A stretch of DNA of 64,000 bases from assembly GCA_965219695.1 (NCBI GenBank), contig CBDCOJ010000016.1, forward strand, positions 32,360 through 96,359, read 5' to 3'. Positions 1 through 64,000 of this stretch are shown here, piece after piece. This DNA is from Candidatus Poribacteria bacterium (GTDB taxonomy: Bacteria; Poribacteria; WGA-4E; WGA-3G). How positions within the stretch are numbered: position 1 is the stretch's first letter; every line of letters starts with the position of its first letter. The position numbers and the translations under genes were made by a program. The notes under the pieces are model-generated. The model had not been told where the DNA came from, made no database searches, and saw only the letters and a list, made by a program, of their open reading frames with translations.

Positions 1-1464
1 AAGGAGTGCCTCTGAAAGGATTTTTGTAGCCTCAGCCTTGACTTGTGCTGCTTCCAGTTCCGCTTTTGCCGTTTCAACGATAGTATACACTTCCGCGTCA
101 GCGGTCTTTTCTTTAGCAATTCTTTCTTCGTCCGCTTCTTGTTCGGCACGAATCAGTTCTATTTTGCTTTCCCGTTCCGCTTTTTCAATTGCTTCAGCTG
201 TTTCAACGGCAGCTTCAGCACGCGCTTTCTCGGCTGATACTTCTAAGAATTCAATAAGGGCAGCCTCGCGTTCTTTTTCTTTTATAGAAACCAAAATAGT
301 GTTTGCTGCCTCAGCTTCTTTTTCTGCACGTTCTTTGTCTAACAAAATAATTTTACGTTCAATGTCAGTCTCTTTGACGGTTGCCTCTTGATCAATCTTT
401 GCTTTTTCAATAGTAAGGCTTCGTTGAATTTCAGCTTCTTCAACTGTTTGCTGTTGTTGCACGCGGGCAATTTCGATAGCCTGTTTTTGTGCGATTTCGC
501 TTTCTTCAACCATCTTTTCCTGTTCAATCCGTTCCATCTCAATTTTTTGAGTCTGGACAATTTCAGCGGATTTCACAGCCTGTTCCTGTTTAATGCGTGC
601 TTCCTCAACCGCTTGCAGCTGTTCAAACTTATGTGCCTCAACAGCGCGTTCTTGTTCAGCCTTGTTCGTAGCAATTTCCTTCCGCTGCTCTTCTTGTGCA
701 AATTCAAGGCGCTGTTCAACCTCTAAAGCTTTAGTTTCTGTCTCCTCTTCCTTTTGCTTAATCTCAAGCTCTGCAAGGAGCCGATCTTCTTCACGTCTGA
801 CCTTATTCTCATGCTCAATCTTGGCGGTTTCAGTCTGCTTTTCTTCCACTTCCTTCTTGATCGTCATAATGGCAACGACATCAAATCGGTTGTTTTCATC
901 AAGCGATTCAAGTGGGGTTTGGTCAAGGTTCGTTACTGCGACGGTTTCAAGCTTAAAACCGTTCTGTTCCAAATCCTCAAGGCATGCTTCCTGAACTTGG
1001 TCGGAAAATTCTTGGCGTTTTTCGTGAAGTTCCTGCAAATCCATAGTCGCAGCAACACTCCTTAGCACACCAACGAGTTTACCTTCCAGCAACGAATTCA
1101 CCGCCTGGGGTGTTAAGGTTTTATCACCAAGACTTGCCACAGCTTTAAGCACATCTGCTTCATTCGGTTCAATTTTTACATAGAACTCCGCCTGTATGTC
1201 AACACGCAAGCTGTCCTTAGTAATCAGTGCTGCTTGTCCCTCACGTTCAACAGGGAGTTGCAACGTATTTAAAGAAATGATCTGCGTCACATTCGTGATT
1301 GGATTAACGAGTGTTCCGCCAAATACAACCCGTTTTTTGCTTCCCCCTGAGATTACTAACGCTGCATCAGCAGGGGCTTTTTTGTAGAAGGATTTGTATA
1401 TTAGTACAAAAATAACAAACAACGCAATCAGACCGCCCACAATAAGAATAAACAAATCTGGCAT
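1..1464 (-). CDS. Flotillin / SPFH (band-7) family protein; 3' end runs off the window
   Basis: Absent from the ORF track because no stop lies inside the window. Manual minus-strand translation starts at ATG 1464-1462, preceded by aaggaga 6 nt upstream. It reads MPDLFILIVGGLIALFVIFVLIYKSFYKKAPADAALVISGG...LQLPVER...DSLRVDIQAEFYVKI. That is a TM segment plus SPFH domain, then a long E/A/K/Q-rich coiled coil that stays open to position 1. The + strand ORFs 38-1065 are antisense shadows. Confidence 0.85.
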   Translation of the reverse strand, partial: MPDLFILIVGGLIALFVIFVLIYKSFYKKAPADAALVISGGSKKRVVFGGTLVNPITNVTQIISLNTLQLPVEREGQAALITKDSLRVDIQAEFYVKIEPNEADVLKAVASLGDKTLTPQAVNSLLEGKLVGVLRSVAATMDLQELHEKRQEFSDQVQEACLEDLEQNGFKLETVAVTNLDQTPLESLDENNRFDVVAIMTIKKEVEEKQTETAKIEHENKVRREEDRLLAELEIKQKEEETETKALEVEQRLEFAQEEQRKEIATNKAEQERAVEAHKFEQLQAVEEARIKQEQAVKSAEIVQTQKIEMERIEQEKMVEESEIAQKQAIEIARVQQQQTVEEAEIQRSLTIEKAKIDQEATVKETDIERKIILLDKERAEKEAEAANTILVSIKEKEREAALIEFLEVSAEKARAEAAVETAEAIEKAERESKIELIRAEQEADEERIAKEKTADAEVYTIVETAKAELEAAQVKAEATKILSEALL

Positions 1465-1511
1465 TTCATATCTCCTTGACTGATAGAATCAGGTTAATAA
1501 AGGAATCGGCA

Positions 1512-2297
1512 TTAGTGCAATTCCGCTTCTATAGGTTTTACATCAAATATTCGTTTCTCAGGATCATAATTGATTAAAATTACAATATCGCCTTTTACTG
1601 GATTGGGTTCATCTGGTTTGATGCGACATTTCACTGTTAACGTATTACCATCTGGAGCTTGTACCCGTGCAGTGCCGAAAGTCGGTGTGATTTGACCGCT
1701 AATAACCCTGCCTTGTAAACCGAGTAGGTGAAGGTCTTTTGTCGGAGGATCACTTTCAGGAAAAATCTTTGAGAGTGTAAGTGAAAGATAGCGAGTGCCT
1801 AAAACACTACATACCAGGGCAATTGCACAGGAAATCCAAACGAAACTTTGTATTTTTTCTACATCCAGGATTTCATTAACGATTAAACCGGTGAAACCCC
1901 ACGTTGTAAAGAGCGTCATCACCACAATCATAAAGGGGACTCTTCCTACGTTCAGGAAACCCAAAACGTCAACAAAAATATTGCCGCCTACACCGGAATC
2001 CGTAGCTATAGCAGTATCGCCATCCACGTCTGCGTCAACGTCCATGTCTACATCGGCATCAACGTCCATGTCTACATCAGCATCAACGTCGAAGTCAACG
2101 TCAGCGTCCACATCAAAGTCTACATCGGCGTCAACGTCGAAGTCAACGTCAGCATCAACGTCTGCGTCTACATCGGCATCCCCACCAAAGTCCAGACCGC
2201 CGAGGATAAGCCGAAAAATTGCAAACAAAAACACGACAGCAAGCGGTGCAGTAAACCATACATTATATGTTACAGTTAGGTAAGTCCAAAAACCCAT
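1512..2297 (-). CDS. NfeD-like membrane protein (YqiJ-type) with a long alternating Asp-X tract
   Basis: 261-aa ORF with an N-terminal TM helix, a 55-residue DADVDADVDFDV... tract and further TM helices. The C-terminal beta-rich domain (GRVISGQITPTFGTARVQAPDGNTLTVKCRI...GDIVILINYD) resembles the NfeD OB-fold. It lies 47 nt upstream of the flotillin gene on the same strand, the classical NfeD-flotillin pairing. Confidence 0.75.
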   Translation of the reverse strand: MGFWTYLTVTYNVWFTAPLAVVFLFAIFRLILGGLDFGGDADVDADVDADVDFDVDADVDFDVDADVDFDVDADVDMDVDADVDMDVDADVDGDTAIATDSGVGGNIFVDVLGFLNVGRVPFMIVVMTLFTTWGFTGLIVNEILDVEKIQSFVWISCAIALVCSVLGTRYLSLTLSKIFPESDPPTKDLHLLGLQGRVISGQITPTFGTARVQAPDGNTLTVKCRIKPDEPNPVKGDIVILINYDPEKRIFDVKPIEAELH

Positions 2298-2299
2298 AA

Positions 2300-2680
2300 T
2301 TACCTCTGTATCTGTTCAGCGATAAGTTGATGAGCGCGACGCGCTTCACGCAAACTCATGTTATCAATCCAAAAACTATTACGTTTGACATTAATCTCAA
2401 GTCGTGCTTGTCCAAAAAACCGATGCTTCAAAAGTCGGGCAAGTTTCACAGTGTTAATTTCGCTAAAAAATAGATTACATCGGATATTAGCGTAAGAGAT
2501 AGCCAAACTTCCCATAAATTTTTCGTCTAAGATTAACACCCGTGACGTCGTAATCAAAACAAAATCAGGGTGCAGCAGTGAAGAACGCCCCAGAACGCAT
2601 AAGCATATCTGTTCATCCGGCTGAAGTTCTGCCTTGGCAATCTGTTGAATGCGGTTTGGTAGATTCTCAAAATCAGCCAT
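2300..2680 (-). CDS. Small hypothetical protein, bacterial PH-domain-like
   Basis: 126-aa ORF ending 2 nt before the NfeD start, so probably first gene of the operon. The strand-rich pattern (DFVLITTSRVLILDEKF, ARLEINVKRNSFWIDNM) plus a C-terminal helix resembles bPH/YokE-like domains. The function call is weak. Confidence 0.5.
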   Translation of the reverse strand: MADFENLPNRIQQIAKAELQPDEQICLCVLGRSSLLHPDFVLITTSRVLILDEKFMGSLAISYANIRCNLFFSEINTVKLARLLKHRFFGQARLEINVKRNSFWIDNMSLREARRAHQLIAEQIQR

Positions 2681-2808
2681 CGTGCATCGTCCTTTTATAT
2701 AAGAGACATCTATCAGCGGAAAGATAGTAAAAAATTTACTTTAGGTCACTGGCAAATATTCTGTATATGCTTTATAGTGGATTTTACAATTAACTTTACA
2801 TCTGAAAT

Positions 2809-2871
2809 GTAGGAGCGATCTCCGAATCGCGACGAAACCACTAATAGTCGGGAATCGGAGTTCCCTCCTAC
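2809..2871. repeat. REP-A / REP-B inverted pair (long imperfect hairpin)
   Basis: gtaggagcgatctccgaatcgcgac, then 13 nt, then gtcgggaatcggagttccctcctac. The arms pair at 21 of 25 positions. The element lies just 3' of ssrA. Confidence 0.9.
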
Positions 2872-2899
2872 AGAAGATGCATTTATGCCAAGTGGATGA

Positions 2900-3252
2900 T
2901 GGAGGTGGCGGGAATTGAACCCGCGTCCGAAAGCATATTGATAAAGGCTACTACATGCTTATCACAGGTTTTAAGTTTCGCTGTTCAGGCTCCCCTGTGC
3001 GGGATTCATGAAGGCTATCTCAAGTTTAGTTTCACGGAATGCCCCTTGAGAACAATCAAACCGCTATCCCGTATTACGGCGCTTTAGCTTCCCTGACGGG
3101 AAACAGGTTGGCCAAGCGTAGCTGCGTATTAAGCAGCTAGTGCTAATTCTTGATCAGCAATTATAATTGTTCCGCCTATTTAACGAGGCCTGCGGAGACC
3201 TCGACATGCAACCTGTATCGCAATTACCTCCGTCGAAACCAAGGTCACCCCC
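2900..3252 (-). ncRNA. ssrA: tmRNA (transfer-messenger RNA)
   Basis: The minus strand starts GGGGGTGACCTTGGTTTCGACGGAGG at 3252 and ends GGACGCGGGTTCAATTCCCGCCACCTCCA at 2900. This gives a tRNA-Ala-like acceptor stem with a G3:U pair and a T-arm GGTTCAATTCC. The internal tag frame ends ...ADQELALAA-TAA (plus-strand 3129-3158). CCA is not encoded. The gene is immediately downstream of smpB. Confidence 0.9.
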
Positions 3253-3270
3253 AAAATATATTTTGTGAGT

Positions 3271-3732
3271 TTATGAATATGCCCGTATTTCTCGGTTAGC
3301 GTGTTCACGTTCAATTTTATCACGTTTATCGTAGACTCGCTTCCCTTGGGCAACTGCTAATTCTAACTTTACCTTACCACCGCTGAAGTAAGCACGTGTT
3401 GGAACTAAGGTCATTCCCTTTGATTGAACTGCTCGTGTTAATTTTCTTATTTCGTTCCGATGCAGTAAAAGTTTCCGGGGACGTTTCGGTTCATGATTCA
3501 TCCGATTTCCTTGATCATACAAACCGATAAACGCATCAATGAGAAATACCTCTCCGTCTGTTATTTGCGCGTAACTGTCGGTTAGGTTAAGTTGTCCGTT
3601 TCTAATCGCTTTTACTTCAGTTCCCCGCAAAACGATGCCTGCCTCATACCGATCATGTAGATGATAGTCATACCGTGCTTTCCGGTTGACAGTAATCGTT
3701 GGGTTCTGTGGGGATTTCTTTTTATCTTTCAC
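3271..3732 (-). CDS. smpB: SsrA-binding protein SmpB
   Basis: 153-aa ORF with NRKARYDYHL..EAGIVLRGTEVKAIR..., then LVPT..YF..GKVKLELAVAQGKR.YDKR and a basic C-terminal tail. Adjacent to ssrA. Confidence 0.95.
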   Translation of the reverse strand: MKDKKKSPQNPTITVNRKARYDYHLHDRYEAGIVLRGTEVKAIRNGQLNLTDSYAQITDGEVFLIDAFIGLYDQGNRMNHEPKRPRKLLLHRNEIRKLTRAVQSKGMTLVPTRAYFSGGKVKLELAVAQGKRVYDKRDKIEREHANREIRAYS

Positions 3733-3843
3733 AATAACCCTTATTTTATCATATATGATATAAAGTGTGCAAGGAAAATGTGGTTTAAGGTAGAACTATT
3801 CAATTTTCCAATAATTTCTAACTTCTTTCAGAGGTCTCTTTCT

Positions 3844-3904
3844 GTAGGAGCGAGCTTTGCTCACGACATCTTAGGACTGGTCGCGAGCTGGAGCTCGCTC
3901 CTAC
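3844..3904. repeat. REP variant, inverted pair
   Basis: gtaggagcgagctttgctcacgac ... gtcgcgagctggagctcgctcctac. It has the same GTAGGAG...CTCCTAC termini as REP-A/B with a different core. Confidence 0.8.
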
Positions 3905-4134
3905 AGATAGTTTATAGAAATGTGAAAAAATATTGGAGAAAAACCGAAAACTGAATAACCCTATATTCAATTTGGAATTAAGCGAATAATATGATAAATT
4001 TTGATAGATTCAAATAAAATAACACATTTTTTTCACTTTATGCAACCTGTAGACCAAAAACTGTGTCTTTAATATCATAACATACGAAATGTATCTATTT
4101 TACCGAACCAAATATCAATATAAGGAGCAAAACA

Positions 4135-4920
4135 ATGAAAAGATTTGTCCTCTTACTACTTATAATCGTAGCACCAGCACTTGCAATAAGCGAACCACCA
4201 GAAGAGATGGTGCTGATATCCGCAGGTGAGTTTACGATGGGCACAGACGATCCAAAGGCAACTGATGACCAACGACCCGCACGCAAAGTAAATGTAGAGA
4301 CTTTTTACATTGACAAACACGAAGTTACAAACGCCGAATTTCAAGCGTTTATCTTAGCAGATGGATACAATAAACAGGAATACTGGACAAAAGAAGGGTG
4401 GGATTTCATTCAGAAGGAACGATTTGTTTATAGTTATCCAGCAAAGAGAAAGTATCGGATTGACAAACCGCTTGGTTTTGAGGGCAATTCTGTATCACGA
4501 GAACCTGACCATCCTGTTATTGGGGTAAGTTGGTATGAGGCATCTGCTTATGCTGTATGGGCAGGCAAACGTCTACCGACCGAGGCAGAATGGGAGAAGG
4601 CCGCCAGAGGCACTGATGCGCGGCTCTATCCGTGGGGTAACGACTTTGATTTTGCCAAACTTAACTATTTTCCCCATCACGAAAAGTTGTCTCCTGTTGG
4701 GAGTTATCCGGATGGCGCGAGTCCTTATGGTGTGCTGGATATGGCGGGGAATGTTGCTGAATGGTGCGCGGATAATACACATGATAAGGATAAAAAAGTG
4801 GTTCGAGGCGGCGGATGGAATTCTATACGATTGCATCTGCGTTCAACCCATCGCGTCGCACACCCACCTTCATATAGATATTACAACATCGGTTTCAGAT
4901 GTGCAAAGGATATTGAGTAG
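4135..4920 (+). CDS. Formylglycine-generating-enzyme (FGE/SUMF1) family protein, secreted
   Basis: Signal peptide followed by FGE-sulfatase domain motifs: MVLISAGEFTMGTDD, RPARKVNVETFYIDKHEVTNAEF, PVIGVSWYEASAYAVWAGKRLPTEAEWEKAARG, LYPWGN, LDMAGNVAEWCAD, VVRGGGW, IGFRCAKD. Confidence 0.9.
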   Translation: MKRFVLLLLIIVAPALAISEPPEEMVLISAGEFTMGTDDPKATDDQRPARKVNVETFYIDKHEVTNAEFQAFILADGYNKQEYWTKEGWDFIQKERFVYSYPAKRKYRIDKPLGFEGNSVSREPDHPVIGVSWYEASAYAVWAGKRLPTEAEWEKAARGTDARLYPWGNDFDFAKLNYFPHHEKLSPVGSYPDGASPYGVLDMAGNVAEWCADNTHDKDKKVVRGGGWNSIRLHLRSTHRVAHPPSYRYYNIGFRCAKDIE

Positions 4921-5026
4921 GAGCGATCTCCGAATCGCGATGGTAGGAGCGATCTCCGAATCGCGATGGTAGGAGCGATTTCCGAATCGCGATGGTAGGT
5001 AATCGGGAATCGGAGTTCCCTCCTAC
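4917..5026. repeat. Tandem REP-A x3 (26-bp unit) capped by an inverted REP-B
   Basis: gtaggagcgatctccgaatcgcgatg occurs at 4917-4942, 4943-4968 and 4969-4994 (one substitution in the third copy). It is followed by gtaggtaatcgggaatcggagttccctcctac. The first unit contains the TAG stop of the FGE gene. Confidence 0.95.
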
Positions 5027-5106
5027 AAAGAGCAACATTACGTGGGAGATCTCCGCATCAAGAACTACATACATAGATTACAAAATCACATATTAGGGTG
5101 ATTAAC

Positions 5107-6117
5107 ATGCATAGAAAGATTATTACGACTCTTCTGATTTTATTCTGCTGCTACAACTTTAACTATGCAGAAGACATCTCAATAGAAGAGCTCATACGCG
5201 GCATTAATAAGAATCGGATAAAGATTCTGAGCGGTGAAGTCTATTCCAAAACGACAAAATTCTATCCCGCTCGAAAAACTGAAGAGGAGATCACTGAATG
5301 GATGAAGACAGAAAAGAAAAAGAGAATAAGTGAATACACACCTCTTCCCCCTGATCTGGATGTTGATGTGAAACAGTATGAAACAGAACACCTCATACCT
5401 TATTTGAACTCCAGGGCAAATGATTATCGTGAACACACAAAGACCGAACTTACGACAACAATCTTCCGCGTATTAAATCCAGATGATGAGAAACTTCCAA
5501 AACAAGATCAATATAAGGTAACGGTGGTAAATAATCCAGGGCATCCGATAGATAGGATGTCGGAATTGTATATACCATCAGATAGTATCTATCTACTTGC
5601 CTTTGATACGCACACACAGGTGAAACAACGTATAGGTAACATTCTCTTTTCAAGCAGTTCTTTATCTGCTGTAAGTTTTTATGATTCCAATTATCACTAC
5701 GGTTATCGGCAGTTTGCTATGTTTGGCAGGTCACCTTATCTTGTGCCATCAAACGCAAAAAAAATGGGTAAAGAAAAGATAGACGGTGTGGATTGTCGTA
5801 TCATTACCTATATCTCCCCTAAAGGTCTGAAAGTTCGGATGTGGGTTGATCCTAAAAAGGATTTTGCTGTTCATCAATATGAACTTCTACATTCTACAAG
5901 AGGGTATATTAGGAATGTTTATAAAGCGTTCAAGAAATATGGAAATTTATGGTTTCCCGAAATCTATATAGGGACTACCTATTCTCAAGATGGATCGTTG
6001 CGGAATCAATATAAAGTTGAAGTGATTGATGCGGAATTCAATGTTAGTTTTCCCGAAGACTTTTTTGAAATAGATAAGGATTTCTATAAATCTCCACATT
6101 CTATGTTCAATCAATAA
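5107..6117 (+). CDS. Secreted LolA/RseB-like (lipoprotein-sorting fold) protein, paralog 1
   Basis: ATG 5107 was chosen by analogy with paralog 2 (MHRK/MHRN). It has a signal peptide and shares motifs with 6215 and 8354: ELI.GIN..R..I.SGEVYSKT, ARKTEEEI, QYKVT..SPGHP, LLAYD..TQV..IGN, FGRS.Y.VP, GKEKIDGV.C, R.WVDP.KDFAVH, LWFP, VIDAEFNV.FP.DFFE. The fold assignment is from memory of LolA-like/DUF4367-type proteins. Confidence 0.6.
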   Translation: MHRKIITTLLILFCCYNFNYAEDISIEELIRGINKNRIKILSGEVYSKTTKFYPARKTEEEITEWMKTEKKKRISEYTPLPPDLDVDVKQYETEHLIPYLNSRANDYREHTKTELTTTIFRVLNPDDEKLPKQDQYKVTVVNNPGHPIDRMSELYIPSDSIYLLAFDTHTQVKQRIGNILFSSSSLSAVSFYDSNYHYGYRQFAMFGRSPYLVPSNAKKMGKEKIDGVDCRIITYISPKGLKVRMWVDPKKDFAVHQYELLHSTRGYIRNVYKAFKKYGNLWFPEIYIGTTYSQDGSLRNQYKVEVIDAEFNVSFPEDFFEIDKDFYKSPHSMFNQ

Positions 6118-6149
6118 ACCCGTATGTGTGCTTTCGAATCGATCAGATA

Positions 6150-6174
6150 GTCGGGAATCGAAGTTCCCTCCTAC
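6150..6174. repeat. Solo REP-B copy
   Basis: gtcgggaatcgaagttccctcctac, between paralogs 1 and 2. Confidence 0.85.
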
Positions 6175-6214
6175 AGAACGTACACAACAAAATCAATACT
6201 AAGGAGAATTCAAA

Positions 6215-8251
6215 ATGCATAGAAATGTTTTTGCAAGTGTCATCATTATTATACTCTTATCTATTAACATATTGTGCTACGCAGTAGACATGCCCACACA
6301 CGAACTCATCCAGTATGTAAATTTGGCACGCTGGGACATTAGAAGTGGCGAAGTACAAGCAGAAATATCGACTGAAAACGCTGCTCGGAAAACGGAAGAA
6401 GAAATTGCCGCGTCTGTTAAAAAAAGTATAGAAGATGAACTAAAAAGCTATATACCTCATGAAGGCGTTGACAAGGAGACGTTTGAGAAAGAGTATCTCA
6501 TACCGAATCTAAATTACAATGCAAATCGGGATCGTAAGCATACAGAAGTTGAACACAATACAACAGCATTTCAGATTATTGAACCAGATACCGCTGGCTT
6601 CCCAAAACTTTTTCAATATAAACTAACATTTGAGAAGTCACCAGGACATTCTCTAGATAGTGAAGTCGCACAGAATCACCATGCAAGTGATACGTTCCTC
6701 CTTGCTTATGACCGTCAAACTCAAGTAAGACAAGTTATTGGCAACCTGATATCTACAGCCGGGGAAGTTGACATAGAAGATTCTACTGTATGGTATGGAT
6801 ATATGCAATATTCAGTATTTGGAAGATCGTTTTACAAAGTGCCAAGAGATGCACAACTCGTTGGGAAAGAAAACATTGATGGCGCGGAATGTTATGTCTT
6901 GGAATTTACGAACGTTTACGAGCAGAAAATCAGAATTTGGGTGGATGAATCCCTGCGCTATTGTATACGCAAGTTTGAATCTTTAAGTGCCACTGAAACA
7001 GACTCTATATCTTATCGTGTAGAAAATAAAGATTTTCAGAAATTCGATCAGATGTGGTTTCCTATGCGCATAGAAGAAACTTATTATGAAAAAGACGGAT
7101 CAGTCCGTGAACGTGTTACCAACAAGATCACTTCTGCAGAATTTAATGTCGATTTTCCAAAGGATTTCTTTAAGATAGATAGAAATCAATATAGACCCCG
7201 AAGAACCGGACAGCCATCACCCTACTCTGAAAGACTTCTGCTAAGCGGGTTAAATAGTCTGTCGCACTATTGTAAATTGCTAAAGGTTGAAACGGATATT
7301 CAAGAACTTATGCGGCTGTCAGATTTCGATCCGGCACAAGGCACTACGATGAAAGGATTGAGAAAGGCTGCAACTGCCAAAGGTATACCGCTAACAAGTG
7401 TAGAGACATCACTGGATTCGCTGGAATGGAATTTGGTGTCGTTGCCCGCTATCACTTATGTGGATACTAACCATTTTCTTATCTTTGAATCTGCGGATAG
7501 GGACGGTGTGAAAGTCGTTGATCCTTTTTACAAATATCATCCGTATCTTACTTGGGCGGAAGTCTCAAAGATATGGGGCGGTGAACAACTGCTCGTGTTT
7601 GATAAAATGGGCGGTCAGCAAGCGATACCGATGCAGGTGCCGCTCATCTACGCTGACGAACCAGTTTTCAACTTCGGAAGAGCGTTCGGGGGCAGTGAAG
7701 TTCAACACACTTTTGCTGTCAAGAACATCGGTCAAAAACCGTTGAATATTCTTGACATTACCGAAACGTGTGCATGCACCGCAACTGTCCTTTCACAACA
7801 TGAAATTCCACCCGGGGAGGTAGGTACAGTTTTAGCGACCATGAAGATTTATCCTGGAAATGGCATGATGCAAGAATACATATACATACATACTGATGAC
7901 CCCACACAGAACACATTGGCATTCACACTTACAGGACAAGCATTTACACCGCTCAAAACGTTACCCGATATGGTAGCATTCGGACAAAGAAAATTGCTTC
8001 TCAATCAACCCATTACGAAGCGGATTTCTATTCACTTACAAAAGAATACGAAACTCCTGGCAGTGAGAACCGACTCAGAACATATTAAAGCAACATTGGA
8101 AACAAAGAGTGGTATTCCCCATGCGAATCTACAATTTATGCCGACCTTTCCTATTGGGAAACTTAGTCAATATCTTATGATAGATTATGAACATAAAGGC
8201 CAGAAAGCAACCCACTTCGTCTACATTCATGGAGAGATATTAGAGAACTAA
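6215..8251 (+). CDS. Secreted LolA/RseB-like paralog 2, fused to a C39-peptidase-like domain and a DUF1573-like domain
   Basis: Residues 1-330 are paralogous to 5107 and 8354. Residues about 335-470 look like a C39 fold (GTTMKGLRKAATAKGIPL..., LPAITYVDTNHFLIFES...VKVVDPF), but Ser replaces the catalytic Cys (LLLSGLNSL). Residues about 480-560 match the DUF1573 pattern (PVFNFGRAFGGSEVQHTFAVKNIGQKPLNILDITETCACT...IPPGEVG). Confidence 0.6.
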   Translation: MHRNVFASVIIIILLSINILCYAVDMPTHELIQYVNLARWDIRSGEVQAEISTENAARKTEEEIAASVKKSIEDELKSYIPHEGVDKETFEKEYLIPNLNYNANRDRKHTEVEHNTTAFQIIEPDTAGFPKLFQYKLTFEKSPGHSLDSEVAQNHHASDTFLLAYDRQTQVRQVIGNLISTAGEVDIEDSTVWYGYMQYSVFGRSFYKVPRDAQLVGKENIDGAECYVLEFTNVYEQKIRIWVDESLRYCIRKFESLSATETDSISYRVENKDFQKFDQMWFPMRIEETYYEKDGSVRERVTNKITSAEFNVDFPKDFFKIDRNQYRPRRTGQPSPYSERLLLSGLNSLSHYCKLLKVETDIQELMRLSDFDPAQGTTMKGLRKAATAKGIPLTSVETSLDSLEWNLVSLPAITYVDTNHFLIFESADRDGVKVVDPFYKYHPYLTWAEVSKIWGGEQLLVFDKMGGQQAIPMQVPLIYADEPVFNFGRAFGGSEVQHTFAVKNIGQKPLNILDITETCACTATVLSQHEIPPGEVGTVLATMKIYPGNGMMQEYIYIHTDDPTQNTLAFTLTGQAFTPLKTLPDMVAFGQRKLLLNQPITKRISIHLQKNTKLLAVRTDSEHIKATLETKSGIPHANLQFMPTFPIGKLSQYLMIDYEHKGQKATHFVYIHGEILEN

Positions 8252-8290
8252 TACCAAATTAAAAGGATTTATCTTGTTTTACTGGAGTCA

Positions 8291-8319
8291 GGTGCGGTTA
8301 GGAAACCGCACCTACCGAG
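8291..8319. repeat. Hairpin repeat HP-2 (gtgcggtt-aggaa-accgcac + ctaccgag)
   Basis: ggtgcggttaggaaaccgcacctaccgag. Related copies lie at 18708, 19340-19400, 47585-47635 and 54206. Confidence 0.8.
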
Positions 8320-8353
8320 ACGAATCGCGTTAATTTGGAATAGGAGATAAACC

Positions 8354-9367
8354 TTGTATAAAAACGCAATCACGATTATTATAACATTATTGTTTTTTGT
8401 TTCTATATGCCCAGCAGCGGATATATCCGTAGAAGAATTGATCAACGGTGTAAACAAGGCACGGCTTACAATCAAAAGCGGTGAAGTTTATTCCAAAACG
8501 ATAGAAGAAAGTGAAGCGCGAAAAACTGAGGAAGAGATCGCTGAATTGATAAAAACGGAAAAAGAGGAGGAATTAAAGCGTTTCATCCCCTTCCAATCAT
8601 CTCCTGATGTTGATAAGGAAAAGTATGAAGCAGAAGAATACCTCAAAGCGAAACTTGAAGATAGTGCTCGATGGTATCGTCAACACAAGGATAATAGCCG
8701 GACGACAACACTCTTCAAAGTTCTGAATGCAGGTGACATATCACAAAAGCCTCAATACCAGTATAAGTTAACGCGAGTTGACTCACCAGGAGTTCCTCTT
8801 GATGAGATGTCAAGCCGATTCAGACCGTCAGATGATATTTTTCTTCTCGTTTATGATAAGCAAACCCAAGTCCGAGAATCTATAGGAGATATTATCTTTT
8901 CCTTAGATGATGATCCATCTGCTATTAGTTTTTATGATAAGAGTCAACATGTAGGGTATCAATATTTTCAGTTTTGGGGTAGATCATCTTACTATGTGCC
9001 ACCCAAGGCAAAACACATCGGAACAGAGAAGATTGACGGTGTAGAATGCCATATCCTTGTATTTACAACAACAGACAGGCGGAGAATAAGAATATGGATT
9101 GATCCTGAAAAAGATTACGCTGTACATAGGATTGACCACCTACCTCTGACAATAGAATTGGTGGTTTGGCGGAGTGTTTATAAACAGTTCGTTAAGTATG
9201 GAGATTTCTGGTTTCCGCAGGTTCATGTTGGTAATAGTTTCTTCCGGGACGGTAGGATAGAGAGAACGATAACAGATGAAGTGATTGATGCGGAATTTAA
9301 TGTTGATTTTCCCGACGGTTTTTTTGAGTTTGAGCGAGAATACTATAAGCCGCAGGATATGAGGTAG
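8354..9367 (+). CDS. Secreted LolA/RseB-like protein, paralog 3
   Basis: TTG start 7 nt after aggag, a signal peptide and the same motif set as paralogs 1 and 2. The TAG stop lies inside the following REP-A copy. Confidence 0.6.
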   Translation: MYKNAITIIITLLFFVSICPAADISVEELINGVNKARLTIKSGEVYSKTIEESEARKTEEEIAELIKTEKEEELKRFIPFQSSPDVDKEKYEAEEYLKAKLEDSARWYRQHKDNSRTTTLFKVLNAGDISQKPQYQYKLTRVDSPGVPLDEMSSRFRPSDDIFLLVYDKQTQVRESIGDIIFSLDDDPSAISFYDKSQHVGYQYFQFWGRSSYYVPPKAKHIGTEKIDGVECHILVFTTTDRRRIRIWIDPEKDYAVHRIDHLPLTIELVVWRSVYKQFVKYGDFWFPQVHVGNSFFRDGRIERTITDEVIDAEFNVDFPDGFFEFEREYYKPQDMR

Positions 9368-9425
9368 GAGCGATCTCCGAATCGCGATGGTAGGAGCGAT
9401 CTCCGAATCGCGAGTGCATTCCTAC
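9364..9425. repeat. Tandem REP-A x2 plus short CCTAC cap
   Basis: gtaggagcgatctccgaatcgcgatg, then gtaggagcgatctccgaatcgcga, then gtgcattcctac. Confidence 0.9.
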
Positions 9426-9453
9426 AATACATAACAAATCATGAGGTCGCAAT

Positions 9454-12351
9454 ATGGAAGATAACATTGTCCAATTGATACACAGGATTTTGACTGGTGA
9501 AGAGGAAGCATTTAGCATATTAGTCCAGAAGTATCAGAAGAGAATTCACGCCCTCGCTTGGCGGAAGATTGGTGACTACCATATCGCCCAAGAGATAACA
9601 CAAGATACCTTCATCCAAGTATATAATAACCTGTCCAAACTAAAGAATCCAAAACTGTTTGATGGATGGGTTTATGTGATTGTAAATCGGCTATGCTCCA
9701 ATTGGCTACAAAGGAATAAAGACACGATGCCGTTCTTGGAAGATATCCCGATTGAAGAAAGAAATAGAACTTATCATACACAATACCAATCAGAGCAACG
9801 TATGACAGAAATCAGAGAACATTACCGAGAAGTCGTCAAGAAACTATTAGAAAAATTGCCAGAGAGTGAACGCACTGTCATTACCCTCTATTATCTCAGT
9901 GAAATGTCCGTAAAGGATATAGGTAATTTCTTAGGTGTATCCGCCAATACCATCAAAAGTAGGCTGCATCGGGCAAGAAACCGATTAGAAGCGGAAGAAC
10001 ATCTCTTGATTTCTGAAGCATTTGGCGGTTTACAACTATCCACAGACCTAACCGAGAGCATCATGAAGCAGATTGCAGACATAAAACCGACACCACAGGC
10101 AACAAAACCATTACTACCGTGGATGGCTTTTGGCACTGCTGCGGTCTTGGTTATATTATTGCTGGGTGCGATGAGTCAACGGATGGGTCTTATTCAAAAA
10201 CCGTATGACTTTAATGCCCAATTAGAACCAACGATTGAAATTGTTGAATCTCCTATACACCTCGATACTGTTTCTAAACCTGCTTTGCGCAATCAAATGG
10301 GAAAGAGTGTTATTGATGGTAATGTTGATAGTGATGAATTGCCGGTATCTGAGGCGGTCTTAGTAAATAATGCACGCGAGAATGCTACGCATTTATCATC
10401 GTTATGGAAACAGACATACGTACCGCAAGGTGATCCTGTCTATAATCTCTTTGCTACCTCAAATGGTAATCTCTACGCATTTTCATGGACTGGTGTTTAC
10501 AAATTAAACAAAGGCATGACATCATGGAGAAATATTAGCAAAAACACACCTACAAGTATCATCGGCGCACCAATCGCTGAATACAAGGATACGCTATATG
10601 TTGCCGGTAGCGATAAAATATACACTTCATCTGATGATGGAATCTCATGGCAGGTATTTGCTTCCCGTCCAATTGGAAAACCTATTGGATTGGTCATAAT
10701 GAATAAAACATTCGAACGAAAATCACGCACAAGTTTTGTCATGTATATTGCCACGCAGGATAAAGGCGTATTTCGGTCTACCGATGCTGGTAGAAAGTGG
10801 ACTCCACTTAATGATAGGTTGACAAATAAAAAGATAACAGCAATCGCCGCGATGGATAATGCAGTGTTTATTGGCACAAACCGAGGGCTTTATCGCTTAA
10901 TTTCAGATGATTTGGAACGACTATCTGTGGTGGATAATACGGACAACGCTGTCCATGCATTGGCAGTTGATGAGAATAACCTTTATGTAGCAACGGGACA
11001 AGATTTTCTTATCAATGACTTTTCTGATACAAAGAATAGAGATGCTCGTAAGATATTCCACTCAACGAACCTCGGCATGACATGGACTGATATAACGCCT
11101 AAAGATAAATATTTCATGATAGGCACTTCACCTGCAAGCCCAACTCGTATTATAGCAAAAGGTCCGACGTTGTTCGTTTTAGGTGTCCCAACTTTCCAGT
11201 CAACAGATGCAGGGCAAACGTGGGTAAATCTTGGATTTGACACAACATCAACACCGTCAGCCCATGCTACAGTTATAGCGGTAGATGAGAAAACTTTTTA
11301 CAAATTAGATAAGTTCAGCATTCATCGTACAATTGATAGTGGCACAACGTGGCACTCTTTCATGAATGGAATTGTAGGGACAGATGTTCAGGAGTTGATT
11401 GTATTCAACAATCGACTCTATGTATATACAGGCAGCGACATTTATGAAACGATGGACAACGGAAAAATATGGGTGCCAGTGCGTTTTGATTACGGACAGT
11501 TCATATCCGAACACCTTGGACAGTCAGGATCTTATGTCCATCATCTTACTGATTCCAAGTTTGTGATTGTTGGCAAATCTCTTTACCTAATTTCACCGCA
11601 AGGTGAGGGTTTAGACATTTTCCGTTTACGCACAGGTGAAGCTGCGTTTTCAATGATTCAAAAGATCTCTTCTCGGAAACTGTGGAAAAACGCCAAATCA
11701 TCGTCTACTACACAGTTCTCTGGAGGCAAACAGAATATCGAATTGACTGAAAATAATACACTTTTCATAACATACAATAAACGGCTTTTAAAATGGAATA
11801 CGGACAATTCAATATTTACGGACACCGGCTTGATAGATACAAACAACCATCCTGATAATGGGTTCAAGATAGCAGCTGCATCACAAACCGTCTATGTGGG
11901 TAAACGAGATGGGAAACTATTCCAATCCATCAATGGTGGAGAAAGTTGGAGGGATATAACGTTGAGTCTACCCTCAACCTTTACCCACATTAAGGATATC
12001 GTATTTGCGAATATGAAGGTATATGTGGCAACGGATAAAGGTGTCTTATGTTCGCAAACTGGCGAATATTGGCGTCCGCTTACCGATAATGTTGGAAGAC
12101 ATATTGTCATAGATAAATTCGCTGTGGACGGGTTAAGTTTATATGGTGTTGGGGATATGGGTATCTATCGCTTAGATTCTGATAGTAAATGGGATCAGAT
12201 TTCTTCAAGTATCCCTGATAAAGTGCTATCTGTAGCGGTGAGTAGTGATAAACTTTATATCGCTACAAAACAGCGCGGGATTTTCCATATTTTGCTTGAG
12301 GAAAAACCTTTAAAAGTTAGTGATGTGATTAGCTCCCGTTCTACAAATTAA
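9454..12351 (+). CDS. ECF sigma-70 factor fused to a TM helix and a large BNR/Asp-box beta-propeller ectodomain
   Basis: One uninterrupted 965-aa ORF. Sigma region 2 reads ITQDTFIQVYNNL...DGWVYVIVNRLCSNW. The region 4 HTH reads LPESERTVITLYYLSEMSVKDIGNFLGVSANTIKSRLHRARNRL. A TM helix (LLPWMAFGTAAVLVILLLGAM) follows, then about 720 aa with seven S-x-D-x-G-x-(T/S/K)-W motifs. Confidence 0.8.
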   Translation: MEDNIVQLIHRILTGEEEAFSILVQKYQKRIHALAWRKIGDYHIAQEITQDTFIQVYNNLSKLKNPKLFDGWVYVIVNRLCSNWLQRNKDTMPFLEDIPIEERNRTYHTQYQSEQRMTEIREHYREVVKKLLEKLPESERTVITLYYLSEMSVKDIGNFLGVSANTIKSRLHRARNRLEAEEHLLISEAFGGLQLSTDLTESIMKQIADIKPTPQATKPLLPWMAFGTAAVLVILLLGAMSQRMGLIQKPYDFNAQLEPTIEIVESPIHLDTVSKPALRNQMGKSVIDGNVDSDELPVSEAVLVNNARENATHLSSLWKQTYVPQGDPVYNLFATSNGNLYAFSWTGVYKLNKGMTSWRNISKNTPTSIIGAPIAEYKDTLYVAGSDKIYTSSDDGISWQVFASRPIGKPIGLVIMNKTFERKSRTSFVMYIATQDKGVFRSTDAGRKWTPLNDRLTNKKITAIAAMDNAVFIGTNRGLYRLISDDLERLSVVDNTDNAVHALAVDENNLYVATGQDFLINDFSDTKNRDARKIFHSTNLGMTWTDITPKDKYFMIGTSPASPTRIIAKGPTLFVLGVPTFQSTDAGQTWVNLGFDTTSTPSAHATVIAVDEKTFYKLDKFSIHRTIDSGTTWHSFMNGIVGTDVQELIVFNNRLYVYTGSDIYETMDNGKIWVPVRFDYGQFISEHLGQSGSYVHHLTDSKFVIVGKSLYLISPQGEGLDIFRLRTGEAAFSMIQKISSRKLWKNAKSSSTTQFSGGKQNIELTENNTLFITYNKRLLKWNTDNSIFTDTGLIDTNNHPDNGFKIAAASQTVYVGKRDGKLFQSINGGESWRDITLSLPSTFTHIKDIVFANMKVYVATDKGVLCSQTGEYWRPLTDNVGRHIVIDKFAVDGLSLYGVGDMGIYRLDSDSKWDQISSSIPDKVLSVAVSSDKLYIATKQRGIFHILLEEKPLKVSDVISSRSTN

Positions 12352-13052
12352 GAACACATTTCTATTCTTTCACGCGCGATTTCTACATAGTTTGTGTCTA
12401 AGTCACAACCTGCGAATCTTCGGGAATTCCTAATAGCAGCAACACCTGTTGTGCCTGAACCGAGAAACGGGTCCACGATCATATCTCCTACGTTACTATG
12501 TTTTAACACCAAATCTTCGAAAAGTGATAAAGGTTTTTGCGTTGGGTGCACCCTGTTTCCATTATGCCGCGGGATTGGATATTCATAGACGCCAGAATCA
12601 TATTCGCTGTTAAAAGTCGGTTTGCCGACTTTCACCCCCGTAACTGCTACTTCTCGACTATTGGACAGATAGGTTGCCCGCATATTCAGTGGGACTGGGT
12701 TGGTTTTCTGCCAGATAATCAACCGAATCATCTTAAAACCCGCAGATTCCATCGCTTCTTTTAGCCTATCTATTTTCCAAATATCATACCATATAATAGC
12801 AGTTCCTCCGCGTCGCAAAGCATCGTAAAACGATATTGCCATATCCTCAAGATTAACTTCAGTCTGATCCCACTGCCCAAAGTCCATACTCACAGCGAAC
12901 CTTTTTTCTCCTTTTACCACCGACTTAAACCCCGTCTTTTTGCTTATGCAATATGGGGGATCGGTTAAGATAAGGTCAACCGATTTTGCTGGCAAAGCGG
13001 TCATAAAATCTTGGTAATCAGCAGTTTCAACCCGATAATCACGAGGTGTCAT
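12348..13052 (-). CDS. Beta-class DNA methyltransferase (N6-adenine / N4-cytosine type, DPPY)
   Basis: Motif IV (LILTDPPY) lies N-terminal to motif I (VDPFLGSGTTGVAA), the beta permutation (N6_N4_Mtase type). No endonuclease gene is adjacent. Confidence 0.85.
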   Translation of the reverse strand: MTPRDYRVETADYQDFMTALPAKSVDLILTDPPYCISKKTGFKSVVKGEKRFAVSMDFGQWDQTEVNLEDMAISFYDALRRGGTAIIWYDIWKIDRLKEAMESAGFKMIRLIIWQKTNPVPLNMRATYLSNSREVAVTGVKVGKPTFNSEYDSGVYEYPIPRHNGNRVHPTQKPLSLFEDLVLKHSNVGDMIVDPFLGSGTTGVAAIRNSRRFAGCDLDTNYVEIARERIEMCS

Positions 13053-13603
13053 GGACGCACTTCCTTAAGAACATTATAACAGCGTTAATTATTTTAGTAC
13101 TTTATATTTTAATATAATCACGCACATTGAGTCCAGTATTTTTTGTGGTAGTCCTAATTCGCACAGAGACATTCAATTCTCTAATAATTTCTTCCTTTAT
13201 CAAAACTCCAAAAATCCCATCCTCCGAGATGCACCTCCATAAAACACATCAACCTCAAATTTTCCCGCAAACTTATTGGAAATATATTGGATATCTATTG
13301 TCCGGCAAACCACAAAAACTTCTAATCACCACACAGAATTAGGTATAATATTAGGACGAAAAAACAGAACTGATGAATAGAACAAAAACCAGACATCTCT
13401 GAAAATCGCAATAACTATCAAAATGCAAAGACGACAACGCAAAACCTATCAAAATAACATATCTACGGTAAGAGAAAAACTATGTTCCTCAATACAGATG
13501 AGAAATATAGAAAATAAAATTAAATTCAAAATGAGAAAAACACCTATAAACTCATATAGGAACTGGATTTATAGCCAATTTAAAAAGTATACCGTGGTAT
13601 CAA

Positions 13604-13627
13604 AAAAGATACCGTACGGTATCTTTT
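13604..13627. terminator. Perfect 24-nt palindrome flanked by A/T runs, possible bidirectional terminator
   Basis: aaaagataccgtacggtatctttt, inside the gene-free region 13053-13963. Confidence 0.3.
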
Positions 13628-13963
13628 CACATGAGTTACGCCAATGAAGTTACGAGTAGATACACCCACAATTCATCCAATGTTTGCCTAAGATGACTAA
13701 GATTTTATACACAACACTTAGAGCCATTGGATTGGCACGAATCATACTTGTAAGAGGGCATTGTCCGCTCGATTTAACGAACTAAATCGTTTAATGTGAA
13801 GCACCCCTTATTAATCTTGAAAACGATATTTTTTCTATTCGATAAGAAAACTTGACAATTGAATGCCTCTGCTAATTCGCAAGTTTTGGTTGAAAACCAC
13901 GTATTAATCTGATAAACTGTATATAGTGTTATCTGAATCCCGTTACAGTTTCAAGGGGGTAAT

Positions 13964-15277
13964 ATGCAAGAACTTTATGATACACAAGCACCAAATCCAC
14001 CTTCTCGTGCAATTCTTGTTGGGGTAAAACTACGAGATGCCTTGATGCACGAAACAGAGGAATCGCTGCAAGAACTTCAACAATTGACTGAAACTGCGGG
14101 GATTGAAGTCGTCTGTGAGACAATTCAGTCACGCAACGTGCCGAATCCAACTTATTTTATTGGAGAAGGTAAGGTTGAAGAACTTAAAGATGTCGCAGGG
14201 GAACTTGAAGCGGATGCTATCATTTTTGATGAAGAGTTATCACCTGCGCAGACGCGAAATATTGAAAACATGCTTGATATAGCGACTGTTGACAGAACTG
14301 GTCTTATCCTACAGGTGTTTGCACAACGCGCATTAACCAGTGAAGCGCGGTTGCAAGTCGCATTAGCACAATTGGAATATGCGCTCCCACGACTCACACG
14401 GATGTGGACACACCTTTCCCGGATCGCAACCAGCGGTGGCAGCGGTAGTGGGGCATTGCGTGGTCCCGGTGAAACGCAGCTTGAAATGGACCGTCGGTGG
14501 GTTCGTAGGCAAATTTCTCAAGTCAAAAAATCATTAGAAACGGTCGAAAAACGGCGACAGGTGCAACGGCAGAACCGTTCAGAGAAAATCAAAGTATCTC
14601 TCGTCGGATATACCAACGCTGGAAAATCAACGCTTTTCAATACATTAACAGGCGAAAATGTCTTGGCAGAAGACAAACTGTTTGCTACCTTAGATTCAAC
14701 CACGCGGCGGGTGAATTTACCAGAAAATCAAAACATTCTATTAAGTGATACCGTCGGTTTTATCAAGAAACTACCGCATCAACTCGTTGCTGCATTCAAG
14801 GCAACTTTAGAAGAGGTTACAGAGGCTGACTTGTTGTTGCATGTCGTTGATATTAGCCATCCAGAAGCAGAGGCACAAGTCGCTGCAGTAGATACGGTGC
14901 TTCAAGAATTGGATGCTTCTGATATTCCGATGGTCATGGTGTTTAATAAAATAGACCAACTTGAAAAAGAAGACCAACTGCATATTCTTAAAGCCCGTTA
15001 TCCAGAGGCAATACCCATCTCTGCCCAGCGGGGAGATGGTATTGAAACGCTGACAGAAACCTTAGCACAACGTTTCGCTTCGCACGGTGCAATGCTCAAT
15101 CTGAGTATCCCTTATACGGAAGGAAAAGCATTGGACATGCTATATAAGCATGGAACGGTGTTAGGCACAGAGTATGCTGAGGATGCTGTTCATGTCAAGG
15201 CACGCCTGCCGGGGCGTTATCTCAAATCAGTCTTACAATTTTCGGCTAAGGATACAGAGACTCCGACCTACAACTGA
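13964..15277 (+). CDS. hflX: GTPase HflX
   Basis: HflX N-domain (DEELSPAQTRNIE, VDRTGLILQVFAQRA.T.EARLQVALAQLEY.LPRL, GPGETQLEMDRR). G1 is GYTNAGKSTLFN, G2 region is FATLD and G3 is SDTVGFI..LPH.LV.AF.ATLEE. Confidence 0.95.
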   Translation: MQELYDTQAPNPPSRAILVGVKLRDALMHETEESLQELQQLTETAGIEVVCETIQSRNVPNPTYFIGEGKVEELKDVAGELEADAIIFDEELSPAQTRNIENMLDIATVDRTGLILQVFAQRALTSEARLQVALAQLEYALPRLTRMWTHLSRIATSGGSGSGALRGPGETQLEMDRRWVRRQISQVKKSLETVEKRRQVQRQNRSEKIKVSLVGYTNAGKSTLFNTLTGENVLAEDKLFATLDSTTRRVNLPENQNILLSDTVGFIKKLPHQLVAAFKATLEEVTEADLLLHVVDISHPEAEAQVAAVDTVLQELDASDIPMVMVFNKIDQLEKEDQLHILKARYPEAIPISAQRGDGIETLTETLAQRFASHGAMLNLSIPYTEGKALDMLYKHGTVLGTEYAEDAVHVKARLPGRYLKSVLQFSAKDTETPTYN

Positions 15278-15289
15278 TGTGGGTATTGT

Positions 15290-15553
15290 GTGGGAATCAT
15301 GGGATGGTTAGACAGTATTGAGATCGGACACGACTTGCAAATCTGTCCGGATTGTGACCGTGAATATGAAGTACTTGAACAGTTTTTAGGTAAGTCCCAA
15401 GATAGACTAACAGATTGGATTGATGCTGTTTTTAACGATGCGTATTATATAGAACTTCGGTGTCCACAATGTCTTGAAACACGTTACTTGTGCATACAGG
15501 CGTTGACATCCACGCAATTTTATACTGAAAAGGAGAAAGCAAATAAAAAATGA
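15290..15553 (+). CDS. Small hypothetical protein with two CxxC pairs (zinc-ribbon-like)
   Basis: 87-aa ORF containing CPDC...CPQC. Its stop overlaps the next start (ATGA). Confidence 0.5.
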   Translation: MGIMGWLDSIEIGHDLQICPDCDREYEVLEQFLGKSQDRLTDWIDAVFNDAYYIELRCPQCLETRYLCIQALTSTQFYTEKEKANKK

Positions 15554-16341
15554 AGATAGGCGTTACCCAAATAATTCTCGGTAATATGTCACTTGATGAT
15601 ACCCTTTCGCTCTGTCAAGATGCTGGCTACGATGCGGTTGAACTTACCTTTGGTGAAGGGAAGGACACTGACATAAATATGAGTGATACCGAACTCAAAG
15701 AGATTGCTGCAAAGTGTGAAACCGCTGGTATTGAGATCAGCAGTATAACCGCAGGATACGCGAATCGTGGTAACCTGCTTAGCCCTGATGCGGAGCAACG
15801 TAAGAACGGCACGAAATCGCTTGCGCGTGGGTTAGAAGTTGCGGGAGCACTTGGCGTTGGTGGTATTTTACTTCACCCCGGTCAACTTTCCGTTGAGGGC
15901 ACTTACCAACAAGTGTGGGATAATCTTGTCGGAATTCTTAAAGACCTTGCACCTTCCGCTGAGACGTACAAAGTTGCCATCGGTTTGGAAAACGTATGGA
16001 ACAAATTCCTGCTCAGTCCAAAGGAGATGCGAGAGATTGTAGACGAAGTTGATAGTGATTGGGTCGGAACTTATCTTGACACAGCAAACATGATGGCGTA
16101 TGGCTATCCTGAACATTGGATACGTGAACTTGGACATCGCATTAAACGTGTACACTTCAAGGATTTTTCGCGTGGTGCACATAGTTTTACGAACCTGTTA
16201 GATGGCGATACAGATTGGACAGCAGTTATGGAAGCGTTCCGCGCTGTCGGTTATGATGGGTACGTAATTCACGAAGTTGGTGGAGGTAGGGAAGCACAAA
16301 TTGATCTTGCACAACGGATGCGTAAGATTGTTGCGATGTAG
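15550..16341 (+). CDS. Sugar phosphate isomerase/epimerase (xylose-isomerase-like TIM barrel)
   Basis: 263 aa with AGYDAVEL, LHPG, IGLEN, TYLDTANM and VHFKD patterns typical of the AP_endonuc_2 / TIM-barrel family. Confidence 0.8.
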   Translation: MKIGVTQIILGNMSLDDTLSLCQDAGYDAVELTFGEGKDTDINMSDTELKEIAAKCETAGIEISSITAGYANRGNLLSPDAEQRKNGTKSLARGLEVAGALGVGGILLHPGQLSVEGTYQQVWDNLVGILKDLAPSAETYKVAIGLENVWNKFLLSPKEMREIVDEVDSDWVGTYLDTANMMAYGYPEHWIRELGHRIKRVHFKDFSRGAHSFTNLLDGDTDWTAVMEAFRAVGYDGYVIHEVGGGREAQIDLAQRMRKIVAM

Positions 16342-16344
16342 ATG

Positions 16345-16382
16345 TTAAAAACAGAGGCGATGGCTTTTTCAAACCATCGCCT
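16345..16382 (-). terminator. Rho-independent terminator after tRNA-Leu; also closes the + strand isomerase gene
   Basis: 9-bp stem aggcgatgg/ccatcgcct with a 10-nt loop. On the minus strand it is followed by a TTTTT run. Confidence 0.6.
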
Positions 16383-16384
16383 TA

Positions 16385-16469
16385 TGCCGGAGGTCGGACT
16401 CGAACCGACATGGACCTAGGGCCCGCTGGATTTTGAGTCCAGTGCGTCTACCAGTTTCACCACTCCGGC
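16385..16469 (-). tRNA. tRNA-Leu (anticodon CAA), type II with long variable arm
   Basis: The minus strand reads GCCGGAGTGGTGAAACTGGTAGACGCACTGGACTCAAAATCCAGCGGGCCCTAGGTCCATGTCGGTTCGAGTCCGACCTCCGGCA. The acceptor stem is 7 bp, the anticodon loop is CT-CAA-AA and the T-loop is GGTTCGAGTCC. CCA is not encoded. Confidence 0.92.
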
Positions 16470-16473
16470 AGAA

Positions 16474-16581
16474 AGAAAGACAATCGGGGTTAGAAACTCC
16501 TCCTACAAAAGAAACATAATTGGGGTTAGAAACCCCTCCTACAAAAGAAAAACAATCAGGGTTAAATACCCCTCCTACAAG
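16474..16581. repeat. 3 x 36-bp direct tandem repeat ending in CCTCCTACAA
   Basis: Units at 16474-16509, 16510-16545 and 16546-16581 follow agaaa(g/c/a)a.aat..gggtta.a.a.c.cctcctacaa. The 3' half resembles the REP-B terminus. Confidence 0.9.
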
Positions 16582-16642
16582 AGTTGTTTAAATACGCTCT
16601 TTTCTTAAATATAACACATTTGGGGAGAAAAGTCAAAAAATT

Positions 16643-17494
16643 ATGGCGAACCAACGAAGAGGTCTTGCATCTGAAAGTATTCTTAAACAGGCTTTTACTG
16701 CCGTGAAAGCGTTTTTGTCACTATTGATTGAAAAGGAGACATGGCAAGCTTTGACGCGTTGGGTATTGTGGCGCGCTTTGCCGAAACGTCGTCGAATTCT
16801 GAGATTAGTGAAAGAACTAAAACCTTTAGATGAAAATGCTGCCCCCGAAATGCATGCCTTGCGTGATGAAGTCTTTTCAAAAAGTTGTCTTGATCTGCGC
16901 CAGCCACAAGATGAACAAATACTATTGGAAATCCTTAACCATGTAGAACAGCCACTCGGATTAGAGCAGATATTTTTCGCCGCGCTATACCCTGTTTTAG
17001 TCAAGCGGGATTTAGAAGCAATTCCAATTCCAACTGAGACACCTCATCGACTTGAAGTGGAAATCGGTTATCTTGCTCACAACGAGGATTATTTTTTTTG
17101 GGTTTTCGAAATTGACAGTAACAGACGCATGTCGCTTAAAACCGCCCTTGAGGTTCGGGAAGCACGGCGTGATGACAAACGTTATGTCATCTATACACTC
17201 GGTTGCACGGGACTCGTTGAAACAGATTTCGCGGCGTATGCGGAGCAGTGGCTTCTTAATACCCAACGTTTAACAATCGCGTTGCCGCTTCTTGCTACGG
17301 CGTATGCGGAACAGTGGATCCTTAACACCCGGATATACTTTTCGCACATTTTAAAAGACTTGAAAAAACGGAATTATAAAGTTACAGCAGATGCAATACC
17401 TGATTTTGAACGGGCGCGGTTGTCAATACTACGCCATCTTTCCCTTCTGCGGCTAAATAGACGTCAATTTCAGTCCGAACGCCGAAATCGGTGA
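16643..17494 (+). CDS. Hypothetical protein
   Basis: 283-aa ORF with normal composition and an internal duplicated AYAEQW(L/I)LNT motif. Its last 113 nt overlap the convergent M24 peptidase gene, which lowers confidence. Confidence 0.45.
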   Translation: MANQRRGLASESILKQAFTAVKAFLSLLIEKETWQALTRWVLWRALPKRRRILRLVKELKPLDENAAPEMHALRDEVFSKSCLDLRQPQDEQILLEILNHVEQPLGLEQIFFAALYPVLVKRDLEAIPIPTETPHRLEVEIGYLAHNEDYFFWVFEIDSNRRMSLKTALEVREARRDDKRYVIYTLGCTGLVETDFAAYAEQWLLNTQRLTIALPLLATAYAEQWILNTRIYFSHILKDLKKRNYKVTADAIPDFERARLSILRHLSLLRLNRRQFQSERRNR

Positions 17495-18563
17495 GATATA
17501 TACCCGGTTCTATAGAGAAACAGATACCGGGAATAAGTAGCCGTGCATCTTGTGTTTCCAGATTGTCTAAATTTACACCGTTTCCATGGATAACAGTACC
17601 GATGTTGTGTCCGGTGCGGTGGATAAAGTATTCTCCATATCCCTTTTCAGTTATATACCCACGGACACAATCGTCGACTGCGTAGCCCGGAATCGGTTCG
17701 TTTGCTGCCCATCTTTCACGGATGAACGCCACCGCCCTATCCCTTGCTTCCTTCACGATTTCAAATATTTCAACATACTTGTCAGGAACGGTTGTTCCTG
17801 CATAAGCCACCCACGTTGTATCGGCGAAGATAGCATCAGGGTCTTGCTGCTTTGCCCATAAATCTATCAGGATAAAGTCTCCTGCTTTAATCTGTTGCGT
17901 GTGGGTTTTGGAAGGAGCGTAATGCGGGTCGCCACTATTTGCATTGACAGCGACGATGGGTGGATGATTGGTTATCAACTTCATTTGATCAAACTGGTTG
18001 AGAATCTGTTGCTGAACATCGTATTCAGTGATTGTGTTGCCTGCCTTGAGTTGGTCACCAATCCAAGCGAAGGCATAGTCTTTTGCTTGTAGGACTAAAT
18101 TGGCAGATTTTTGATGCCCTTCGTACTGTGCTTTGCTCAGACGTGCTTCAACATATTGCGCGAGTTCCGCTGAGGAATGCACCTCAATTCTAAAAGAACG
18201 TATCCACTCCAACGTTCCAGCGTCTACACGTGAAATGTAAGGGATTGATGCGTTAGGTGAATACTCCATTGCAACTGATTCGACATTGCTAAGGAGTGTT
18301 CTCATCTCTGCGTTGAGTTCCTGCCATCCGGCGTAAAGCGAGACAACTCCCGGCACCTCGGTGAAATTTGATGTTTCAATCCGATGAATTAGCCATTTGG
18401 GTTCGCCTTGCGCGGGAATAAGGCAAAACCAACGTCGAGTGATGTTTTTACCTGTCAAACCTGCTACGTTTTGTGAAATTGGGTTGATGCCGCGAAAATC
18501 GTATAGAAGCCAAGCCTCAAGATCTAATGTTGCTAAGGTGGTTTGTATTTCAGATATTTTCAT
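17382..18563 (-). CDS. M24 family metallopeptidase (Xaa-Pro aminopeptidase/dipeptidase-like)
   Basis: 393 aa with the C-terminal pita-bread motifs GDFILIDLW, HRTGHNIG, FSIEPGIY and GVRTE. Confidence 0.9.
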   Translation of the reverse strand: MKISEIQTTLATLDLEAWLLYDFRGINPISQNVAGLTGKNITRRWFCLIPAQGEPKWLIHRIETSNFTEVPGVVSLYAGWQELNAEMRTLLSNVESVAMEYSPNASIPYISRVDAGTLEWIRSFRIEVHSSAELAQYVEARLSKAQYEGHQKSANLVLQAKDYAFAWIGDQLKAGNTITEYDVQQQILNQFDQMKLITNHPPIVAVNANSGDPHYAPSKTHTQQIKAGDFILIDLWAKQQDPDAIFADTTWVAYAGTTVPDKYVEIFEIVKEARDRAVAFIRERWAANEPIPGYAVDDCVRGYITEKGYGEYFIHRTGHNIGTVIHGNGVNLDNLETQDARLLIPGICFSIEPGIYLTDFGVRTEIDVYLAAEGKDGVVLTTAPVQNQVLHLL

Positions 18564-18707
18564 ATTTTAGATGTTTATAGATGTGGAATTTAAAACAGAA
18601 GATGCTACTGGAATCATAGTAGCAGAAAAGGAGGCTGTTGTCAAAAGGTATTTCAGCGTAGGTGTGTAAATAATTTAGCACCATAGGTGTTAATTTAGTG
18701 TTCCACC

Positions 18708-18745
18708 ACCCTTGGTAGGCGCGTTTTATAAACGCGCCATCTATG
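18708..18745. repeat. HP-2 variant hairpin
   Basis: cccttggtag + ggcgcgttttataaacgcgcc. It has the same CCTGGTAG-stem-loop layout as the other HP-2 copies but a different stem sequence. Confidence 0.6.
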
Positions 18746-18972
18746 TCGTCTTTCGTTCTGAACACAGCGCGTTTACAAAACGTGCCTACATTACAGGTAG
18801 AACCGTTTGTTGTGCTAAGCGTAAAACCTGAAATACCCCTTAAATTGACGCTTATGGGTCTCTGTACCCACCCCTACAATAAGATGAGATGATTTTAACA
18901 AAAAATTTACATTCTTGACACTTAGGTGAATCCGTTGTATACTAAAACTTAAAATGGCATGGAGAAATTGAA

Positions 18973-19260
18973 ATGAATTTTTGGCATTTAGGTTTCCCGA
19001 TTTCCTTCGAGGTTGATGAATTTTGGGTATTTGCGCTTTGGGTTTTGAGTGTTATAGTGCATGTCACTTTTGCAGTTGCAGTCTATCGAGATGCAAAACG
19101 TATAGAAACGCTTGTTTTCGTGAAATCTGGAATTTGGTTGATAGCAACACTTATCGGAGGTGTAGTTACAGCAGCAATCTATTGGGCACTACATCACTCG
19201 CGTCTAAATCCATCTAATCGTAGTACGTCCACAGAAACAGATAAAGAAGCAATTTTGTAA
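18973..19260 (+). CDS. Small membrane protein, hypothetical
   Basis: 95-aa ORF with a ggaga RBS and two hydrophobic helices. Confidence 0.5.
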   Translation: MNFWHLGFPISFEVDEFWVFALWVLSVIVHVTFAVAVYRDAKRIETLVFVKSGIWLIATLIGGVVTAAIYWALHHSRLNPSNRSTSTETDKEAIL

Positions 19261-19302
19261 AATCGTCCGTATTTTAAATACTAAATTGTCCAAACTTTAG
19301 AT

Positions 19303-19506
19303 TTTTATAGTGAAATCTAAATATGTGCACACTCCCTGGTAGATGCGGTTTCCTAACGCATCTATGGACTGAATAAACACGGTTCGGTTAGGAAACCGAA
19401 CCCGCTGAATACCATACGCGTATTCAGCGTTGATTTGGCCAAATGCCAAAAAGTACTTTTGGCGTTGATTCATAACGTAAAAATAATTATGGATTTTACT
19501 ATGAAA
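19303..19506. mobile_element. MITE-like element (long form) with nested hairpin repeats
   Basis: Terminal inverted repeats are ttatagtgaaatc (left) and gattttactat (right). The interior holds acactccctggtag + HP-2 x2, plus about 70 bp of extra HP-1 hairpins that the short copy at 47545 lacks. Confidence 0.7.
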
Positions 19507-19548
19507 TGTTAAGTATGAAACTCACTATAAAGTGTTTATACTGTGAGG

Positions 19549-21459
19549 TTACCAACTCAGATAGACAACGCGATAATCAAAAAACAATCCCAAAATGCTA
19601 ATAATGGATGCAACGATAACATCCCCGATAACCAATCCGATGAAAAACGGGATAGCACGTCGATATAACCGAACACCACCCGTTGAAAGCAGAATCCGTT
19701 TAATCGTCCAACTGATTAAAAGTGGAAACCAAAGACCGGTAAACGTCCACCAACTTGAAACGACATATCCAACAGGATGGAGTGGCCACTGAATAAATCG
19801 CCATCGCAATAGTAGTAGACCAATCGCGAAAGTGAACCCGCCTGCTGTATACAACAATCCACTGAAATTTGTTTCACCCGGGTTGTAGAGCCATCCAGCG
19901 AGTCGATTGAAAGCCGCGCGTGCATACCACGAACGCGCATTCTCTAAACCGACCTGATAAGAAAGGTGTAGATGTCCCCACGCAGCCGAAAGTGCCCCGA
20001 CAAAAATCGCAATTGCTAACACCCATAGCAGTTGTGTTGAATTAAAACGAGTTTGATGCGCGAGTTTTAGAGCCTCCAATTGATGCGGCATTGGATGCGC
20101 GCGATAAGAGAGATGATTTAGCCAGAAGAATAACGACATCACTGATAAATTGCGATTGCCAATACGTCTTGTTCCGAATGCATCTGTTAAGAGTAAATCC
20201 GGACCGGCATTGTATAGATCGTGGGCAGGTGGTCCCAATTCAGCACGGATGCGAGTGATAGTAATTGACATCGCAAAATAAAGAACAAAAAACAGTGCAG
20301 CAAACCATAGAGACATTCCTGCTTTCAAACAAAATCCTATAATCAATATCAATCCAATCAACGCGCCGATTATTGCTGCTTTGTAGCGTAACGCCTCACC
20401 TTCATCACTATCCGTCATGGCACGACTGCTGAACAAGGTCTTCAACACAATCTTAACATGTGAACGTCCCATCCACAATGTCCATAGAAATAGAGCTATC
20501 CATACACCACGAATCTGCGCCATTTCTCTCGGAAACCCGATAGAACCACGCCATCCAAAGCTCTCCCCGACAATTCGTTGAAAGTGCCAGAATAGGTGAA
20601 AAAACCAGCAGGAAAATCCTAAATCAAGTGGAATCAAAAAGCCAACGCCGATCGCAAACGGAAAGAAACTGATACGGAAACCGGGATTATTCATTGCACT
20701 CCACGGCTTTTCTGTGAGACGAAAACTATGATAGAGCGGAATTGTCGGGAAAACTGGATTGATTTGGTGTAAACTATAAAGAAGGTTCAGCAAGGCAGCG
20801 ATGCACAATCCGACAGTCATCATCCGCCGATTGAAAAAGCGGTTCTTTCCTTGCGTGATTTCAAAAGGGAGTTGGGCAATTGGATAGGTAAGGCGTTCAT
20901 GTTCTTGCCACTGTTTGCGCAAAAGCACATTAAGACAAAGCATTGTTACACCGATAACGAGGCAGAAACCTACCCATATCAGTGTTGGCGCTAACCACGC
21001 TTGTATATGTGTTTGAAGATAGAACGTTGATTCGCCTTTATAGAAACCGCTTAATATATCTTGTTCACCAACAACAAGCCATTCAGGGAGATGCTGATGA
21101 AAGAGTTGTGCCCACTCGTTTTCAGGTGTTGCGTACCAGAAACCGTTACCCATTAACGGCACGAGCACTTGCAGCATGTCCCGTCCAGCGAAAACAGATG
21201 CTTGACACAGCATCGCGTAGATAGTTAACAGTTCGCTTTGTGTAAACGCAAGTGTTGGACGTAACCGACGTAGTAACGTATTTAGCGCAATGAGAACAAG
21301 CAGCGTAAACAGTACATTGAACAGTAACGCCAAACTTGTGGGACGGTTGGAATCCCAAATGTAACTGAGATGAAGAATCCAATAACTGTTAAGGGGGATG
21401 AGGGCAATGCCAATCAGCGTTGCACGTAACGTAATAGGGCTTTTTGTTGGAGACTTCAT
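19549..21459 (-). CDS. Large polytopic integral membrane protein, unknown function
   Basis: 636-aa ORF with more than 12 hydrophobic segments and a W/F/L-rich composition. No recognisable catalytic motif. Confidence 0.7.
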   Translation of the reverse strand: MKSPTKSPITLRATLIGIALIPLNSYWILHLSYIWDSNRPTSLALLFNVLFTLLVLIALNTLLRRLRPTLAFTQSELLTIYAMLCQASVFAGRDMLQVLVPLMGNGFWYATPENEWAQLFHQHLPEWLVVGEQDILSGFYKGESTFYLQTHIQAWLAPTLIWVGFCLVIGVTMLCLNVLLRKQWQEHERLTYPIAQLPFEITQGKNRFFNRRMMTVGLCIAALLNLLYSLHQINPVFPTIPLYHSFRLTEKPWSAMNNPGFRISFFPFAIGVGFLIPLDLGFSCWFFHLFWHFQRIVGESFGWRGSIGFPREMAQIRGVWIALFLWTLWMGRSHVKIVLKTLFSSRAMTDSDEGEALRYKAAIIGALIGLILIIGFCLKAGMSLWFAALFFVLYFAMSITITRIRAELGPPAHDLYNAGPDLLLTDAFGTRRIGNRNLSVMSLFFWLNHLSYRAHPMPHQLEALKLAHQTRFNSTQLLWVLAIAIFVGALSAAWGHLHLSYQVGLENARSWYARAAFNRLAGWLYNPGETNFSGLLYTAGGFTFAIGLLLLRWRFIQWPLHPVGYVVSSWWTFTGLWFPLLISWTIKRILLSTGGVRLYRRAIPFFIGLVIGDVIVASIISILGLFFDYRVVYLSW

Positions 21460-21514
21460 AGAGAGGAAACAGAAATGGTAATGGTGGTATTCGGACTCGT
21501 GGTTTTGATTATAA

Positions 21515-22442
21515 TAACCTAAGTTGCCACCTATAAAATACTTCTAAATCCATGGGATTTTCTCTATAATGTTTTTATGAAATAAAACAGAAGGAGAAAC
21601 CCCATGGAATTAACCATTGTAGCAGTTTATACGATTTGTGACGATCTTTTAATTTCACTCGGTCATCAAACGCATCCACAAGCAAAAATGACAGATGCTG
21701 AAGTGATGACAACTGCGATTATCGCAGCACACTTTTTTAGCGGCAATCATCAAAGAGCTTGCTGTGTTCTGAAAACGCTTGGATACATCCCGAATATGTT
21801 GGGACACTCCCGATAAATCGTAGACTTCATCGGATACCTCATTTGTTTCAAATACTTTTTGAGTATTTCGCTGAAATCTCTAAATCCAATAATCCGAATG
21901 GTATTTATGCGATTGACACCTATCCTGTTTCTGTCTGTGACAACATTCGGATTAGTCGGTGTCGTCTCTATCAAGGTGAAGAATGGCGTGGTAAAATCGC
22001 AAGTAAACGCCGCCACTTTTATGGTCTCAAAGTGCATCTAATGGTCATTGAAAGTGGGCACATTGTTGAAGTTTTCTTCACCCCTGGCAAGTGGAACGAT
22101 GTCCGAGGTATGCGATATTTTCCATTTGATTTGCCACAAGGTTCTGTGGTGTTTGCGGATAAAGCATATTGCAACTATGGTATTGAAGACGCACTGAAGG
22201 AAGTCGGTATTGACTTTAGACCGCTGCGTAAAAAGAACTCAAAGCGTCAGTTTGAGCCGTGGGAAGTTTATCTGCAACATTTTCACAGAAAACGGGTTGA
22301 AGTGACAAATAGTCTGATTACACAACTATTACCGAAGTCAATACATGCAGTGACTGCGACAGGTTTTGAGTTGAAACTATTTTTATTTATCATCGCAACC
22401 AATATAAAACAACTTTATGGCGATAGGTAGCAACTTGGGTTA
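21515..22442 (+). mobile_element. IS982-family insertion sequence, copy A (inactivated)
   Basis: 928 bp, near-identical to copy B (42791-43719) in inverted orientation. Terminal IRs are taacctaagttgccacctat / ataggtagcaacttgggtta. Confidence 0.85.
21604..22430 (+). pseudogene. IS982-family DDE transposase, frameshifted
   Basis: Copy A reads cccgataaatcgtag at 21809-21823, where copy B reads cccgatataatcgtag. This 1-nt deletion splits the ORF into 21604-21816 and 21759-22430. Confidence 0.85.
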
Positions 22443-22448
22443 AAATAC

Positions 22449-22478
22449 TTGACGAATCGCAAAAATATATGCTATACT
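22449..22478 (+). promoter_or_regulatory. Candidate sigma-70 promoter for the LamG genes
   Basis: TTGACG (22449-22454), an 18-nt spacer, then TATACT (22473-22478). It starts 7 bp outside the IS end. Confidence 0.35.
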
Positions 22479-22550
22479 GTTAGGCGATCTCAAATGTTTG
22501 TAATGGGCAATGTTTATTGGATAGTTTTAAAATTATCTTAGGAGGGAAAA

Positions 22551-23348
22551 ATGAAAAATTTGATAAGAATTGGCATAGCAGTGCTTATCGCAGTCTGCTG
22601 GATAATTGGCACAAGTTATGCCGCAATTAATCCAGAGAACATCACGGGCATGTGGCTCTTTAATGAAGGTTCGGGTAACACTGCCAAAGATTCTTCAGGT
22701 AACAAGAATGATGGTAAAATCCACGGTGCAAAGTGGGTTGATGGAAAGTTTGGAAAGGCTCTTGAGTTTAATGGAACTGATAATTGGGTTGAAGTTTCAC
22801 ATTCAGACACTGTTGGGTTTAAAAAAGGCGTTTCCTTCACAATTACCGTCCATTTTAAAGGCACCAAAGTTGGCGGCTCACTCGTAGGTAAAAACTACGA
22901 GGATAAATCGCAGGCTCTTCCATGGTTTCTGCTTTGGAACGGTGGTGGGGATAATAAAGTAACACTTTATCTTCGTAATTCTGCCTCGGTGAGTTTTCGG
23001 GCAGATAGTACAAGCCAGATTGGTGATGAAGAGTGGCACTTTGTTGCTGGTAGAGCCGATGCCAGTACTGGAAAGGCTTCAATATGGATAGATGGTGAGA
23101 TGGAAGCCGAGGTTGATTTTGACAAAAATGATGGATATGGCACAAGTGACGGCGTACTCCATATCGCGCGACACTTTGACAGATATACTAACGGAATTAT
23201 TGACGATGTTGCGCTTTTTAATGTCGCCTTGAGTGAAGATGATATGGAAACTCTTATGGACAACGGTGTTGAAGAAGCCGCCGCTGTTGAACCCGTCAAT
23301 AAATACACAACAACATGGGCAAAAATTAAACGCCAAATTGTTAAATAA
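22551..23348 (+). CDS. Secreted LamG (concanavalin-A-like lectin/glucanase) domain protein
   Basis: Signal peptide plus Laminin_G_3-type motifs: WLFNEGSGNTAKDSSGNKNDGKIHGAKWVDGKFGKALEFNGTDNWVEV, WHFVAG, IWIDG, FDRYTNGIIDDVALFNVALSEDD. Confidence 0.85.
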   Translation: MKNLIRIGIAVLIAVCWIIGTSYAAINPENITGMWLFNEGSGNTAKDSSGNKNDGKIHGAKWVDGKFGKALEFNGTDNWVEVSHSDTVGFKKGVSFTITVHFKGTKVGGSLVGKNYEDKSQALPWFLLWNGGGDNKVTLYLRNSASVSFRADSTSQIGDEEWHFVAGRADASTGKASIWIDGEMEAEVDFDKNDGYGTSDGVLHIARHFDRYTNGIIDDVALFNVALSEDDMETLMDNGVEEAAAVEPVNKYTTTWAKIKRQIVK

Positions 23349-23363
23349 TAAGGAGAGATGTTA

Positions 23364-24170
23364 ATGTTACTAACTAAAAATGTGGGAATTACGTTTACGA
23401 TTCTAATAGCTGCTTTTTTGCTGATTGCGCTGCCGGGATACGCTGAGTTTGACTTTGAGAATATCACTGCGATGTGGCTCTTTGATGAAGGGGAAGGCAC
23501 TGTGGTTACTGACTCGTCAGACCAAGAAAATGAAGGCAATATTCACGGTGCGACGTGGGTAGATGGCAAATTCGGCAAAGCACTTGAATTTGATGGGACT
23601 GATGATTGGGTGGAAATTCCACACTCTGACAGTGTTGGGTTTGAAGCAGGAACATCATTCACCTTGACACTTCATTACAAAGGCACAAAAGTTGGTGGTT
23701 CACTTGCGGGCAAAAACTATGAAGACAAATCGCAAGCACTACCTTGGTATATGTTTTGGAATGGTGGTGGCGATGCCAAAATCACTTTTTTCCTGCGGAA
23801 TGCAGCGGGGACAAGTTATAGACCACAGAGTACATCCGATATTGCTGACGACAACTGGCATTTCATCGCTGGCGTAGCAAACACTGACACTGGTAAAGCG
23901 AGTTTGTGGATAGATGGCAAGATGGAGGCAGAACTTGATTTTGACACTGACAGTGGATACGGTAATAGTGAAGGTGTTTTTCACATCGGGCGCCACTTTG
24001 ATCGGTATACCGCTGGTATCATTGACGATATTGCGCTCTTTAATGTCGCTTTAGATGAAGCTGATATGCAATCAATTATGGAAGACGGGCTTATGACTCT
24101 TACCGCTGTTGAAGCTGCTGGAAAACTCACAACGACTTGGGCAAGTGTTAAACAACGTATCGCTCGATAA
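23364..24170 (+). CDS. Secreted LamG domain protein, tandem paralog
   Basis: Same motif set as 22551. ATG 23364 is preferred (8 nt after aggag) over the track start at 23358. Confidence 0.85.
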   Translation: MLLTKNVGITFTILIAAFLLIALPGYAEFDFENITAMWLFDEGEGTVVTDSSDQENEGNIHGATWVDGKFGKALEFDGTDDWVEIPHSDSVGFEAGTSFTLTLHYKGTKVGGSLAGKNYEDKSQALPWYMFWNGGGDAKITFFLRNAAGTSYRPQSTSDIADDNWHFIAGVANTDTGKASLWIDGKMEAELDFDTDSGYGNSEGVFHIGRHFDRYTAGIIDDIALFNVALDEADMQSIMEDGLMTLTAVEAAGKLTTTWASVKQRIAR

Positions 24171-24337
24171 AGTTCAAAATGAATGGGAATCTGATGCGAA
24201 TTAGTGTTTTAGGGAAAACGAGTTAAAAATGAAGTCTATACCGCTATATTCGCGTCAGTATTCTTATAATAAATGAAGAAAACAAGACATCAAAAGAACA
24301 AAGTAACATGTAAAGAGATATTGAAAAGGAATTAATC

Positions 24338-25507
24338 ATGAAAAAGATACTGACATTTCCAGCAATAGCATTTTTGCTGTTGGCTGCATTCGGCTGTGGG
24401 ACTTCAGAAGATACGATTGACCCTGGTCCAGACGTGATTGAAACAGGCGAATTCCGGGGGAGTATTGAATTACTTGAAGATGCGACTATTCAGGTGCGCT
24501 TGCTCAAAGCAGGAGAACTCTTCGCACAAATCGAATTCGCAAAAGAAGGAGTATCACAGACGAGCGTTGGGAACGTTCAAGCCGAAATCATCGCGTCAAC
24601 TGATTCAGGGATTGGAAACTTTCGCGTTACCGAAGCTGAACTCGGCGATTACACACTACAAATTTCAGCAAAGGGATACCAAGAGACTGAACTTAACGTG
24701 ACTGTTGTGACGGCTCAAGAGGTATCACTGGATAAGGTAGCACTCGTGGCATTGGCAGAGCCTGTATCACATTTGCGTGGGGTTTTAACCGACTCGGAAA
24801 CGGGTGAGGTGCTTTCTGATGTGCTTGTCCAACTTACGGATAAGGCAGGTAAAGCGTACGAAGTATTAACAACGAAAGAAGGTGTTTTCACCTTTGAGAA
24901 TCTCCCCGTAGATCAAGGATTCACCTTGACGGTTATGCATAAAGGTTTTGAAGATAACAAAGTTGATGTGGATCCGATTTCTGCTAATGAGACTTTTGAA
25001 CTGGATGTAGAACTCACAGCAATACCTGAACCTGAGAAGTTAGACCCCGGCCAAGGACTCAGTATAGGCACTCAAGCCCCCGAATTTCAGTTGTCCGACG
25101 GAAATGGTGAGCAACACGCCCTCGCGGACTATGTTGGTAGCAAAAAGGTGGCTATCGTCTTTTACCGCGGTGGTTGGTGACCGTTTTGTCGTGATCAACT
25201 CGGAGAGTTGCAAGACAATTATCATAAATTTCAAGCTGCAGGTGCTGAACTCATTGCTATTAGTTCCGATAATGTAGCAGCAACAGAACAGACGGTTGAA
25301 AAAGAAGGTCTAAAATTCGTAGTGCTTGCTGATAACGATAGAGAAGTAATTGAAGCTTACAACGTTGTTGATCCAGCTAACAAGAGAATAGCGCGACCTG
25401 CATCCTATGTTATTAGAAAAGATGGAACAGTTGCCTGGAAATCCCTTGATCCAAAGGTCGGACGTGTTCCTACAGCCAAAATTCTCGAAGAATTGGGCAA
25501 ACTTTAA
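24338..25507 (+). CDS. Lipoprotein: two CarboxypepD_reg-like domains plus a peroxiredoxin/redoxin-like domain with in-frame TGA (candidate Sec, U-P-F-C)
   Basis: The track ORFs 24338-25180 and 25208-25507 share one frame (25208-25178 = 30). Read-through gives ...VAIVFYRGGW-[TGA]-PFCRDQLGELQDNYHKFQAAGAELIAISSDN..., an AhpC/TSA-redoxin CxxC motif. The signal ends in FGC, a lipobox-like sequence. Confidence 0.7.
25188..25216 (+). promoter_or_regulatory. Candidate bacterial SECIS hairpin 1
   Basis: The stem caact/agttg (25196-25200 / 25206-25210) closes the loop cggag. An outer gtc/gac pairing is also possible. The stem starts 16 nt after the TGA at 25178-25180. Confidence 0.5.
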
Positions 25508-25583
25508 ATAATTAACTTGTAGGTGTCAATTTAGAGTATTTCTTTCTTGTTGGAGGGAAACCTTGTAAGCCCGATTTTTTGAT

Positions 25584-25641
25584 GTGAATCAACGCCTCAT
25601 GCGCGTATAGCATTCGTCGGGAGCGAACTCCAGTTCGCGAC
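25584..25641. repeat. HP-1 / REP-variant composite between the two candidate selenoprotein genes
   Basis: gtgaatcaacgcctcatgcgcgtatagcattc + gtcgggagcgaactccagttcgcgac. Confidence 0.7.
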
Positions 25642-25672
25642 CCATTTGTTGAGAAGGGAGCAATATTTATTC

Positions 25673-26509
25673 ATGAAACAGATACAAAGTCTTCTCGCAT
25701 TGATAGTTTTGCTGTTTGCTGTATTCGGTTGTGGTACAGCAGACAATCTTATCGGTGACGGAGATAAAATTGATACATCTACAGGCAAATTGCAAGGAGA
25801 AGTGCAGTCAATTGATGGAGTAGCAATTCAAGTGCGCCTATTAAAAGGCGGACAACTCGTGGCACATACCGAAGCACATGGTAGTTACGATTTGAACGAT
25901 ATTGAAGCGGGAGATTACACACTCCACATCTCAGCTAATGGATACCAAGAAGTCACACTCAATGTTACTGTTGTTGGCGGAGAAACTGTTTCATTAGATA
26001 AAGTGTCACTTGTTGAATTAGTAATCCCTGGACATGATTTGGATCCGGGTGAGGGATTGAACATCGGCAGCCAAGCACCAGATTTTGAGTTGCCAGATGG
26101 AAATGGTGAGTTACACGCTTTTTCAGACTATATCGGAAATAACAAAAAGGTGGTGATCGTTTTCTACCGAACTGGTGGCTGAGGCCTCTGCACTTCGCAA
26201 CTCGTGGAGTTGCAACAGAATTACGAAAAAATTCAAGACGCAGGTGCAGAACTTTTCGCGATCAGTTCCGAAAACGTGGCGTTAACACAAAAGACAGCCG
26301 AAAACCACGGACTCAAATATCCTGTACTCTCCGATAACAAAAAAGAGATGATTATCGCTTACAATGTGCTCGATCCGTATAACACCAGAATAGCACGTCC
26401 TGCAGCGTATATTATTACACCAGATAGAAAAGTTGCTTGGAAATCACTTGATACTGCTGGTGTGCGAGTGCCAACAGCGACTATTTTGACGGAATTGGGC
26501 AAACTCTGA
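25673..26509 (+). CDS. Lipoprotein: one CarboxypepD_reg-like domain plus a peroxiredoxin/redoxin-like domain with in-frame TGA (candidate Sec, U-G-L-C)
   Basis: The track ORFs 25646-26182 and 26204-26509 share one frame (26204-26180 = 24). Read-through gives ...VVIVFYRTGG-[TGA]-GLCTSQLVELQQNYEKIQDAGAELFAISSEN.... ATG 25673 yields MKQIQSLLALIVLLFAVFGCGT. Confidence 0.7.
26197..26213 (+). promoter_or_regulatory. Candidate bacterial SECIS hairpin 2
   Basis: gcaactc-gtg-gagttgc is a perfect 7-bp stem. It starts 15 nt after the TGA at 26180-26182, the same position as in paralog 1. Confidence 0.5.
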
Positions 26510-27624
26510 TGAAACCTCAAGATACAGTTTTAGCAAACATCCTCGCGGACAGTAAAGAGGCGATGCAAAAACGAGATACGCTCAACCGTCGCCAATTCCT
26601 AAGTCGTATCGGTACTATTAGTGGTGCTGCGCTAAGTACTCTTCCCGCTTTCGCGCAAATTGGTGGTGGGCGGGTGTTGACCCCTCCAACGGAAACAGCA
26701 GCACTTCCACCTGTAGTCGAAGTTCTCGGGAAACAGGTTTGGGATGAAGACAGACTCAACGAAGATGTTGTAGGTGAAATGATTGATCAGTCTATGATGA
26801 AGCTGACTGGTCGAGATTCTGCCAAAGAGGCGTGGCGAGACTTTGTGCTACCTGACCACATTGTCGGTATTAAAATTAATCCGATTGCCGGTCCAAAATT
26901 GAGCACACACTCAGCAATAGTCAACAAAATTATTGAGGGTTTATTCAGTGCTGGGGTACTTAGAAAGCAGATCATTATTTGGGATCGATTTGAAGCACAT
27001 TTACTTAACGCTGGGTATCCGATTAAGACAGATGAAGGGGATGTACGAACACTTGCCTCTGATATGGATGACATCGGTTATGATGACAAAGTATTTTATG
27101 AAACCGAAGAAGACAGCATTACCAGACGAGAAAATGAAAGCACCCGTTCTCAATATTCTCGCATCGTTACAGAACTGGTAGATGTATTAATTAATGTGCC
27201 TGTCTTGAAACACCACGATATGGCAGGCATAAGCGGATGTTTAAAGAATATGGCTTTTGGTAGTGTTGACAATACAAAGCGGTTCCACGGAAAACCACTC
27301 TACTGCAATCCTGCTATTGGTGAGATTTTTCAAAACAAAGTTTTAAAAGAGAAGGTCGTCCTCAATATCGTTGACGGATTGACTGCTTCTTTTGACCAAG
27401 GTCCTGGATATGACGCAGAGAGTACTTGGAAATTTGGGGGCATGTTTGTGGGGACTGATCCGGTTATCTTAGATGTGCTTATTCTTCAAACTGTGAATCA
27501 GAAACGCGAGGAGATGGGATTGAGTTCAATGTCTAAATATGCCAACCACATCACTACCTCAAGTAGTCTCGGTTTGGGCAGCAATTCACTGAATCAGGTT
27601 AATCTACAGAAAATTGAGGTGTAA
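26509..27624 (+). CDS. DUF362 domain protein with twin-arginine (TAT) signal
   Basis: The TAT signal is NRRQFLSRIGTISGAALSTLPAFAQ. The DUF362 pattern includes IVGIKINP and SGC. The start overlaps the upstream stop (TGATGA). Confidence 0.75.
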   Translation: MKPQDTVLANILADSKEAMQKRDTLNRRQFLSRIGTISGAALSTLPAFAQIGGGRVLTPPTETAALPPVVEVLGKQVWDEDRLNEDVVGEMIDQSMMKLTGRDSAKEAWRDFVLPDHIVGIKINPIAGPKLSTHSAIVNKIIEGLFSAGVLRKQIIIWDRFEAHLLNAGYPIKTDEGDVRTLASDMDDIGYDDKVFYETEEDSITRRENESTRSQYSRIVTELVDVLINVPVLKHHDMAGISGCLKNMAFGSVDNTKRFHGKPLYCNPAIGEIFQNKVLKEKVVLNIVDGLTASFDQGPGYDAESTWKFGGMFVGTDPVILDVLILQTVNQKREEMGLSSMSKYANHITTSSSLGLGSNSLNQVNLQKIEV

Positions 27625-27628
27625 TTCC

Positions 27629-27871
27629 ATGAAAAGCAAATACATTCCTATATTTATTCTGCTGAGCGTATTTTTCATGACGGTTGTACTTTCAGGTTGT
27701 ACGGTGACCTTCACTGCAAACGACTCGTTACAGTTTAACCTCTCAAAACCGACTGACAAAACCGTGTCTCTTGTTACTGAATTTGAAGCAGGTGAAGAAG
27801 ATAATGTCTCTGGTGATGTTACACAGAAGGCTGGCAGTGTCTGTGCTGGCGGGGCATGCATCATTTATTAG
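27629..27871 (+). CDS. Small lipoprotein, hypothetical
   Basis: MKSKYIPIFILLSVFFMTVVLSGC is a lipobox, and a gaggtg RBS lies upstream. The C-terminus is Cys-rich (CAGGAC). Confidence 0.55.
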   Translation: MKSKYIPIFILLSVFFMTVVLSGCTVTFTANDSLQFNLSKPTDKTVSLVTEFEAGEEDNVSGDVTQKAGSVCAGGACIIY

Positions 27872-27977
27872 ATATTATCTGACAATCAAATTATCCTTGC
27901 CTTGTTTGCTTCTTTGCGGAGACTTTTCTCAATCCCATAGTTATATTTCCGCACTACTGCTTTGTCAACATATTATA

Positions 27978-28120
27978 GTAGGTCGAGATTCGGAGATCGC
28001 TCCTACCGATGGACTGCTTATGGTAGGAGGGAACTCCAATTCCCGACTATTAGGGGTTGCGTCGCGATTCGGAGATCGCTCCCGCTGAATGCCAAAAGCG
28101 CATTCAGCGTTGATTCACAG
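27978..28120. repeat. Composite REP block (REP-A rev, REP-B fwd, REP-A rev, HP-1)
   Basis: The last roughly 100 bp are near-identical to 42661-42757. Confidence 0.9.
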
Positions 28121-28180
28121 AATATATGTAAACTTATTTACATAATTTACTATAAATTCCCGTGCAATGCAGGGTTAAAG

Positions 28181-30505
28181 TTATTGATTGGTATCTGGTA
28201 AATCTATTGGCTGGATGTTGTCATCTTTGTCAAAAGTGAAATCTGCGAATCCAACACCTATGATACTAATCCGAATGTTCCCCAACCCATCGGTCATGAG
28301 ACTAACATCTCCCCTACTCATATATCCTAATACTTCTATCTGTAGGGATCCATCACTTTGATACCTATCCTTATTGTTTATCTCTCTCAGAATGACATTA
28401 CCTTTCTCTTTTTTTATTTGATAGTTATTTTGTTTCAGCCAGTTTTGCACGACTTCCGAGTCTTTTTTCCAAGGCTTTTTTACGACTTTATCCGGCACTT
28501 TTCTAACACCGATTTTTTCCCAATCCCAAAGGAGTACAGTACCATCCTGGCTGCCGCTGGCAAGCGTTTTACCGTCGGGAGAAAAATCCAATGTTTCAAT
28601 CGGTTTTGTATGTCCAGTCACAGTCCCTAAACCGTTCCCTGTCTCTACATCCCATATCTGGACATCATACTCTTTACCGTGCGATCCTGCAGCCAGAAGA
28701 GATTTGCTATCTGGTGCGAACAAAATCACATTTGTAACCCCTCTAAAATTATTTAGAATCATGGTGGATTCTCCAATTCCTGTTGATGTCACTTTTGACA
28801 AAATGACCCCGTACCGATCTTTTACTGCAAGGGTGGTACCGTCAGGTGAGAATGCCAATACTTCAGATCTATCAAATGCTGTAGTAAAAGGAGTTAGATA
28901 TCGCTCTGAATTGATATTCCATACCTGTGTTGGTACCCAACGTCCATAAGTGGCAAGTAAGGTTCCGTCGGCTGAAAACATTAACTTTCTGTCTCTAAAC
29001 GGTTCTTTCGTTTTTAGGTGAAACAGTTTCAGACGAGTGTTAGTGTCCCACAATTCAATTACCTGCGAATTGCTGTAAGCAATAGTATTTTTATCAGGTG
29101 AGAATGCGACTGCTGTAGCCTTTCCACCTACTTCTAACTCGGGAACGGGAATCTCATCTCCAGTAGCTATCTCCCAAAGTTTCATGTGTTTATCAATTTT
29201 GAATTCTGATCGTCCAACCCCAATCATAGCAGTACCACCCCAACTCATAAAGCGTATCGCATCAGGTGACAATACAAGTTGACGTACTATATCACGTTTG
29301 CCAGCAGAAAAGGTAATCAGTTCTTGCTTCGTTTTCAGGCTCCAAATCTCTATAGTTCCGTTATATGATCCGCATGCCAGTGCAGTACCATCTTTAGAAA
29401 ACTTAACAGCCTTTACAAATTCTGTATGACCTGATGTAAATGTAGTGATTTCTTCTCCTGTGTCTTGATTCCAAAACCGTATTGTGCCATCGTAACTACC
29501 ACTCGCCAATGTTCTACCATCAGGGGAAAATGCTAATGCGTTGATTGCGCTTGCATGTCCTAATAGCGTTGCACGTTCAGCATGTGTCTCTATATCCCAG
29601 AGTTTGATAACCTTATTCGCATCCCCACTTGCTAAGATTCTTCCATCTTTAGAGACGGCTAATGCATTAATCCAGCCTTTATGTCGTTCAAGTATCGCAA
29701 GCCTTTTCCGTTTATCAGCATCCCACAATCGTACAGTTTTATCTTCACCTCCGCTTGCAAGTATTCTTCCATCGGGTGAAAACGCTAAAGCAGTAATTTT
29801 TCGATCTCTTGGGGAATTAACCATACCTTCAACCAATTTCAGAGAACCCAACAAAGTGATATGTCCTCTGAGAGTTGCTCGCTTTTTACCAGAATTCGAA
29901 TCCCACAAATATATTTTTCCATCATTATGTCCAGTGGCAAAGATATTTTGATCATCAGCAAAAGATATTGCATTATATGCGTCTAACTTCCACAATTCTG
30001 TTCCTAAGTTCAATAGCTTTTTGCCGGTACTTGCATTCCAATACTCAATTTGACCAGTTCTATCCAGACTAATGAGCGTTGTTCCACTGAATGCCAACGC
30101 CTTAATAAACATAACTCTTTCAGTCAATGTGGGTGTAGAAAGTAGGTTACCTGTATCTAAATCCCAAACTTGAATAAAAGGGATTTCCACTCCAGCGCTT
30201 GCAAGCATTTTGCTATCTGATGAAAATGCAAGTGCGTTCACATGCCCAGTATGTCCCGTGAACAAAGCGGTTTCTTTTCCATCTGGCACATCATATAACC
30301 ACACGCCAACATCTGTTCCTACAGCAAGTTCTGTGCCATCCGGTGAAAACCGCATGATATTTATACCGCCCTTTCCAAGCCGTGCGATTGCGCCTTCGGG
30401 TAAACCGGCTTGTGTATTGTCCTGTGCAAAACTGGTTGAGAGTATTGCTACAATCAATAGAAAAATCAGGCAAGATAGGTTTTTGATTTTCATGGCTAAA
30501 TTCAT
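28181..30505 (-). CDS. Secreted WD40 repeat protein (double propeller) with a novel ~100-aa C-terminal domain; array member 1
   Basis: 774 aa with a signal peptide, the conserved head FAQDNTQAGLPEGAIARLGKGGINIMRFSPDGT and about 14 WD repeats (GH...FSPDG..LASGS.D.T..LWD). An alternative start is ATG 30493. Confidence 0.9.
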   Translation of the reverse strand: MNLAMKIKNLSCLIFLLIVAILSTSFAQDNTQAGLPEGAIARLGKGGINIMRFSPDGTELAVGTDVGVWLYDVPDGKETALFTGHTGHVNALAFSSDSKMLASAGVEIPFIQVWDLDTGNLLSTPTLTERVMFIKALAFSGTTLISLDRTGQIEYWNASTGKKLLNLGTELWKLDAYNAISFADDQNIFATGHNDGKIYLWDSNSGKKRATLRGHITLLGSLKLVEGMVNSPRDRKITALAFSPDGRILASGGEDKTVRLWDADKRKRLAILERHKGWINALAVSKDGRILASGDANKVIKLWDIETHAERATLLGHASAINALAFSPDGRTLASGSYDGTIRFWNQDTGEEITTFTSGHTEFVKAVKFSKDGTALACGSYNGTIEIWSLKTKQELITFSAGKRDIVRQLVLSPDAIRFMSWGGTAMIGVGRSEFKIDKHMKLWEIATGDEIPVPELEVGGKATAVAFSPDKNTIAYSNSQVIELWDTNTRLKLFHLKTKEPFRDRKLMFSADGTLLATYGRWVPTQVWNINSERYLTPFTTAFDRSEVLAFSPDGTTLAVKDRYGVILSKVTSTGIGESTMILNNFRGVTNVILFAPDSKSLLAAGSHGKEYDVQIWDVETGNGLGTVTGHTKPIETLDFSPDGKTLASGSQDGTVLLWDWEKIGVRKVPDKVVKKPWKKDSEVVQNWLKQNNYQIKKEKGNVILREINNKDRYQSDGSLQIEVLGYMSRGDVSLMTDGLGNIRISIIGVGFADFTFDKDDNIQPIDLPDTNQ

Positions 30506-32826
30506 TTATTTGTGTTCTTTCCTTCGTCAAGAGGTTTGTGTTTCAGTTTTCTTTCTTCATCAAACATGAACTTGCCTACTCCTACACCAACCACACGAAT
30601 TTCAAGAACACCGTTTCCATCAATCTTAACATTTACCTTACCACTACTTATTCGTCCTCCGCCCCCACCTGAAACCGTGGTACTACCAGTACCACGTGTA
30701 AGCGTATATCCTTTTAAGGTTTTCTTAACTTTATATCCGTTTTTCTGCATCCAGTTTAAAATCGCTTCAGCTTCTTCCACCTTGCTGGCGTATTCCACGG
30801 GTTTATCAGGAGGCGCCAAATTGCTGCTCAAGTTTTTTTCTATTGCATCATTCATTGCCTTGGTAACGATCTTTTTCCAATCCCAGAGAAGGACTGTTCC
30901 ATCTTTACTTCCACTTGCAAACGTTTTGCCGTCTGTTGAAAATTCTAAGACTGTAATTTCCTCAGTATGTCCTGATAATGTACCAAGATTCCAGCCGTTT
31001 TTCACACCCCATAGCTGAATTAGATTTTTCCAACCATTCGTTTTCGGTGTAACAAGAAAGTTGCCATCAGGTGAGAATTTCAGTTCCTTATTACGTCCAG
31101 TATCAAGTATTTTACCGCGTTGTTTCATGCCGGTTGGTTTAATATCCCATAAAACAATATGATCATGATGACCAGAAGCAAGAAGTGTACTGTCAGGTGA
31201 AAATGCTACTGTTTCTGCAAGATCCATGTTGGAAGGTGTAATTCGCTGTTGCGTCCCAACATCCCATATTTGTGTTTGGTTATGCGCACCACCCGATGCA
31301 AACAGTTTGCCGTTGGGAGAAAACTCCAACCTTCTTGAAAATGGAGAATGTAAGTGCACGTGAAACATTTCCTCACCTGTGTTTATATCCCACGCAAGAA
31401 TGCTATCTCTATGACGAATTCCTGCGACAAGTATTTTGTTGTCCGGAGAGATTGCAAGTGCGTTCACAGGTCTATCCAAATCCTGCCAAGGACCAGGGAT
31501 ATGTTCATCCGTGGTAATGTTCCATAACTGGATAGGTTTCCGTTTACCTACGCCTGAACCGCGATATCCAAAACCTATTGGTCTAAATGCCAGTTTACCA
31601 CCATTGGCGCCTTGACTAACAAGAAGTGTTGCATCCGGTGAAAATGCTATTCCATTTGTATTCTCGTTTTGTGCTGCAGTAAAGGTGGTTAGTTCACGTT
31701 TCGTTTTTACACTCCATACATCAACAGATCCATCAAAGGAGGCACTTGTGAGTATTGTGCCGTTTTCTGAGAATGCGACTGTTTTAACCCACTCTGTGTG
31801 TCCAGCGGTGAAAGTAGAAATTACTTCGCCTGTATCTTGATTCCAGAACCTGATTGTGCCATCGTAACTACCACTCGCCAATGTTTTTTCATCAGGGGAA
31901 AACGCTAATGCACTAATCGCATTTGTATGTCCAATGAGCGTAGCCCGTTCCTGTTTTGTGTTTACATCCCAAAGTTTGATGACCTTATTCGTATCACCAC
32001 TTGCTAAGATACTTCCATCAGTAGAGAAAGCAACAGCAATAACCCACCCATTATGACCATTGAAGGTGGCAAGGCTTTTGCGATTTTCTGTATTCCACAA
32101 CTTGACAGTTTTATCTAAACTTCCACTGACGAGCATTTTTCCATCAGGTGAAAATGCCAATGCCCAAACATCTTTGTCATCGATTTTGAATAAACGCGCA
32201 TGCCCCATTAGGTTTGCTTGTCGTTTGCCCGTTGTTGCATCCCATAAACGGATTTTGCCGTCGCCATGACCAGTGGCAAGCATGTTGTTTGCTGGAGAAA
32301 ATACAACCGCTTCGTGAGATTGCATCCTACTTGAACTAGACGTCTTACTGCCAGTTTCAATATCCCAATGTGTGAATCTCCCAACCATATCCAAGCTAAT
32401 AAGTGTTTTAGCGTCTTCAGAGAATGCTAATGCCTCAATTGAATCTGTCGGTCTTGATAATGTGAAATTTGATAGTTTTGTCCCAGTTTCTATATCCCAT
32501 AGTTGAATAATAGGGTTTGAAAATCCACCGCTTGCGAGGATTTTTCCATCAGGTGAAAATGCAAGTGCGTTCACATGCCCAGTATGTCCCGTGAACAAAG
32601 CGGTCTCTTTTCCATCTGGCACATCGTATAACCAAACGCCAACATCTGTCCCTACCGCGAGATGTGTGCCATCCGGTGAAAACCGCATGATATTTATCCC
32701 ACCTTTGCCAAGCCGTGCAATTGCACCTTCAGGTAGACCGGCTTGTGTGTTATCTTGTGCGAAACTACTTGAGAGCAGTGTGACTGTGAGTAGCATAATT
32801 GTGAAGAATATGATTTTGGTTTTCAT
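30502..32826 (-). CDS. Secreted WD40 repeat protein, array member 2
   Basis: 774 aa. Its first roughly 95 residues are almost identical to member 1, also at DNA level. Its stop overlaps the start of member 1 (ATGA). Confidence 0.9.
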   Translation of the reverse strand: MKTKIIFFTIMLLTVTLLSSSFAQDNTQAGLPEGAIARLGKGGINIMRFSPDGTHLAVGTDVGVWLYDVPDGKETALFTGHTGHVNALAFSPDGKILASGGFSNPIIQLWDIETGTKLSNFTLSRPTDSIEALAFSEDAKTLISLDMVGRFTHWDIETGSKTSSSSRMQSHEAVVFSPANNMLATGHGDGKIRLWDATTGKRQANLMGHARLFKIDDKDVWALAFSPDGKMLVSGSLDKTVKLWNTENRKSLATFNGHNGWVIAVAFSTDGSILASGDTNKVIKLWDVNTKQERATLIGHTNAISALAFSPDEKTLASGSYDGTIRFWNQDTGEVISTFTAGHTEWVKTVAFSENGTILTSASFDGSVDVWSVKTKRELTTFTAAQNENTNGIAFSPDATLLVSQGANGGKLAFRPIGFGYRGSGVGKRKPIQLWNITTDEHIPGPWQDLDRPVNALAISPDNKILVAGIRHRDSILAWDINTGEEMFHVHLHSPFSRRLEFSPNGKLFASGGAHNQTQIWDVGTQQRITPSNMDLAETVAFSPDSTLLASGHHDHIVLWDIKPTGMKQRGKILDTGRNKELKFSPDGNFLVTPKTNGWKNLIQLWGVKNGWNLGTLSGHTEEITVLEFSTDGKTFASGSKDGTVLLWDWKKIVTKAMNDAIEKNLSSNLAPPDKPVEYASKVEEAEAILNWMQKNGYKVKKTLKGYTLTRGTGSTTVSGGGGGRISSGKVNVKIDGNGVLEIRVVGVGVGKFMFDEERKLKHKPLDEGKNTNK

Positions 32827-32844
32827 ATATTAATTTCCTCTATT

Positions 32845-34864
32845 TTATTTTGCTCTGGTAACGATTTTTTCCCAATCCCAAAGGAGAACGGTGCCATCAT
32901 CGCTGCCACTTGCGAGGATTTTACCGTCATGTGAGAACGCCAATGTCTCAATCCATTTCGCATGTCCAGATACATTCCCCAAATTATTGCCTGTATCCAC
33001 ATCCCAAAACTGAATAAGATTTTGTTGACCAGTATATTGGACGTCAAGAAGGATTTTCCCATCGGGAGAGAATGTTAACAAGCTGCCAAATCCTCGGTGA
33101 TTATTGCGAGTGATCTCCCTATGTTTTTCAATACTTGTTGGTGTTACACGCCATAGATCAATGCCTCCACGATATTTCAGAGCAAGCAGCGAACTGTCCG
33201 GTGAAAACGCTAATCCATCAGACTTTTGGATGTTCGGTAGTGCAATTTCGCCCTGTTTGGTTACATCCCATAACTGTGTTTGGACAAATGTGCCATGTGT
33301 CGCGAGAAGTTTCCCGTTAGGTGAGAACACTAATCTTCTCCCAAACGGTTCTTTCGTTTTAATATGGAGTAGTTTGGTCCCAGAGTTTATGTTGAACAGA
33401 TTGATACCCTGACGACGAGTGCCTGCAGCAAGTATTTTGTTATCAGGGGAGAATGCAAGTGCCGATGTCTCTTGTGGGAAAGATATGAGTTTGTCCCCTA
33501 TCGGAAGAATCGACAACCGAATTTCTTTGTGGGATTTCGATCTGGCAGTTGCGGTAGTCCCTTCTGAACTGACAATAGTATCTACTCCGTTGCAAGCAAA
33601 GAGTGTTGCGTCTTGAGAGAACGCTAATGCGTTTATCGCGTCGTAATGTGTAACCGATGGAGAGGGTAATTCTTTTCCTGTCTCAACATGCCATATTTGC
33701 ACTACGCCATCATACCCTGCACTGCATAACATGGTGTTATTCGTACTGAACGCAAGGGCTTTCACTGATGCTGTGTAGCCTGTTGCGAAGATTAAATGTT
33801 CTTTTCCGGTATTTGTATCCCAGAATCGAACAGTGCCATCAGAGCTTCCACTTGCAAGAAGTGCTTTTTCTGTGGGAGAGAACGCCAGTGTGTTAATGCT
33901 ATTCTTGTGTCCAGAAAGCGTAGCAAGATGTCGACCTTCGTTGACATCCCACAACATAATTGTATTGTCAGCACTCCCACTTGCCAGTATTTTACTGTCT
34001 GGTGAAAAAGCGACCGTATTAATAATTTCAGTATGTCCTTTAAGACTAACACGTTCTGCTTTGGTAGCCGTATCCCATAATCGGATCATGTCATCGTCGT
34101 GAGCACTCGCGATGGTTTTGCCATCAGGTGAAAATGCTAACGTCTCAACACCTTTTTTCACCTCTTTGTCCTTTGGGTTTCCACCGAGTAACTTTGAGAC
34201 GGTATTTCCTAAGGAGAGATTTGGTTTTCCCTTAAATACATCACTTAAACTGCCCTTGACTGTATCACCTAAACGGATTTCACATGCGATTGCATCCCCT
34301 GTAACAAAAGTTTTACCGTCCTTGGCAAATGCAACGACTGACTTTGAATTGTCGAATTGTTTTTTTGAGATTTCTTTGCCTGTTTCAATGTCCCACTCTA
34401 CAATATGTCCTGCTTTGCCGATACTGAAAAGTGTTTTTTTGTTTTCGGAAAATACCAGTGCTGAAATTCCAATAAACTTTTGGGTTAATGTAAAGGTTGA
34501 CAGCTGATTACCTGTTTCCAAATCCCATAAAATAATGATGGAATTATTATACCCAGTACTTGCGAGTTCTTTGCCATCTGGTGAGAATGCGATTACATTG
34601 ACTTCCTCAGTATGTCCAGAAAATAAAGGCGTTCCTTTTCCATCTGGCACATCATATACCCGTTTGCCACCACACGCCGATGCTTGTGCCTACTGCAAGG
34701 CGCGTGCCATCCGGTGAAAACTTTATCACACTTATTCCACCTTTTCCAAGACGGGCGAGTGCGCCTTCAGGTAGACCGACTTGCGTATTGTCCTGTGCAA
34801 AACTACTTGAGGGCAGTGTGACTGTGAGTAGCATAATTGTGAAGAATATGATTTTGGTTTTCAT
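32845..34864 (-). pseudogene. Secreted WD40 repeat gene, array member 3, disrupted by a 10-bp insertion
   Basis: The N-terminal 70-aa fragment (34652-34864) and the body (32845-34650) are in different frames. Against member 2, 10 bp (cccgtttgcc, 34659-34668) are inserted inside the GVWLYDVPDG codons. The gene lacks the C-terminal extra domain. Confidence 0.8.
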
Positions 34865-34867
34865 ATA

Positions 34868-36873
34868 TTAATTTCCTCTATTTTCTTTAGCTTTGGTAAC
34901 GATTTTTTCCCAATCCCACAGGAGCACCGTCCCATCCATGCTGCCGCTGGCAAGCATTTCACCGTTATGTGAAAACACTAAAGTCTCAATTGGTTCCGTA
35001 TGACCTGTAAGATTCCCAATTACATCCCCATTTTCCACATCCAATCAGATTTCATGTGAATTGTCAACCCATCAGAACCGATTCCAAGAATAGTCTCCAT
35101 CAGGCGAGAATGTCAAGACTGGACTTAATCCCCACAATCTTGCGGGGAGTTTTGTATGTGCATCCTCTTTATCTGCATTTAAATTCCATAAATTGATACC
35201 ATGCGAACCTGCAGTCGCAAGCGTAACACCGTCAGGTGAAAATGCCACAACTTGTGCTGGTTCCATATCAGGAGGTGTAGGAGGGGTAATATCGTTCTGT
35301 GTTACTACATCCCACACTTGGGGTTTGTGATGTGATCTTAGCGCAGCAAACTTTTTCCGTCAGGTGAAAATATCAACTGCCCTCTGAACAACGGACCATT
35401 TGTGGGAAGCTGGAACAGTTCAATTCCAGTTTCAATCTGCCATATTCTAATTCCTTGCCTATCATTTGAGGCAATTATATTTTTATCTGGTGAGAATGCG
35501 GGTGCTGCTGTTATCGGACCTAGAGGCTGCAACGGTAACGGAAATTCTCTTCCTGTAGTAATCTCCCATACTTTAAGATTGTCTTTATCTTCACTATTAA
35601 TATGTGCTCCTGATCCTATTGACCTAAACGCAATCATGCCGCTGCTACCCTGACTTGCAAAGTACTTCGCATCCGGTGACAATGCAGTTGACCAAGTAGT
35701 ATCGCTATGACCACCAATAAACGTCGTTATTTCCTGAAGACTCATTAAACTCTATATCTCCACTGTTCCATTAAAAAATGCGGTTGCAAGCGTTGTGTCA
35801 TTTTCAGAAAATGCAACTGATTTGACCCACTCATTATGTGCTGTTGCAAAGGTAATGAGTTCTTCTGACGTATCTGTATTCCAAAACCGAATAGTTCCGT
35901 CAGCACTCCCGCTGGCGAGGCAACCACTAAAACGGGACGAACCTACAGGGGCAAAAGTTAGGGCATTAATGGTATTTTTATGTCCCGTCAGAGATGCTTG
36001 GACTTTTTTTGTTTCTATATCCCAGACTTTGATAACTCTACTTGCATCACCACTGGCAAGTGTCTTCCCGTCCTTAGAGAAAGCAAGTGCTGTAATCCAT
36101 CCTTCATGCCCTCTGAGTGTAGCGAGTTTTTTGTAGTTTTGGGTATCCCACAAGCGTACTGTTTTGTCTTCACTCCCACTTGCGAGGATTTTACCATCAG
36201 GTGAAAAAGCCAGCGCATGAATTTCTTTATCTTGTTGTTTGAACAGGGTTGCATGACCAATTAGAGTTCTTTTTAATTTGCCCGAGGTTGCATCCCAGAG
36301 ATGGATTTTACTGTCTTTTGCGCCAATGGCAAATAACCTACCGTCTTCTGAGAATGTGACTGCATCAAATTGCACGACTTTTCCTGATTCTGACAATTGA
36401 TTCCCTACATCCACATTCCAGTAATATATTTGACCTCGTCGGTCTAAACTAATGAGCGTTGAGCCATAGAACGCCAACGCTACTATCGAATCTTGGAGCC
36501 TGTTTAAACTAATGGAAGGCAGCTTCGAATCGGTGTTTAAGTCCCATAGCTGAATAATAGTGCTATTTGATCCACCACCTGCAAGTAAGTTTCCGTCTTG
36601 TGAGAATGCCAAAGCCTGCGCCTGCCCGGTGTGACCAGTGAACAAAGCGGTTTCTTTTCTATCCTCCACATCGTATAACCACACGCCGATGCTTGTGCCT
36701 ACTGCAAGGCGCGAGCCATCAGGCAAAAACCGCATGATATTTATCCCACCTTTGCCAAGCCGTGCAATTGCACCTTCGGGCAAACCAACTTGTGTGTTGT
36801 CTTGAGCAAAATTGGTTGAAATGGGTACTAAACTCAGAACTAAAATTGAGAAATATGTATATATCCTACTCAT
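34868..36873 (-). pseudogene. Secreted WD40 repeat gene, array member 4, multiply disrupted
   Basis: Fragments are 35752-36873, 35338-35745, 35072-35317 and about 34868-35060. An in-frame TAG at 35752-35754 replaces the conserved Trp of E(I/V)WS. At least two further frameshifts follow. Confidence 0.8.
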
Positions 36874-36977
36874 TTGTCTCTCTCTATATTAGGAAGCAGG
36901 TTATGTATTGAATGGGTAAATACAGTTAGCATCAGACAGAGCCATTTAATTGTCGAGTTTTCCCATTTAATTGTATT

Positions 36978-37113
36978 GTAGGAGGGAACTCCGGGGAATG
37001 CCATACGCGCATTCATACCCGGTAAATGACTAAACGTCATTCATACCGTTGATTTCTTGATTTGGATTCCCAACTATCATTGTGTTTTGTCGCGATTCGG
37101 AGATCGCTCCTAC
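36978..37113. mobile_element. Modular REP-bounded MITE-like element (short form)
   Basis: REP-B and REP-A act as terminal inverted repeats around two internal hairpins. It is an inverted copy of 61958-62114 and lacks a roughly 35-bp module present there. Confidence 0.8.
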
Positions 37114-37286
37114 AAGAAGAAACAGATGTAGCCTATGCGATTATTGGAGAATCGAATGGCTCTGTAGTATCAAACAAAAAACTTGAGAAAAAACAGGATT
37201 TGTGTAATACTAATAGTATATACTAAACCCCTATCACTTTCCACCCCAAAAATTTGAGACGTTCGTAAAAATTCAGGAGAATGTAT

Positions 37287-37586
37287 ATGGTTGAACATAT
37301 TGTCTTACTCAAGTTGAAGTCGGATGTCACCTCAGAACAATTGGATGCCTTGCCTGATGCTTTATTAGAAATGACTGATGAAATACCCGGTATTGAAACT
37401 ATTACTGCTGGTACTAACAACAGTCCGGAAGGCAAGAGTCAAGGATATGACTACGGATTTATAGTGCGATTTACAGACGAAGCAGCTAGAGACGCATATC
37501 TGCCGCATCCGTTTCACCAAAAAGTAGCGGGAGAACACATTCGTCCGCTCGTTGAGGACGTTCTTGTCTTTGACTATTCAGTATAA
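37287..37586 (+). CDS. Dabb (stress-responsive alpha/beta barrel) family protein
   Basis: VEHIVLLKLK...IPGI..I..G.N.S.EG...GYD.GF.V.F.D..ARD.YL.HP.H. ATG 37287 lies 6 nt after aggaga. Confidence 0.8.
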   Translation: MVEHIVLLKLKSDVTSEQLDALPDALLEMTDEIPGIETITAGTNNSPEGKSQGYDYGFIVRFTDEAARDAYLPHPFHQKVAGEHIRPLVEDVLVFDYSV

Positions 37587-37659
37587 TTTTAAATGATTCT
37601 TTGTTGTATCAATTGCAACTAAATTATAATAGATTTCATAAATTCCTTGGAGGTAATAT

Positions 37660-39048
37660 ATGAGTTGGAACATTGTCGTCGTTGTTTCAGATACACTTCG
37701 GACAGCATATTTAAGCCCTTATGGTAACGATTGGGTCCACACACCGAATTTGGCACGGTTTGCCGAAGAGGGTGTGAGGTTTACGAATGCACACCCTGAA
37801 TGTTTGCCCACAATTCCGACGCGCCGCACACTGCATACAGGCAGACGCGTCTATCCATTTAGTTCTTATAACCCTGTGCCGTGGGATAACGTCTATACTC
37901 CCGGTTGGCAGCCGATGTCTTCGGATGAACCAGCAATTGCAGAGTCGCTTGTCCGAAATGGGTATCACACAGGTTTTTTTGCCGATGTGCCACACTATTT
38001 TGTGCCCGGAATGAACTTTACACGAGGATTCCGACAGTGGCAGTTTGTTAGAGGACAAGCAGAAGATAGATACCGCGGCGGTGCTCACGCTGATCCAAGT
38101 CAAGTTTCCAGATACCGTGGCAATCCAGAACGTGTACGTTCTCATATTGTGAATGTACAACCGGAACGTGAGGAAGAAAACTGGCCCACTGCGCGATTGT
38201 TCCGTGCTGCAATTGAATTTGTAGAACATAATCATGAAAATACACCTTTTTATCTATATGTAGACGGATTTACGCCACACGAAACATGGGAAGCACCTAT
38301 CCATTACTACGACCTCTACGGTAGCAGAGAAGATCGGGAACCGATTTGCCTCAATCTGCCCTACGGTTCGCTCAAAGATGAAGAACTTGAAGATCGTCTG
38401 CCAAGTGTAAAAGCAAATTATGCTGGCTTGGTTACACTTGTAGACACGTGGTTTGGAAGATTAGTAGACACTATTGATCGGCTCGGATTACGCGATAACA
38501 CGCTGATTATTTTCCTTAGCGATCACGGCACGAACTTTGCAGAGAATCCAGATAAAGCTACTGGAAAACCCGCCAACTTCATGTATCCCGGTACGATGGA
38601 TATTCCGCTTCTCGTCCGTCATCCTTCTGGTGTTAACGCTGGCACAACTTGCGATGAATTTGTGTATACGCTTGATGTGCCTGCAACCGTTATGGCAGCA
38701 AGTCAAGTAGAACCTGCTGGTGAAATTCAGGGACAGAGTCTACTTCCTCTTGTTGAAGGAAAAAGCGGATTTACCTCACGTGAATACCTCACTTGTCGCT
38801 ATGTCAACTCCGTTTGGTATAAAGACGCGAAGAGTTGGTATTTTTCAAGTGTTGATCTCAATAATGGCACACGTCTATTTGACCTTGAGGCGGACCCAAC
38901 ATGTCAGAATAACATTACAGATCAAGGTGCTGACCGAATTTCACTTGCACATGAGCGTATTTTAGCCGATGCAGGTGGACATTTGCCGCACTATAAACGT
39001 CAAGGTAGAACGGATGCACTGGGCAGACCGCAGTTCGCTGAGGAATAA
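37660..39048 (+). CDS. Sulfatase-like (alkaline-phosphatase superfamily) hydrolase, non-canonical nucleophile motif
   Basis: 462 aa with an N-terminal VVVVSDTLR, then HPECLPTIPTRRTLHTG where C/S-x-P-x-R is expected, and later FLSDHG. There is no signal peptide. Confidence 0.7.
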   Translation: MSWNIVVVVSDTLRTAYLSPYGNDWVHTPNLARFAEEGVRFTNAHPECLPTIPTRRTLHTGRRVYPFSSYNPVPWDNVYTPGWQPMSSDEPAIAESLVRNGYHTGFFADVPHYFVPGMNFTRGFRQWQFVRGQAEDRYRGGAHADPSQVSRYRGNPERVRSHIVNVQPEREEENWPTARLFRAAIEFVEHNHENTPFYLYVDGFTPHETWEAPIHYYDLYGSREDREPICLNLPYGSLKDEELEDRLPSVKANYAGLVTLVDTWFGRLVDTIDRLGLRDNTLIIFLSDHGTNFAENPDKATGKPANFMYPGTMDIPLLVRHPSGVNAGTTCDEFVYTLDVPATVMAASQVEPAGEIQGQSLLPLVEGKSGFTSREYLTCRYVNSVWYKDAKSWYFSSVDLNNGTRLFDLEADPTCQNNITDQGADRISLAHERILADAGGHLPHYKRQGRTDALGRPQFAEE

Positions 39049-39062
39049 CATTTAGTCAAGGG

Positions 39063-39350
39063 ATGCACGTTATAAGTAAAAAAACACTGCGCGAATCTTG
39101 GGAAAAATATCCGGACAGTCAATCTTCGCTTAGACGTTGGTTTAAACTCATGAGCAAAAATTCGTTCGGAAGTTTTATTGAATTGCGCGCAGTGTTTCAA
39201 AGTGCTGATCTTGTAAATGATTTAATCGTGTTTAACATCAGTGGCAATAAGTACCGTTTGATTGCCTCTATCCATTTCAATCGAGGAAAAGTGTATGTTC
39301 GCCATGTGTTGACGCATGAAGAATATAATAAGGAAGGATGGAAAAGATGA
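39063..39350 (+). CDS. higB: Type II toxin HigB (RelE-fold mRNA interferase)
   Basis: 95 aa: MHVISKKTLRESWEKYPDS...LRRWFKLM....F.SF.ELR..F.SAD.V....VFNI.GNKYRLI..I.F....VY.R.VLTH.EY. Confidence 0.8.
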   Translation: MHVISKKTLRESWEKYPDSQSSLRRWFKLMSKNSFGSFIELRAVFQSADLVNDLIVFNISGNKYRLIASIHFNRGKVYVRHVLTHEEYNKEGWKR

Positions 39351-39745
39351 ACATCATAGCTGAAGATTTTCAAACACATTGGCACGTTGTGCAACCTCTC
39401 TTTTTAATTCGTAATGAGAAAGAATACGACAAAGCTGTTACCGTCCTAAACGAGCTGATTGACGAAGTTGGTACCGATGAAAAACACTCACTCTATGGAC
39501 TACTTGACACGCTTGGTACAGTGATACATGCCTATGAAGATAAACACCATCCAATTCCCGAATGTAGCGGAGTTGAAATGTTACAATTTTTAATGGCGGA
39601 ACATCAACTTAAACCATCAGATTTGCCTGAACTCGGCATTCCAGATACCGTTTCGGAAATTCTTGAAGGTAAACGCGAATTAACAGTCAAACACATTCAG
39701 GCTTTAGCGGTAAGATTTCAGGTTGCTCCAGCAGTGTTTGTATAA
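39347..39745 (+). CDS. higA: Antitoxin HigA (HTH, XRE-type)
   Basis: The C-terminal HTH is LKPSDLPELGIPDTVSEILEGKRELTVKHIQALAVRFQVAPAVFV, as in E. coli HigA. The ATG overlaps the higB stop (ATGA). Confidence 0.8.
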   Translation: MNIIAEDFQTHWHVVQPLFLIRNEKEYDKAVTVLNELIDEVGTDEKHSLYGLLDTLGTVIHAYEDKHHPIPECSGVEMLQFLMAEHQLKPSDLPELGIPDTVSEILEGKRELTVKHIQALAVRFQVAPAVFV

Positions 39746-39828
39746 TCACCTAAAATTTGTTTGAAAAATATACATAAGTTTCATTACCAATAAGTGTTAG
39801 TCTAAACTTACCTAAAGGAGATTAAGTT

Positions 39829-41046
39829 ATGAAACGTCTACATTCCAGACAATCTTCAATTACCATGCTTCTTGTCATCCTTGTGCTTACAATTGCTATC
39901 TCTTGGAATTCGACTGCACAAAAAACTTTATCAAGTATTTCCGGTAGAGTAATAGATGAAAATGGCAATCCGGTTGTGGGTAAAAAACTTGCAATCAAAC
40001 CTGTTACGACGGGTATGCGAGGCGAAATGGCTGCGCGTACACCTTTTTTATCTTGGTTGCGATCTGTGACTGATACTGAAGGACGTTTTACATTCCTTAA
40101 CATAGATCCTGTTTCGTCACAATTTGCGATGTTCCCGGAACACGGTTCTGATTATGAACTAATTTCCATGACAATCGGTGACTTAACCTTTCAGTCTACG
40201 GCATTTCGTAGCGGCTTGGGAACGAATTTTGGAAAATTGACCTTTGCAGTTGATCCTGACCATCACCTTGAGAATGTAATTGTTAACGTAAAAACACCGC
40301 GGACAAGGATCCGTGGACGCGTTCTTTTGCAAGATGGCACACCGCTCGCGAATGAAGAGTTATGGCTGATGGTTAGTAACTATCGTCGTTCTCCATCAGG
40401 TAGAGGTGGTGGAGGCGGAAGTTCAGGAAGAAATGTAAAGACTGATAACCAAGGTTATTTTGTCACATACAATGCAGAAGCACCTGCTGAAAACACAGTA
40501 AAGATGACTTATAAAGGGATGGTCTTACAATCAGAAAAGATCATCCTAAACGAAGGTGAACGTTACGATGACCTCGTGTTTGTCCTCAAAAACATTGATA
40601 GAATGAAAGCGCGAGAGGGAATTTGGTTAGTGAATCCTGAAAATGGACACGGATACAAAAAAATTGAATGTGATAGTTGGGAGGATGCCAAAGCAAAAGC
40701 TGCAGCTTTAGGCGCACATCTCGTCGCTATTAACGACGAAGCGGAACAGAAATGGTTAGAAGGATTGTTTCATGAGAAGTCGTTTTTTTGGATCGGCTTA
40801 AGTGTACCAGAAACCGATGATTCATGGCAGTGGGAGAATGGACAACCACTCACCTATACGAACTGGAGAAATTCAGAGGAACCTGATTATATCAACGATA
40901 ACGAAATCAAAGACCCTTTTGCACTGGGTTTCCATTCAAAGAAATGGATGGTAATTGGACCTAATAGTCCGTTCTTGTCTTCAGTGAAGAATGCAATCCT
41001 TGAAAAAGAAGGATTAAACGCGCCTACGCCTGAAGCCAATAAGTAA
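39829..41046 (+). CDS. Secreted protein: CarboxypepD_reg-like domains plus a C-terminal C-type lectin (CLECT) domain
   Basis: Signal peptide, then ISGRVIDENGNPVVGKKL. The C-terminus reads WLVNPENGHGYKKIECDSWEDAKAKAAALGAHLVAINDEAEQKWL...FWIGLS....WQWENGQPLTYTNW. Confidence 0.75.
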   Translation: MKRLHSRQSSITMLLVILVLTIAISWNSTAQKTLSSISGRVIDENGNPVVGKKLAIKPVTTGMRGEMAARTPFLSWLRSVTDTEGRFTFLNIDPVSSQFAMFPEHGSDYELISMTIGDLTFQSTAFRSGLGTNFGKLTFAVDPDHHLENVIVNVKTPRTRIRGRVLLQDGTPLANEELWLMVSNYRRSPSGRGGGGGSSGRNVKTDNQGYFVTYNAEAPAENTVKMTYKGMVLQSEKIILNEGERYDDLVFVLKNIDRMKAREGIWLVNPENGHGYKKIECDSWEDAKAKAAALGAHLVAINDEAEQKWLEGLFHEKSFFWIGLSVPETDDSWQWENGQPLTYTNWRNSEEPDYINDNEIKDPFALGFHSKKWMVIGPNSPFLSSVKNAILEKEGLNAPTPEANK

Positions 41047-41116
41047 ATGCTGGTTTTCTCTGTGTGCCCTTATTCATTGACATCAGAAATTAGTGAACTC
41101 AAAGGAGGAATTCAAC

Positions 41117-42526
41117 ATGACTCTCTTACGCATCCGTAGACATAGCAATATCGTACTATTATTATTAATCGGTGTGCTATTCCTTGCTATAGCAAACATT
41201 AGTCCTGCTGAAGAAAGTCCTTCAACATTGTCGGGACGTGTTATAACTGTAAAAGGTAATCCTGTAGCAGAAACACCTATTGTACTCTTTCACGTCAAGA
41301 TTAGAGAAAATGCAGAATTGGATACACTATACGATTCGACTTTATACCCATTTCTTCGGCAGGACCCACCCCAGATGCGACGCCATAGAATGGGGAAAAT
41401 GCCCAATGAACAAGAAAAGCAAACACGTCCACCTTTTCTAAAGACTGTTACAGATTCGGAAGGTCACTTCACATTTACGGGGATAGCCTCTGGTCTAGTG
41501 CAGATAATGGTTTTGGATGCTAATCCTCCGAAAAAAGAACCGCAACCGCCAGGTCGTGAACATCTAAATTATACGCCTCCACCTACGATGAATTCCATTA
41601 AGTTTGGAAAAGTTGCTTTTTATCCACATGAATTCTCTTTCTCCCCTGAAACTGGTGGCGTAACATTTGCTATCAAACCTGGTGCAAAGATCGAAAACGT
41701 AGAAGTAAAGATGGGATCTTATGAGAGAACTCAACTAATGGTTCAAGGCAAAATTGTATTCAAAGATGGCACACCGCTAACAAACGCATCCCTCAAAGTC
41801 AATATTGGAACGTTGAATGAAGGGGAGACAGAAGGAGATGTCTTCAGTCGTCCGATTCAGACTAATGAAAATGGAGAGTTCCGATACCCCGTGTACGCAA
41901 GCAGAATTTATTCTATGTCAATTGAACATCTTGGACTCTCTGCAATTGCAGATATGATATACCTAAAAGAAGGTGAACAGGATAAAGGTCTGGTGATAAC
42001 ACTGGACGGTAATGCTGATGAACTTACTGATCCGCCTCCAGAAAGCGATGAGGCAGAGAAGAATCGTTATCGCTACGATCCGGATATTCCTAAGGTCTGG
42101 ATCGTCAATCCTGAAAACGGGCATGCATATAGGGCAGTTCGGTGTGACAGTCGGGAAGAGGCACAAACTAAGGCAGATGCCGAAGAGGCACATCTCGTTA
42201 CGATTACCAGTGAGCAAGAACAGTTATGGCTTGAGGTGGCTTTTGGAAATCTGCCGTATTGGATTGGATTAACCTATGTTGCCTTTGGTAGCAAATGGCA
42301 ATGGGACACTGGAGAACAGCTTACGTTCACAAATTGGACATTAGAAGAATTGTCTGATCCATTTGCTTCATCTGCTTTTAGAGGCGAGGAAAGCAATTAC
42401 GCAATTATGTCAGATGATTCAAAGTGGAAGGCAGTTGATACCAGAGGCGGATTCAGGAATAGAGTACGAATGGCAGTGCTTGAGAAAGATGGTTTGCGCG
42501 CAAAGAAATTGGATGTTGAGGAATAG
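41117..42526 (+). CDS. Secreted protein with C-terminal C-type lectin domain, tandem paralog
   Basis: ATG 41117 follows aggagg. The C-terminus reads WIVNPENGHAYRAVRCDSREEAQTKADAEEAHLVTITSEQEQLWL...YWIGLT...KWQWDTGEQLTFTNW. Confidence 0.75.
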   Translation: MTLLRIRRHSNIVLLLLIGVLFLAIANISPAEESPSTLSGRVITVKGNPVAETPIVLFHVKIRENAELDTLYDSTLYPFLRQDPPQMRRHRMGKMPNEQEKQTRPPFLKTVTDSEGHFTFTGIASGLVQIMVLDANPPKKEPQPPGREHLNYTPPPTMNSIKFGKVAFYPHEFSFSPETGGVTFAIKPGAKIENVEVKMGSYERTQLMVQGKIVFKDGTPLTNASLKVNIGTLNEGETEGDVFSRPIQTNENGEFRYPVYASRIYSMSIEHLGLSAIADMIYLKEGEQDKGLVITLDGNADELTDPPPESDEAEKNRYRYDPDIPKVWIVNPENGHAYRAVRCDSREEAQTKADAEEAHLVTITSEQEQLWLEVAFGNLPYWIGLTYVAFGSKWQWDTGEQLTFTNWTLEELSDPFASSAFRGEESNYAIMSDDSKWKAVDTRGGFRNRVRMAVLEKDGLRAKKLDVEE

Positions 42527-42600
42527 ATCCATTTTCTTGTTCTCATGATTGAGTTATTCTCGATTATAGTGACCTTTAGAATTAACAGGTCATTTGTTCT

Positions 42601-42757
42601 GTGAATCAACGCCAAATGCGCTTGGCAGAATACGCGTTTGGTATTCTGCATGATTTGGCGGGAGGGAACTCCGATTCCCGACTATCAGTGCGGTTCGTCG
42701 CGATTCGGAGATCGCTCCCGCTGAATGCCAAACGCGCATTCAGCGTTGATTCACAGA
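42601..42757. repeat. Composite REP block (HP-1 variant, REP-B, REP-A rev, HP-1)
   Basis: Near-identical to 28020-28120 over the REP-B/REP-A/HP-1 part. Confidence 0.9.
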
Positions 42758-42790
42758 AAATGTGTATCTTTGATTTCAAAGTTCACTATA

Positions 42791-43719
42791 TAACCCAAGT
42801 TGCTACCTATCGCCATAAAGTTGTTTTATATTGGTTGCGATGATAAATAAAAATAGTTTCAACTCAAAACCTGTCGCAGTCCCTGCATGTATTGACTTCG
42901 GTAATAGTTGTGTAATCAGACTATTTGTCACTTCAACCCGTTTTCTGTGAAAATGTTGCAGATAAACTTCCCACGGCTCAAACTGACGCTTTGAGTTCTT
43001 TTTACGCAGCGGTCTAAAGTCAATACCGACTTCCTTCAGTGCGTCTTCAATACCATAGTTGCAATATGCTTTATCCGCAAACACCACAGAACCTTGTGGC
43101 AAATCAAATGGAAAATATCGCATACCTCGGACATCGTTCCACTTGCCAGGGGTGAAGAAAACTTCAACAATGTGCCCACTTTCAGTGACCATTAGATGCG
43201 CTTTGAGACCATAAAAGTGGCGGCGTTTACTTGCGATTTTACCACGCCATTCTTCACCTTGATAGAGACGACACCGACTAATCCGAATGTTGTCACAGAC
43301 AGAAACAGGATAGGTGTCAATCGCATAAATACCATTCGGATTATTGGATTTAGAGATTTCAGCGAAATACTCAAAAAGTATTTGAAACAAATGAGGTATC
43401 CGATGAAGTCTACGATTATATCGGGAGTGTCCCAACATATTCGGGATGTATCCAAGCGTTTTCAGAACACAGCAAGCTCTTTGATGATTGCCGCTAAAAA
43501 AGTGTGCTGCGATAATCGCAGTTGTCATCACTTCAGCATCTGTCATTTTTGCTTGTGGATGCGTTTGATGACCGAGTGAAATTAAAAGATCGTCACAAAT
43601 CGTATAAACTGCTACAATGGTTAATTCCATGGGGTTTCTCCTTCTGTTTTATTTCATAAAAACATTATAGAGAAAATCCCATGGATTTAGAAGTATTTTA
43701 TAGGTGGCAACTTAGGTTA
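42791..43719 (-). mobile_element. IS982-family insertion sequence, copy B (intact)
   Basis: 929 bp with the same IRs as copy A, in inverted orientation relative to it. Confidence 0.9.
42803..43630 (-). CDS. IS982-family DDE transposase
   Basis: 275 aa with family patterns ICDDL, IDTYPVSVCDNIR, ASKRRHFYGLKAHLMV..SG.I, FADKAYCNYG....L...GIDFRPLRKKN and RKRVEVTNSLI. Confidence 0.85.
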   Translation of the reverse strand: MELTIVAVYTICDDLLISLGHQTHPQAKMTDAEVMTTAIIAAHFFSGNHQRACCVLKTLGYIPNMLGHSRYNRRLHRIPHLFQILFEYFAEISKSNNPNGIYAIDTYPVSVCDNIRISRCRLYQGEEWRGKIASKRRHFYGLKAHLMVTESGHIVEVFFTPGKWNDVRGMRYFPFDLPQGSVVFADKAYCNYGIEDALKEVGIDFRPLRKKNSKRQFEPWEVYLQHFHRKRVEVTNSLITQLLPKSIHAGTATGFELKLFLFIIATNIKQLYGDR

Positions 43720-43794
43720 TATAGTAAAACTTACAATTAATGGACACTTCTGCAACGCAACTTAGGTTATAAATAGGGAAAAATAAGAATTCTT

Positions 43795-45642
43795 ATGGAA
43801 ACCCACTATTCTCAACTCAGTGATCACCTATATATACATCACGGACATGTTAACACCGGTATTCTTCGTAATGGGAACCGCGCGCTCTTGATTGATCCAA
43901 GTGGATTAACTCTCCAAACAACTCTCACCGAATTGGGAATTACCAACGTAGCACAAATTCTATATACACATCATCACCGCGATAGCACGGTGGGGTTTGC
44001 AATTCCAGAGAATGTGCGTGTCGGCGTGCCAGCAGCTGAGGCACAATGGTTTTCTGAGGTCGAAACCTTTTGGAACGATCCAAAATACAGATGGCATCTC
44101 TACAATTGCCACCCGCACAATCTCATGCTCGCCAATTCTATCCATGTGACAGATACCTACGCGGAGGGCGCGCAGTTTGAGTGGGGATCAGCATCTATCA
44201 GAGTGCTTGATACACCCGGACATACTGACGGCAGTGTTACCTACCTGATTAGTGTTGACGACAAACGTTTCGCTTTCACAGGTGATCTCATCTACGACGA
44301 AGGTAAAATTTGGGAGCTCTATAGCTTACAGAAGGGACAGCAAACTACCGACTATCACGGATTTTTAGGTGCGCGAGATGAATTGAAAGATAGTCTTGAA
44401 AAGGTTCGCCAGTCATTGCCAACGGCACTTGTTCCGACACACGGTGTCGTCATGAAAAATCCTGATGCTGCAATCAAGAAACTTTTTGAACAATTGGATT
44501 ATTGTTATGATAAATATGTATCTATCTCTGCCCTCCGCCACTATTTTCCGCAATTGTTTGCCGAATTTGATGGGCGTGCTGACCACATGCCAATTCGAGA
44601 AGGTAAACCTCCCCCTGATTTCTTACGTCACTTCGGCACGACATGGCTGATTATCTCTGAAAATCGTGAAGCGTTTGTGATGGATTGTGGTTCACCGAAT
44701 ATCATCAAACAGATTCAGCAGTTGCAAGCAGACGGTGATATTGCTGAAGTTACGCAGTTTTGGGTAACACACTATCACGATGATCACGTGAATGCTATCC
44801 CCGAATTTCAGGGAACCTTTCCGTGTGAAACGATAACAGATGTGATTGTTGCTAAAGTTATTGCCAATCCGAAGGTTTTCCGATTACCTTGTATTTCTCC
44901 TGCTGTCACACGTGTGGATCGCGCTACCAGTGATGGCGATTCATGGCAGTGGAATGAATTCAAGATGACTGCATACCATTTTCCGGGACAAACATATTAT
45001 CATGGTGGATTGCTCGTTGAGGGGCGCGGGGTACGGATGTTTTTTGCTGGTGATTCATTTACAATGGCGGGAATTGACGATTACTGTTCTGGTAATCGGA
45101 ATCTACTTGGTAAGGAGGTCGGTTATGAGAATTGCCTGCGGCGCATTCAGCAACTTAAGCCTACACACATTTTCAACTGCCATGTTGATCCTGCGTTTGA
45201 TTTCACCGATGAAGAGATTGCCTTTATGTTAGACACACTTGCTGAACGTGAAAAATGTTATACTGATCTCTTTCCTTGGGATCACGCAAACTACGGCATG
45301 GACGATCAGTGGGTGCGATGTTTACCTTATGAACAGGAAGTTGCATCCGGTGGAACAGCACATTTGCGCGTAGAGGTAACGAACCATTCAGATGAGCCGT
45401 GCACTGCAACTGCACAACCAATTCTTCCCGCATCATGGGGTATGGAAATCACTCCCGCAGAGACAACTATTCCCCCGAAAACTGATGGACATATTAAGTT
45501 TTCTATCCCTATTCCACAACGTTCTCAGTTGGAGGGGTTTGCACCACCGATAGGACAGATTGTAATTCCTGTTGAAATGACCTACAATAACATGCCTTTA
45601 GGGCAATTTCGTGAAGCGATCTTTGTTCTCACGGGAGGTTAA
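43795..45642 (+). CDS. Tandem metallo-beta-lactamase-fold protein
   Basis: 615 aa with two MBL cores (YTHHHRDS ... TPGHTDGS, and THYHDDHV ... FPGQT). Confidence 0.8.
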   Translation: METHYSQLSDHLYIHHGHVNTGILRNGNRALLIDPSGLTLQTTLTELGITNVAQILYTHHHRDSTVGFAIPENVRVGVPAAEAQWFSEVETFWNDPKYRWHLYNCHPHNLMLANSIHVTDTYAEGAQFEWGSASIRVLDTPGHTDGSVTYLISVDDKRFAFTGDLIYDEGKIWELYSLQKGQQTTDYHGFLGARDELKDSLEKVRQSLPTALVPTHGVVMKNPDAAIKKLFEQLDYCYDKYVSISALRHYFPQLFAEFDGRADHMPIREGKPPPDFLRHFGTTWLIISENREAFVMDCGSPNIIKQIQQLQADGDIAEVTQFWVTHYHDDHVNAIPEFQGTFPCETITDVIVAKVIANPKVFRLPCISPAVTRVDRATSDGDSWQWNEFKMTAYHFPGQTYYHGGLLVEGRGVRMFFAGDSFTMAGIDDYCSGNRNLLGKEVGYENCLRRIQQLKPTHIFNCHVDPAFDFTDEEIAFMLDTLAEREKCYTDLFPWDHANYGMDDQWVRCLPYEQEVASGGTAHLRVEVTNHSDEPCTATAQPILPASWGMEITPAETTIPPKTDGHIKFSIPIPQRSQLEGFAPPIGQIVIPVEMTYNNMPLGQFREAIFVLTGG

Positions 45643-45646
45643 AATC

Positions 45647-46066
45647 GTGCTAAACTTATCACATCCTACTGTTGACATCGCAATTACTTGTAGTAACTTT
45701 GATGAGTCATTGGATTTTTACCACAACAAATTGGGGTTTGAGATTGTGATGGACTTGGAGATTCCAGCGAATCTTGCGCAAGATGTAGGACTTGCACCAA
45801 CAGGCTTTCGTCAAGTCCGCCTTAAAGCAGGCAACACACTTATCAAACTGATGGATATTCAGGAGCCTCCGTCAACACCGACAGACGAATTCTCTGCAGG
45901 TGTTCGTTGGCTCACCTTTTTTGTTGCGGATATTGAGAAAACTGTTAAAAACTTAAAACAGAACGGAGTTGTATTTCTATCCGAACCGATAAGCGCACCT
46001 GATGCAGCAGGTGTTGTGTGTGCAAAAGACCCTGACGGCATTCTAATTGAACTTGTGCAGATATGA
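45647..46066 (+). CDS. VOC (glyoxalase/bleomycin-resistance) family protein
   Basis: GTG 45647 lies 6 nt after gggagg. Motifs are FYHNKLGFEIV and a second beta-alpha-beta-beta-beta half (CAKDPDGILIELVQ). Confidence 0.75.
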   Translation: MLNLSHPTVDIAITCSNFDESLDFYHNKLGFEIVMDLEIPANLAQDVGLAPTGFRQVRLKAGNTLIKLMDIQEPPSTPTDEFSAGVRWLTFFVADIEKTVKNLKQNGVVFLSEPISAPDAAGVVCAKDPDGILIELVQI

Positions 46067-46074
46067 GAGGCATT

Positions 46075-46948
46075 ATGAAGGCACTAACTGATTCTCAAAT
46101 TCATGACTTTAACGAAAACGGATATCTTCTTATTGAAGACGCACTCGCTTCCTGAAGATTTAAACCCGTTAATATCGGAGTTTGAAGAGATTGTAGACGC
46201 GGGTGCATCGCAACTCTATGCAGATGGAAAAATAGACTCCGAATTCAAAACGGAAGGTTTTGATACGCGTTTAGCAAAAATCACTGAACAATCCCCCACA
46301 GTATTTCAAAAGGTGTTTAGTGGCGCACATACCGGACCGGCGCTCTTTGATCTATTAGTTAATCCGAAACTACTTGACATTGCAGAGGCACTTGTTGGAC
46401 CGGAGATTATGTGTCATCCTGCCTACCGTGTACGTCCCAAACTGCCAGAACATGACCGAACCTTAGTACCATGGCATCAAGACGCAGGATATATGGAGCC
46501 GCGATGTGATTCAGTTTTACAACTTACAATCTGGATTCCGCTAATAGATGCAACCGTTGAAAACGGCTGCCTTGAAGTCATTCCACACGTACACCGTGAT
46601 GGTGTATTCTTACATCGCCCCTCTGAACGTTTCTATCTTGAAATCCCAGATGATGCGTTACCAGATGTAAAACCTGTAGTCGTTCCTGTGAAATTTGGCA
46701 GTGTCTTGTTGTTCACCAATTTGACACCGCACCGTTCCATTCCAAATGTTAGTAACCAAGTGCGGTGGAGCGTTGATTCACGGTATCAGGATGCTGCGAA
46801 ACCGACTGGGTATCAACCAGAAGCAGGTTTTCTGGCAAGAAGCAAACTAAATTCTGATGATGTTGTTTCCACGCCAGAAGAATTTAAGCGGATTCGCGAT
46901 GAACATCAACCCGGTCCAGGTCCAAATCGGTGGGCGAAAAAGGAGTAA
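46075..46948 (+). pseudogene. Phytanoyl-CoA dioxygenase (PhyH) family gene with a frameshift near codon 25
   Basis: ATG 46075 gives MKALTDSQIHDFNENGYLLIEDALAS-stop (TGA 46153), a typical PhyH N-terminus. The body continues in the 46103 frame (LPEDLNPLISEFEEIV...WHQD...H). One extra nt lies around 46141-46150. Confidence 0.65.
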
Positions 46949-46949
46949 A

Positions 46950-47444
46950 ATGATACGCAATTTCAAATTCTTAGCTCCATTTTTCATCGTTGTTGCTCTA
47001 CTAATAAGTGGTGCTAAACCGACAACCGAAGTGCCGAAACCGAAAGGCGTTGAACTCCACGGTAAAATCGTTTGTTTAGCGGAAGAGATGCATACGCACT
47101 ATAAAGCTGAACTCTCTGGCGAGCATGAACATCTATACGGTGTAAAGACCAAAGATGGAAAATATTATACGCTCCTTCGGACATCGTTATCCGAGGCGTT
47201 GTTTGTAGACAAAAGATTGCATGAGAAAGATTTGATTTTCAACGGTCGCGTCTTTCCGAAAACACAATTGGTGGAGGTAATCCGCATTAGATCCATCCGC
47301 GATGGTGTTGTCCATGAACTTTACTACTACTGCGATACATGCTACATCCGCGCAGTTGCACCGGGGAATTGTGATTGTTGTCAGGCACCAGTAGTTCTGA
47401 TAGAAAAACCGCTAAATGTTGATTCCTTAGTCCCTTCCCCTTAA
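46950..47444 (+). CDS. Secreted hypothetical protein with C-terminal Cys cluster
   Basis: ATG 46950 follows aaaggag. It has a signal/TM segment and ends CDTC...CDCC. Confidence 0.6.
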   Translation: MIRNFKFLAPFFIVVALLISGAKPTTEVPKPKGVELHGKIVCLAEEMHTHYKAELSGEHEHLYGVKTKDGKYYTLLRTSLSEALFVDKRLHEKDLIFNGRVFPKTQLVEVIRIRSIRDGVVHELYYYCDTCYIRAVAPGNCDCCQAPVVLIEKPLNVDSLVPSP

Positions 47445-47544
47445 TTCATTTGCACCTCGCCAAAAGTGCATGTTATAATAATCAAAAGTTGTCGTATAGT
47501 GTATTAAATCGTGGTATGCTCTGCCACCTATCGTTATCCACGGC

Positions 47545-47676
47545 TTTTATAGTGAAATCCAAAAATATGTTTACACTCCCTGGTAGGTGCGGTTTCTAAC
47601 CGCACGATTTACACAGGTTCGGTTAGGAAACCGAACTTACCGTCATGTATAAATAATTATGGATTCTACTATAAAA
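47545..47676. mobile_element. MITE-like element (short form)
   Basis: The TIRs are ttttatagtgaaatcc and ggattctactataaaa. The interior holds acactccctggtag plus two HP-2 hairpins. It is the same element as 19303-19506 without the extra modules. Confidence 0.75.
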
Positions 47677-47841
47677 TTGTAACCTATGAACTTTACTCAC
47701 GTTCTAAAGTAGATAAAAACGAGTAAATTATAGATTTCCTAAAAAATTCGAACCTTTTCTGACTTAATCCGTCAAATATAACAAATTCAAAATAGAATAA
47801 AAAATACACAAAAACAGATAAATTAAAATAGGAGAAAAATC

Positions 47842-48183
47842 ATGAAAACTCAAGTCCACGAGAAAAATGGGATCACGATTTTAAAACCTAATGGAAAAAT
47901 AATGGGAAACTCCGTAACAGAATTCAAGAAAACTATCTCGCCGCAGATAGAGGCTTCCAACAAACCTCGCATCCTCATCAATTTGGAGGGTGTTGATAAG
48001 ATGGATAGTTCAGGGCTCGGTGTCCTTATCGGTGCGTATGCTGCTGCAACACAGAAGCAAGGTCGTATAGGGATTATCCATGTCGGAAAAAACATCAAAA
48101 ATCTGATTGTTATTAGCCGACTTGTAAGGCTCTTTGAACATTTCGACACTGAGGAAGCTGCTCTCTCTGCACTGGCAGCTTGA
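47842..48183 (+). CDS. STAS-domain anti-sigma-factor antagonist (SpoIIAA-like)
   Basis: 113 aa with the conserved phospho-serine context VDKMDSSGLGVLIG. Confidence 0.85.
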   Translation: MKTQVHEKNGITILKPNGKIMGNSVTEFKKTISPQIEASNKPRILINLEGVDKMDSSGLGVLIGAYAAATQKQGRIGIIHVGKNIKNLIVISRLVRLFEHFDTEEAALSALAA

Positions 48184-48197
48184 TAGACCTATCCCTA

Positions 48198-48242
48198 TTT
48201 GGAGCGTCCATGGTCTTGCTATGTGACGCTCCAAACTTTTTT
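48198..48242 (+). terminator. Rho-independent terminator
   Basis: 11-bp stem tttggagcgtc/gacgctccaaa followed by a TTTTTT run. Confidence 0.7.
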
Positions 48243-48433
48243 GGACACAATAGATTTTTTATTTCTATGTGTCTCTAACCCGCACAATTATCCCACCGAA
48301 GCTCTCTTCAAAAAACTATATCTACTGTCTATTTCAAAATAATCTGTAGGACGGCCGTCAACTTAAACACATAATTACCCGATTATCTATTGTTGGAAGA
48401 CTATGTAAACTTCAACCTATGAAATCGGGCTTA

Positions 48434-48557
48434 CGAAGCCCTCCTACAAGAGTACTTCGCGACAATTGAATGGCACTGAGAAATGTAGCAAAAGATTCTG
48501 GATAATGTGATATAATGTCCTACAGTTTAAAAGTCGCGACCTGGAAGTCGCTCCTAC
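48434..48557. repeat. Two diverged REP copies ending in CCTCCTACAA / CGCTCCTACAA
   Basis: aatcgggcttacgaagccctcctac (48434-48458) and gtcgcgacctggaagtcgctcctac (48533-48557). Confidence 0.7.
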
Positions 48558-48682
48558 AAAAGAGGTGTTAGCATATTTTATAATACATCAAAGTTTGGAT
48601 TTATCCCTTTCAAACATACAAGTCACTGTAAAATAAAATTGATGGAAGCGATGAATCCGGCGTGAAGTTTAAAGGAGGAAGC

Positions 48683-49876
48683 ATGCAAAAACGCCCAAAA
48701 ATTGCTGCAATTGCGACAATATACCACAAATACTCACATGCACAGCACATCGTTGATCGGTTCTTGGAAGGATACGGATGGAATAGCAGGCACCATTATC
48801 CACCGATGGACCTTGTCTCGCTCTACGTTGAACAGGTCAAGGATAACGATCTGAGTAAAGATAGATTAGAACGTTTCCCTACGATGAAGGGATATCCTAC
48901 AATCGCTGAAGTGCTTACTCTTGGCGGCGAGGAATTGGCTGTTGATGGTGTGATACTCATCGGTGAACACGGCGAATATCCGTCTAACGAAAAGGGGCAA
49001 CGTCTCTATCCACGCTATGAACATTTCAAGCAGATGATTGAGGTGTTTGAACGGAGCGGACGTGGTGTGCCGATATTCAATGATAAGCACCTTTCATGGA
49101 ATTGGGGGTGGGCGCGTGAGATGTATGACATTTCCCAAGATATGAACTTCGCCTTTATGGCTGGGTCTTCACTGCCCGTTACGTGGCGCACGCCGTCAAT
49201 TGACATGCCGCTTGGAACTTCTGTGTCAGAAGCGGTGTGTGTTGCTTATGGCGGTGTGGATAGTTATGATTTCCACGCGTTAGAAACGTTGCAGTGTATG
49301 GTAGAACGGCGCGAAGGCGGTGAAAGCGGTGTGAAATGGCTACAAGCATACCGTGGCGACGCGTTTTGGAATGCACACCACTCCGAAGTGTGGTCAAGGG
49401 AACTCTTTGAATCCGCGCTCTGCCGGAGTCATACGCTTACGCCATCACGACCAGGGTTTAACAATCCATTTCCCACACTGGACGAGATGAAGGAAATTGT
49501 GAAAGACCCAATTGCGTATCAGTATGAACACCAAGACGGACTTAAGTCTACAATGATTCTAATGAACGGATTGGTGCAGGATTTCAACTTCGCAGCTTAT
49601 ATTGGATCTGAGAACGAAATTCTTTCAACACAGATGTATCTGCCGATGCCCCCTGCACGGACAACTTTAGCAAACTTCTTCTCGCCACTTGTTAACAATA
49701 TTGAGAAAATGTTTTTGACTGGTGAAGCAACCTATCCTGTTGAACGCACATTGTTGACGACAGGTCTTGTTGCAGCAGGCGTTGATAGTTTGTTCGCTGA
49801 TAGTGCCAAACAAGAGACACCGCATTTAGACATCGCCTATCAAGCCACTGAAGAATCAACCTTCTGGAGGACATAA
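48683..49876 (+). CDS. Conserved hypothetical protein, paralog A
   Basis: ATG 48683 follows aggagg. It shares long motifs with 49881: IGEHG(E/D)YP.NEK.Q.LYPRY..F, VPIFNDKHLS, AGSSLPVTWR.P, HALE..QCMVERR.GGE.GV. I do not recognise the family. Confidence 0.75.
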   Translation: MQKRPKIAAIATIYHKYSHAQHIVDRFLEGYGWNSRHHYPPMDLVSLYVEQVKDNDLSKDRLERFPTMKGYPTIAEVLTLGGEELAVDGVILIGEHGEYPSNEKGQRLYPRYEHFKQMIEVFERSGRGVPIFNDKHLSWNWGWAREMYDISQDMNFAFMAGSSLPVTWRTPSIDMPLGTSVSEAVCVAYGGVDSYDFHALETLQCMVERREGGESGVKWLQAYRGDAFWNAHHSEVWSRELFESALCRSHTLTPSRPGFNNPFPTLDEMKEIVKDPIAYQYEHQDGLKSTMILMNGLVQDFNFAAYIGSENEILSTQMYLPMPPARTTLANFFSPLVNNIEKMFLTGEATYPVERTLLTTGLVAAGVDSLFADSAKQETPHLDIAYQATEESTFWRT

Positions 49877-49880
49877 AGAT

Positions 49881-51056
49881 ATGAAACGAATTGCTGTCAT
49901 AACCACTATCTACCGTTATCTATCACATGCGCAACATTTTGCAGACCGTTTTCTTGTCGGATATCCGAAAGAGGGAAGATGGCACCGTCCGAATATGAAA
50001 GTCGTCTCACTCTATGTTGACCAGAAACCAGAGGGCGAGCAGAGCGAAGACCGCGCCAGAGAATTTGGCTTTTCTGTTTATCCTACCATTGCCGAAGCGC
50101 TCCGATGTGGTGGCGATAAGCTTGCAGTGGACGCAGTACTTCTGATCGGTGAACATGGCGACTATCCTACGAATGAAAAAAGCCAAGTGTTATATCCTCG
50201 TTATGACTTCTTCAAAGAATGCGTCAAGGTTTTTGAAGAAGATGGAAGGACTGTGCCTATCTTTAACGACAAACACCTCTCCTACAGTTTTGAAAAAGCG
50301 CAGGAGATGGTAGATGATGGACATCGACTCGGTTTTGGCGTGCTTGCGGGATCATCACTACCTGTTACGTGGCGATTGCCCGATGTGGAATTGCCGTTGG
50401 AGTGTGAGATAGAAGAGGCTTTGATGGTAGGCGTTGGCGGTTCAGATCCGATGGATTATCACGCTTTAGAGGCGATGCAATGCATGGTTGAACGCCGAAA
50501 AGGCGGCGAAACAGGGGTTGCTGCTGTGCAATTAATTGACGGAGAGGAAGTTTGGAAAGCAGGTGAAGATGGACGTTGGTCTCTGGAATTGTTGGAAGCA
50601 GCACTTTCAAGAAGTGATACACCGTGCGGCTTGACGGATGAAGACGGTAGAACGCAAGATATGATTGGTAATGGTGAACTTCAGAGACTTGTTCAAAATC
50701 CGTCTGCCTATTTCATTGAATATAACAACGGATTGAAAGCAACACTTCTGATGCTCAACGGTGCTGTGCGGGATTATTGCTTTGCAGCGAAACTCAAAAA
50801 CGAATCGGTACCAATATCAACGCAGTTTTTCTTAACGCCTACACCAAATGTCACTTATTCAGCATGCCTCATCGCCAAGATTGAGGAACTTTTCGAGACA
50901 GGTATCGCACCGTATCCTGCAGAACGCACCTTGTTGGTAAGTGGTACATTGGAGAGTTGTTTGACTTCACGTCATCAAGGACATGTCCGTTTAGAAACAC
51001 CACATCTTAACGTGCAATACCGCGCACCTGCGGAATCCCAATATGCGCGGAGTTAA
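49881..51056 (+). CDS. Conserved hypothetical protein, paralog B
   Basis: 391 aa. Tandem paralog of 48683-49876, separated from it by 4 nt. Confidence 0.75.
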   Translation: MKRIAVITTIYRYLSHAQHFADRFLVGYPKEGRWHRPNMKVVSLYVDQKPEGEQSEDRAREFGFSVYPTIAEALRCGGDKLAVDAVLLIGEHGDYPTNEKSQVLYPRYDFFKECVKVFEEDGRTVPIFNDKHLSYSFEKAQEMVDDGHRLGFGVLAGSSLPVTWRLPDVELPLECEIEEALMVGVGGSDPMDYHALEAMQCMVERRKGGETGVAAVQLIDGEEVWKAGEDGRWSLELLEAALSRSDTPCGLTDEDGRTQDMIGNGELQRLVQNPSAYFIEYNNGLKATLLMLNGAVRDYCFAAKLKNESVPISTQFFLTPTPNVTYSACLIAKIEELFETGIAPYPAERTLLVSGTLESCLTSRHQGHVRLETPHLNVQYRAPAESQYARS

Positions 51057-51088
51057 TTTACAGCGAGCACGTTAATACAGGAAAATAT

Positions 51089-54000
51089 TTACTTCCTTAT
51101 CAGCGTTTTGCGCGTGGCTGTAAATTTCCCTGCTGTGAGTGTGTAAAAATACACACCACTTGCCACAGACTCACCCTGTGCATTTTTGCCATCCCAATGC
51201 GCCGCCCGGCTCCGCTGATGATAAATGCCAACCGGTTGATGCCCCAAATCTAACAACCGAATAAGTTTACCATCCGCGGCATAGATTGAGATATGAACAT
51301 CAGCGGGTGTTGCGAGTTGATAAGGTATCCACGTCTCAGGATTGAACGGGTTGGGATAGTTGGGCAGGAGTGTTGTCTCTTTCGGTGTGAATGCTGCCAA
51401 CAGTTGTTGCAAAACGATGATACCACGTTGAAAATCAGGGTCAGCTAAGTTGAGTTTACGCGCTTGCTGTAGCCATGCTTCCACCGTTGTGCGTGTCGGT
51501 ATAGCATATCCCGAATGATGATATAGTCGCGATTCGGAGATCGCTCCTACAAATATGTTATTACCCCATACTGCAGGCGCGGAGGTGTTCGTCTTCCCGA
51601 TAGCAGCTGCAACCAGTGCCAAATCAACGATATTCACAACACCGTCCCTGTTGATATCCGCAGCATTTTACCCGTTTTGCCGAAGTTAGCCGCAATAAAT
51701 GCCAAGTCCAAAATGTTGACAACGCCGTCCTCATTCACATCTTCGGGCAGGAACATCGGTTCGGTGATCTCTGTGGATGTGATGATTTTGGGTTTTGTGC
51801 TATTGCCAACGCTGTCCGTCAATAACACATCAGATAAGCTGACGGTAGAGGCTTTCGTCGCGACTACCGAAAATGTAATCGTAGCGAGTGTGCCGTCATT
51901 ATTGCTTTCCTCTCCGAAAGTTGTTGCTGCAAGCATTATCCTGTCTCCATCAACAACTGTCGGGATAACATAAGCAGTATTAGGCAGATAATCGCCATTA
52001 CGACTTTCAACATATCGGAGCATGGCAGGGTCAAAATGCACTGTCGCTTGATACCCCGCCACATTTTGCCCGCCACCGATATTTATGGATAAGGTAAGCT
52101 GCTGACCGATAACAGGAGATTCTACGCTGATGGGAGAAAGACCGACTGTGGTGTTTGTTGGTATGTGAGGTGCAAGGTCCCACAAGAGGATTGTTCCATC
52201 ACTGCTGCCACTTGCCAACGTGCTGCCATCTGCACTGAACACGACACTATTGACCGATCTGTGGTGTCCTGTGAATGTGCGTAACAGCATACCATTTGGG
52301 ACATCCCACAGACAGATATGTCCATTATCACAAGCACCCGCCAGTGTGCTGCCATCTGGACTAAACGTTATACTTCCAACACCATCTGTATGTCCAACAA
52401 ATGTGTGCAGAAGTGTGCCTGTTTTGACATCCCATAGAAGGATATTATCGCGATTACTAACACCTGCCAGTATATTCCCATCCGGGCTAAAAGCTATGCT
52501 CCCTGTACTGCCCGCTTGTTTTGTAAGCACGCGCAAATGTTCGCCAGTTTGGACATGCCATAAACGGATCGTTTTATCAGAACTGCTGCTTGCTATCACA
52601 TTGCCATGTGGACTCATCGCAATGCTGTTGATAGGAAGCGTATGTTCTGTCGGATGGAATCCAGGCTCATAACTATAGGCTGGCGGTGGTGGCGCATTAT
52701 ACGCTTTGATCATGTGTAGTGCCGAACCTGTTTCCACATCGAACAGACAGATGATGGAGCTCCTTAATCTTCTTGACGGATTATAGTCCCCCGTGAGTAT
52801 TTGACACACCACCGTCTTGCTGTCCGGACTGAATGCCACGCCTCCAACTTCACCTACAATATTTATGAGCGTGTGCCGTTCCGTGCCTGTGTCCGCATCC
52901 CATAAACGTAGCGTGCCGTCATCACCGCCGCTTGCGATTGTTTTGCCATCCGGACTAAACGCCACGCTGTTGACATCATCTGCATGTCCGATGAAGTCGT
53001 GCTGTTTTGTGCCGGCGTTCACATGCCACAACAGCAGCACGTTGTCCCAACCGCCACTTACGAGCGTGTTCCCGTCTGGACTGAACGCCATGTTTTCAAA
53101 CCCATGTATATGTCCTGTGATGCTGCGCCGTTCCCAGCCAACGCGACCATTCAAGCCGGTGATGTCGTTCCATAAATGGATTGTTCCGTCCCTACTCCTA
53201 CTTGCCAATGTGTTATTATCCGCACCGAACACGACATTCGTAATAGAACTCGTATGCCCTTTTAGCACGTAGCGCGGGTATAGGTCTGCTACACGCCACA
53301 GATGGATGGTATTGTCCCGACTTCCACTCGCTAATGTTTTACCATCTCGACTGAACGCAACGCTAATGACACTATCCGTATGCCTTGTTAGGGAACTCTG
53401 CTGTGTGCCGGTTTGGACATCCCAAATACGAACAGAATTGTCGGAACTCCCACTTGCGATGAGATGCCCATCTGGATGAAATGCAACGCTACTGACCCCT
53501 TTGGTATGTCCTTTAAACTCGCGCAGTTGGACGCCGGTATCCACATCCCACAAACGGATGGTTTTATCAGAACTTGCACTCACGAATGTCTTGCCATCCG
53601 GACTAAATGCAACGCTATTGACCGATCTCCAGTGCCGTCTGATGACGTACAGCTGCCTACCGGTCTCTACGTCCCATAAACGGACGGTAGAGCCAACACC
53701 ACCACTCACGAGCATCTTGCCATCCGGACTGAACGCGATGGCGTTGACACTTGGATGACTATGCCCCCAGAACCAGCGTATTTTCGCACCTGTTTCCACA
53801 TCCCACAGACAGATGGATCTATAATCAATGTCACTTACAAGCATCTTGCCATCCGGACTGAACGCGATGGTATGGATCGGACTTTTCCCATCTGTAATGA
53901 AGTTTAGTTCTTCGCCTGTTTGTGGGTCGTATATCCAAATACCGATTGCGCTTGCTACCGCAAGTTTCGTGCCATCTGGGGAATATGCGATTTGATATGA

Positions 54001-54132
54001 CTTGCCTTTACCGAGCCGCATCTTCGCGCCTTCGGGTAGATGCCATTGCGGTGAATCTTGGGCGAGCGTGTTGGGCATAAATATGAGTATTATGAACAGT
54101 GCTGTTAAAATAGGATATAGTGTTTTTTTCAT
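51089..54132 (-). pseudogene. Secreted WD40 - cohesin-like - dockerin - T9SS C-terminal-domain protein, split by a 1-nt frameshift (or assembly error)
   Basis: ORFs 51634-54156 and 51089-51637 join if the A4 run (plus-strand T 51666-51669) is read as A5. That restores two dockerin repeats: DVNEDGVVNILDLAFIAANFGKTGKNAADINRDGVVNIVDLALVAAAIGK. The tail NYPNPFNPETWIPYQL...GVYFYTLTAGKFTATRKTLIRK resembles a Por-secretion (T9SS) sorting domain. Start ATG 54132 follows aaaggag. Confidence 0.7.
51526..51550. repeat. REP-A copy inside the reading frame of the dockerin/T9SS segment
   Basis: gtcgcgattcggagatcgctcctac. It is translated in frame as ...FVGAISESRLY.... Confidence 0.85.
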
Positions 54133-54205
54133 CGGTGCATGCTCCTTTTGTAACAATATTCTGTCGGGTTTCGCAAACTCTACCCGACCTACAGGAATAG
54201 ATACC

Positions 54206-54235
54206 GATGCGGTTAGGAAACCGCATCTACCGAGG
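54206..54235. repeat. HP-2 hairpin repeat
   Basis: gatgcggttaggaaaccgcatctaccgag. Confidence 0.8.
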
Positions 54236-54558
54236 AGTATCCATATATTTTGGTTTTAATTTGTTAAAAAAGAGCAATTTATATGCCAACTTCAAAGCAG
54301 GAATATACTGATTTGCTGCACAAGAATGTACATCTTCTGTTTGAATTGGCACAATATGGGGCATGATAAAAGGAATGTGTGTTGGTTAAATTCTGGATTA
54401 TAGGATTACACAGATTGCATTGTGTACGTACAAGATTAAAATGAGACGAGGCAAATTGGGAAAACGGTAAAAAATTAGATGACATGAACTCTAAAATTTT
54501 GGTATAATTCGCACATGTAAGAATAAAAGAACAATGGTTTTTTACCCAAGGATAAAAA

Positions 54559-55386
54559 ATGAAATTTAAACGCGAAGAAATTTTAGAAGAATTACGAAAC
54601 AATATTGACGCAGGCAAACCCATCATTGGGGCAGGTGCTGGGACTGGTATATCTGCCAAATGTGAAGAAGCAGGCGGCATTGACTTGATAATCATATACA
54701 ATTCGGGCAGATTCCGGATGGCAGGCAGAGGTTCCCTTGCGGGCATGATGCCTTACGGGGACGCTAACCAGATTGTCGTTGAAATGGCAAGTGAAGTACT
54801 TCCTGTTATCAAAAATACGCCTGTTCTTGCAGGTGTTTGCGGTACTGACCCGTTTCGCTTGATGGATATATTTTTAGGTCAAATAGATGCTATAGGGTTT
54901 TCAGGAGTGCAGAACTTTCCTACAGTAGGACTGATTGATGGCACATTCCGTCAACTTCTTGAGGAAACTGATATGGGATACGGACCTGAAGTAGAGATGA
55001 TTCGGACAGCACATCAGATGGGGCTGCTTACTACACCGTATGCATTCAATGAAACCGAGGCGGAACAGATGGCAGATGCAGGCGCGGATATTCTCGTCGC
55101 ACACATGGGATTGACGACGAAAGGCTCTATCGGCGCAAAAACTGCTTTTACGCTTGAAGATGCTGCAAAACGTGTGCAAGCCATTCATGATGCTGCGAAA
55201 GGCGTTAATTCTGAAATCCTCGTAATTTGTCACGGTGGTCCAATCGCCGAACCTGAAGATGCTACTTATGTTTTAGAAAATACCAAAGGTGTTGTCGGAT
55301 TCTACGGTGCATCAAGTGCTGAACGGCTACCGACAGAACGCGCGATTACCGCACAAATTGAGGCTTTTAAGAAAATACGGTTATAG
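54559..55386 (+). CDS. TIM-barrel signal-transduction / PEP-hydrolase-like protein
   Basis: 275 aa with [45 protein letters not shown], typical of the TIM-br_sig_trns family. Confidence 0.75.
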
Positions 55387-55456
55387 AATTATCCGAAAAA
55401 TGTTGTTTCAAAGGTATAGGATTTTCCTGAATATCTTAGCAAAGGAGATTATAACT

Positions 55457-56260
55457 ATGACTGATGAAGAAAAATTTAGATTTGATTTAACCGGATTTCT
55501 TGTGCGTCCAGCTATTCTAAGTAAAGACGAAGTGGATGCAATCGTTGATCAGCTTGATAGGATACGTCATAATCCAGAATCGTTACCGCCAGAACATCGC
55601 GCTGTTCCAGGTGGTGCTTCAAGTGTTCTTATTGATCACCCGAAGGTGGTTGATGTGTTGCATCAAATCATCGGTCCCGATGTGCGAATGGAGAGCACTT
55701 TTTTTGTGTGGCGCGAAAAAGGACAGGAACACGGTGGACTCCACGGAGGAGGTCCGCGTCAAGCAGATCCTATTTTTGGGTATCGTGTAAATAATGGTAG
55801 GATTCATGCCGGTATGGTGCGCGTCGTCTTTGAACTCACAGATATTTCTAAAGACGATGGTGCTACCCATTTCATCGTTGGTAGTCATAAATCAAACTTC
55901 CCAATGCATCCAGATCACATGTCGTTAGAAGAAGGAAAGCGAAGTCCTTACTTAATGACTTATGAATGTCCTGCTGGTAGTGCTATATTCTTCACAGAAA
56001 ATCTCTGCCATGCTGGACCTGTATGGCAACGTGAAACCCCACGTATCGCGATTCTAAATGCTTATGCACATCTCGCAACGCACTGGCACCGTCTTCGTAT
56101 TCCGCCAGAGGTGCTGAATGGACTCCCACGAGAAAAACAGGCATATTTCCGTGAACCGTGGATAGCCGATTTCCGGACAAGTCCTGCTACGCATAATACA
56201 ATAGATCGTTTTATTGAAAAGGACGACGAACCTCCTATTAACACGAACCATAGTCCGTGA
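55457..56260 (+). CDS. Phytanoyl-CoA dioxygenase (PhyH) family protein
   Basis: ATG 55457 follows aaaggag. Motifs: FDLTGFLVRPAILSKDEVD, GGLHGG and a C-terminal His (CHAG). Confidence 0.7.
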   Translation: MTDEEKFRFDLTGFLVRPAILSKDEVDAIVDQLDRIRHNPESLPPEHRAVPGGASSVLIDHPKVVDVLHQIIGPDVRMESTFFVWREKGQEHGGLHGGGPRQADPIFGYRVNNGRIHAGMVRVVFELTDISKDDGATHFIVGSHKSNFPMHPDHMSLEEGKRSPYLMTYECPAGSAIFFTENLCHAGPVWQRETPRIAILNAYAHLATHWHRLRIPPEVLNGLPREKQAYFREPWIADFRTSPATHNTIDRFIEKDDEPPINTNHSP

Positions 56261-56416
56261 AATACGTTTTTTGTTTAAGCTGAATCCTGATATCCCTTTT
56301 CAATTCGCCTAATTTGTGGTAAACTACCATCGCGTGTGTAGAATATAGTTGGGTTCAATAAAACTCAGGCATTCCAGAGGTCAATTGGAAAACAGAAGTG
56401 TGGTTCTGGGTAGATA

Positions 56417-57535
56417 ATGGCACATATTAAACTACAAAATATAATAAAACGATTTGGCGATGTTGTCGCTGTCAAAGATTTTAATTTGGAAGTTGAAGAT
56501 AAGGAGTTTGTGGTTTTCTTAGGTCCGTCAGGTTGTGGGAAAACGACGACGCTACGATTAATCGCTGGGTTGGAACATCCTGACGAAGGCGAAATTCTAA
56601 TTGATGGACATATCGTCAACGATTTGTCCCCAGCGGACCGGGACATCGCATTCGTATTTCAATTCTATGCGTTGTATCCCCATCTGAGTGTATACGATAA
56701 CATTGCTTTTCCACTAAAAGCGGTGAAGGTTGAAAAGCCGGAAGTTGAAGATCGGGTAAAAAAGGTTGCAGAAATTTTGCAGCTCACTGACATTTTAAAT
56801 CGAAAACCGAGTGTGTTGAGCGGAGGTGAGATGCAACGCGTTGCACTTGGGCGTGCGATGGTTCGGCAACCGAAAGTCTACCTGCTTGATGAACCGATGG
56901 CGAATTTAGACGCGAAACTCCGAATTGATACGCGAGCAGAAATTAAACGTCTCCAACATGGAATCGGAGCTACCACTATTTTTGTGACACATGACCAGGT
57001 CGAAGCGATGTCTCTCGCTGACCGGATAGCAGTAATTCATCGAGGTGTACTTCAGCAAATCGGCACACCCCATGAGGTGTATAACAAACCGAAAAGCCTT
57101 TTCGTTGCTGGATTTATGGGTATGCCAGCCATGAATCTACTTGATGTTGAACTAACCTCTCGTGAAGGCAAACCAGCATTGCAACTAAGTCATACCGATG
57201 TGCAGTTAGAACTTTCCCCTTGGCAGCAATCTAACCTAAACGCAAATACTCAGCAAAACGATTGTATCTTAGGCATCCGACCTGAGCATATTACTGCATC
57301 AAGAGAACCAGTCGGACGCAAAATTGCTGCGGATGTTCATCTGATTGAGCCCCTTGGTTCTGTCAATATCCTTGACCTAATGCTCGGAACACATCAAGAG
57401 ACACAAGAACCTATTCTTCTCCGAGTGAGAACACATCCTACATTTAATGCTGATATTGGAGAGACTATCTGGTTGGATTTTGATGAAGATCAGATGCATC
57501 TATTTGACAGAAAAACAGAACAGGCAATTTGGTAA
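56417..57535 (+). CDS. ABC transporter ATP-binding protein, MalK/UgpC/MsiK-like
   Basis: Walker A is GPSGCGKTT, the signature is LSGGEMQRVALGRA and Walker B is VYLLDEP. A C-terminal TOBE-like regulatory domain follows. No permease or binding protein is adjacent. Confidence 0.9.
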   Translation: MAHIKLQNIIKRFGDVVAVKDFNLEVEDKEFVVFLGPSGCGKTTTLRLIAGLEHPDEGEILIDGHIVNDLSPADRDIAFVFQFYALYPHLSVYDNIAFPLKAVKVEKPEVEDRVKKVAEILQLTDILNRKPSVLSGGEMQRVALGRAMVRQPKVYLLDEPMANLDAKLRIDTRAEIKRLQHGIGATTIFVTHDQVEAMSLADRIAVIHRGVLQQIGTPHEVYNKPKSLFVAGFMGMPAMNLLDVELTSREGKPALQLSHTDVQLELSPWQQSNLNANTQQNDCILGIRPEHITASREPVGRKIAADVHLIEPLGSVNILDLMLGTHQETQEPILLRVRTHPTFNADIGETIWLDFDEDQMHLFDRKTEQAIW

Positions 57536-57566
57536 AATCCTTGATTTTTGATGGGAAAAAACAGAT

Positions 57567-58367
57567 ATGAAAATACCTTGCCGTTTGGCAGCTTTTGATT
57601 TAGACGGAACACTGTTGAATAGTGATCACGATTTGTCACCTGAGAATTGTGAGGCACTCCAGCAACTTATGGCGAACGAAGTTCTTGTTGTGTTAGTATC
57701 TGGTAGGATGCACCGATCTATGCAACCTATCAGTGATCAGATTGGATTGAAAAATCCAATTATTTCGTATAATGGAGCGATGGTAAAGCATGCAATTTCT
57801 GGTGAGGTTTATCATCATACGCCAGTTCCAGCAGACTTTGCAATGGCAATAGTTGACGATTGCATGGAACAAGATTTGCATCTCAATTTTTGCTTGAACG
57901 ATGAACTGTTTATAGCGGAAAAGAACGAGTGGAGTGAACTTTATGAATCTCGAACGGGCGTTCCTGCTACCCCTGTAGGTGATCTTCGGCAGTTAGCAGG
58001 CAAAACGCCAACAAAATTGCTTATCATTCATCCGCCAGAAAAATTACCTGCGGTTTTGAACAGTTTCAAATCACAATATGAAGATAAATTATATGTAACG
58101 CAGACACAACCTGAGTATATCGAATTTATGAATCCAGATGTAACCAAAGGTCGGGCATTGACGGCACTTGCCAAACGTTGCGAGATTCCAATAGAATCAG
58201 TTGTCGCATTTGGTGATAGCTACAACGACGAAAGCTTGCTCAAAACGGCAGGATTTGGCATAGCGATGGAGAACGCAGTTGCCCCGATTAAAGCCTGTGC
58301 GGATCACATCACTGCGACCAACGATGAAAACGGTGTCGCCAAAGCAATCTGGAAGTTAATTCTTTAA
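57567..58367 (+). CDS. Cof-type HAD-IIB phosphatase
   Basis: Motif I is AFDLDGTLL, motif II is SGR and motif IV is GDSYNDESL. Confidence 0.85.
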   Translation: MKIPCRLAAFDLDGTLLNSDHDLSPENCEALQQLMANEVLVVLVSGRMHRSMQPISDQIGLKNPIISYNGAMVKHAISGEVYHHTPVPADFAMAIVDDCMEQDLHLNFCLNDELFIAEKNEWSELYESRTGVPATPVGDLRQLAGKTPTKLLIIHPPEKLPAVLNSFKSQYEDKLYVTQTQPEYIEFMNPDVTKGRALTALAKRCEIPIESVVAFGDSYNDESLLKTAGFGIAMENAVAPIKACADHITATNDENGVAKAIWKLIL

Positions 58368-58407
58368 TACGAGAAAAGGATTACAATTCTAAAAAACAAC
58401 TACGAAG

Positions 58408-58665
58408 TTAACGAAGTTTTTTAGATTGATTATACGGAAAATCTGCCATCAGCACGTAGGAATCACCATCACGTTTTAAGGACATCTTGACAGAGTTCAT
58501 TGTAAATTCAAAGTATTTCGCCAACACTTCAGTTAATTCAAACTGTAGTTTCTTCATGGAATCCTCGCTCACCTCAAACCGATCTTGTGTGAGAATGAGT
58601 TGTAAGCGTTGCGTAGCAATATTGCTCGATTTCGATTTACGAGTAAATAAACTTCTAAAATCCAT
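58408..58665 (-). CDS. minE: Cell division topological specificity factor MinE
   Basis: 85 aa: A..RLQLIL..DR followed by a C-terminal alpha/beta domain. Directly downstream of minD. Confidence 0.85.
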   Translation of the reverse strand: MDFRSLFTRKSKSSNIATQRLQLILTQDRFEVSEDSMKKLQFELTEVLAKYFEFTMNSVKMSLKRDGDSYVLMADFPYNQSKKLR

Positions 58666-58673
58666 AGTATCCT

Positions 58674-59468
58674 CTACTTATTTCTTGAAAACCAATTGAG
58701 AATATTAGAAAAAAAATTGTCATCTCGCATTTCAGGTATTGGGATGCGTTGTCCAGTCATTCGCCGTGCTATCCGTATATATGCTTCAGCGCCGGGAGAC
58801 CCGTCGTTATGAACAAGGGGAACACCGCGATTTGTAGATGCGATGACACCAGTATCTTCAGGGACAACACCGAGAAGATCGATGTTCAGAATGTCTAAAA
58901 CATCATTCTTACTAATCATATTTCCTTTCTTAACAAGTGTTGGCGATAATCTATTTAGTATAAGGTTGATTGAATCAATTCCTTGGTGTTGCAAAAGTCC
59001 GATAATGCGGTCTGCATCTCGGATGGCTGATACGTCGGGGGTCGTGATAATGATAGCCTCATCTGCCCCAGCGGCAGCGTTGTGAAATCCTTGTTCTATC
59101 CCTGCAGGAGAGTCAACAAGAACAAATTCATATTCTTGTTTTAGTTTTTCACAAACTTCCTGCATCTGCTCAGGCTTAATATCATCTTTTCTGTTCCGTT
59201 GTGAAGCAGCAAGGAGCATCAAATCTTCAACGCGTCGGTCTTTTACAAGGGCTTTATCAAGATCGCATCGCTTTTCAATGACATCCATAGAAGTATAAAC
59301 GACTCTACTCTCTAAACCCATTACGACATCAAGGTTCCGCAATCCAACGTCAGCATCTACCACCACCACCGTTTTACCGATCATCGCTAATGCCGTGCCA
59401 AGGTTTGCTGTTGATGTCGTTTTACCGACTCCCCCCTTTCCAGATGTAATCACGATAACCTTACCCAT
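58674..59468 (-). CDS. minD: Septum site-determining ATPase MinD
   Basis: Deviant Walker A is SGKGGVGKTT. It also has DADVGLRNLD and a C-terminal amphipathic helix. Confidence 0.95.
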   Translation of the reverse strand: MGKVIVITSGKGGVGKTTSTANLGTALAMIGKTVVVVDADVGLRNLDVVMGLESRVVYTSMDVIEKRCDLDKALVKDRRVEDLMLLAASQRNRKDDIKPEQMQEVCEKLKQEYEFVLVDSPAGIEQGFHNAAAGADEAIIITTPDVSAIRDADRIIGLLQHQGIDSINLILNRLSPTLVKKGNMISKNDVLDILNIDLLGVVPEDTGVIASTNRGVPLVHNDGSPGAEAYIRIARRMTGQRIPIPEMRDDNFFSNILNWFSRNK

Positions 59469-59484
59469 AATAACCTTCCTTCAT

Positions 59485-60162
59485 TTAGAATTTAATAAAT
59501 TCCTCCACGATGATAATATCTTCAGCACCGACGCGAGCAATTTCGGGATATCCTCTCGGTTTTTGACCAACTGGTGGACGATTTACATAAGTACCGATTT
59601 GGAGTTGAAGCGGTACCAACTCCATAGCAATAATAACCGAGGTAAGTCTCCCGTGAGCCCCCGCATGGGCGTTGCCACGTAAGGTGCCGAGTACTATTAT
59701 ATCTCCGGCAGCGACAACTTCACCTCCCGGATTAACATCTCCATATATAATCATACTTCCAGCTAAACAAGATGTTGTTTGCCCAGACCGAATTGTTTGA
59801 TGTACGATTTGAGCATGTTCGAAATCCGGATGATTTTCGGCAGCCAAACCCTGTGAAATACTATGCGTTGCAGGGGCTGCCAAGATTGGGGATTCATTCT
59901 TTTCATCAAAAACATTAACACCACTGACAACAAGATTATATTTTTCTGTCAGATGTGTTTCTAAATTATTCAGATCTTCGGATGTAAATATGGGCGGCCT
60001 CATATCAATATGAATAGAAGTACCCGCTAACTGTTGATTCATTTCACCCAGTAACTCTTGAATCGCCGTTTCAATCTCAGGAAGCGAGACTTTCGGATTG
60101 ATAATCAGATGCAAACCATCCTTATATCCTCTGAGTTTCACGATTGAATTTTCCATATTCAC
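59485..60162 (-). CDS. minC: Septum site-determining protein MinC
   Basis: The C-terminal beta-helix reads IIYGDVNPGGEVVAAGDIIVLGTLRGNAHAG. Upstream of minD. Confidence 0.85.
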   Translation of the reverse strand: MNMENSIVKLRGYKDGLHLIINPKVSLPEIETAIQELLGEMNQQLAGTSIHIDMRPPIFTSEDLNNLETHLTEKYNLVVSGVNVFDEKNESPILAAPATHSISQGLAAENHPDFEHAQIVHQTIRSGQTTSCLAGSMIIYGDVNPGGEVVAAGDIIVLGTLRGNAHAGAHGRLTSVIIAMELVPLQLQIGTYVNRPPVGQKPRGYPEIARVGAEDIIIVEEFIKF

Positions 60163-60234
60163 TACACACGAACTATCTTAATTTACGAGGCATTGTCTCA
60201 TGGTGGAGTTAAAAGTGCAAATTATGACAATGTA

Positions 60235-61518
60235 TTATGAAACAGCACCTTCAACTTTAGCTAAGACGTACGGTCCTTCAGGGATCGCTGCTATCTGGAC
60301 ATCCTCTCCATGACGTGTTAAAAATTCTTCAATTCCTTCTTGTGGACTCTTTAACGGCTGTACAAACAGTTTTGATCTTTGTTGATACGGGATACCGTCT
60401 GTATAAAAATAGATATCGGCTTTACGAGCGACTTTAGCCAATTCTTCCAATTGCCACTGATCAATGACAAAATTAGCCGGATTGTAAAGTCCCTGAACAA
60501 AAGCAGTCAGATCATCGGTTTTAAATAATAGATCGGTAAAAGGTTTGCTACCAATACCCTCACTACACGCAGCTACAAGGAGAATACTACCACCCTGTTT
60601 GACGATTTCTACCGCAGTGAGTAAACCCTTTATCGCTTGGTAGAATGTAGTGTCCAAAGGATACCCAGCACTGGAAACTACAACCGCATCAACAGGCTCC
60701 GATAGTGTAACCTTAGCGTTTTTTTCTACAAATTTTGCACCAGTAAGATGAGACTCAACAAGGTCTCCAGCAAAAACACCGGTAATCTGTCTCTGTTTGT
60801 CAATTGCAACATTAAGGCTAAAGTCAACACCCGCCATCAGCGCGATCTCAGTTGCTTCCATGTGAAACGGATTTCCATCCAAGATACCGACTGCAGACTT
60901 AGGGTGTTCCATTAGTTCAGGACCATGCATCACCTTCATCGTTTCAATAGAGGCAAGCCCTGGGCAGATTGCTTTTCTACCACCAGAATATCCTGCCATC
61001 AAGTGAGGTTCAATCAAACCTGTAATAATCTTCAGGTCTGCCGCGAGGTACGTCTTATTAATGTAAACTGGTGTGCCTTTGTGCGTCTCACCTAAATATG
61101 TGTGCGTCTCTGGCTTTTGAGAAAAATGGTTAACGATACGGTACGTGTCCATAATCGACCGACCAACCATTTCCTCAAGTTCTTTGCCTTCATTGGGACG
61201 GTGAATCCCTGTGGCGATGAGGATCGTAATCTCATCACGCGATATTCCAGCCTGTTCAAGCGTTTCAAGTATTGGAGGTAGAATCACTTGATTAGGCACA
61301 GGACGGGTTATATCGGAAATTACAATACACGCAGAGGCTCGCCCCTTAGCAACTTCTGCTAAGGACGGTGAAGCTGTTGGCTGTGAAATTGCTTGCCAAA
61401 CTGCTTTGTCAGCATCAGCTAATGGAACACTTGCTGCAGTTTCCAAAACTCCTGCCAGATTTTTGTCAGGGATCTCTACTGCAATTGTGTCGTGCCCATA
61501 TCTCATCTTGACTCGCAT
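60235..61518 (-). CDS. LarA-like (nickel-dependent lactate racemase family / DUF2088) protein
   Basis: 427 aa with SDITRPVPN, H.MAGYSGGRKAICPG and family-typical length. Confidence 0.75.
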   Translation of the reverse strand: MRVKMRYGHDTIAVEIPDKNLAGVLETAASVPLADADKAVWQAISQPTASPSLAEVAKGRASACIVISDITRPVPNQVILPPILETLEQAGISRDEITILIATGIHRPNEGKELEEMVGRSIMDTYRIVNHFSQKPETHTYLGETHKGTPVYINKTYLAADLKIITGLIEPHLMAGYSGGRKAICPGLASIETMKVMHGPELMEHPKSAVGILDGNPFHMEATEIALMAGVDFSLNVAIDKQRQITGVFAGDLVESHLTGAKFVEKNAKVTLSEPVDAVVVSSAGYPLDTTFYQAIKGLLTAVEIVKQGGSILLVAACSEGIGSKPFTDLLFKTDDLTAFVQGLYNPANFVIDQWQLEELAKVARKADIYFYTDGIPYQQRSKLFVQPLKSPQEGIEEFLTRHGEDVQIAAIPEGPYVLAKVEGAVS

Positions 61519-61730
61519 GACTGAATTTCCTTCAAATAAGTGACTGTTTAAATTGAAATAAATATGATGCCGTGTTTAAGTATATCGTGAAACTGCAAAA
61601 AATTAGAATGTGATTACAAATTTAGAGTGTAACATACCTGACATTAGATGTCAACTATTTTCATTGAGACGCAGGGTTATTTAGTTTTCGCTTTTTCTGT
61701 TATATTTTTCACATTTCAATATAACCATCT

Positions 61731-61852
61731 GTAGGGCGGGTAGAGCGAAGCGAAACCCGACAATCTTAGTATGAGAGTGTGATCCCGTCGGGTTTCGTTC
61801 ACTCAACCCGCTGAATGCCATAAAGGCATTCATAGCGTTGATTTGGACCTAC
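61731..61852. repeat. REP-variant inverted pair plus HP-1 hairpin
   Basis: gtagggcgggtagagcgaagcgaaacccgac ... gtcgggtttcgttcactcaacccgctgaatgccataaaggcattcatagcgttgatttggacctac. Confidence 0.8.
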
Positions 61853-61957
61853 AATATAAACCCTCGGTAAAATCTTTTAACCGATAATTCTTAAAACTAA
61901 ATAACCCTGATTGAGACGGGTATGTAAAGTTTTTGCAAAAATATGCAGATAAAACTT

Positions 61958-62114
61958 GTAGGAGCGATCTCCGAATCGCGAACTGTCGGGAATCCAAATC
62001 AAGAAATCAACGGTATGAATGACGTTTAGTCATTCACCCAAATCAACGCCACATGCCTGTTGGCATCTGTCGGGTATGAATGCGCGTATGGCATTCCCCG
62101 GAGTTCCCTCCTAC
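61958..62114. mobile_element. Modular REP-bounded MITE-like element (long form)
   Basis: Inverted copy of 36978-37113 with one additional hairpin module (about 62037-62075). Confidence 0.8.
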
Positions 62115-62276
62115 AAAGTATATTCGGGGTAATAACCAAAACTTTACACACCCCATTGAGACTTATTCGGTACTGACTTGAATTTTTTCACACTGCATGT
62201 TAGAATTTACATGTTTCCGGCAGAATCTACAAACTCTTGAGATGAAAATCTAACCCAAACGGAGAATCAAACGAAC

Positions 62277-62663
62277 ATGCAACGCATAGAAGTTACCACA
62301 AAACCTAACGGCGCTGGTCGCAATTGGCTTGAGGTCGGTTCTTTTGAAGTTGATGCGCTCGGTCGTAAACAGTGGGTCAAGAAAAACGTGCCATATCAAG
62401 AATCAAAACTCACTGTGGATAGACAGTATTCTGAACGTGGCGAAACGATTGATTGGATTGTACTTATTCCAGAAAACTACCCGCTTACGCTTATCAAAGT
62501 AACCTACGACCGTTTGAATCCAATGGACCTTGAAGTGCTTTGGGAACCAGGGACATCTAACCAAACAGAGGACTCTCGTGAAATTAAAAAGAAACGTGCT
62601 TTTGAACTTGCTGCTGGAAACGAAGAACTTATATCTCTATTGAAGGAACTTCTCACAGATTAA
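62277..62663 (+). CDS. Hypothetical protein
   Basis: 128-aa ORF with normal composition. No recognisable motif. Confidence 0.5.
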   Translation: MQRIEVTTKPNGAGRNWLEVGSFEVDALGRKQWVKKNVPYQESKLTVDRQYSERGETIDWIVLIPENYPLTLIKVTYDRLNPMDLEVLWEPGTSNQTEDSREIKKKRAFELAAGNEELISLLKELLTD

Positions 62664-62701
62664 TATTTGTGTTCTGCAAATGTGCAACAGAACTCTATCT
62701 C

Positions 62702-64000
62702 TCACCACCCATAACGACCTGGTCCCCACGGCTTTGTTATCAATTCTTGTTTTGCCATCACCATAGTTTTGCTTGGGACATCCTCGTATAGAATTACACC
62801 TGGGCCTACGACACTATAAGAACCGATTCGTCTGCCCGGCATTATTATTGCATTGACTCCTGTGCGGCAATAATCTCCCATGTAAGTGGCATTTGCGCCG
62901 TAAGTTGGTACTTCGTAGCGTCCTTCTACTTGAATTGGTGTATCACGGTCATCAAAGCGTAGTGTGCCACACACTGTGGCAGCCCCAATATCTGTCGCGC
63001 ATCCAAATACACCTGACATCTCACAGTAGTGATACAGATAAACTTTGTCAAACATGACACCGGACATTTCTGCACCGTGTCCTACGATGCACCGATTTCC
63101 GATGGCACTGCTCTGAATATCGCAATAATCGCTTATACGACAATGATCTCCGATGTATATGTTTCCGTGTAAAATTGCTCCATTTGTGATGTTGTTATTT
63201 GCTCCAGCTATAATTGTTCCGTTCACAACGACACGCGGACCAATAACTGTGTTTTCTCCTAATACTACGTGACCATTAATTTCAGCTGCATCGGAAACTT
63301 TAGCACCTGCTCCTATGTGGTTTTCATCAATCTGTTTTGTGAGGTAATCTACTAATCTGCGGTTTGCTTCTAAAACATGCCAAGGTTTATCAACATCAAC
63401 AAAAAAGTCGGTTGTTTCGACTGCTAACGCCTCTATTCCATCATCAATCATGATTTGGAGAGATTGTGCAACTTCAGACTCAGGTGGTGGCATTCCGCCA
63501 ACAGGGACTTGGGTGACGATTCCGGGGTTTCTTAATAAATAAGGCGTTGCTGTCGCTTTAAAAGCAAAGATTCCACATAGACGATGCGAACCACCTCGTG
63601 GATGTCCATAAATACCTGATAAACACCCGTTATCGGTTTTGGCACACAACCAGTTACTCGCGTCCTCATCGCCAAGCGGTTGAATTAACGCAGCTGCTTC
63701 TACATTCTGATTATGAAACGCGTTAACAAGGTTACGATAATTTTCAGAAGTGGTTACAGTATCACCATAAATTATGAGAAAATTTTCATCATTTAATGTT
63801 TTTAACGCAGTTAAAGCTGCATCTGCAGTGCCATCAAAAGTATGTTGGGTTAAAAATTTTACGTTTGGAATATCTGCAATTGCACCTCGGACCTGTTGCG
63901 CATAATGTCCGACCACAACTATGATTTGGTCTATTCCTATTTCAACGAGATTTTCAACTATGTGACGAATTATCGGTTTATTTGCGACAGGAATTGTGCA
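62702..64000 (-). CDS. Sugar-phosphate nucleotidyltransferase with C-terminal left-handed beta-helix (GlmU/GCD1-like); 5' end beyond window
   Basis: The frame stays open upstream of the track start. Minus-strand 64000-63917 reads CTIPVANKPIIRHIVENLVEIGIDQIIVV, an NTP-transferase N-domain. The C-terminus has hexapeptide repeats (GENTVIGPRVVVNGTIIAGANNNITNGAILHGNIYIGDHCRI). Confidence 0.8.
   Translation of the reverse strand, partial: CTIPVANKPIIRHIVENLVEIGIDQIIVVVGHYAQQVRGAIADIPNVKFLTQHTFDGTADAALTALKTLNDENFLIIYGDTVTTSENYRNLVNAFHNQNVEAAALIQPLGDEDASNWLCAKTDNGCLSGIYGHPRGGSHRLCGIFAFKATATPYLLRNPGIVTQVPVGGMPPPESEVAQSLQIMIDDGIEALAVETTDFFVDVDKPWHVLEANRRLVDYLTKQIDENHIGAGAKVSDAAEINGHVVLGENTVIGPRVVVNGTIIAGANNNITNGAILHGNIYIGDHCRISDYCDIQSSAIGNRCIVGHGAEMSGVMFDKVYLYHYCEMSGVFGCATDIGAATVCGTLRFDDRDTPIQVEGRYEVPTYGANATYMGDYCRTGVNAIIMPGRRIGSYSVVGPGVILYEDVPSKTMVMAKQELITKPWGPGRYGW

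Follow-up and report, generated by a model that had tools for sequence, protein, structure and literature searches.

The fusion gene and its surroundings

The window analyzed here (the whole stretch of 64,000 nucleotides of Candidatus Poribacteria DNA) contains a run of five genes on the forward strand, from position 4135 to position 12351, the last of which encodes an ECF sigma factor, a single transmembrane (TM) helix and a predicted tandem beta-propeller within one polypeptide. This fusion gene (9454..12351, forward strand) begins with an ATG codon that is preceded, 7 nt upstream, by a likely ribosome-binding site read from the sequence (GAGG; 9443..9446, forward strand); GGAG- or GAGG-like elements are also present ahead of its homologues. 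No further copy of the family was found within the 64-kb window.

The four genes that precede it, all on the forward strand and annotated through Pfam, encode an FGE-sulfatase-like protein (4135-4920), a 339-residue protein with no assigned function (5098-6117), a protein that combines LolA-like, Peptidase_C39 and DUF1573 regions (6215-8251) and a 337-residue protein with a weak DUF2092/LolA-like match (8354-9367). Their order recurs in orthologous loci, which suggests that they may be co-transcribed with the fusion gene; this is uncertain because REP-like hairpin elements sit between the genes of the proposed operon. The 86-nt spacer immediately 5' of the fusion gene consists mostly of two copies of such an element, and this pair folds only slightly more stably than shuffled sequences (z = -1.9). 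A tblastn comparison against 80 loci found no synteny with the window neighbors beyond close orthologues, and when the open reading frames (ORFs) that flank family loci were clustered, the result was chiefly transporter genes (ABC-2, ABC ATPase and MacB), present at a minority of the loci, with no conserved neighboring anti-sigma or protease partner gene. A protease gene linked to the fusion locus itself was likewise not found.

The original prediction for this locus held that a sigma factor continues without a stop codon into a TM segment and a series of Asp boxes, and the frame is indeed open for 965 codons. Of the 120 best database matches, 117 are at least 940 residues long and share the same layout, at identities of 43-97%; the full-length fused homologues number more than 100, come from independent assemblies (long-read, chromosome-scale ones included) and, where named, belong nearly all to Candidatus Poribacteria. 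A search of 1.8 billion representatives with a query spanning the linker to the propellers returned full-length matches that each align from their own residue ~181, and a juxtamembrane HMM run over the examined loci placed 97 of 103 such modules in one ORF with a sigma domain, the other six being locus-edge truncations or frameshift breaks. Neither the 103 copies nor the 1.8 billion representatives yielded an evolved split sigma/anti-sigma relative, in answer to the question, raised with the original prediction, of whether homologues are fused or split.

The possibility that sigma and anti-sigma genes only seem fused, because an assembly or sequencing artefact masks a stop or frameshift at their junction, has therefore been rejected, since homologues from so many independent assemblies share the identical layout. 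A few family copies elsewhere are indeed broken by frameshifts in other assemblies; the junction between the sigma and TM portions is itself highly conserved as protein, and the chance of such an artefact appears negligible. For the region around 10000-10120, where a hidden stop or frameshift had been a concern, the possibility is ruled out in practice. Judged from its sequence and that of its relatives, gene 9454..12351 of Candidatus Poribacteria does encode a transmembrane ECF sigma factor in a single chain.

Architecture of the encoded protein

The N-terminal ECF sigma domain (residues 1-180) contains sigma region 2 at residues 23-89 (9520..9720, forward strand; Pfam Sigma70_r2, 1.9e-10), the helices of which are modeled with a pLDDT of ~80, and the region 4 helix-turn-helix at residues 127-178 (9832..9987, forward strand; Sigma70_r4_2, 6.6e-15; Sigma70_r4, 1.4e-12). 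Sigma70_ECF is also matched, and with the general TIGR02937 sigma70-ECF model of NCBIfam the match reaches 90.3 bits (cutoff 42.9). These matches agree with the earlier placement of regions 2 and 4 within roughly the first 190 residues, and a failure of the N terminus to match such profiles, against which the original prediction had been staked, did not occur. Regions 2 and 4 are separated by only ~37 residues and are unaccompanied by Pfam matches to region 1 or 3, so that the domain has the makeup of a group 4 ECF factor (regions 2 and 4, without 1.1 or 3). All of the NCBIfam equivalog and subfamily models listed (SigW, RpoE and others) fall under their cutoffs, and therefore no named subfamily applies. 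Among solved structures, those of SigW, RpoE and SigH are nearest, with a profile match to Bacillus subtilis SigW (5wuq) at 2.7e-29. Family members hardly differ in the motifs of sigma regions 2 and 4, the DNA-binding helix among them; within region 4, residues L160, G161, S163, T166, S169 and R173 are invariant, and C81 is the sole invariant cysteine among 61 BNR-type sequences.

The sigma domain is followed by a conserved cytoplasmic linker (residues 181-218; 9994..10107, forward strand) with the motif QLSTDLTESIM..IKP and two short predicted helices (residues 180-192 and 199-208), which leaves only ~35 residues between region 4 and the membrane. No cysteine and no zf-HC2 match, and hence no zinc motif, was found in the linker, and no anti-sigma family of Pfam, FecR included, matched any part of the protein at E values up to 1. 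The single TM helix (residues ~219-241; 10108..10176, forward strand), LLPWMAFGTAAVLVILLLGAM, is the sole hydrophobic peak of the protein (Kyte-Doolittle 2.2), as anticipated by the original prediction of one hydrophobic helix after the sigma domain. Within it P219, P222, W223 and A229 are invariant, and G227 and G238 nearly so. Site-2 protease substrates are expected to carry helix-breaking residues in their TM segments, and the conserved helix breakers found here accord with that expectation.

Beyond the TM helix lie 720 residues, beginning with a periplasmic juxtamembrane motif (residues 242-285; 10177..10308, forward strand) that is predicted to be disordered (pLDDT <30) and is conserved in both BNR and non-BNR paralogues. 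Its consensus, Q..(F)QKPY.F.A..EPTIEIVESPI....SKP..RNQ.G, is common to all ectodomain classes. The linker, TM helix and juxtamembrane segment are together conserved at least as strongly as the propeller region, and the presence of one constant segment beneath unrelated ectodomains points to a shared mechanism that acts on that segment; the juxtamembrane motif is the candidate release or cleavage module. A weakly conserved spacer of low pLDDT (residues 286-316; 10309..10401, forward strand) connects it to the ectodomain.

The ectodomain proper (residues 317-950; 10402..12303, forward strand) was assigned as a tandem beta-propeller region from Pfam matches (Sortilin-Vps10, PSII_BNR and DUF6242), an AF2 model (pLDDT 81, pTM 0.73) and Foldseek comparisons. 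The seven BNR/Asp boxes listed in the original prediction are all present, at residues 392, 442, 537, 583, 626, 666 and 825 (the first six in one half of the ectodomain, the last in the other); when the protein was shuffled 5000 times, the mean was 0.11 boxes and the maximum 3. The accompanying picture of one propeller with seven Asp boxes has given way to that of two tandem propellers, as modeled. A single seven-bladed propeller was rejected on the grounds that ~55-60 strands are predicted over the ~630 residues and that proteins with two propellers give the best structural matches. A ten-bladed, sortilin-type propeller was rejected as well: no Cys-rich module (the sortilin 10CC) was found in the protein, sortilin was not found among the top Foldseek matches, and the Sortilin-Vps10 match (48.8 bits) comprises four partial stretches that cover Asp-box blades only. 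Both Sortilin-Vps10 and PSII_BNR exceed their Pfam cutoffs, while WD40_like, at 25.6 bits, lies below its cutoff of 40.

The top Foldseek matches are all GH74 proteins (E ~1e-20 to 1e-21), followed by the sensor domains of Bacteroides BT4663 and BT4673. Global superposition on GH74 is poor (TM-score 0.36-0.45, rmsd ~12 A, sequence identity 13-16%), and profile alignments to GH74 chains are partial only (for example, residues 386-594 against residues 101-343 of 2cn2). Because of this poor superposition the idea of a glycan ligand is loosely grounded, and a glycan or oligosaccharide is offered as the best guess; the GH74 resemblance implies no enzymatic role. Stand-alone propellers of the same type as this ectodomain, equipped with signal peptides, also exist.

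A modular family and its promoter-like dyad

The window protein belongs to a large family of Poribacteria proteins, of which it represents a single branch. The sigma domain, linker, TM helix and juxtamembrane segment form the constant part of this family, and the outer domain differs among its members: BNR, WD40, Reg_prop, LRR+GHL15, thioredoxin-like (Redoxin), TPR and other domains all occur, often in copies arranged in tandem. WD40 domains are borne by the paralogues at loci L040, L041, L044, L046, L049, L052 and L063, and some WD40-type paralogues have a second cysteine in sigma region 4. The original prediction that sensor, membrane tether and ECF sigma factor form a single chain thus extends to the family as a whole, in that the layout is kept and an anti-sigma domain was not detected. 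A search of the available literature found no published account of a tethered ECF family in Poribacteria, in keeping with the earlier suggestion that a version with a BNR-propeller sensor was uncharacterized.

Promoters of ECF factors have an AAC-type -35 and a CGT-type -10 element and are often autoregulatory. Most family genes are preceded by an ECF-type dyad, ATGCA(A/C)C-N16-18-CGTCA, that was found without prior assumption. An exact match lies upstream of 39 of 127 family copies; 69 of the 127 have an upstream site that scores above 15 with a PWM that was trained on the very upstream regions it then scored. In 1.04 Mb there are 82 strong sites, of which 61 stand immediately before a family gene, and the dyad also occurs ahead of some ABC-2/MacB-type exporter genes that adjoin family members.

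No dyad was found in the 86-nt spacer directly 5' of the fusion gene. The best copy in the window heads the run, five genes up, and is weaker: this candidate cognate promoter, TTATGCAACC-N17-TGTGTCTTTAATA (4039..4074, forward strand), lies 61-96 nt 5' of the ATG of gene 4135 (PWM scoring window 4035-4074) and has the top score in the window, 13.0, which with a runner-up at 11.9 and shuffle maxima of 4.7-11.0 lies little above the noise. It has TGTC in place of the CGTC core. The site is also the longest block of its intergenic region that is conserved in the orthologous loci L081 and L082.

Known relatives and possible mode of action

The original prediction described tethered ECF factors as noted computationally; this needs amending, as IutY of Pseudomonas putida and SCO4117 of Streptomyces coelicolor have been studied experimentally (PMC8999054). 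IutY, an ECF243 sigma/anti-sigma hybrid released by Prc and RseP (PMC8999054; also PMC5411451), resembles the window protein in its order of parts: an N-terminal ECF sigma domain, one TM helix and a C-terminal domain in the periplasm, all on the same chain. It differs in having an anti-sigma domain of the FecR type, whereas the window protein matches neither FecR nor any other anti-sigma family; in partnering a TonB-dependent outer-membrane receptor, none of which is found among the annotated neighbors of the window gene; and in its ectodomain, which in the window protein is a predicted double propeller. The actinobacterial groups ECF48, ECF52 and ECF53 (SCO4117, for example), for which proteolytic activation has been proposed, similarly carry a C-terminal extension with one or more TM helices and an extracytoplasmic domain, which in ECF52 is carbohydrate-binding (PMC8999054). 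Unlike the window linker, with neither cysteine nor zf-HC2 match, theirs has a zinc-finger element (ZAS-like, HxxxCxxC) before the membrane, and their phylum, ectodomains and juxtamembrane sequences are all unlike those of the window family.

The planctomycete group ECF57 is said, in work attributed to Jogler et al. 2012, also to have a TM helix. Its members (formerly ECF01-Gob) have a long C-terminal WD40-like propeller, occur in several copies per genome and have no partner anti-sigma factor (PMC8999054); WD40 propellers are likewise found on the Poribacteria chassis. ECF57 proteins have two conserved cysteines, one each in sigma regions 2 and 4 (PMC8999054), whereas C81 alone is invariant among the BNR-type sequences. 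The window protein differs further in bearing BNR/Asp-box propellers rather than WD40 repeats, a comparison made against the description of ECF57. Further parallels are found in Clostridium thermocellum SigI/RsgI and in the Bacteroides glycan sensors, where multiple paralogous membrane sensors with carbohydrate-binding or propeller outer domains control genes for glycan use. The periplasmic double propellers of BT4663 and BT4673 are among the structural matches of the window ectodomain; the RsgI anti-sigma factors, however, are polypeptides separate from SigI, and the Bacteroides hybrid two-component sensors direct their output through histidine-kinase, receiver and AraC modules rather than a sigma factor. 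GH74 xyloglucanases, which supply the best Foldseek matches, are built from tandem BNR-type propellers, two of seven blades each that form a cleft; the window ectodomain is modeled as a tandem propeller as well.

By analogy with IutY and ECF52, the protein probably acts through ligand-dependent proteolytic release of a tethered sigma factor, followed by transcription from dyad promoters. A complete sigma2-sigma4 unit would be held at the inner membrane by the ~35-residue helical linker and the TM helix, with a juxtamembrane segment of ~45 residues and then a BNR-type double propeller of ~630 residues in the periplasm. We infer that the sigma factor is unproductive while tethered, and that proteolysis releases it; the class of ligand and co-transcription with genes 4135-9367 are proposed on the same footing. 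Binding of a periplasmic ligand (a glycan or oligosaccharide, as the best guess) by the propellers would allow a cut in the conserved juxtamembrane segment, after which a site-2 protease would cleave inside the Pro/Gly-containing TM helix. The freed sigma factor could then join core RNA polymerase and transcribe from ATGCA(A/C)C-N16-18-CGTCA promoters, including that of its own gene cluster, for positive autoregulation.

Three other readings bear on different parts of this scheme. Release by proteolysis might be retained while the propellers sense the state of the envelope, or a protein cue from a host or cell surface, in place of a nutrient glycan. This reading appears unlikely, if still worth entertaining. 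In its favor, the chassis carries protein-interaction domains (WD40, LRR and TPR) in sister paralogues, envelope proteins of LolA-like and C39-peptidase-like type are encoded upstream, family members often have exporters of the ABC-2 and MacB types nearby (some of them behind a dyad), and the nearest sigma relative is SigW, an envelope-stress sigma factor. Against it, the best structural matches are carbohydrate-active enzymes and glycan sensors, and an FGE-sulfatase-like gene stands at the head of the cluster. Slightly less likely is a sigma factor that is active while tethered, in the manner of ToxR or CadC, with the ligand altering its oligomeric state or conformation and RNA polymerase being recruited without cleavage. 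The stretch from region 4 to the membrane contains no recognizable anti-sigma domain, no linked protease gene was found, and the juxtamembrane motif could be an element for dimerization or partner binding. Against this, a linker of ~35 residues would press RNA polymerase hard to the membrane, the TM prolines and glycines (invariant or nearly so) are typical of intramembrane-protease substrates, and IutY, an experimentally studied fused ECF factor, is freed by proteolysis. To our knowledge no sigma factor works while anchored in a membrane.

It is highly improbable that the sigma-like N terminus serves as a PhyR-style decoy or anchor on what is chiefly an enzyme (GH74-like) or binding protein held in the membrane. 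Such a role would suit the weak, below-cutoff similarity to an NCBIfam BNR 'glycosylhydrolase' family and the existence of the signal-peptide-bearing propellers mentioned above, but not the near invariance of the sigma2 and sigma4 motifs (DNA-binding helix included), the matching ECF-type promoter motif ahead of most family genes, or the combination of one sigma chassis with many unrelated ectodomains, which fits signaling rather than one enzyme.

Fused, membrane-anchored ECF factors are already known, few of them have been studied, and the known examples retain a recognizable anti-sigma element. The Poribacteria family is peculiar in having none, in the strong conservation of its TM and juxtamembrane module and in the free exchange of its outer domain, and it offers a natural test set for how a tethered sigma factor is silenced and released. 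The candidate promoter motif could allow regulons to be predicted from genomes alone, and synthetic biology could gain an attractive one-protein transmembrane device that links exchangeable sensors to a sigma factor, provided that the proposed mechanism holds. Poribacteria that live as sponge symbionts are known for 'eukaryote-like' repeats (WD40, LRR, TPR and BNR), and the family ties these abundant repeat-domain proteins to gene regulation. We tentatively suggest, as a possibility still short of an even chance, that the phylum employs a 'plug-and-play' form of signaling in which one ECF chassis serves many periplasmic domains through one shared juxtamembrane switch and one promoter grammar. 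If this is true, some of the repeat proteins read as host-manipulation effectors would instead form the sensing portion of sigma factors, and the family would represent a major, hitherto undescribed signaling mode of the phylum Poribacteria.

A sigma factor, a membrane helix and a predicted double propeller in one chain

The open reading frame at 9454-12351 (+) starts with ATG, 7 nt downstream of a GAGG, and continues through 965 codons with no internal stop, as the original prediction held. The prediction that it begins with the regions 2 and 4 of an ECF sigma factor was equally sound: in Pfam, aa 23-89 match Sigma70_r2 and aa 127-178 match Sigma70_r4_2 (with Sigma70_ECF also matched), and the NCBIfam model of the ECF superfamily, TIGR02937, reaches 90.3 bits where 42.9 is the cutoff. 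The named NCBIfam equivalog and subfamily models listed (SigW, RpoE, SigM and others) all fall under their own cutoffs, and the closest solved structures to the sigma part are those of B. subtilis SigW (2.7e-29), AlgU/RpoE-type factors and SigH. The single membrane helix expected to follow was found as one strongly hydrophobic stretch at aa ~219-241. Every one of the seven quoted Asp boxes was located (at aa 392, 442, 537, 583, 626, 666 and 825), where shuffled versions of the protein contained a mean of 0.11 and a maximum of 3 in 5000 trials. The protein has no recognizable anti-sigma domain in Pfam and no zinc motif in its sequence.

This arrangement is real and conserved. Nearly all of the best 120 matches to the protein, drawn from a database of 5.8 billion proteins, are 950-1040 aa long; these matches share 43-97% identity over 98-100% of the query and carry both sigma and BNR/Sortilin-type domains, and the few that are named are called ‘sigma-70 family RNA polymerase sigma factor [Candidatus Poribacteria bacterium]’. 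Throughout the family, sigma2 and sigma4 keep near-invariant motifs. In and around the membrane helix, P219, P222, W223 and A229 are invariant and G227 and G238 almost so. When 117 full-length members are aligned, the junction (linker, membrane helix and first ~45 periplasmic residues) ranks among the best-conserved parts of the chain, which in practice rules out a hidden stop or frameshift.

Split relatives were sought with aa 181-965 (linker to C-terminus) as a query against 1.84 billion cluster representatives. Each full-length match aligns from its own residue ~181, and therefore has a sigma-sized N-terminal part; the shorter matches are either gene calls truncated at the N-terminus or free-standing propellers bearing a signal peptide. 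Across all fetched loci of relatives, the linker-helix-juxtamembrane module occurs in 103 ORFs, only six of them lacking a sigma domain in the same ORF, each either cut off at a locus edge or broken at an arbitrary point by a frameshift (for example, one of four tandem copies in locus L049). An evolved two-gene sigma/anti-sigma version was found neither among the 103 ORFs nor among the matches in the 1.84 billion representatives. The L049 array itself, four such fusion genes in tandem at 951-16042 of a single Poribacteria chromosome, with a frameshift in the linker breaking the first, shows local duplication and decay in the family. At L082, a 73%-identity orthologous locus, a 117-aa Sigma70_r2 fragment ORF (7687-8040), preceded by an unannotated 628-aa gene (5748-7634), adjoins the start of the sigma-BNR gene and is probably the remnant of a second tandem copy.

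A full-length AlphaFold2 model (pLDDT 71) is confident for the sigma domain and the propellers and not for aa 213-316; modeled alone, aa 312-965 form ~55 strands (pLDDT 81, pTM 0.73). For both models, a Foldseek search of the PDB returned GH74 xyloglucanases first (E ~1e-20 to 1e-21), which have two tandem propellers, followed by two Bacteroides hybrid two-component systems, BT4663 (heparin/heparan sulphate) and BT4673, matched through their periplasmic double-propeller sensor domains. Since global TM-scores reach only 0.36-0.45 and sequence identity 13-16%, membership in GH74 was set aside, and the ectodomain is treated as a predicted tandem BNR-type double propeller that resembles GH74 and BT4663/BT4673.

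A common chassis with varying ectodomains

A scan of one genome per species confirmed 491 relatives. The best 80 of these records comprise 72 named Poribacteria, four ‘uncultured bacterium’ MAGs and, in last place, four other bacteria that match the sigma part only, at 29-31% identity; several assemblies contribute two to four loci each. Many loci match only over aa 1 to ~285-315, after which their ORFs enter other ectodomains: a WD40 double propeller (L040, L041, L044, L046, L049, L052 and L063), a Reg_prop propeller (L034), LRR plus GHL15 (L037), TPR plus AhpC/Redoxin (L047), CarboxypepD_reg/Big_1 (L053) or, in some, a domain with no Pfam match. Conservation of this chassis ends at ~aa 285; its linker, helix and juxtamembrane segment are strongly conserved across paralogues with unrelated ectodomains, and BNR and non-BNR members share the motif (Q)YL.RFQ.PYSF.A.SE.T.EI.D.PIV....SKP.VR.Q.G. 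Among the fetched loci, 83 hold a total of 129 chassis copies, with two to four copies in 31 loci. Chassis identity between ectodomain classes (0.52-0.58) is about equal to that inside the BNR class (0.55), a pattern that fits either repeated outer-domain exchange or an old radiation.

The window has a single chassis copy. It also encodes three tandem large WD40 propeller proteins (774, 774 and 601 aa; 28181-34650, -) and a fourth of 840 aa (51634-54156, -), none with the sigma chassis.

A family promoter-like motif and the window locus

An assumption-free count of dyads in 91 non-redundant upstream regions of family genes found that as many as 18 regions contain ATGCA/GCGT-type pairs, where shuffles gave at most 9, and that 29 contain the 7-mer TTATGCA. 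The exact pattern ATGCA[AC]C-N14-18-CGTC (observed spacers 16-18, variable in sequence) precedes 39 of 127 chassis copies, typically at a distance of 54-84 nt from the ATG. A weight matrix gives 69 of the 127 a score >15, and 61 of the 82 sites scoring >=20 in 1.04 Mb of loci stand directly before a family gene, statistics that are partly circular because those regions also served to train the matrix; the dyad enrichment found at the outset is free of this circularity. ECF promoters are marked by an AAC-type -35 and a CGT-type -10 element, and the motif would fit a functional sigma factor under positive autoregulation. Of the remaining sites scoring >=20, a few stand before genes for ABC-2 permeases, for unknown secreted proteins and for a trypsin-like protease that carries TPR repeats. 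Motif copies before ABC-2 type permease genes and the trypsin-like serine protease-TPR fusion (L011 ~2970; L047 ~10375, -; L008 ~10803) mark candidate regulon members, and the protease is conceivably a site-1 protease.

Neither the pattern nor the matrix finds the motif in the window gene's own 86-nt upstream spacer, which is largely two copies of a REP-like element. The matrix maximum of the window (13.0, against a runner-up of 11.9 and five-shuffle peaks of 4.7-11.0) is a candidate promoter, TTATGCAACC-N17-TGTGTCTTTAATA, at 4039-4074 (matrix window 4035-4074), 61-96 nt before the ATG of an FGE-sulfatase-like gene (4135-4920). That gene heads a five-gene same-strand run, continuing with an unknown gene (5098-6117), a LolA-like, Peptidase_C39 and DUF1573 gene (6215-8251) and a gene with weak DUF2092/LolA-like matches (8354-9367; domains from Pfam), and ending with the sigma fusion. 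Because the gene order is kept at the loci of 89% and 73% identical orthologues, and no conserved stretch in a three-way alignment of the diverged intergenic region is longer than the motif block, an autoregulated cluster at 4135-12351 is plausible; REP-like elements occupy two gaps of the run, and co-transcription is only putative. More distant members do not share these neighbors; theirs are most commonly ABC-2 permeases (22 of 76 loci), ABC ATPases and MacB/FtsX proteins.

The 21-nt element GGAGCGATCTCCGAATCGCGA occurs 12 times in the window (0 expected): at 2812-2832, 4920-4992 (three copies), 9367-9413 (two) and 61961-61981, and on the minus strand at 27983-28082 (two), 37090-37110, 42698-42718 and 51527-51547. 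Most copies closely follow a gene on its 3' side and share its orientation, and some are arrayed as tandem 26-nt units. The element resembles a REP-type intergenic repeat; the orthologous locus L081 has none at the position of the copies that precede the sigma gene. A DNA methyltransferase gene (12348-13052, -; N6_N4_Mtase, 1.9e-32) converges on the sigma gene with a 4-nt overlap at the stop codon. In L081 an ICEA-like gene adjoins it; the window showed no partner of this kind, and the enzyme may therefore be an orphan methylase. Elsewhere a sulfatase gene (37660-39048, +) is followed by two CarboxypepD_reg plus C-type lectin genes (39829-41046 and 41093-42526, +), a set that, with the FGE-sulfatase-like gene added, would suit a lifestyle oriented to glycans and sulfate esters. 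A 636-aa protein (19549-21459, -) matches DUF6785 (9.3e-157) and DUF6784, its full length being covered by a domain family of unknown function.

Proposed release of a tethered sigma factor and its precedents

A complete ECF sigma factor is thus covalently joined to one membrane helix and a predicted periplasmic double propeller. The tethered sigma would be unproductive until a periplasmic signal permitted cleavage within the shared juxtamembrane segment; intramembrane cleavage would then follow, and the freed sigma would activate its promoters. We consider this model, taken as a whole, moderately probable. A precedent exists in P. putida, where Prc and RseP release the fused sigma/anti-sigma IutY, and the same has been proposed for ECF48/52/53 (PMC8999054).

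An overlapping version, in which release proceeds identically and the cue is an envelope or host signal in place of a glycan, carries a minor share of our expectation. A sigma factor active while still tethered, in the manner of ToxR, seems somewhat less likely again. That the sigma domain is a decoy on an anchored enzyme is very improbable. An artefact, given the conserved junction, is scarcely worth entertaining.

ECF factors with a membrane-anchored sensory C-terminal extension are an established architecture class (PMC8999054). Judged by its sequence, the window protein lacks the testable defining features of each named subtype, namely the FecR domain of the IutY type, the ZAS motif of ECF52/53/48 and the WD40 repeats of ECF57; two Cys are reported for planctomycetal ECF57, whereas its own type has only one conserved Cys. 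Paralogues on the same chassis do carry WD40 repeats, and some, such as the WD40-type L040, L041, L044 and L052, have a sigma4 Cys (GEMTCEEIS, ~residue 153 of the window protein) besides the invariant sigma2 C81, a pair that resembles the ECF57 feature and of which BNR-type members lack the second Cys. A distant relationship to ECF57 may therefore exist.

In the literature searched, no paper was found that links Poribacteria to ECF or fused sigma factors, and it treats the phylum's WD40, LRR and TPR proteins solely as eukaryote-like repeat proteins. The window gene represents the BNR double-propeller type of a modular family of membrane-tethered ECF sigma factors that is specific to Poribacteria and has no recognizable anti-sigma. 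A fused ECF alone would not astonish a specialist; what makes the family worth pursuing is its scale and modularity, its shared candidate for a juxtamembrane switch, its candidate promoter motif, and its tie to the ‘eukaryote-like’ repeat domains.

Follow-up and report, generated by a model that had tools for sequence, protein, structure and literature searches.

Two tandem lipoprotein genes of Poribacteria with a conserved in-frame TGA: candidate UxxC selenoproteins of the cell envelope

Introduction

An in-frame TGA codon may end a gene or may encode selenocysteine (Sec). The choice between these readings arises twice in a 64-kb stretch of DNA from a sponge-associated member of the Poribacteria (the whole of which is called the window here), in two adjacent genes that the open reading frame track breaks into two pieces each. 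A preliminary description of the sequence had taken the pieces to be single genes for peroxiredoxin-like lipoproteins, in which TGA occupies the codon of the first redox-active residue. We followed up this proposal by analysing the two genes, named A and B (PrxU-A and PrxU-B), their homologues, the RNA hairpin that follows each TGA and the neighbouring genes. Here we ask whether the codon is read through, as which residue, and what the resulting proteins might do.

Results

Translation of the locus confirmed that each split pair constitutes one frame with a single in-frame TGA, and that counting this codon as a residue gives proteins of 389 aa (A) and 278 aa (B). Around the codon, A reads ...VAIVFYRGGW-TGA-PFCRDQLGELQ and B reads ...VVIVFYRTGG-TGA-GLCTSQLVELQ. 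The start of B was placed at the ATG at 25673, in place of the TTG at 25646 used in the ORF track. Gene A is predicted to start with a signal peptide and lipobox, followed by two CarboxypepD_reg-like domains of the beta-sandwich type and, with the motif U-P-F-C, an AhpC/TSA domain of thioredoxin fold. Of the CarboxypepD_reg-like domains noted earlier (one or two per protein), Pfam recovered a pair of stretches in A and a single one in B. The signal peptides end in ...AFGC (A) and ...VFGC (B) at residue 20 and are lipobox-like by inspection; nearly all of the best 120 homologues have a Cys after the hydrophobic region. The coordinates of all features are listed in Table 1.

The Pfam AhpC-TSA match bridges the TGA in both genes (1.8e-35 for A and 2.1e-30 for B) and makes it, as had been suspected, the opening codon of a [U/C]xxC motif. 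The AhpC/TSA family (PF00578), whose gathering score in Pfam is 26 bits, scored 122 bits in A, where the match runs over profile positions 1-123 of 124, and 105.7 bits in B. The C-terminal parts of A and B are identical at 69 of 107 residues (64%), in keeping with an earlier hand count of 66 in 100. In the 64-kb window A and B are the only two convincing frames split by a single TGA, and no further gene there was convincingly interrupted in this way.

Table 1. Positions of the genes and of the features within genes A and B (coordinates of the 64-kb window).
Feature	Nucleotides	Residues	Strand	Basis or remark
Two tandem Laminin_G_3 (LamG) genes	22551-23348, 23358-24170		+	Conserved upstream part of the cassette
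Gene A (PrxU-A)	24338..25507	389, counting TGA	+	ATG 24338, TAA 25505-25507
A, putative signal peptide and lipobox, MKKILTFPAIAFLLLAAFG-C20	24338..24397		+	By inspection
A, first CarboxypepD_reg/PEGA-like domain	~24455-24742	~40-135	+	Pfam; the weaker match
A, second CarboxypepD_reg domain	24773..25018	146-227	+	Pfam
A, AhpC/TSA domain spanning the TGA	25064..25438	243-367	+	Pfam; ResA/BCP alignments
A, in-frame TGA, proposed Sec codon	25178..25180	281	+	Aligned to the first Cys of CxxC (ResA, FYRGxWCPxC relatives)
A, TGT, Cys of U-x-x-C, proposed resolving Cys	25187..25189		+	Aligns with the BCP peroxidatic Cys
A, SECIS-like hairpin, CAACUC-GGA-GAGUUG	25196..25210		+	6-bp stem; first loop base G
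Gene B (PrxU-B), paralogue of A	25673..26509	278	+	ATG 25673, terminal TGA 26507-26509
B, putative signal peptide and lipobox		C20	+	By inspection
B, single CarboxypepD_reg domain	25811-25999	47-109	+	Pfam
B, AhpC/TSA domain with U-G-L-C	26063-26440	131-256	+	Pfam
B, in-frame TGA, proposed Sec codon	26180..26182	170	+	Sequence, translation, homologue comparison
B, TGC, Cys of U-x-x-C	26189..26191		+	
B, SECIS-like hairpin, GCAACUC-GUG-GAGUUGC	26197..26213		+	7-bp stem; first loop base G
DUF362 gene, twin-arginine signal (NRRQFL)	26509..27624		+	Invariant C244 and C266
Small lipoprotein gene, 80 aa, lipobox LSGC	27629..27871		+	Last conserved gene of the cassette

Full-length tblastn matches to gene A were obtained in 17 Poribacteria genomes, and the genes are found in complete Poribacteria chromosomes too, e.g. 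OZ244563.1, OZ241980.1, OZ241378.1 and OX639973.1. An alignment of homologues had been set beforehand as a test of the Sec reading. It was made with 31 non-redundant Sec-type gene copies, drawn from the window and the 17 Poribacteria genomes together with L019/L020 and, at a greater distance, L022-L026 (homologous loci carry numbers with the prefix L), and its outcome favours that reading. TGA stands at the aligned codon in 31/31 copies, unlike the terminal stops, which differ among copies (TAA or TGA), and Cys occupies the same position in full-length relatives, dozens of which read FYRGxWCPxC, in L027-L029 and in ResA, whose WCEPC aligns to the W-U-PFC of A. Among the best 120 matches we found no close full-length Cys form. 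More than 20 independent assemblies, complete long-read chromosomes among them, contain the TGA; the codons are therefore real and not assembly errors.

The frame beyond the TGA is translated. It stays open to the end of the protein in all 31 Sec-type copies, for exactly 108 codons in the 26 copies from Poribacteria and the window and for 108-115 codons in L022-L026, and in divergent Poribacteria genomes (L005-L020) identity is 69-73% after the TGA against 50-62% before it. Codons +1 to +5, which precede every possible restart codon, keep P-F-C-R-G and vary at synonymous sites (CCG/CCC, TTC/TTT, TGC/TGT, AGA/CGT). The Cys of U-x-x-C is invariant among the homologues, with TGC and TGT in a ratio of 15:8.

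These data bear on the alternative that TGA is a true stop, and that the loci hold either pseudogenes or a split gene, whose N-terminal lipoprotein is made apart from a C-terminal fragment of ~100 aa with its own start. Public gene calls do take the latter form, with proteins of 255-320 aa accompanied by fragments of 99-101 aa that begin at a TTG, GTG or ATG 8-10 codons after the TGA. In each of the best 120 database homologues (52-91% identity) the annotated protein stops precisely after FYRGGW or one of its variants, and query coverage is at most 72% in every one. We nevertheless find a true stop hardly credible. The codon is always TGA and never TAA or TAG in the 31 copies, the codons between it and the putative restart, including that of the invariant xxC Cys, are under purifying selection at the amino-acid level, and the break would cut through the thioredoxin fold midway, right at the active site. 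A recent nonsense mutation is excluded by conservation across genomes at 52-91% protein identity.

We also considered reassignment of TGA throughout the genome. This was rejected because TGA is an ordinary stop in 7 of 41 window genes, B itself among those ending in TGA; of the others, 25 end in TAA and 9 in TAG.

Each TGA is followed by a perfect hairpin within the coding sequence. Its coordinates, sequences and loop G are as first described; the offset of 15-16 nt given at that time had to be corrected, as the hairpin starts 15 nt after UGA in A and 14 nt in B. The consensus, (G)CAACUC-GNN-GAGUUG(C), forms a stem of 6-7 bp, lies at a fixed offset in all copies and encodes Q-L-[G/V]-E-L-Q. 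Bacterial SECIS elements are expected to carry a G as one of the first two bases in the apical loop (PMC13582414), and in A and B it is the first loop base. Beyond A and B, the 64-kb window contains no second site for the motif.

The hairpin is under constraint at the RNA level. Across 23 sequences there is no synonymous change in the five stem codons, as against a mean pairwise synonymous difference of 0.42 at 93 other codons, only 6 of which lack any. The loop codon is variable (GGA/GGT/GGC/GTG/GTT) with an invariant first G, and the flanks vary. By window usage the stem is built from minority codons (GAG 27%, CTC 14%, TTG 19%); given the peptide QLxELQ and this codon usage, only ~2% of genes should form a 6-bp stem. 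The inner six stem pairs are intact in 26/26 sequences. One compensatory pair (A-U to G-C) was seen in 3 high-GC relatives, with no half-changed intermediates, but this single covarying pair tracks genomic GC content, which counts against it.

The hairpin was also retained in three Cys-type relatives (L027-L029), all with a QLGELQ-type peptide, where its absence had been expected. Sec forms thus do not have it to themselves, and it is not stand-alone proof of Sec insertion; its presence in these relatives could in part be a legacy of the peptide motif. On folding, isolated stretches of 63 nt were not more stable than shuffled ones (z = 0.05 and -0.86), so that the significance of the hairpin rests on conservation and not on folding energy. 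No conserved lower SECIS stem was found, different clades being able to pair in different registers, and we therefore claim only the apical hairpin. Searches of Rfam returned no SECIS or other match, either for the whole window at gathering thresholds or for 25100-26300 at E <= 10; for elements as short and variable as bacterial SECIS, such a negative result does not weigh against the finding.

Genes for Sec synthesis and decoding were sought next to these loci. Pfam searches detected no selA, selB or selD among the ~45 window ORFs or in the fetched homologous loci, and ARAGORN detected no tRNA-Sec in the window and 25 loci. Three Poribacteria genomes, bin70, bin44 and WGA-3G, have entries for the COGs of SelA, SelB and SelD in a published table (Slaby et al. 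2017, Table S4, PMC5649159), and Poribacteria are among the phyla with Sec-type hydrogenases according to a 2026 paper (PMC13582414). Such support for the Sec trait is at the level of the phylum.

A second alternative accepts the recoding of UGA with the same hairpin, but to Cys or another residue, e.g. by a tRNA-ReC/selC*-type tRNA delivered by SelB. Such tRNAs occur in 13-17% of surveyed genomes, and both anticodon types can mediate SECIS-dependent recoding of UGA (PMC13582414); the identity of the inserted residue is itself beyond the reach of sequence alone. Cys, however, has codons of its own, TGC and TGT, which the relatives use, yet 0/31 copies have switched to one of them, and this speaks against equivalence of the inserted residue with Cys. 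Moreover, SelA and SelD, which are required only for making Sec, are listed in Poribacteria genomes (PMC5649159). We regard this alternative as very unlikely. Our preferred reading, to which we give a probability of about 0.88, is that A and B are exported, probably lipid-anchored thioredoxin-fold oxidoreductases with the active site U-x-x-C, in which UGA is read as Sec.

The gene order LamG, A/B-type (PrxU) gene, DUF362, small CxxxxC lipoprotein is conserved Poribacteria-wide, with WD40 proteins also nearby. A DUF362 gene lies directly 3' of the A/B-type gene in every Poribacteria locus, and in the window its ATG overlaps the stop of B (cTGATGa). The tandem of A and B is also present in L001-L004 and L020/L021. 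The small lipoprotein, with a predicted mature form of ~57 residues, has the nearly invariant C-terminus GDVTQKxGSxCAGGxCIIY (CxxxxC) and gave no match in Pfam or NCBIfam. No NCBIfam model scored above its cut-off for A, B, DUF362, LamG or the small protein. A PDB sequence search gave no match for the DUF362 protein, and its AlphaFold model, built from a 33-sequence alignment, had a mean pLDDT of 47.

Discussion

The following scheme would account for these observations. The in-frame UGA would be decoded as selenocysteine by the bacterial SelB/tRNA-Sec system, SelB being recruited by the short hairpin inside the coding sequence. The product would be exported by the Sec translocation pathway and then lipidated at Cys20, and the CarboxypepD_reg beta-sandwich domains, one in B and two in A, may form a stalk that keeps the C-terminal redox domain in the periplasm. 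There the selenolate could attack a disulfide, a sulfenic acid or a peroxide, and the Cys three residues downstream would resolve the intermediate through a selenenylsulfide, to be recycled by some reductant. Clients may be encoded in the same operon, namely the Tat-exported DUF362 protein with its two invariant Cys and/or the small CxxxxC lipoprotein. In this scheme, selenium incorporation, localisation, catalytic direction and clients are predicted from sequence; we infer a reductase or peroxidase function, and the clients, only from homology at ~30% identity and from gene order.

Which of the two functions is the main one can be argued from the same data. The Sec domain could be mainly a periplasmic peroxidase (GPx-/Prx-like, acting on H2O2 or organic hydroperoxides), and not a client-specific thiol-disulfide reductase. 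In its favour are the PF00578 domain, the quality of Sec as a nucleophile towards peroxides, and the BCP/PrxQ proteins, which rank second among the PDB matches and whose peroxidatic Cys is aligned to the Cys of UxxC; oxidant-rich sponge tissue would be a plausible setting. The peroxiredoxin signature PxxxT/SxxC is, however, absent, R replacing its Pro and U its Thr, and all peroxiredoxin models of NCBIfam score far under their cut-offs, the best of all models being ResA, also under its own. In addition, the tight and universal linkage to the Tat-exported DUF362 protein and the CxxxxC lipoprotein suggests dedicated clients. We thus hold a mainly peroxidatic role to be rather unlikely, a direct peroxidase role being the less likely one, and favour a ResA/TlpA-like thiol-disulfide reductase role for A and B.

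One may go further and read the cassette as a previously undescribed selenium-dependent periplasmic redox module, in which the DUF362 protein and/or the CxxxxC lipoprotein would depend on the Sec enzyme for maturation or recycling and Sec is obligatory. Sec would be obligatory because no stalked Cys form occurs among the best 120 matches or in the fetched Poribacteria loci. In this full form the proposal is speculative, and we consider it unlikely.

The finding has consequences for annotation. Every public gene call that we examined cuts A/B-type genes at the TGA, giving products of 284-307 aa with names such as 'redoxin domain-containing protein', and Poribacteria proteomes therefore hold a truncated lipoprotein and an orphan fragment of ~100 aa in place of one selenoprotein. 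If the Sec reading is true, Poribacteria spend selenium on redox chemistry of the cell envelope, with a Sec form that is fixed in the phylum as far as sampled and has undergone duplication in one clade. This would add a candidate function to the enrichment of SelA and SelB reported for sponge symbionts (PMC5649159). The short invariant SECIS-like element within QL[G/V]ELQ is met again in Sec-type relatives that belong to unrelated high-GC lineages, and may persist as a relic in some Cys-type relatives. A hairpin housed in a peptide motif in this manner illustrates Sec/Cys interconversion on a small scale and can serve as an easy pattern with which to search for further members. The link to DUF362 and the small CxxxxC lipoprotein provides a starting point for work on a large domain of unknown function.

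Among solved structures, the best match to the redox domain is Bacillus subtilis ResA (PDB 1st9, 3c71 and others; E = 1.9e-15). Like ResA, A and B appear to be membrane-tethered and extracytoplasmic, the anchor being assigned by inspection, and they share the Pro of the cis-Pro loop before a Y/F-hydrophobic strand. They differ from ResA, TlpA and DsbE in carrying Sec for Cys, in an identity of only ~30% and in their surroundings, no cytochrome c maturation genes of the ccm/res type (ccdA/resBC/ccm) being found in the window or the homologous loci. At the site where ResA and TlpA have W-C-x-x-C, A has W-U-P-F-C and B has G-U-G-L-C, without the Trp. The scores of the corresponding NCBIfam models all fell below their cut-offs (ResA 70.7/170, TlpA 18.2/230, DsbE 15.6/123).

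The same was true of the peroxiredoxin models (BCP 62.6/140, PrxQ 41.9/260, PrxU 41.4/270, AhpC 36.6/272). BCP and PrxQ proteins (e.g. Aeropyrum pernix 2cx3) belong to the same Pfam family. In the Sec peroxiredoxin PrxU (TxxU, NF040737) Sec replaces the peroxidatic Cys, whereas the Sec of A and B would lie three residues earlier, at the Thr/Ser of peroxiredoxins, and PxxxT is missing. Three further NCBIfam families combine a thioredoxin fold with Sec placed within or beside a CxxC-type motif, namely SelL-related (NF040769), WAxxUGC ResA-like (NF041054) and TUGYCR redoxin (NF053656) proteins; A and B differ from these in score (52/120, 22/300 and 18/100, respectively) and in motif, GGW-U-PFC and TGG-U-GLC.

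The closest counterpart is a class that was already known, as the preliminary description had stated. Prx-like 1 (pfam00578, UxxC) comprised 225 selenoproteins and 2,740 Cys homologues in GOS (Zhang & Gladyshev 2008, PMC2398784). A 'Prx-like thiol:disulfide oxidoreductase PF00578 UxxC' is an entry in a 2026 review table, and Kryukov & Gladyshev 2004 is cited for this class as ref. 12 of PMC13188914. The domain of A and B fits Prx-like 1 (published representative WP_010940744.1) as judged by domain, motif and description. Shared features are the AhpC/TSA domain, Sec first in UxxC, abundant Cys homologues, an intragenic bacterial SECIS and the marine setting; in A and B they take the form of the PF00578 score, an in-frame TGA with a conserved frame, aligned Cys homologues and a SECIS-like stem-loop. 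We found no description of a selenoprotein with this lipoprotein/CarboxypepD_reg architecture in the literature searched. A and B bring to this class a lipoprotein signal, one or two CarboxypepD_reg domains, a tandem pair and a Poribacteria cassette: what is new is the lipoprotein anchor, the CarboxypepD_reg stalk, the tandem arrangement and the conserved gene neighbourhood.

Reading frames and domains of the two genes

The preliminary description had claimed that the tandem genes PrxU-A (gene A) and PrxU-B (gene B) are each split by an in-frame TGA, and both the window sequence and its translations bore this out. The start of gene B was moved to the ATG listed in the table, since the TTG at 25646 of the ORF track falls 5' of an evident signal peptide. 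Readthrough gives products of 389 (gene A) and 278 (gene B) residues, and the Pfam domain AhpC-TSA straddles both TGAs (E = 1.8e-35 and 2.1e-30; profile positions 1-123 of 124). By inspection, both N-termini are signal peptides with a lipobox-like ...FGC at residue 20. CarboxypepD_reg (Pfam) was found as two stretches in gene A and one in gene B, gene A having an extra beta-sandwich domain. The C-terminal parts of A and B are 64% identical, against the 66 of the last 100 residues counted earlier; the N-terminal parts share 41-49%. A six-frame scan of the window gave no other convincing case of a frame that a single TGA interrupts. CarboxypepD_reg also accompanies a C-type lectin domain in two adjacent proteins (39829-41046 and 41093-42526, +), so that the source genome uses the beta-sandwich module on further predicted surface proteins as well.

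Features of the PrxU genes and their partners (window positions)
Feature	Position	Strand	Details	Basis
Gene A	24338-25507		TGA 25178-25180 = codon 281; ...KKVAIVFYRGGW-TGA-PFCRDQLGELQ...	sequence and translation
Gene B	from ATG 25673		TGA 26180-26182 = codon 170; ...KKVVIVFYRTGG-TGA-GLCTSQLVELQ...	sequence and translation
Hairpin of gene A	25196-25210		15 nt after TGA	sequence
Hairpin of gene B	26197-26213		14 nt after TGA	sequence
DUF362 gene	26509-27624	+	twin-arginine (Tat) signal; invariant C244 and C266	
Small lipoprotein gene	27629-27871	+	80 aa; lipobox LSGC; homologs in fetched loci L001-L019 and L025	

Conservation of the TGA and translation past it

Gene A, with its U written as C, was queried against 5.8 billion proteins and gave 262 matches. 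The best 120 of these (52-91% identity, query coverage at most 72%; those named are Candidatus Poribacteria) all terminate one residue before the TGA site, in FYRGGW (107), FFRGVW (6), FYRGRF (3) or one of four other variants seen once each. The comparison at the DNA level drew on 17 species-representative genomes of Poribacteria, of which several are complete chromosomes, together with three further contigs. Every copy carries the TGA codon followed by exactly 108 in-frame codons, and unlike this constant internal TGA, the stop at the end of these genes is TAA in some and TGA in others. Five distant Sec-type relatives (38-50% identity), obtained by an exhaustive representative search and inspection of the contigs, have TGA at the equivalent site in all cases, and three come from lineages with 64-70% G+C. 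Overall, the TGA was present in 31 of 31 non-redundant gene copies. Since these come from many independent assemblies, an assembly error, which the preliminary description had considered, or a recent nonsense mutation is ruled out as its source. Reassignment of TGA in the source genome was likewise rejected, because 7 of 41 window genes end in TGA (TAA 25, TAG 9), among them gene B, whose stop overlaps the next ATG.

The first five codons after the TGA keep P-F-C-R-G while their synonymous sites vary (CCG/CCC, TTC/TTT, TGC/TGT 15:8, AGA/CGT), and they sit 5' of any possible restart codon. Judging from this codon pattern, purifying selection acts at the protein level directly after the TGA. In the divergent Poribacteria genomes L005-L020, identity is 69-73% over the C-terminal 108 residues versus 50-62% over the N-terminal part.

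As to what relatives carry at this position, the top solved-structure match (PDB) was B. subtilis ResA (E = 1.9e-15), whose W-C-E-P-C aligns with W-U-P-F-C of gene A. When the 108 C-terminal residues served as query in the representative search, dozens of full-length relatives were found to read FYRGxWCPxCxxQL, so that the Cys expected in homologs at the TGA codon is found in these as well as in ResA. About 45% of the best 150 matches are fragments of ~100 residues, several starting right at xxC (MHCQRQLGELQ, MYCRTQLGELQ, MCIQQLVELQ). Each appears to be one half of an additional Sec form, which held for all five that we traced on their contigs.

The SECIS-like hairpin

Hairpins were present after both TGAs, at offsets slightly smaller than the 15-16 nt first given (see table), and the motif has no other occurrence within the 64-kb window. 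All 31 copies have it at one fixed offset, matching TGA-N15-CARCTCGNNGAGYTG. The five stem codons (CAA CTC ... GAG TTG CAA) show zero synonymous change among 23 Poribacteria sequences, against a mean pairwise synonymous difference of 0.42 for the 93 other codons, only 6 of which show none. Variation does occur in the loop codon (GGA, GGT, GGC, GTG, GTT), with its first G constant. Three of the stem codons are minority choices (GAG for 27% of Glu, CTC for 14% and TTG for 19% of Leu), and a peptide QLxELQ encoded with the codon usage of the window would form any 6-bp stem in ~2% of cases. In the three high-GC Sec relatives CAG...CUG replaces CAA...UUG, an A-U pair having become G-C on both sides, and no sequence shows just one of the two changes; this covarying pair follows GC content. 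All 26 sequences compared keep the inner six stem pairs intact. PMC13582414 summarises the bacterial SECIS consensus, in which 100% of Sec-type genes have G as the first or second base of the apical loop, and the predicted hairpin agrees with it. Its stability was not unusual against shuffles, no Rfam model matched it, and a search for a conserved lower stem below the apical hairpin found none.

Three Cys-type relatives from high-GC lineages, picked for a shared QLGELQ-type peptide, retain the hairpin at equal offset after TGT or TGC (L027:1001-1474, L028:1001-1594, L029:1001-1621; FYRGxW-C-xxC-RxQ[LF]GELQ). The hairpin alone is therefore no proof of Sec. Such retention is likewise reported for Cys-type hydrogenases (PMC13582414). 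It suggests Sec/Cys switching within the family, these three loci having either changed from Sec to Cys recently or possessed a peptide motif that was pre-adapted.

The conserved cassette and its surroundings

Gene order was LamG gene(s), PrxU, DUF362 and small lipoprotein in 20 of 20 fetched Poribacteria loci, a second PrxU copy being present in the window's clade and L020/L021. The DUF362 gene begins no more than a few bases from the stop of PrxU and appears to be translationally coupled to PrxU-B via TGATG. Its product is 68-96% identical across these loci and better conserved than the N-terminal parts of PrxU; a PDB sequence search gave no match, and its AlphaFold model is of low confidence (pLDDT 47). 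The small lipoprotein gene is the last member in every case. Its product ends in GDVTQKxGSxCAGGxCIIY (CxxxxC), a sequence that hardly varies among Poribacteria, and matched no Pfam or NCBIfam family.

Among the distant loci, L025 (1640-3309) carries a stalked PrxU-DUF362-small lipoprotein cassette preceded directly on its 5' side by a further TlpA-like gene of Cys type (WATWCKPC). The PrxU of L026 (2659-3303) is of a third type (FYRTGT-U-GDC) that has a lipobox but lacks the beta-sandwich domain, and its neighbours are sulfatase, PhyH and LamG genes in place of DUF362. Sulfatases adjoin PrxU-type genes in both L019 and L026; the window has a sulfatase gene (37660-39048, +) and an FGE-sulfatase (formylglycine-generating enzyme-like) gene (4135-4920, +). 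The window holds arrays of large WD40-repeat proteins (28181-36873, -, and 51634-54156, -; 774, 774, 601 and 373 aa, plus one of 840 aa), WD40 genes also lie beside the cassette in most homologous loci, and Poribacteria genomes have 50-120 WD40 COG hits (Slaby et al., PMC5649159). Two DDE_Tnp_1_3 transposase ORFs share Pfam families (21759-22430, +; 42803-43630, -), the former lying just 5' of the cassette and missing there in homologous loci. Elsewhere, the window holds a tmRNA gene (tag ADQELALAA; 2897-3252, -) adjoining smpB (3271-3732, -), and an unusual 965-aa fusion of N-terminal ECF sigma-70 region 2/4 with Sortilin/BNR-like beta-propeller repeats (9454-12351, +).

Discussion

The TGA in every copy, the translated downstream frame, Cys in relatives and the conserved hairpin uphold the original selenoprotein interpretation. 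They support genes A and B as encoding putative selenoproteins whose thioredoxin-fold (AhpC/TSA) domain holds a U-x-x-C active site, and we put the probability that their TGAs are recoded to Sec at roughly 0.88. None of selA, selB, selD or tRNA-Sec lies within the window or the fetched loci. Slaby et al. 2017 (Table S4, PMC5649159) give SelA/SelB/SelD COG counts of 2, 1, 1 for bin70, 4, 1, 2 for bin44 and 2, 1, 1 for WGA-3G, and Poribacteria are among the phyla listed for Sec-type group 4 hydrogenases (PMC13582414).

Export and, probably, lipid anchoring are predicted for the PrxU proteins, whose stalk would consist of one or two beta-sandwich domains, and they may act as ResA/TlpA-like selenol/thiol-disulfide reductases cycling via a selenenylsulfide. 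A direct peroxidase role of the Sec domain is less likely. The PxxxT/SxxC signature of peroxiredoxins is missing, its Pro being Arg in gene A, and every peroxiredoxin NCBIfam model scores far under its cut-off. In the second PDB match, Aeropyrum pernix BCP, the peroxidatic Cys falls opposite the UxxC cysteine, which places Sec at the Thr/Ser position of that signature. We favour the predicted reductase role for these reasons and because ResA is the best match in both PDB and NCBIfam, the NCBIfam score still being under cut-off. The DUF362 protein and the small lipoprotein are candidate clients.

No NCBIfam model reached its cut-off on the two proteins, the SelL-related, PrxU (a TxxU family), WAxxUGC and TUGYCR selenoprotein models included, and a literature search for the lipoprotein and CarboxypepD_reg architecture found no paper. 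This architecture, the tandem pair, the cassette and a Sec form fixed across Poribacteria are apparently undescribed, and the proteins are truncated in all gene calls examined. The two genes bring a new architecture and a conserved operon. PF00578 proteins that carry Sec in a UxxC motif already form an established class: the GOS data contained 225 selenoproteins of the Prx-like 1 type and 2,740 homologs with Cys (PMC2398784), and a 2026 review has the 'Prx-like thiol:disulfide oxidoreductase' as predicted with high confidence (PMC13188914). Since genes A and B share every testable defining feature of this class, we place them in it, as a well-supported addition to a known group of selenoproteins rather than a new principle.
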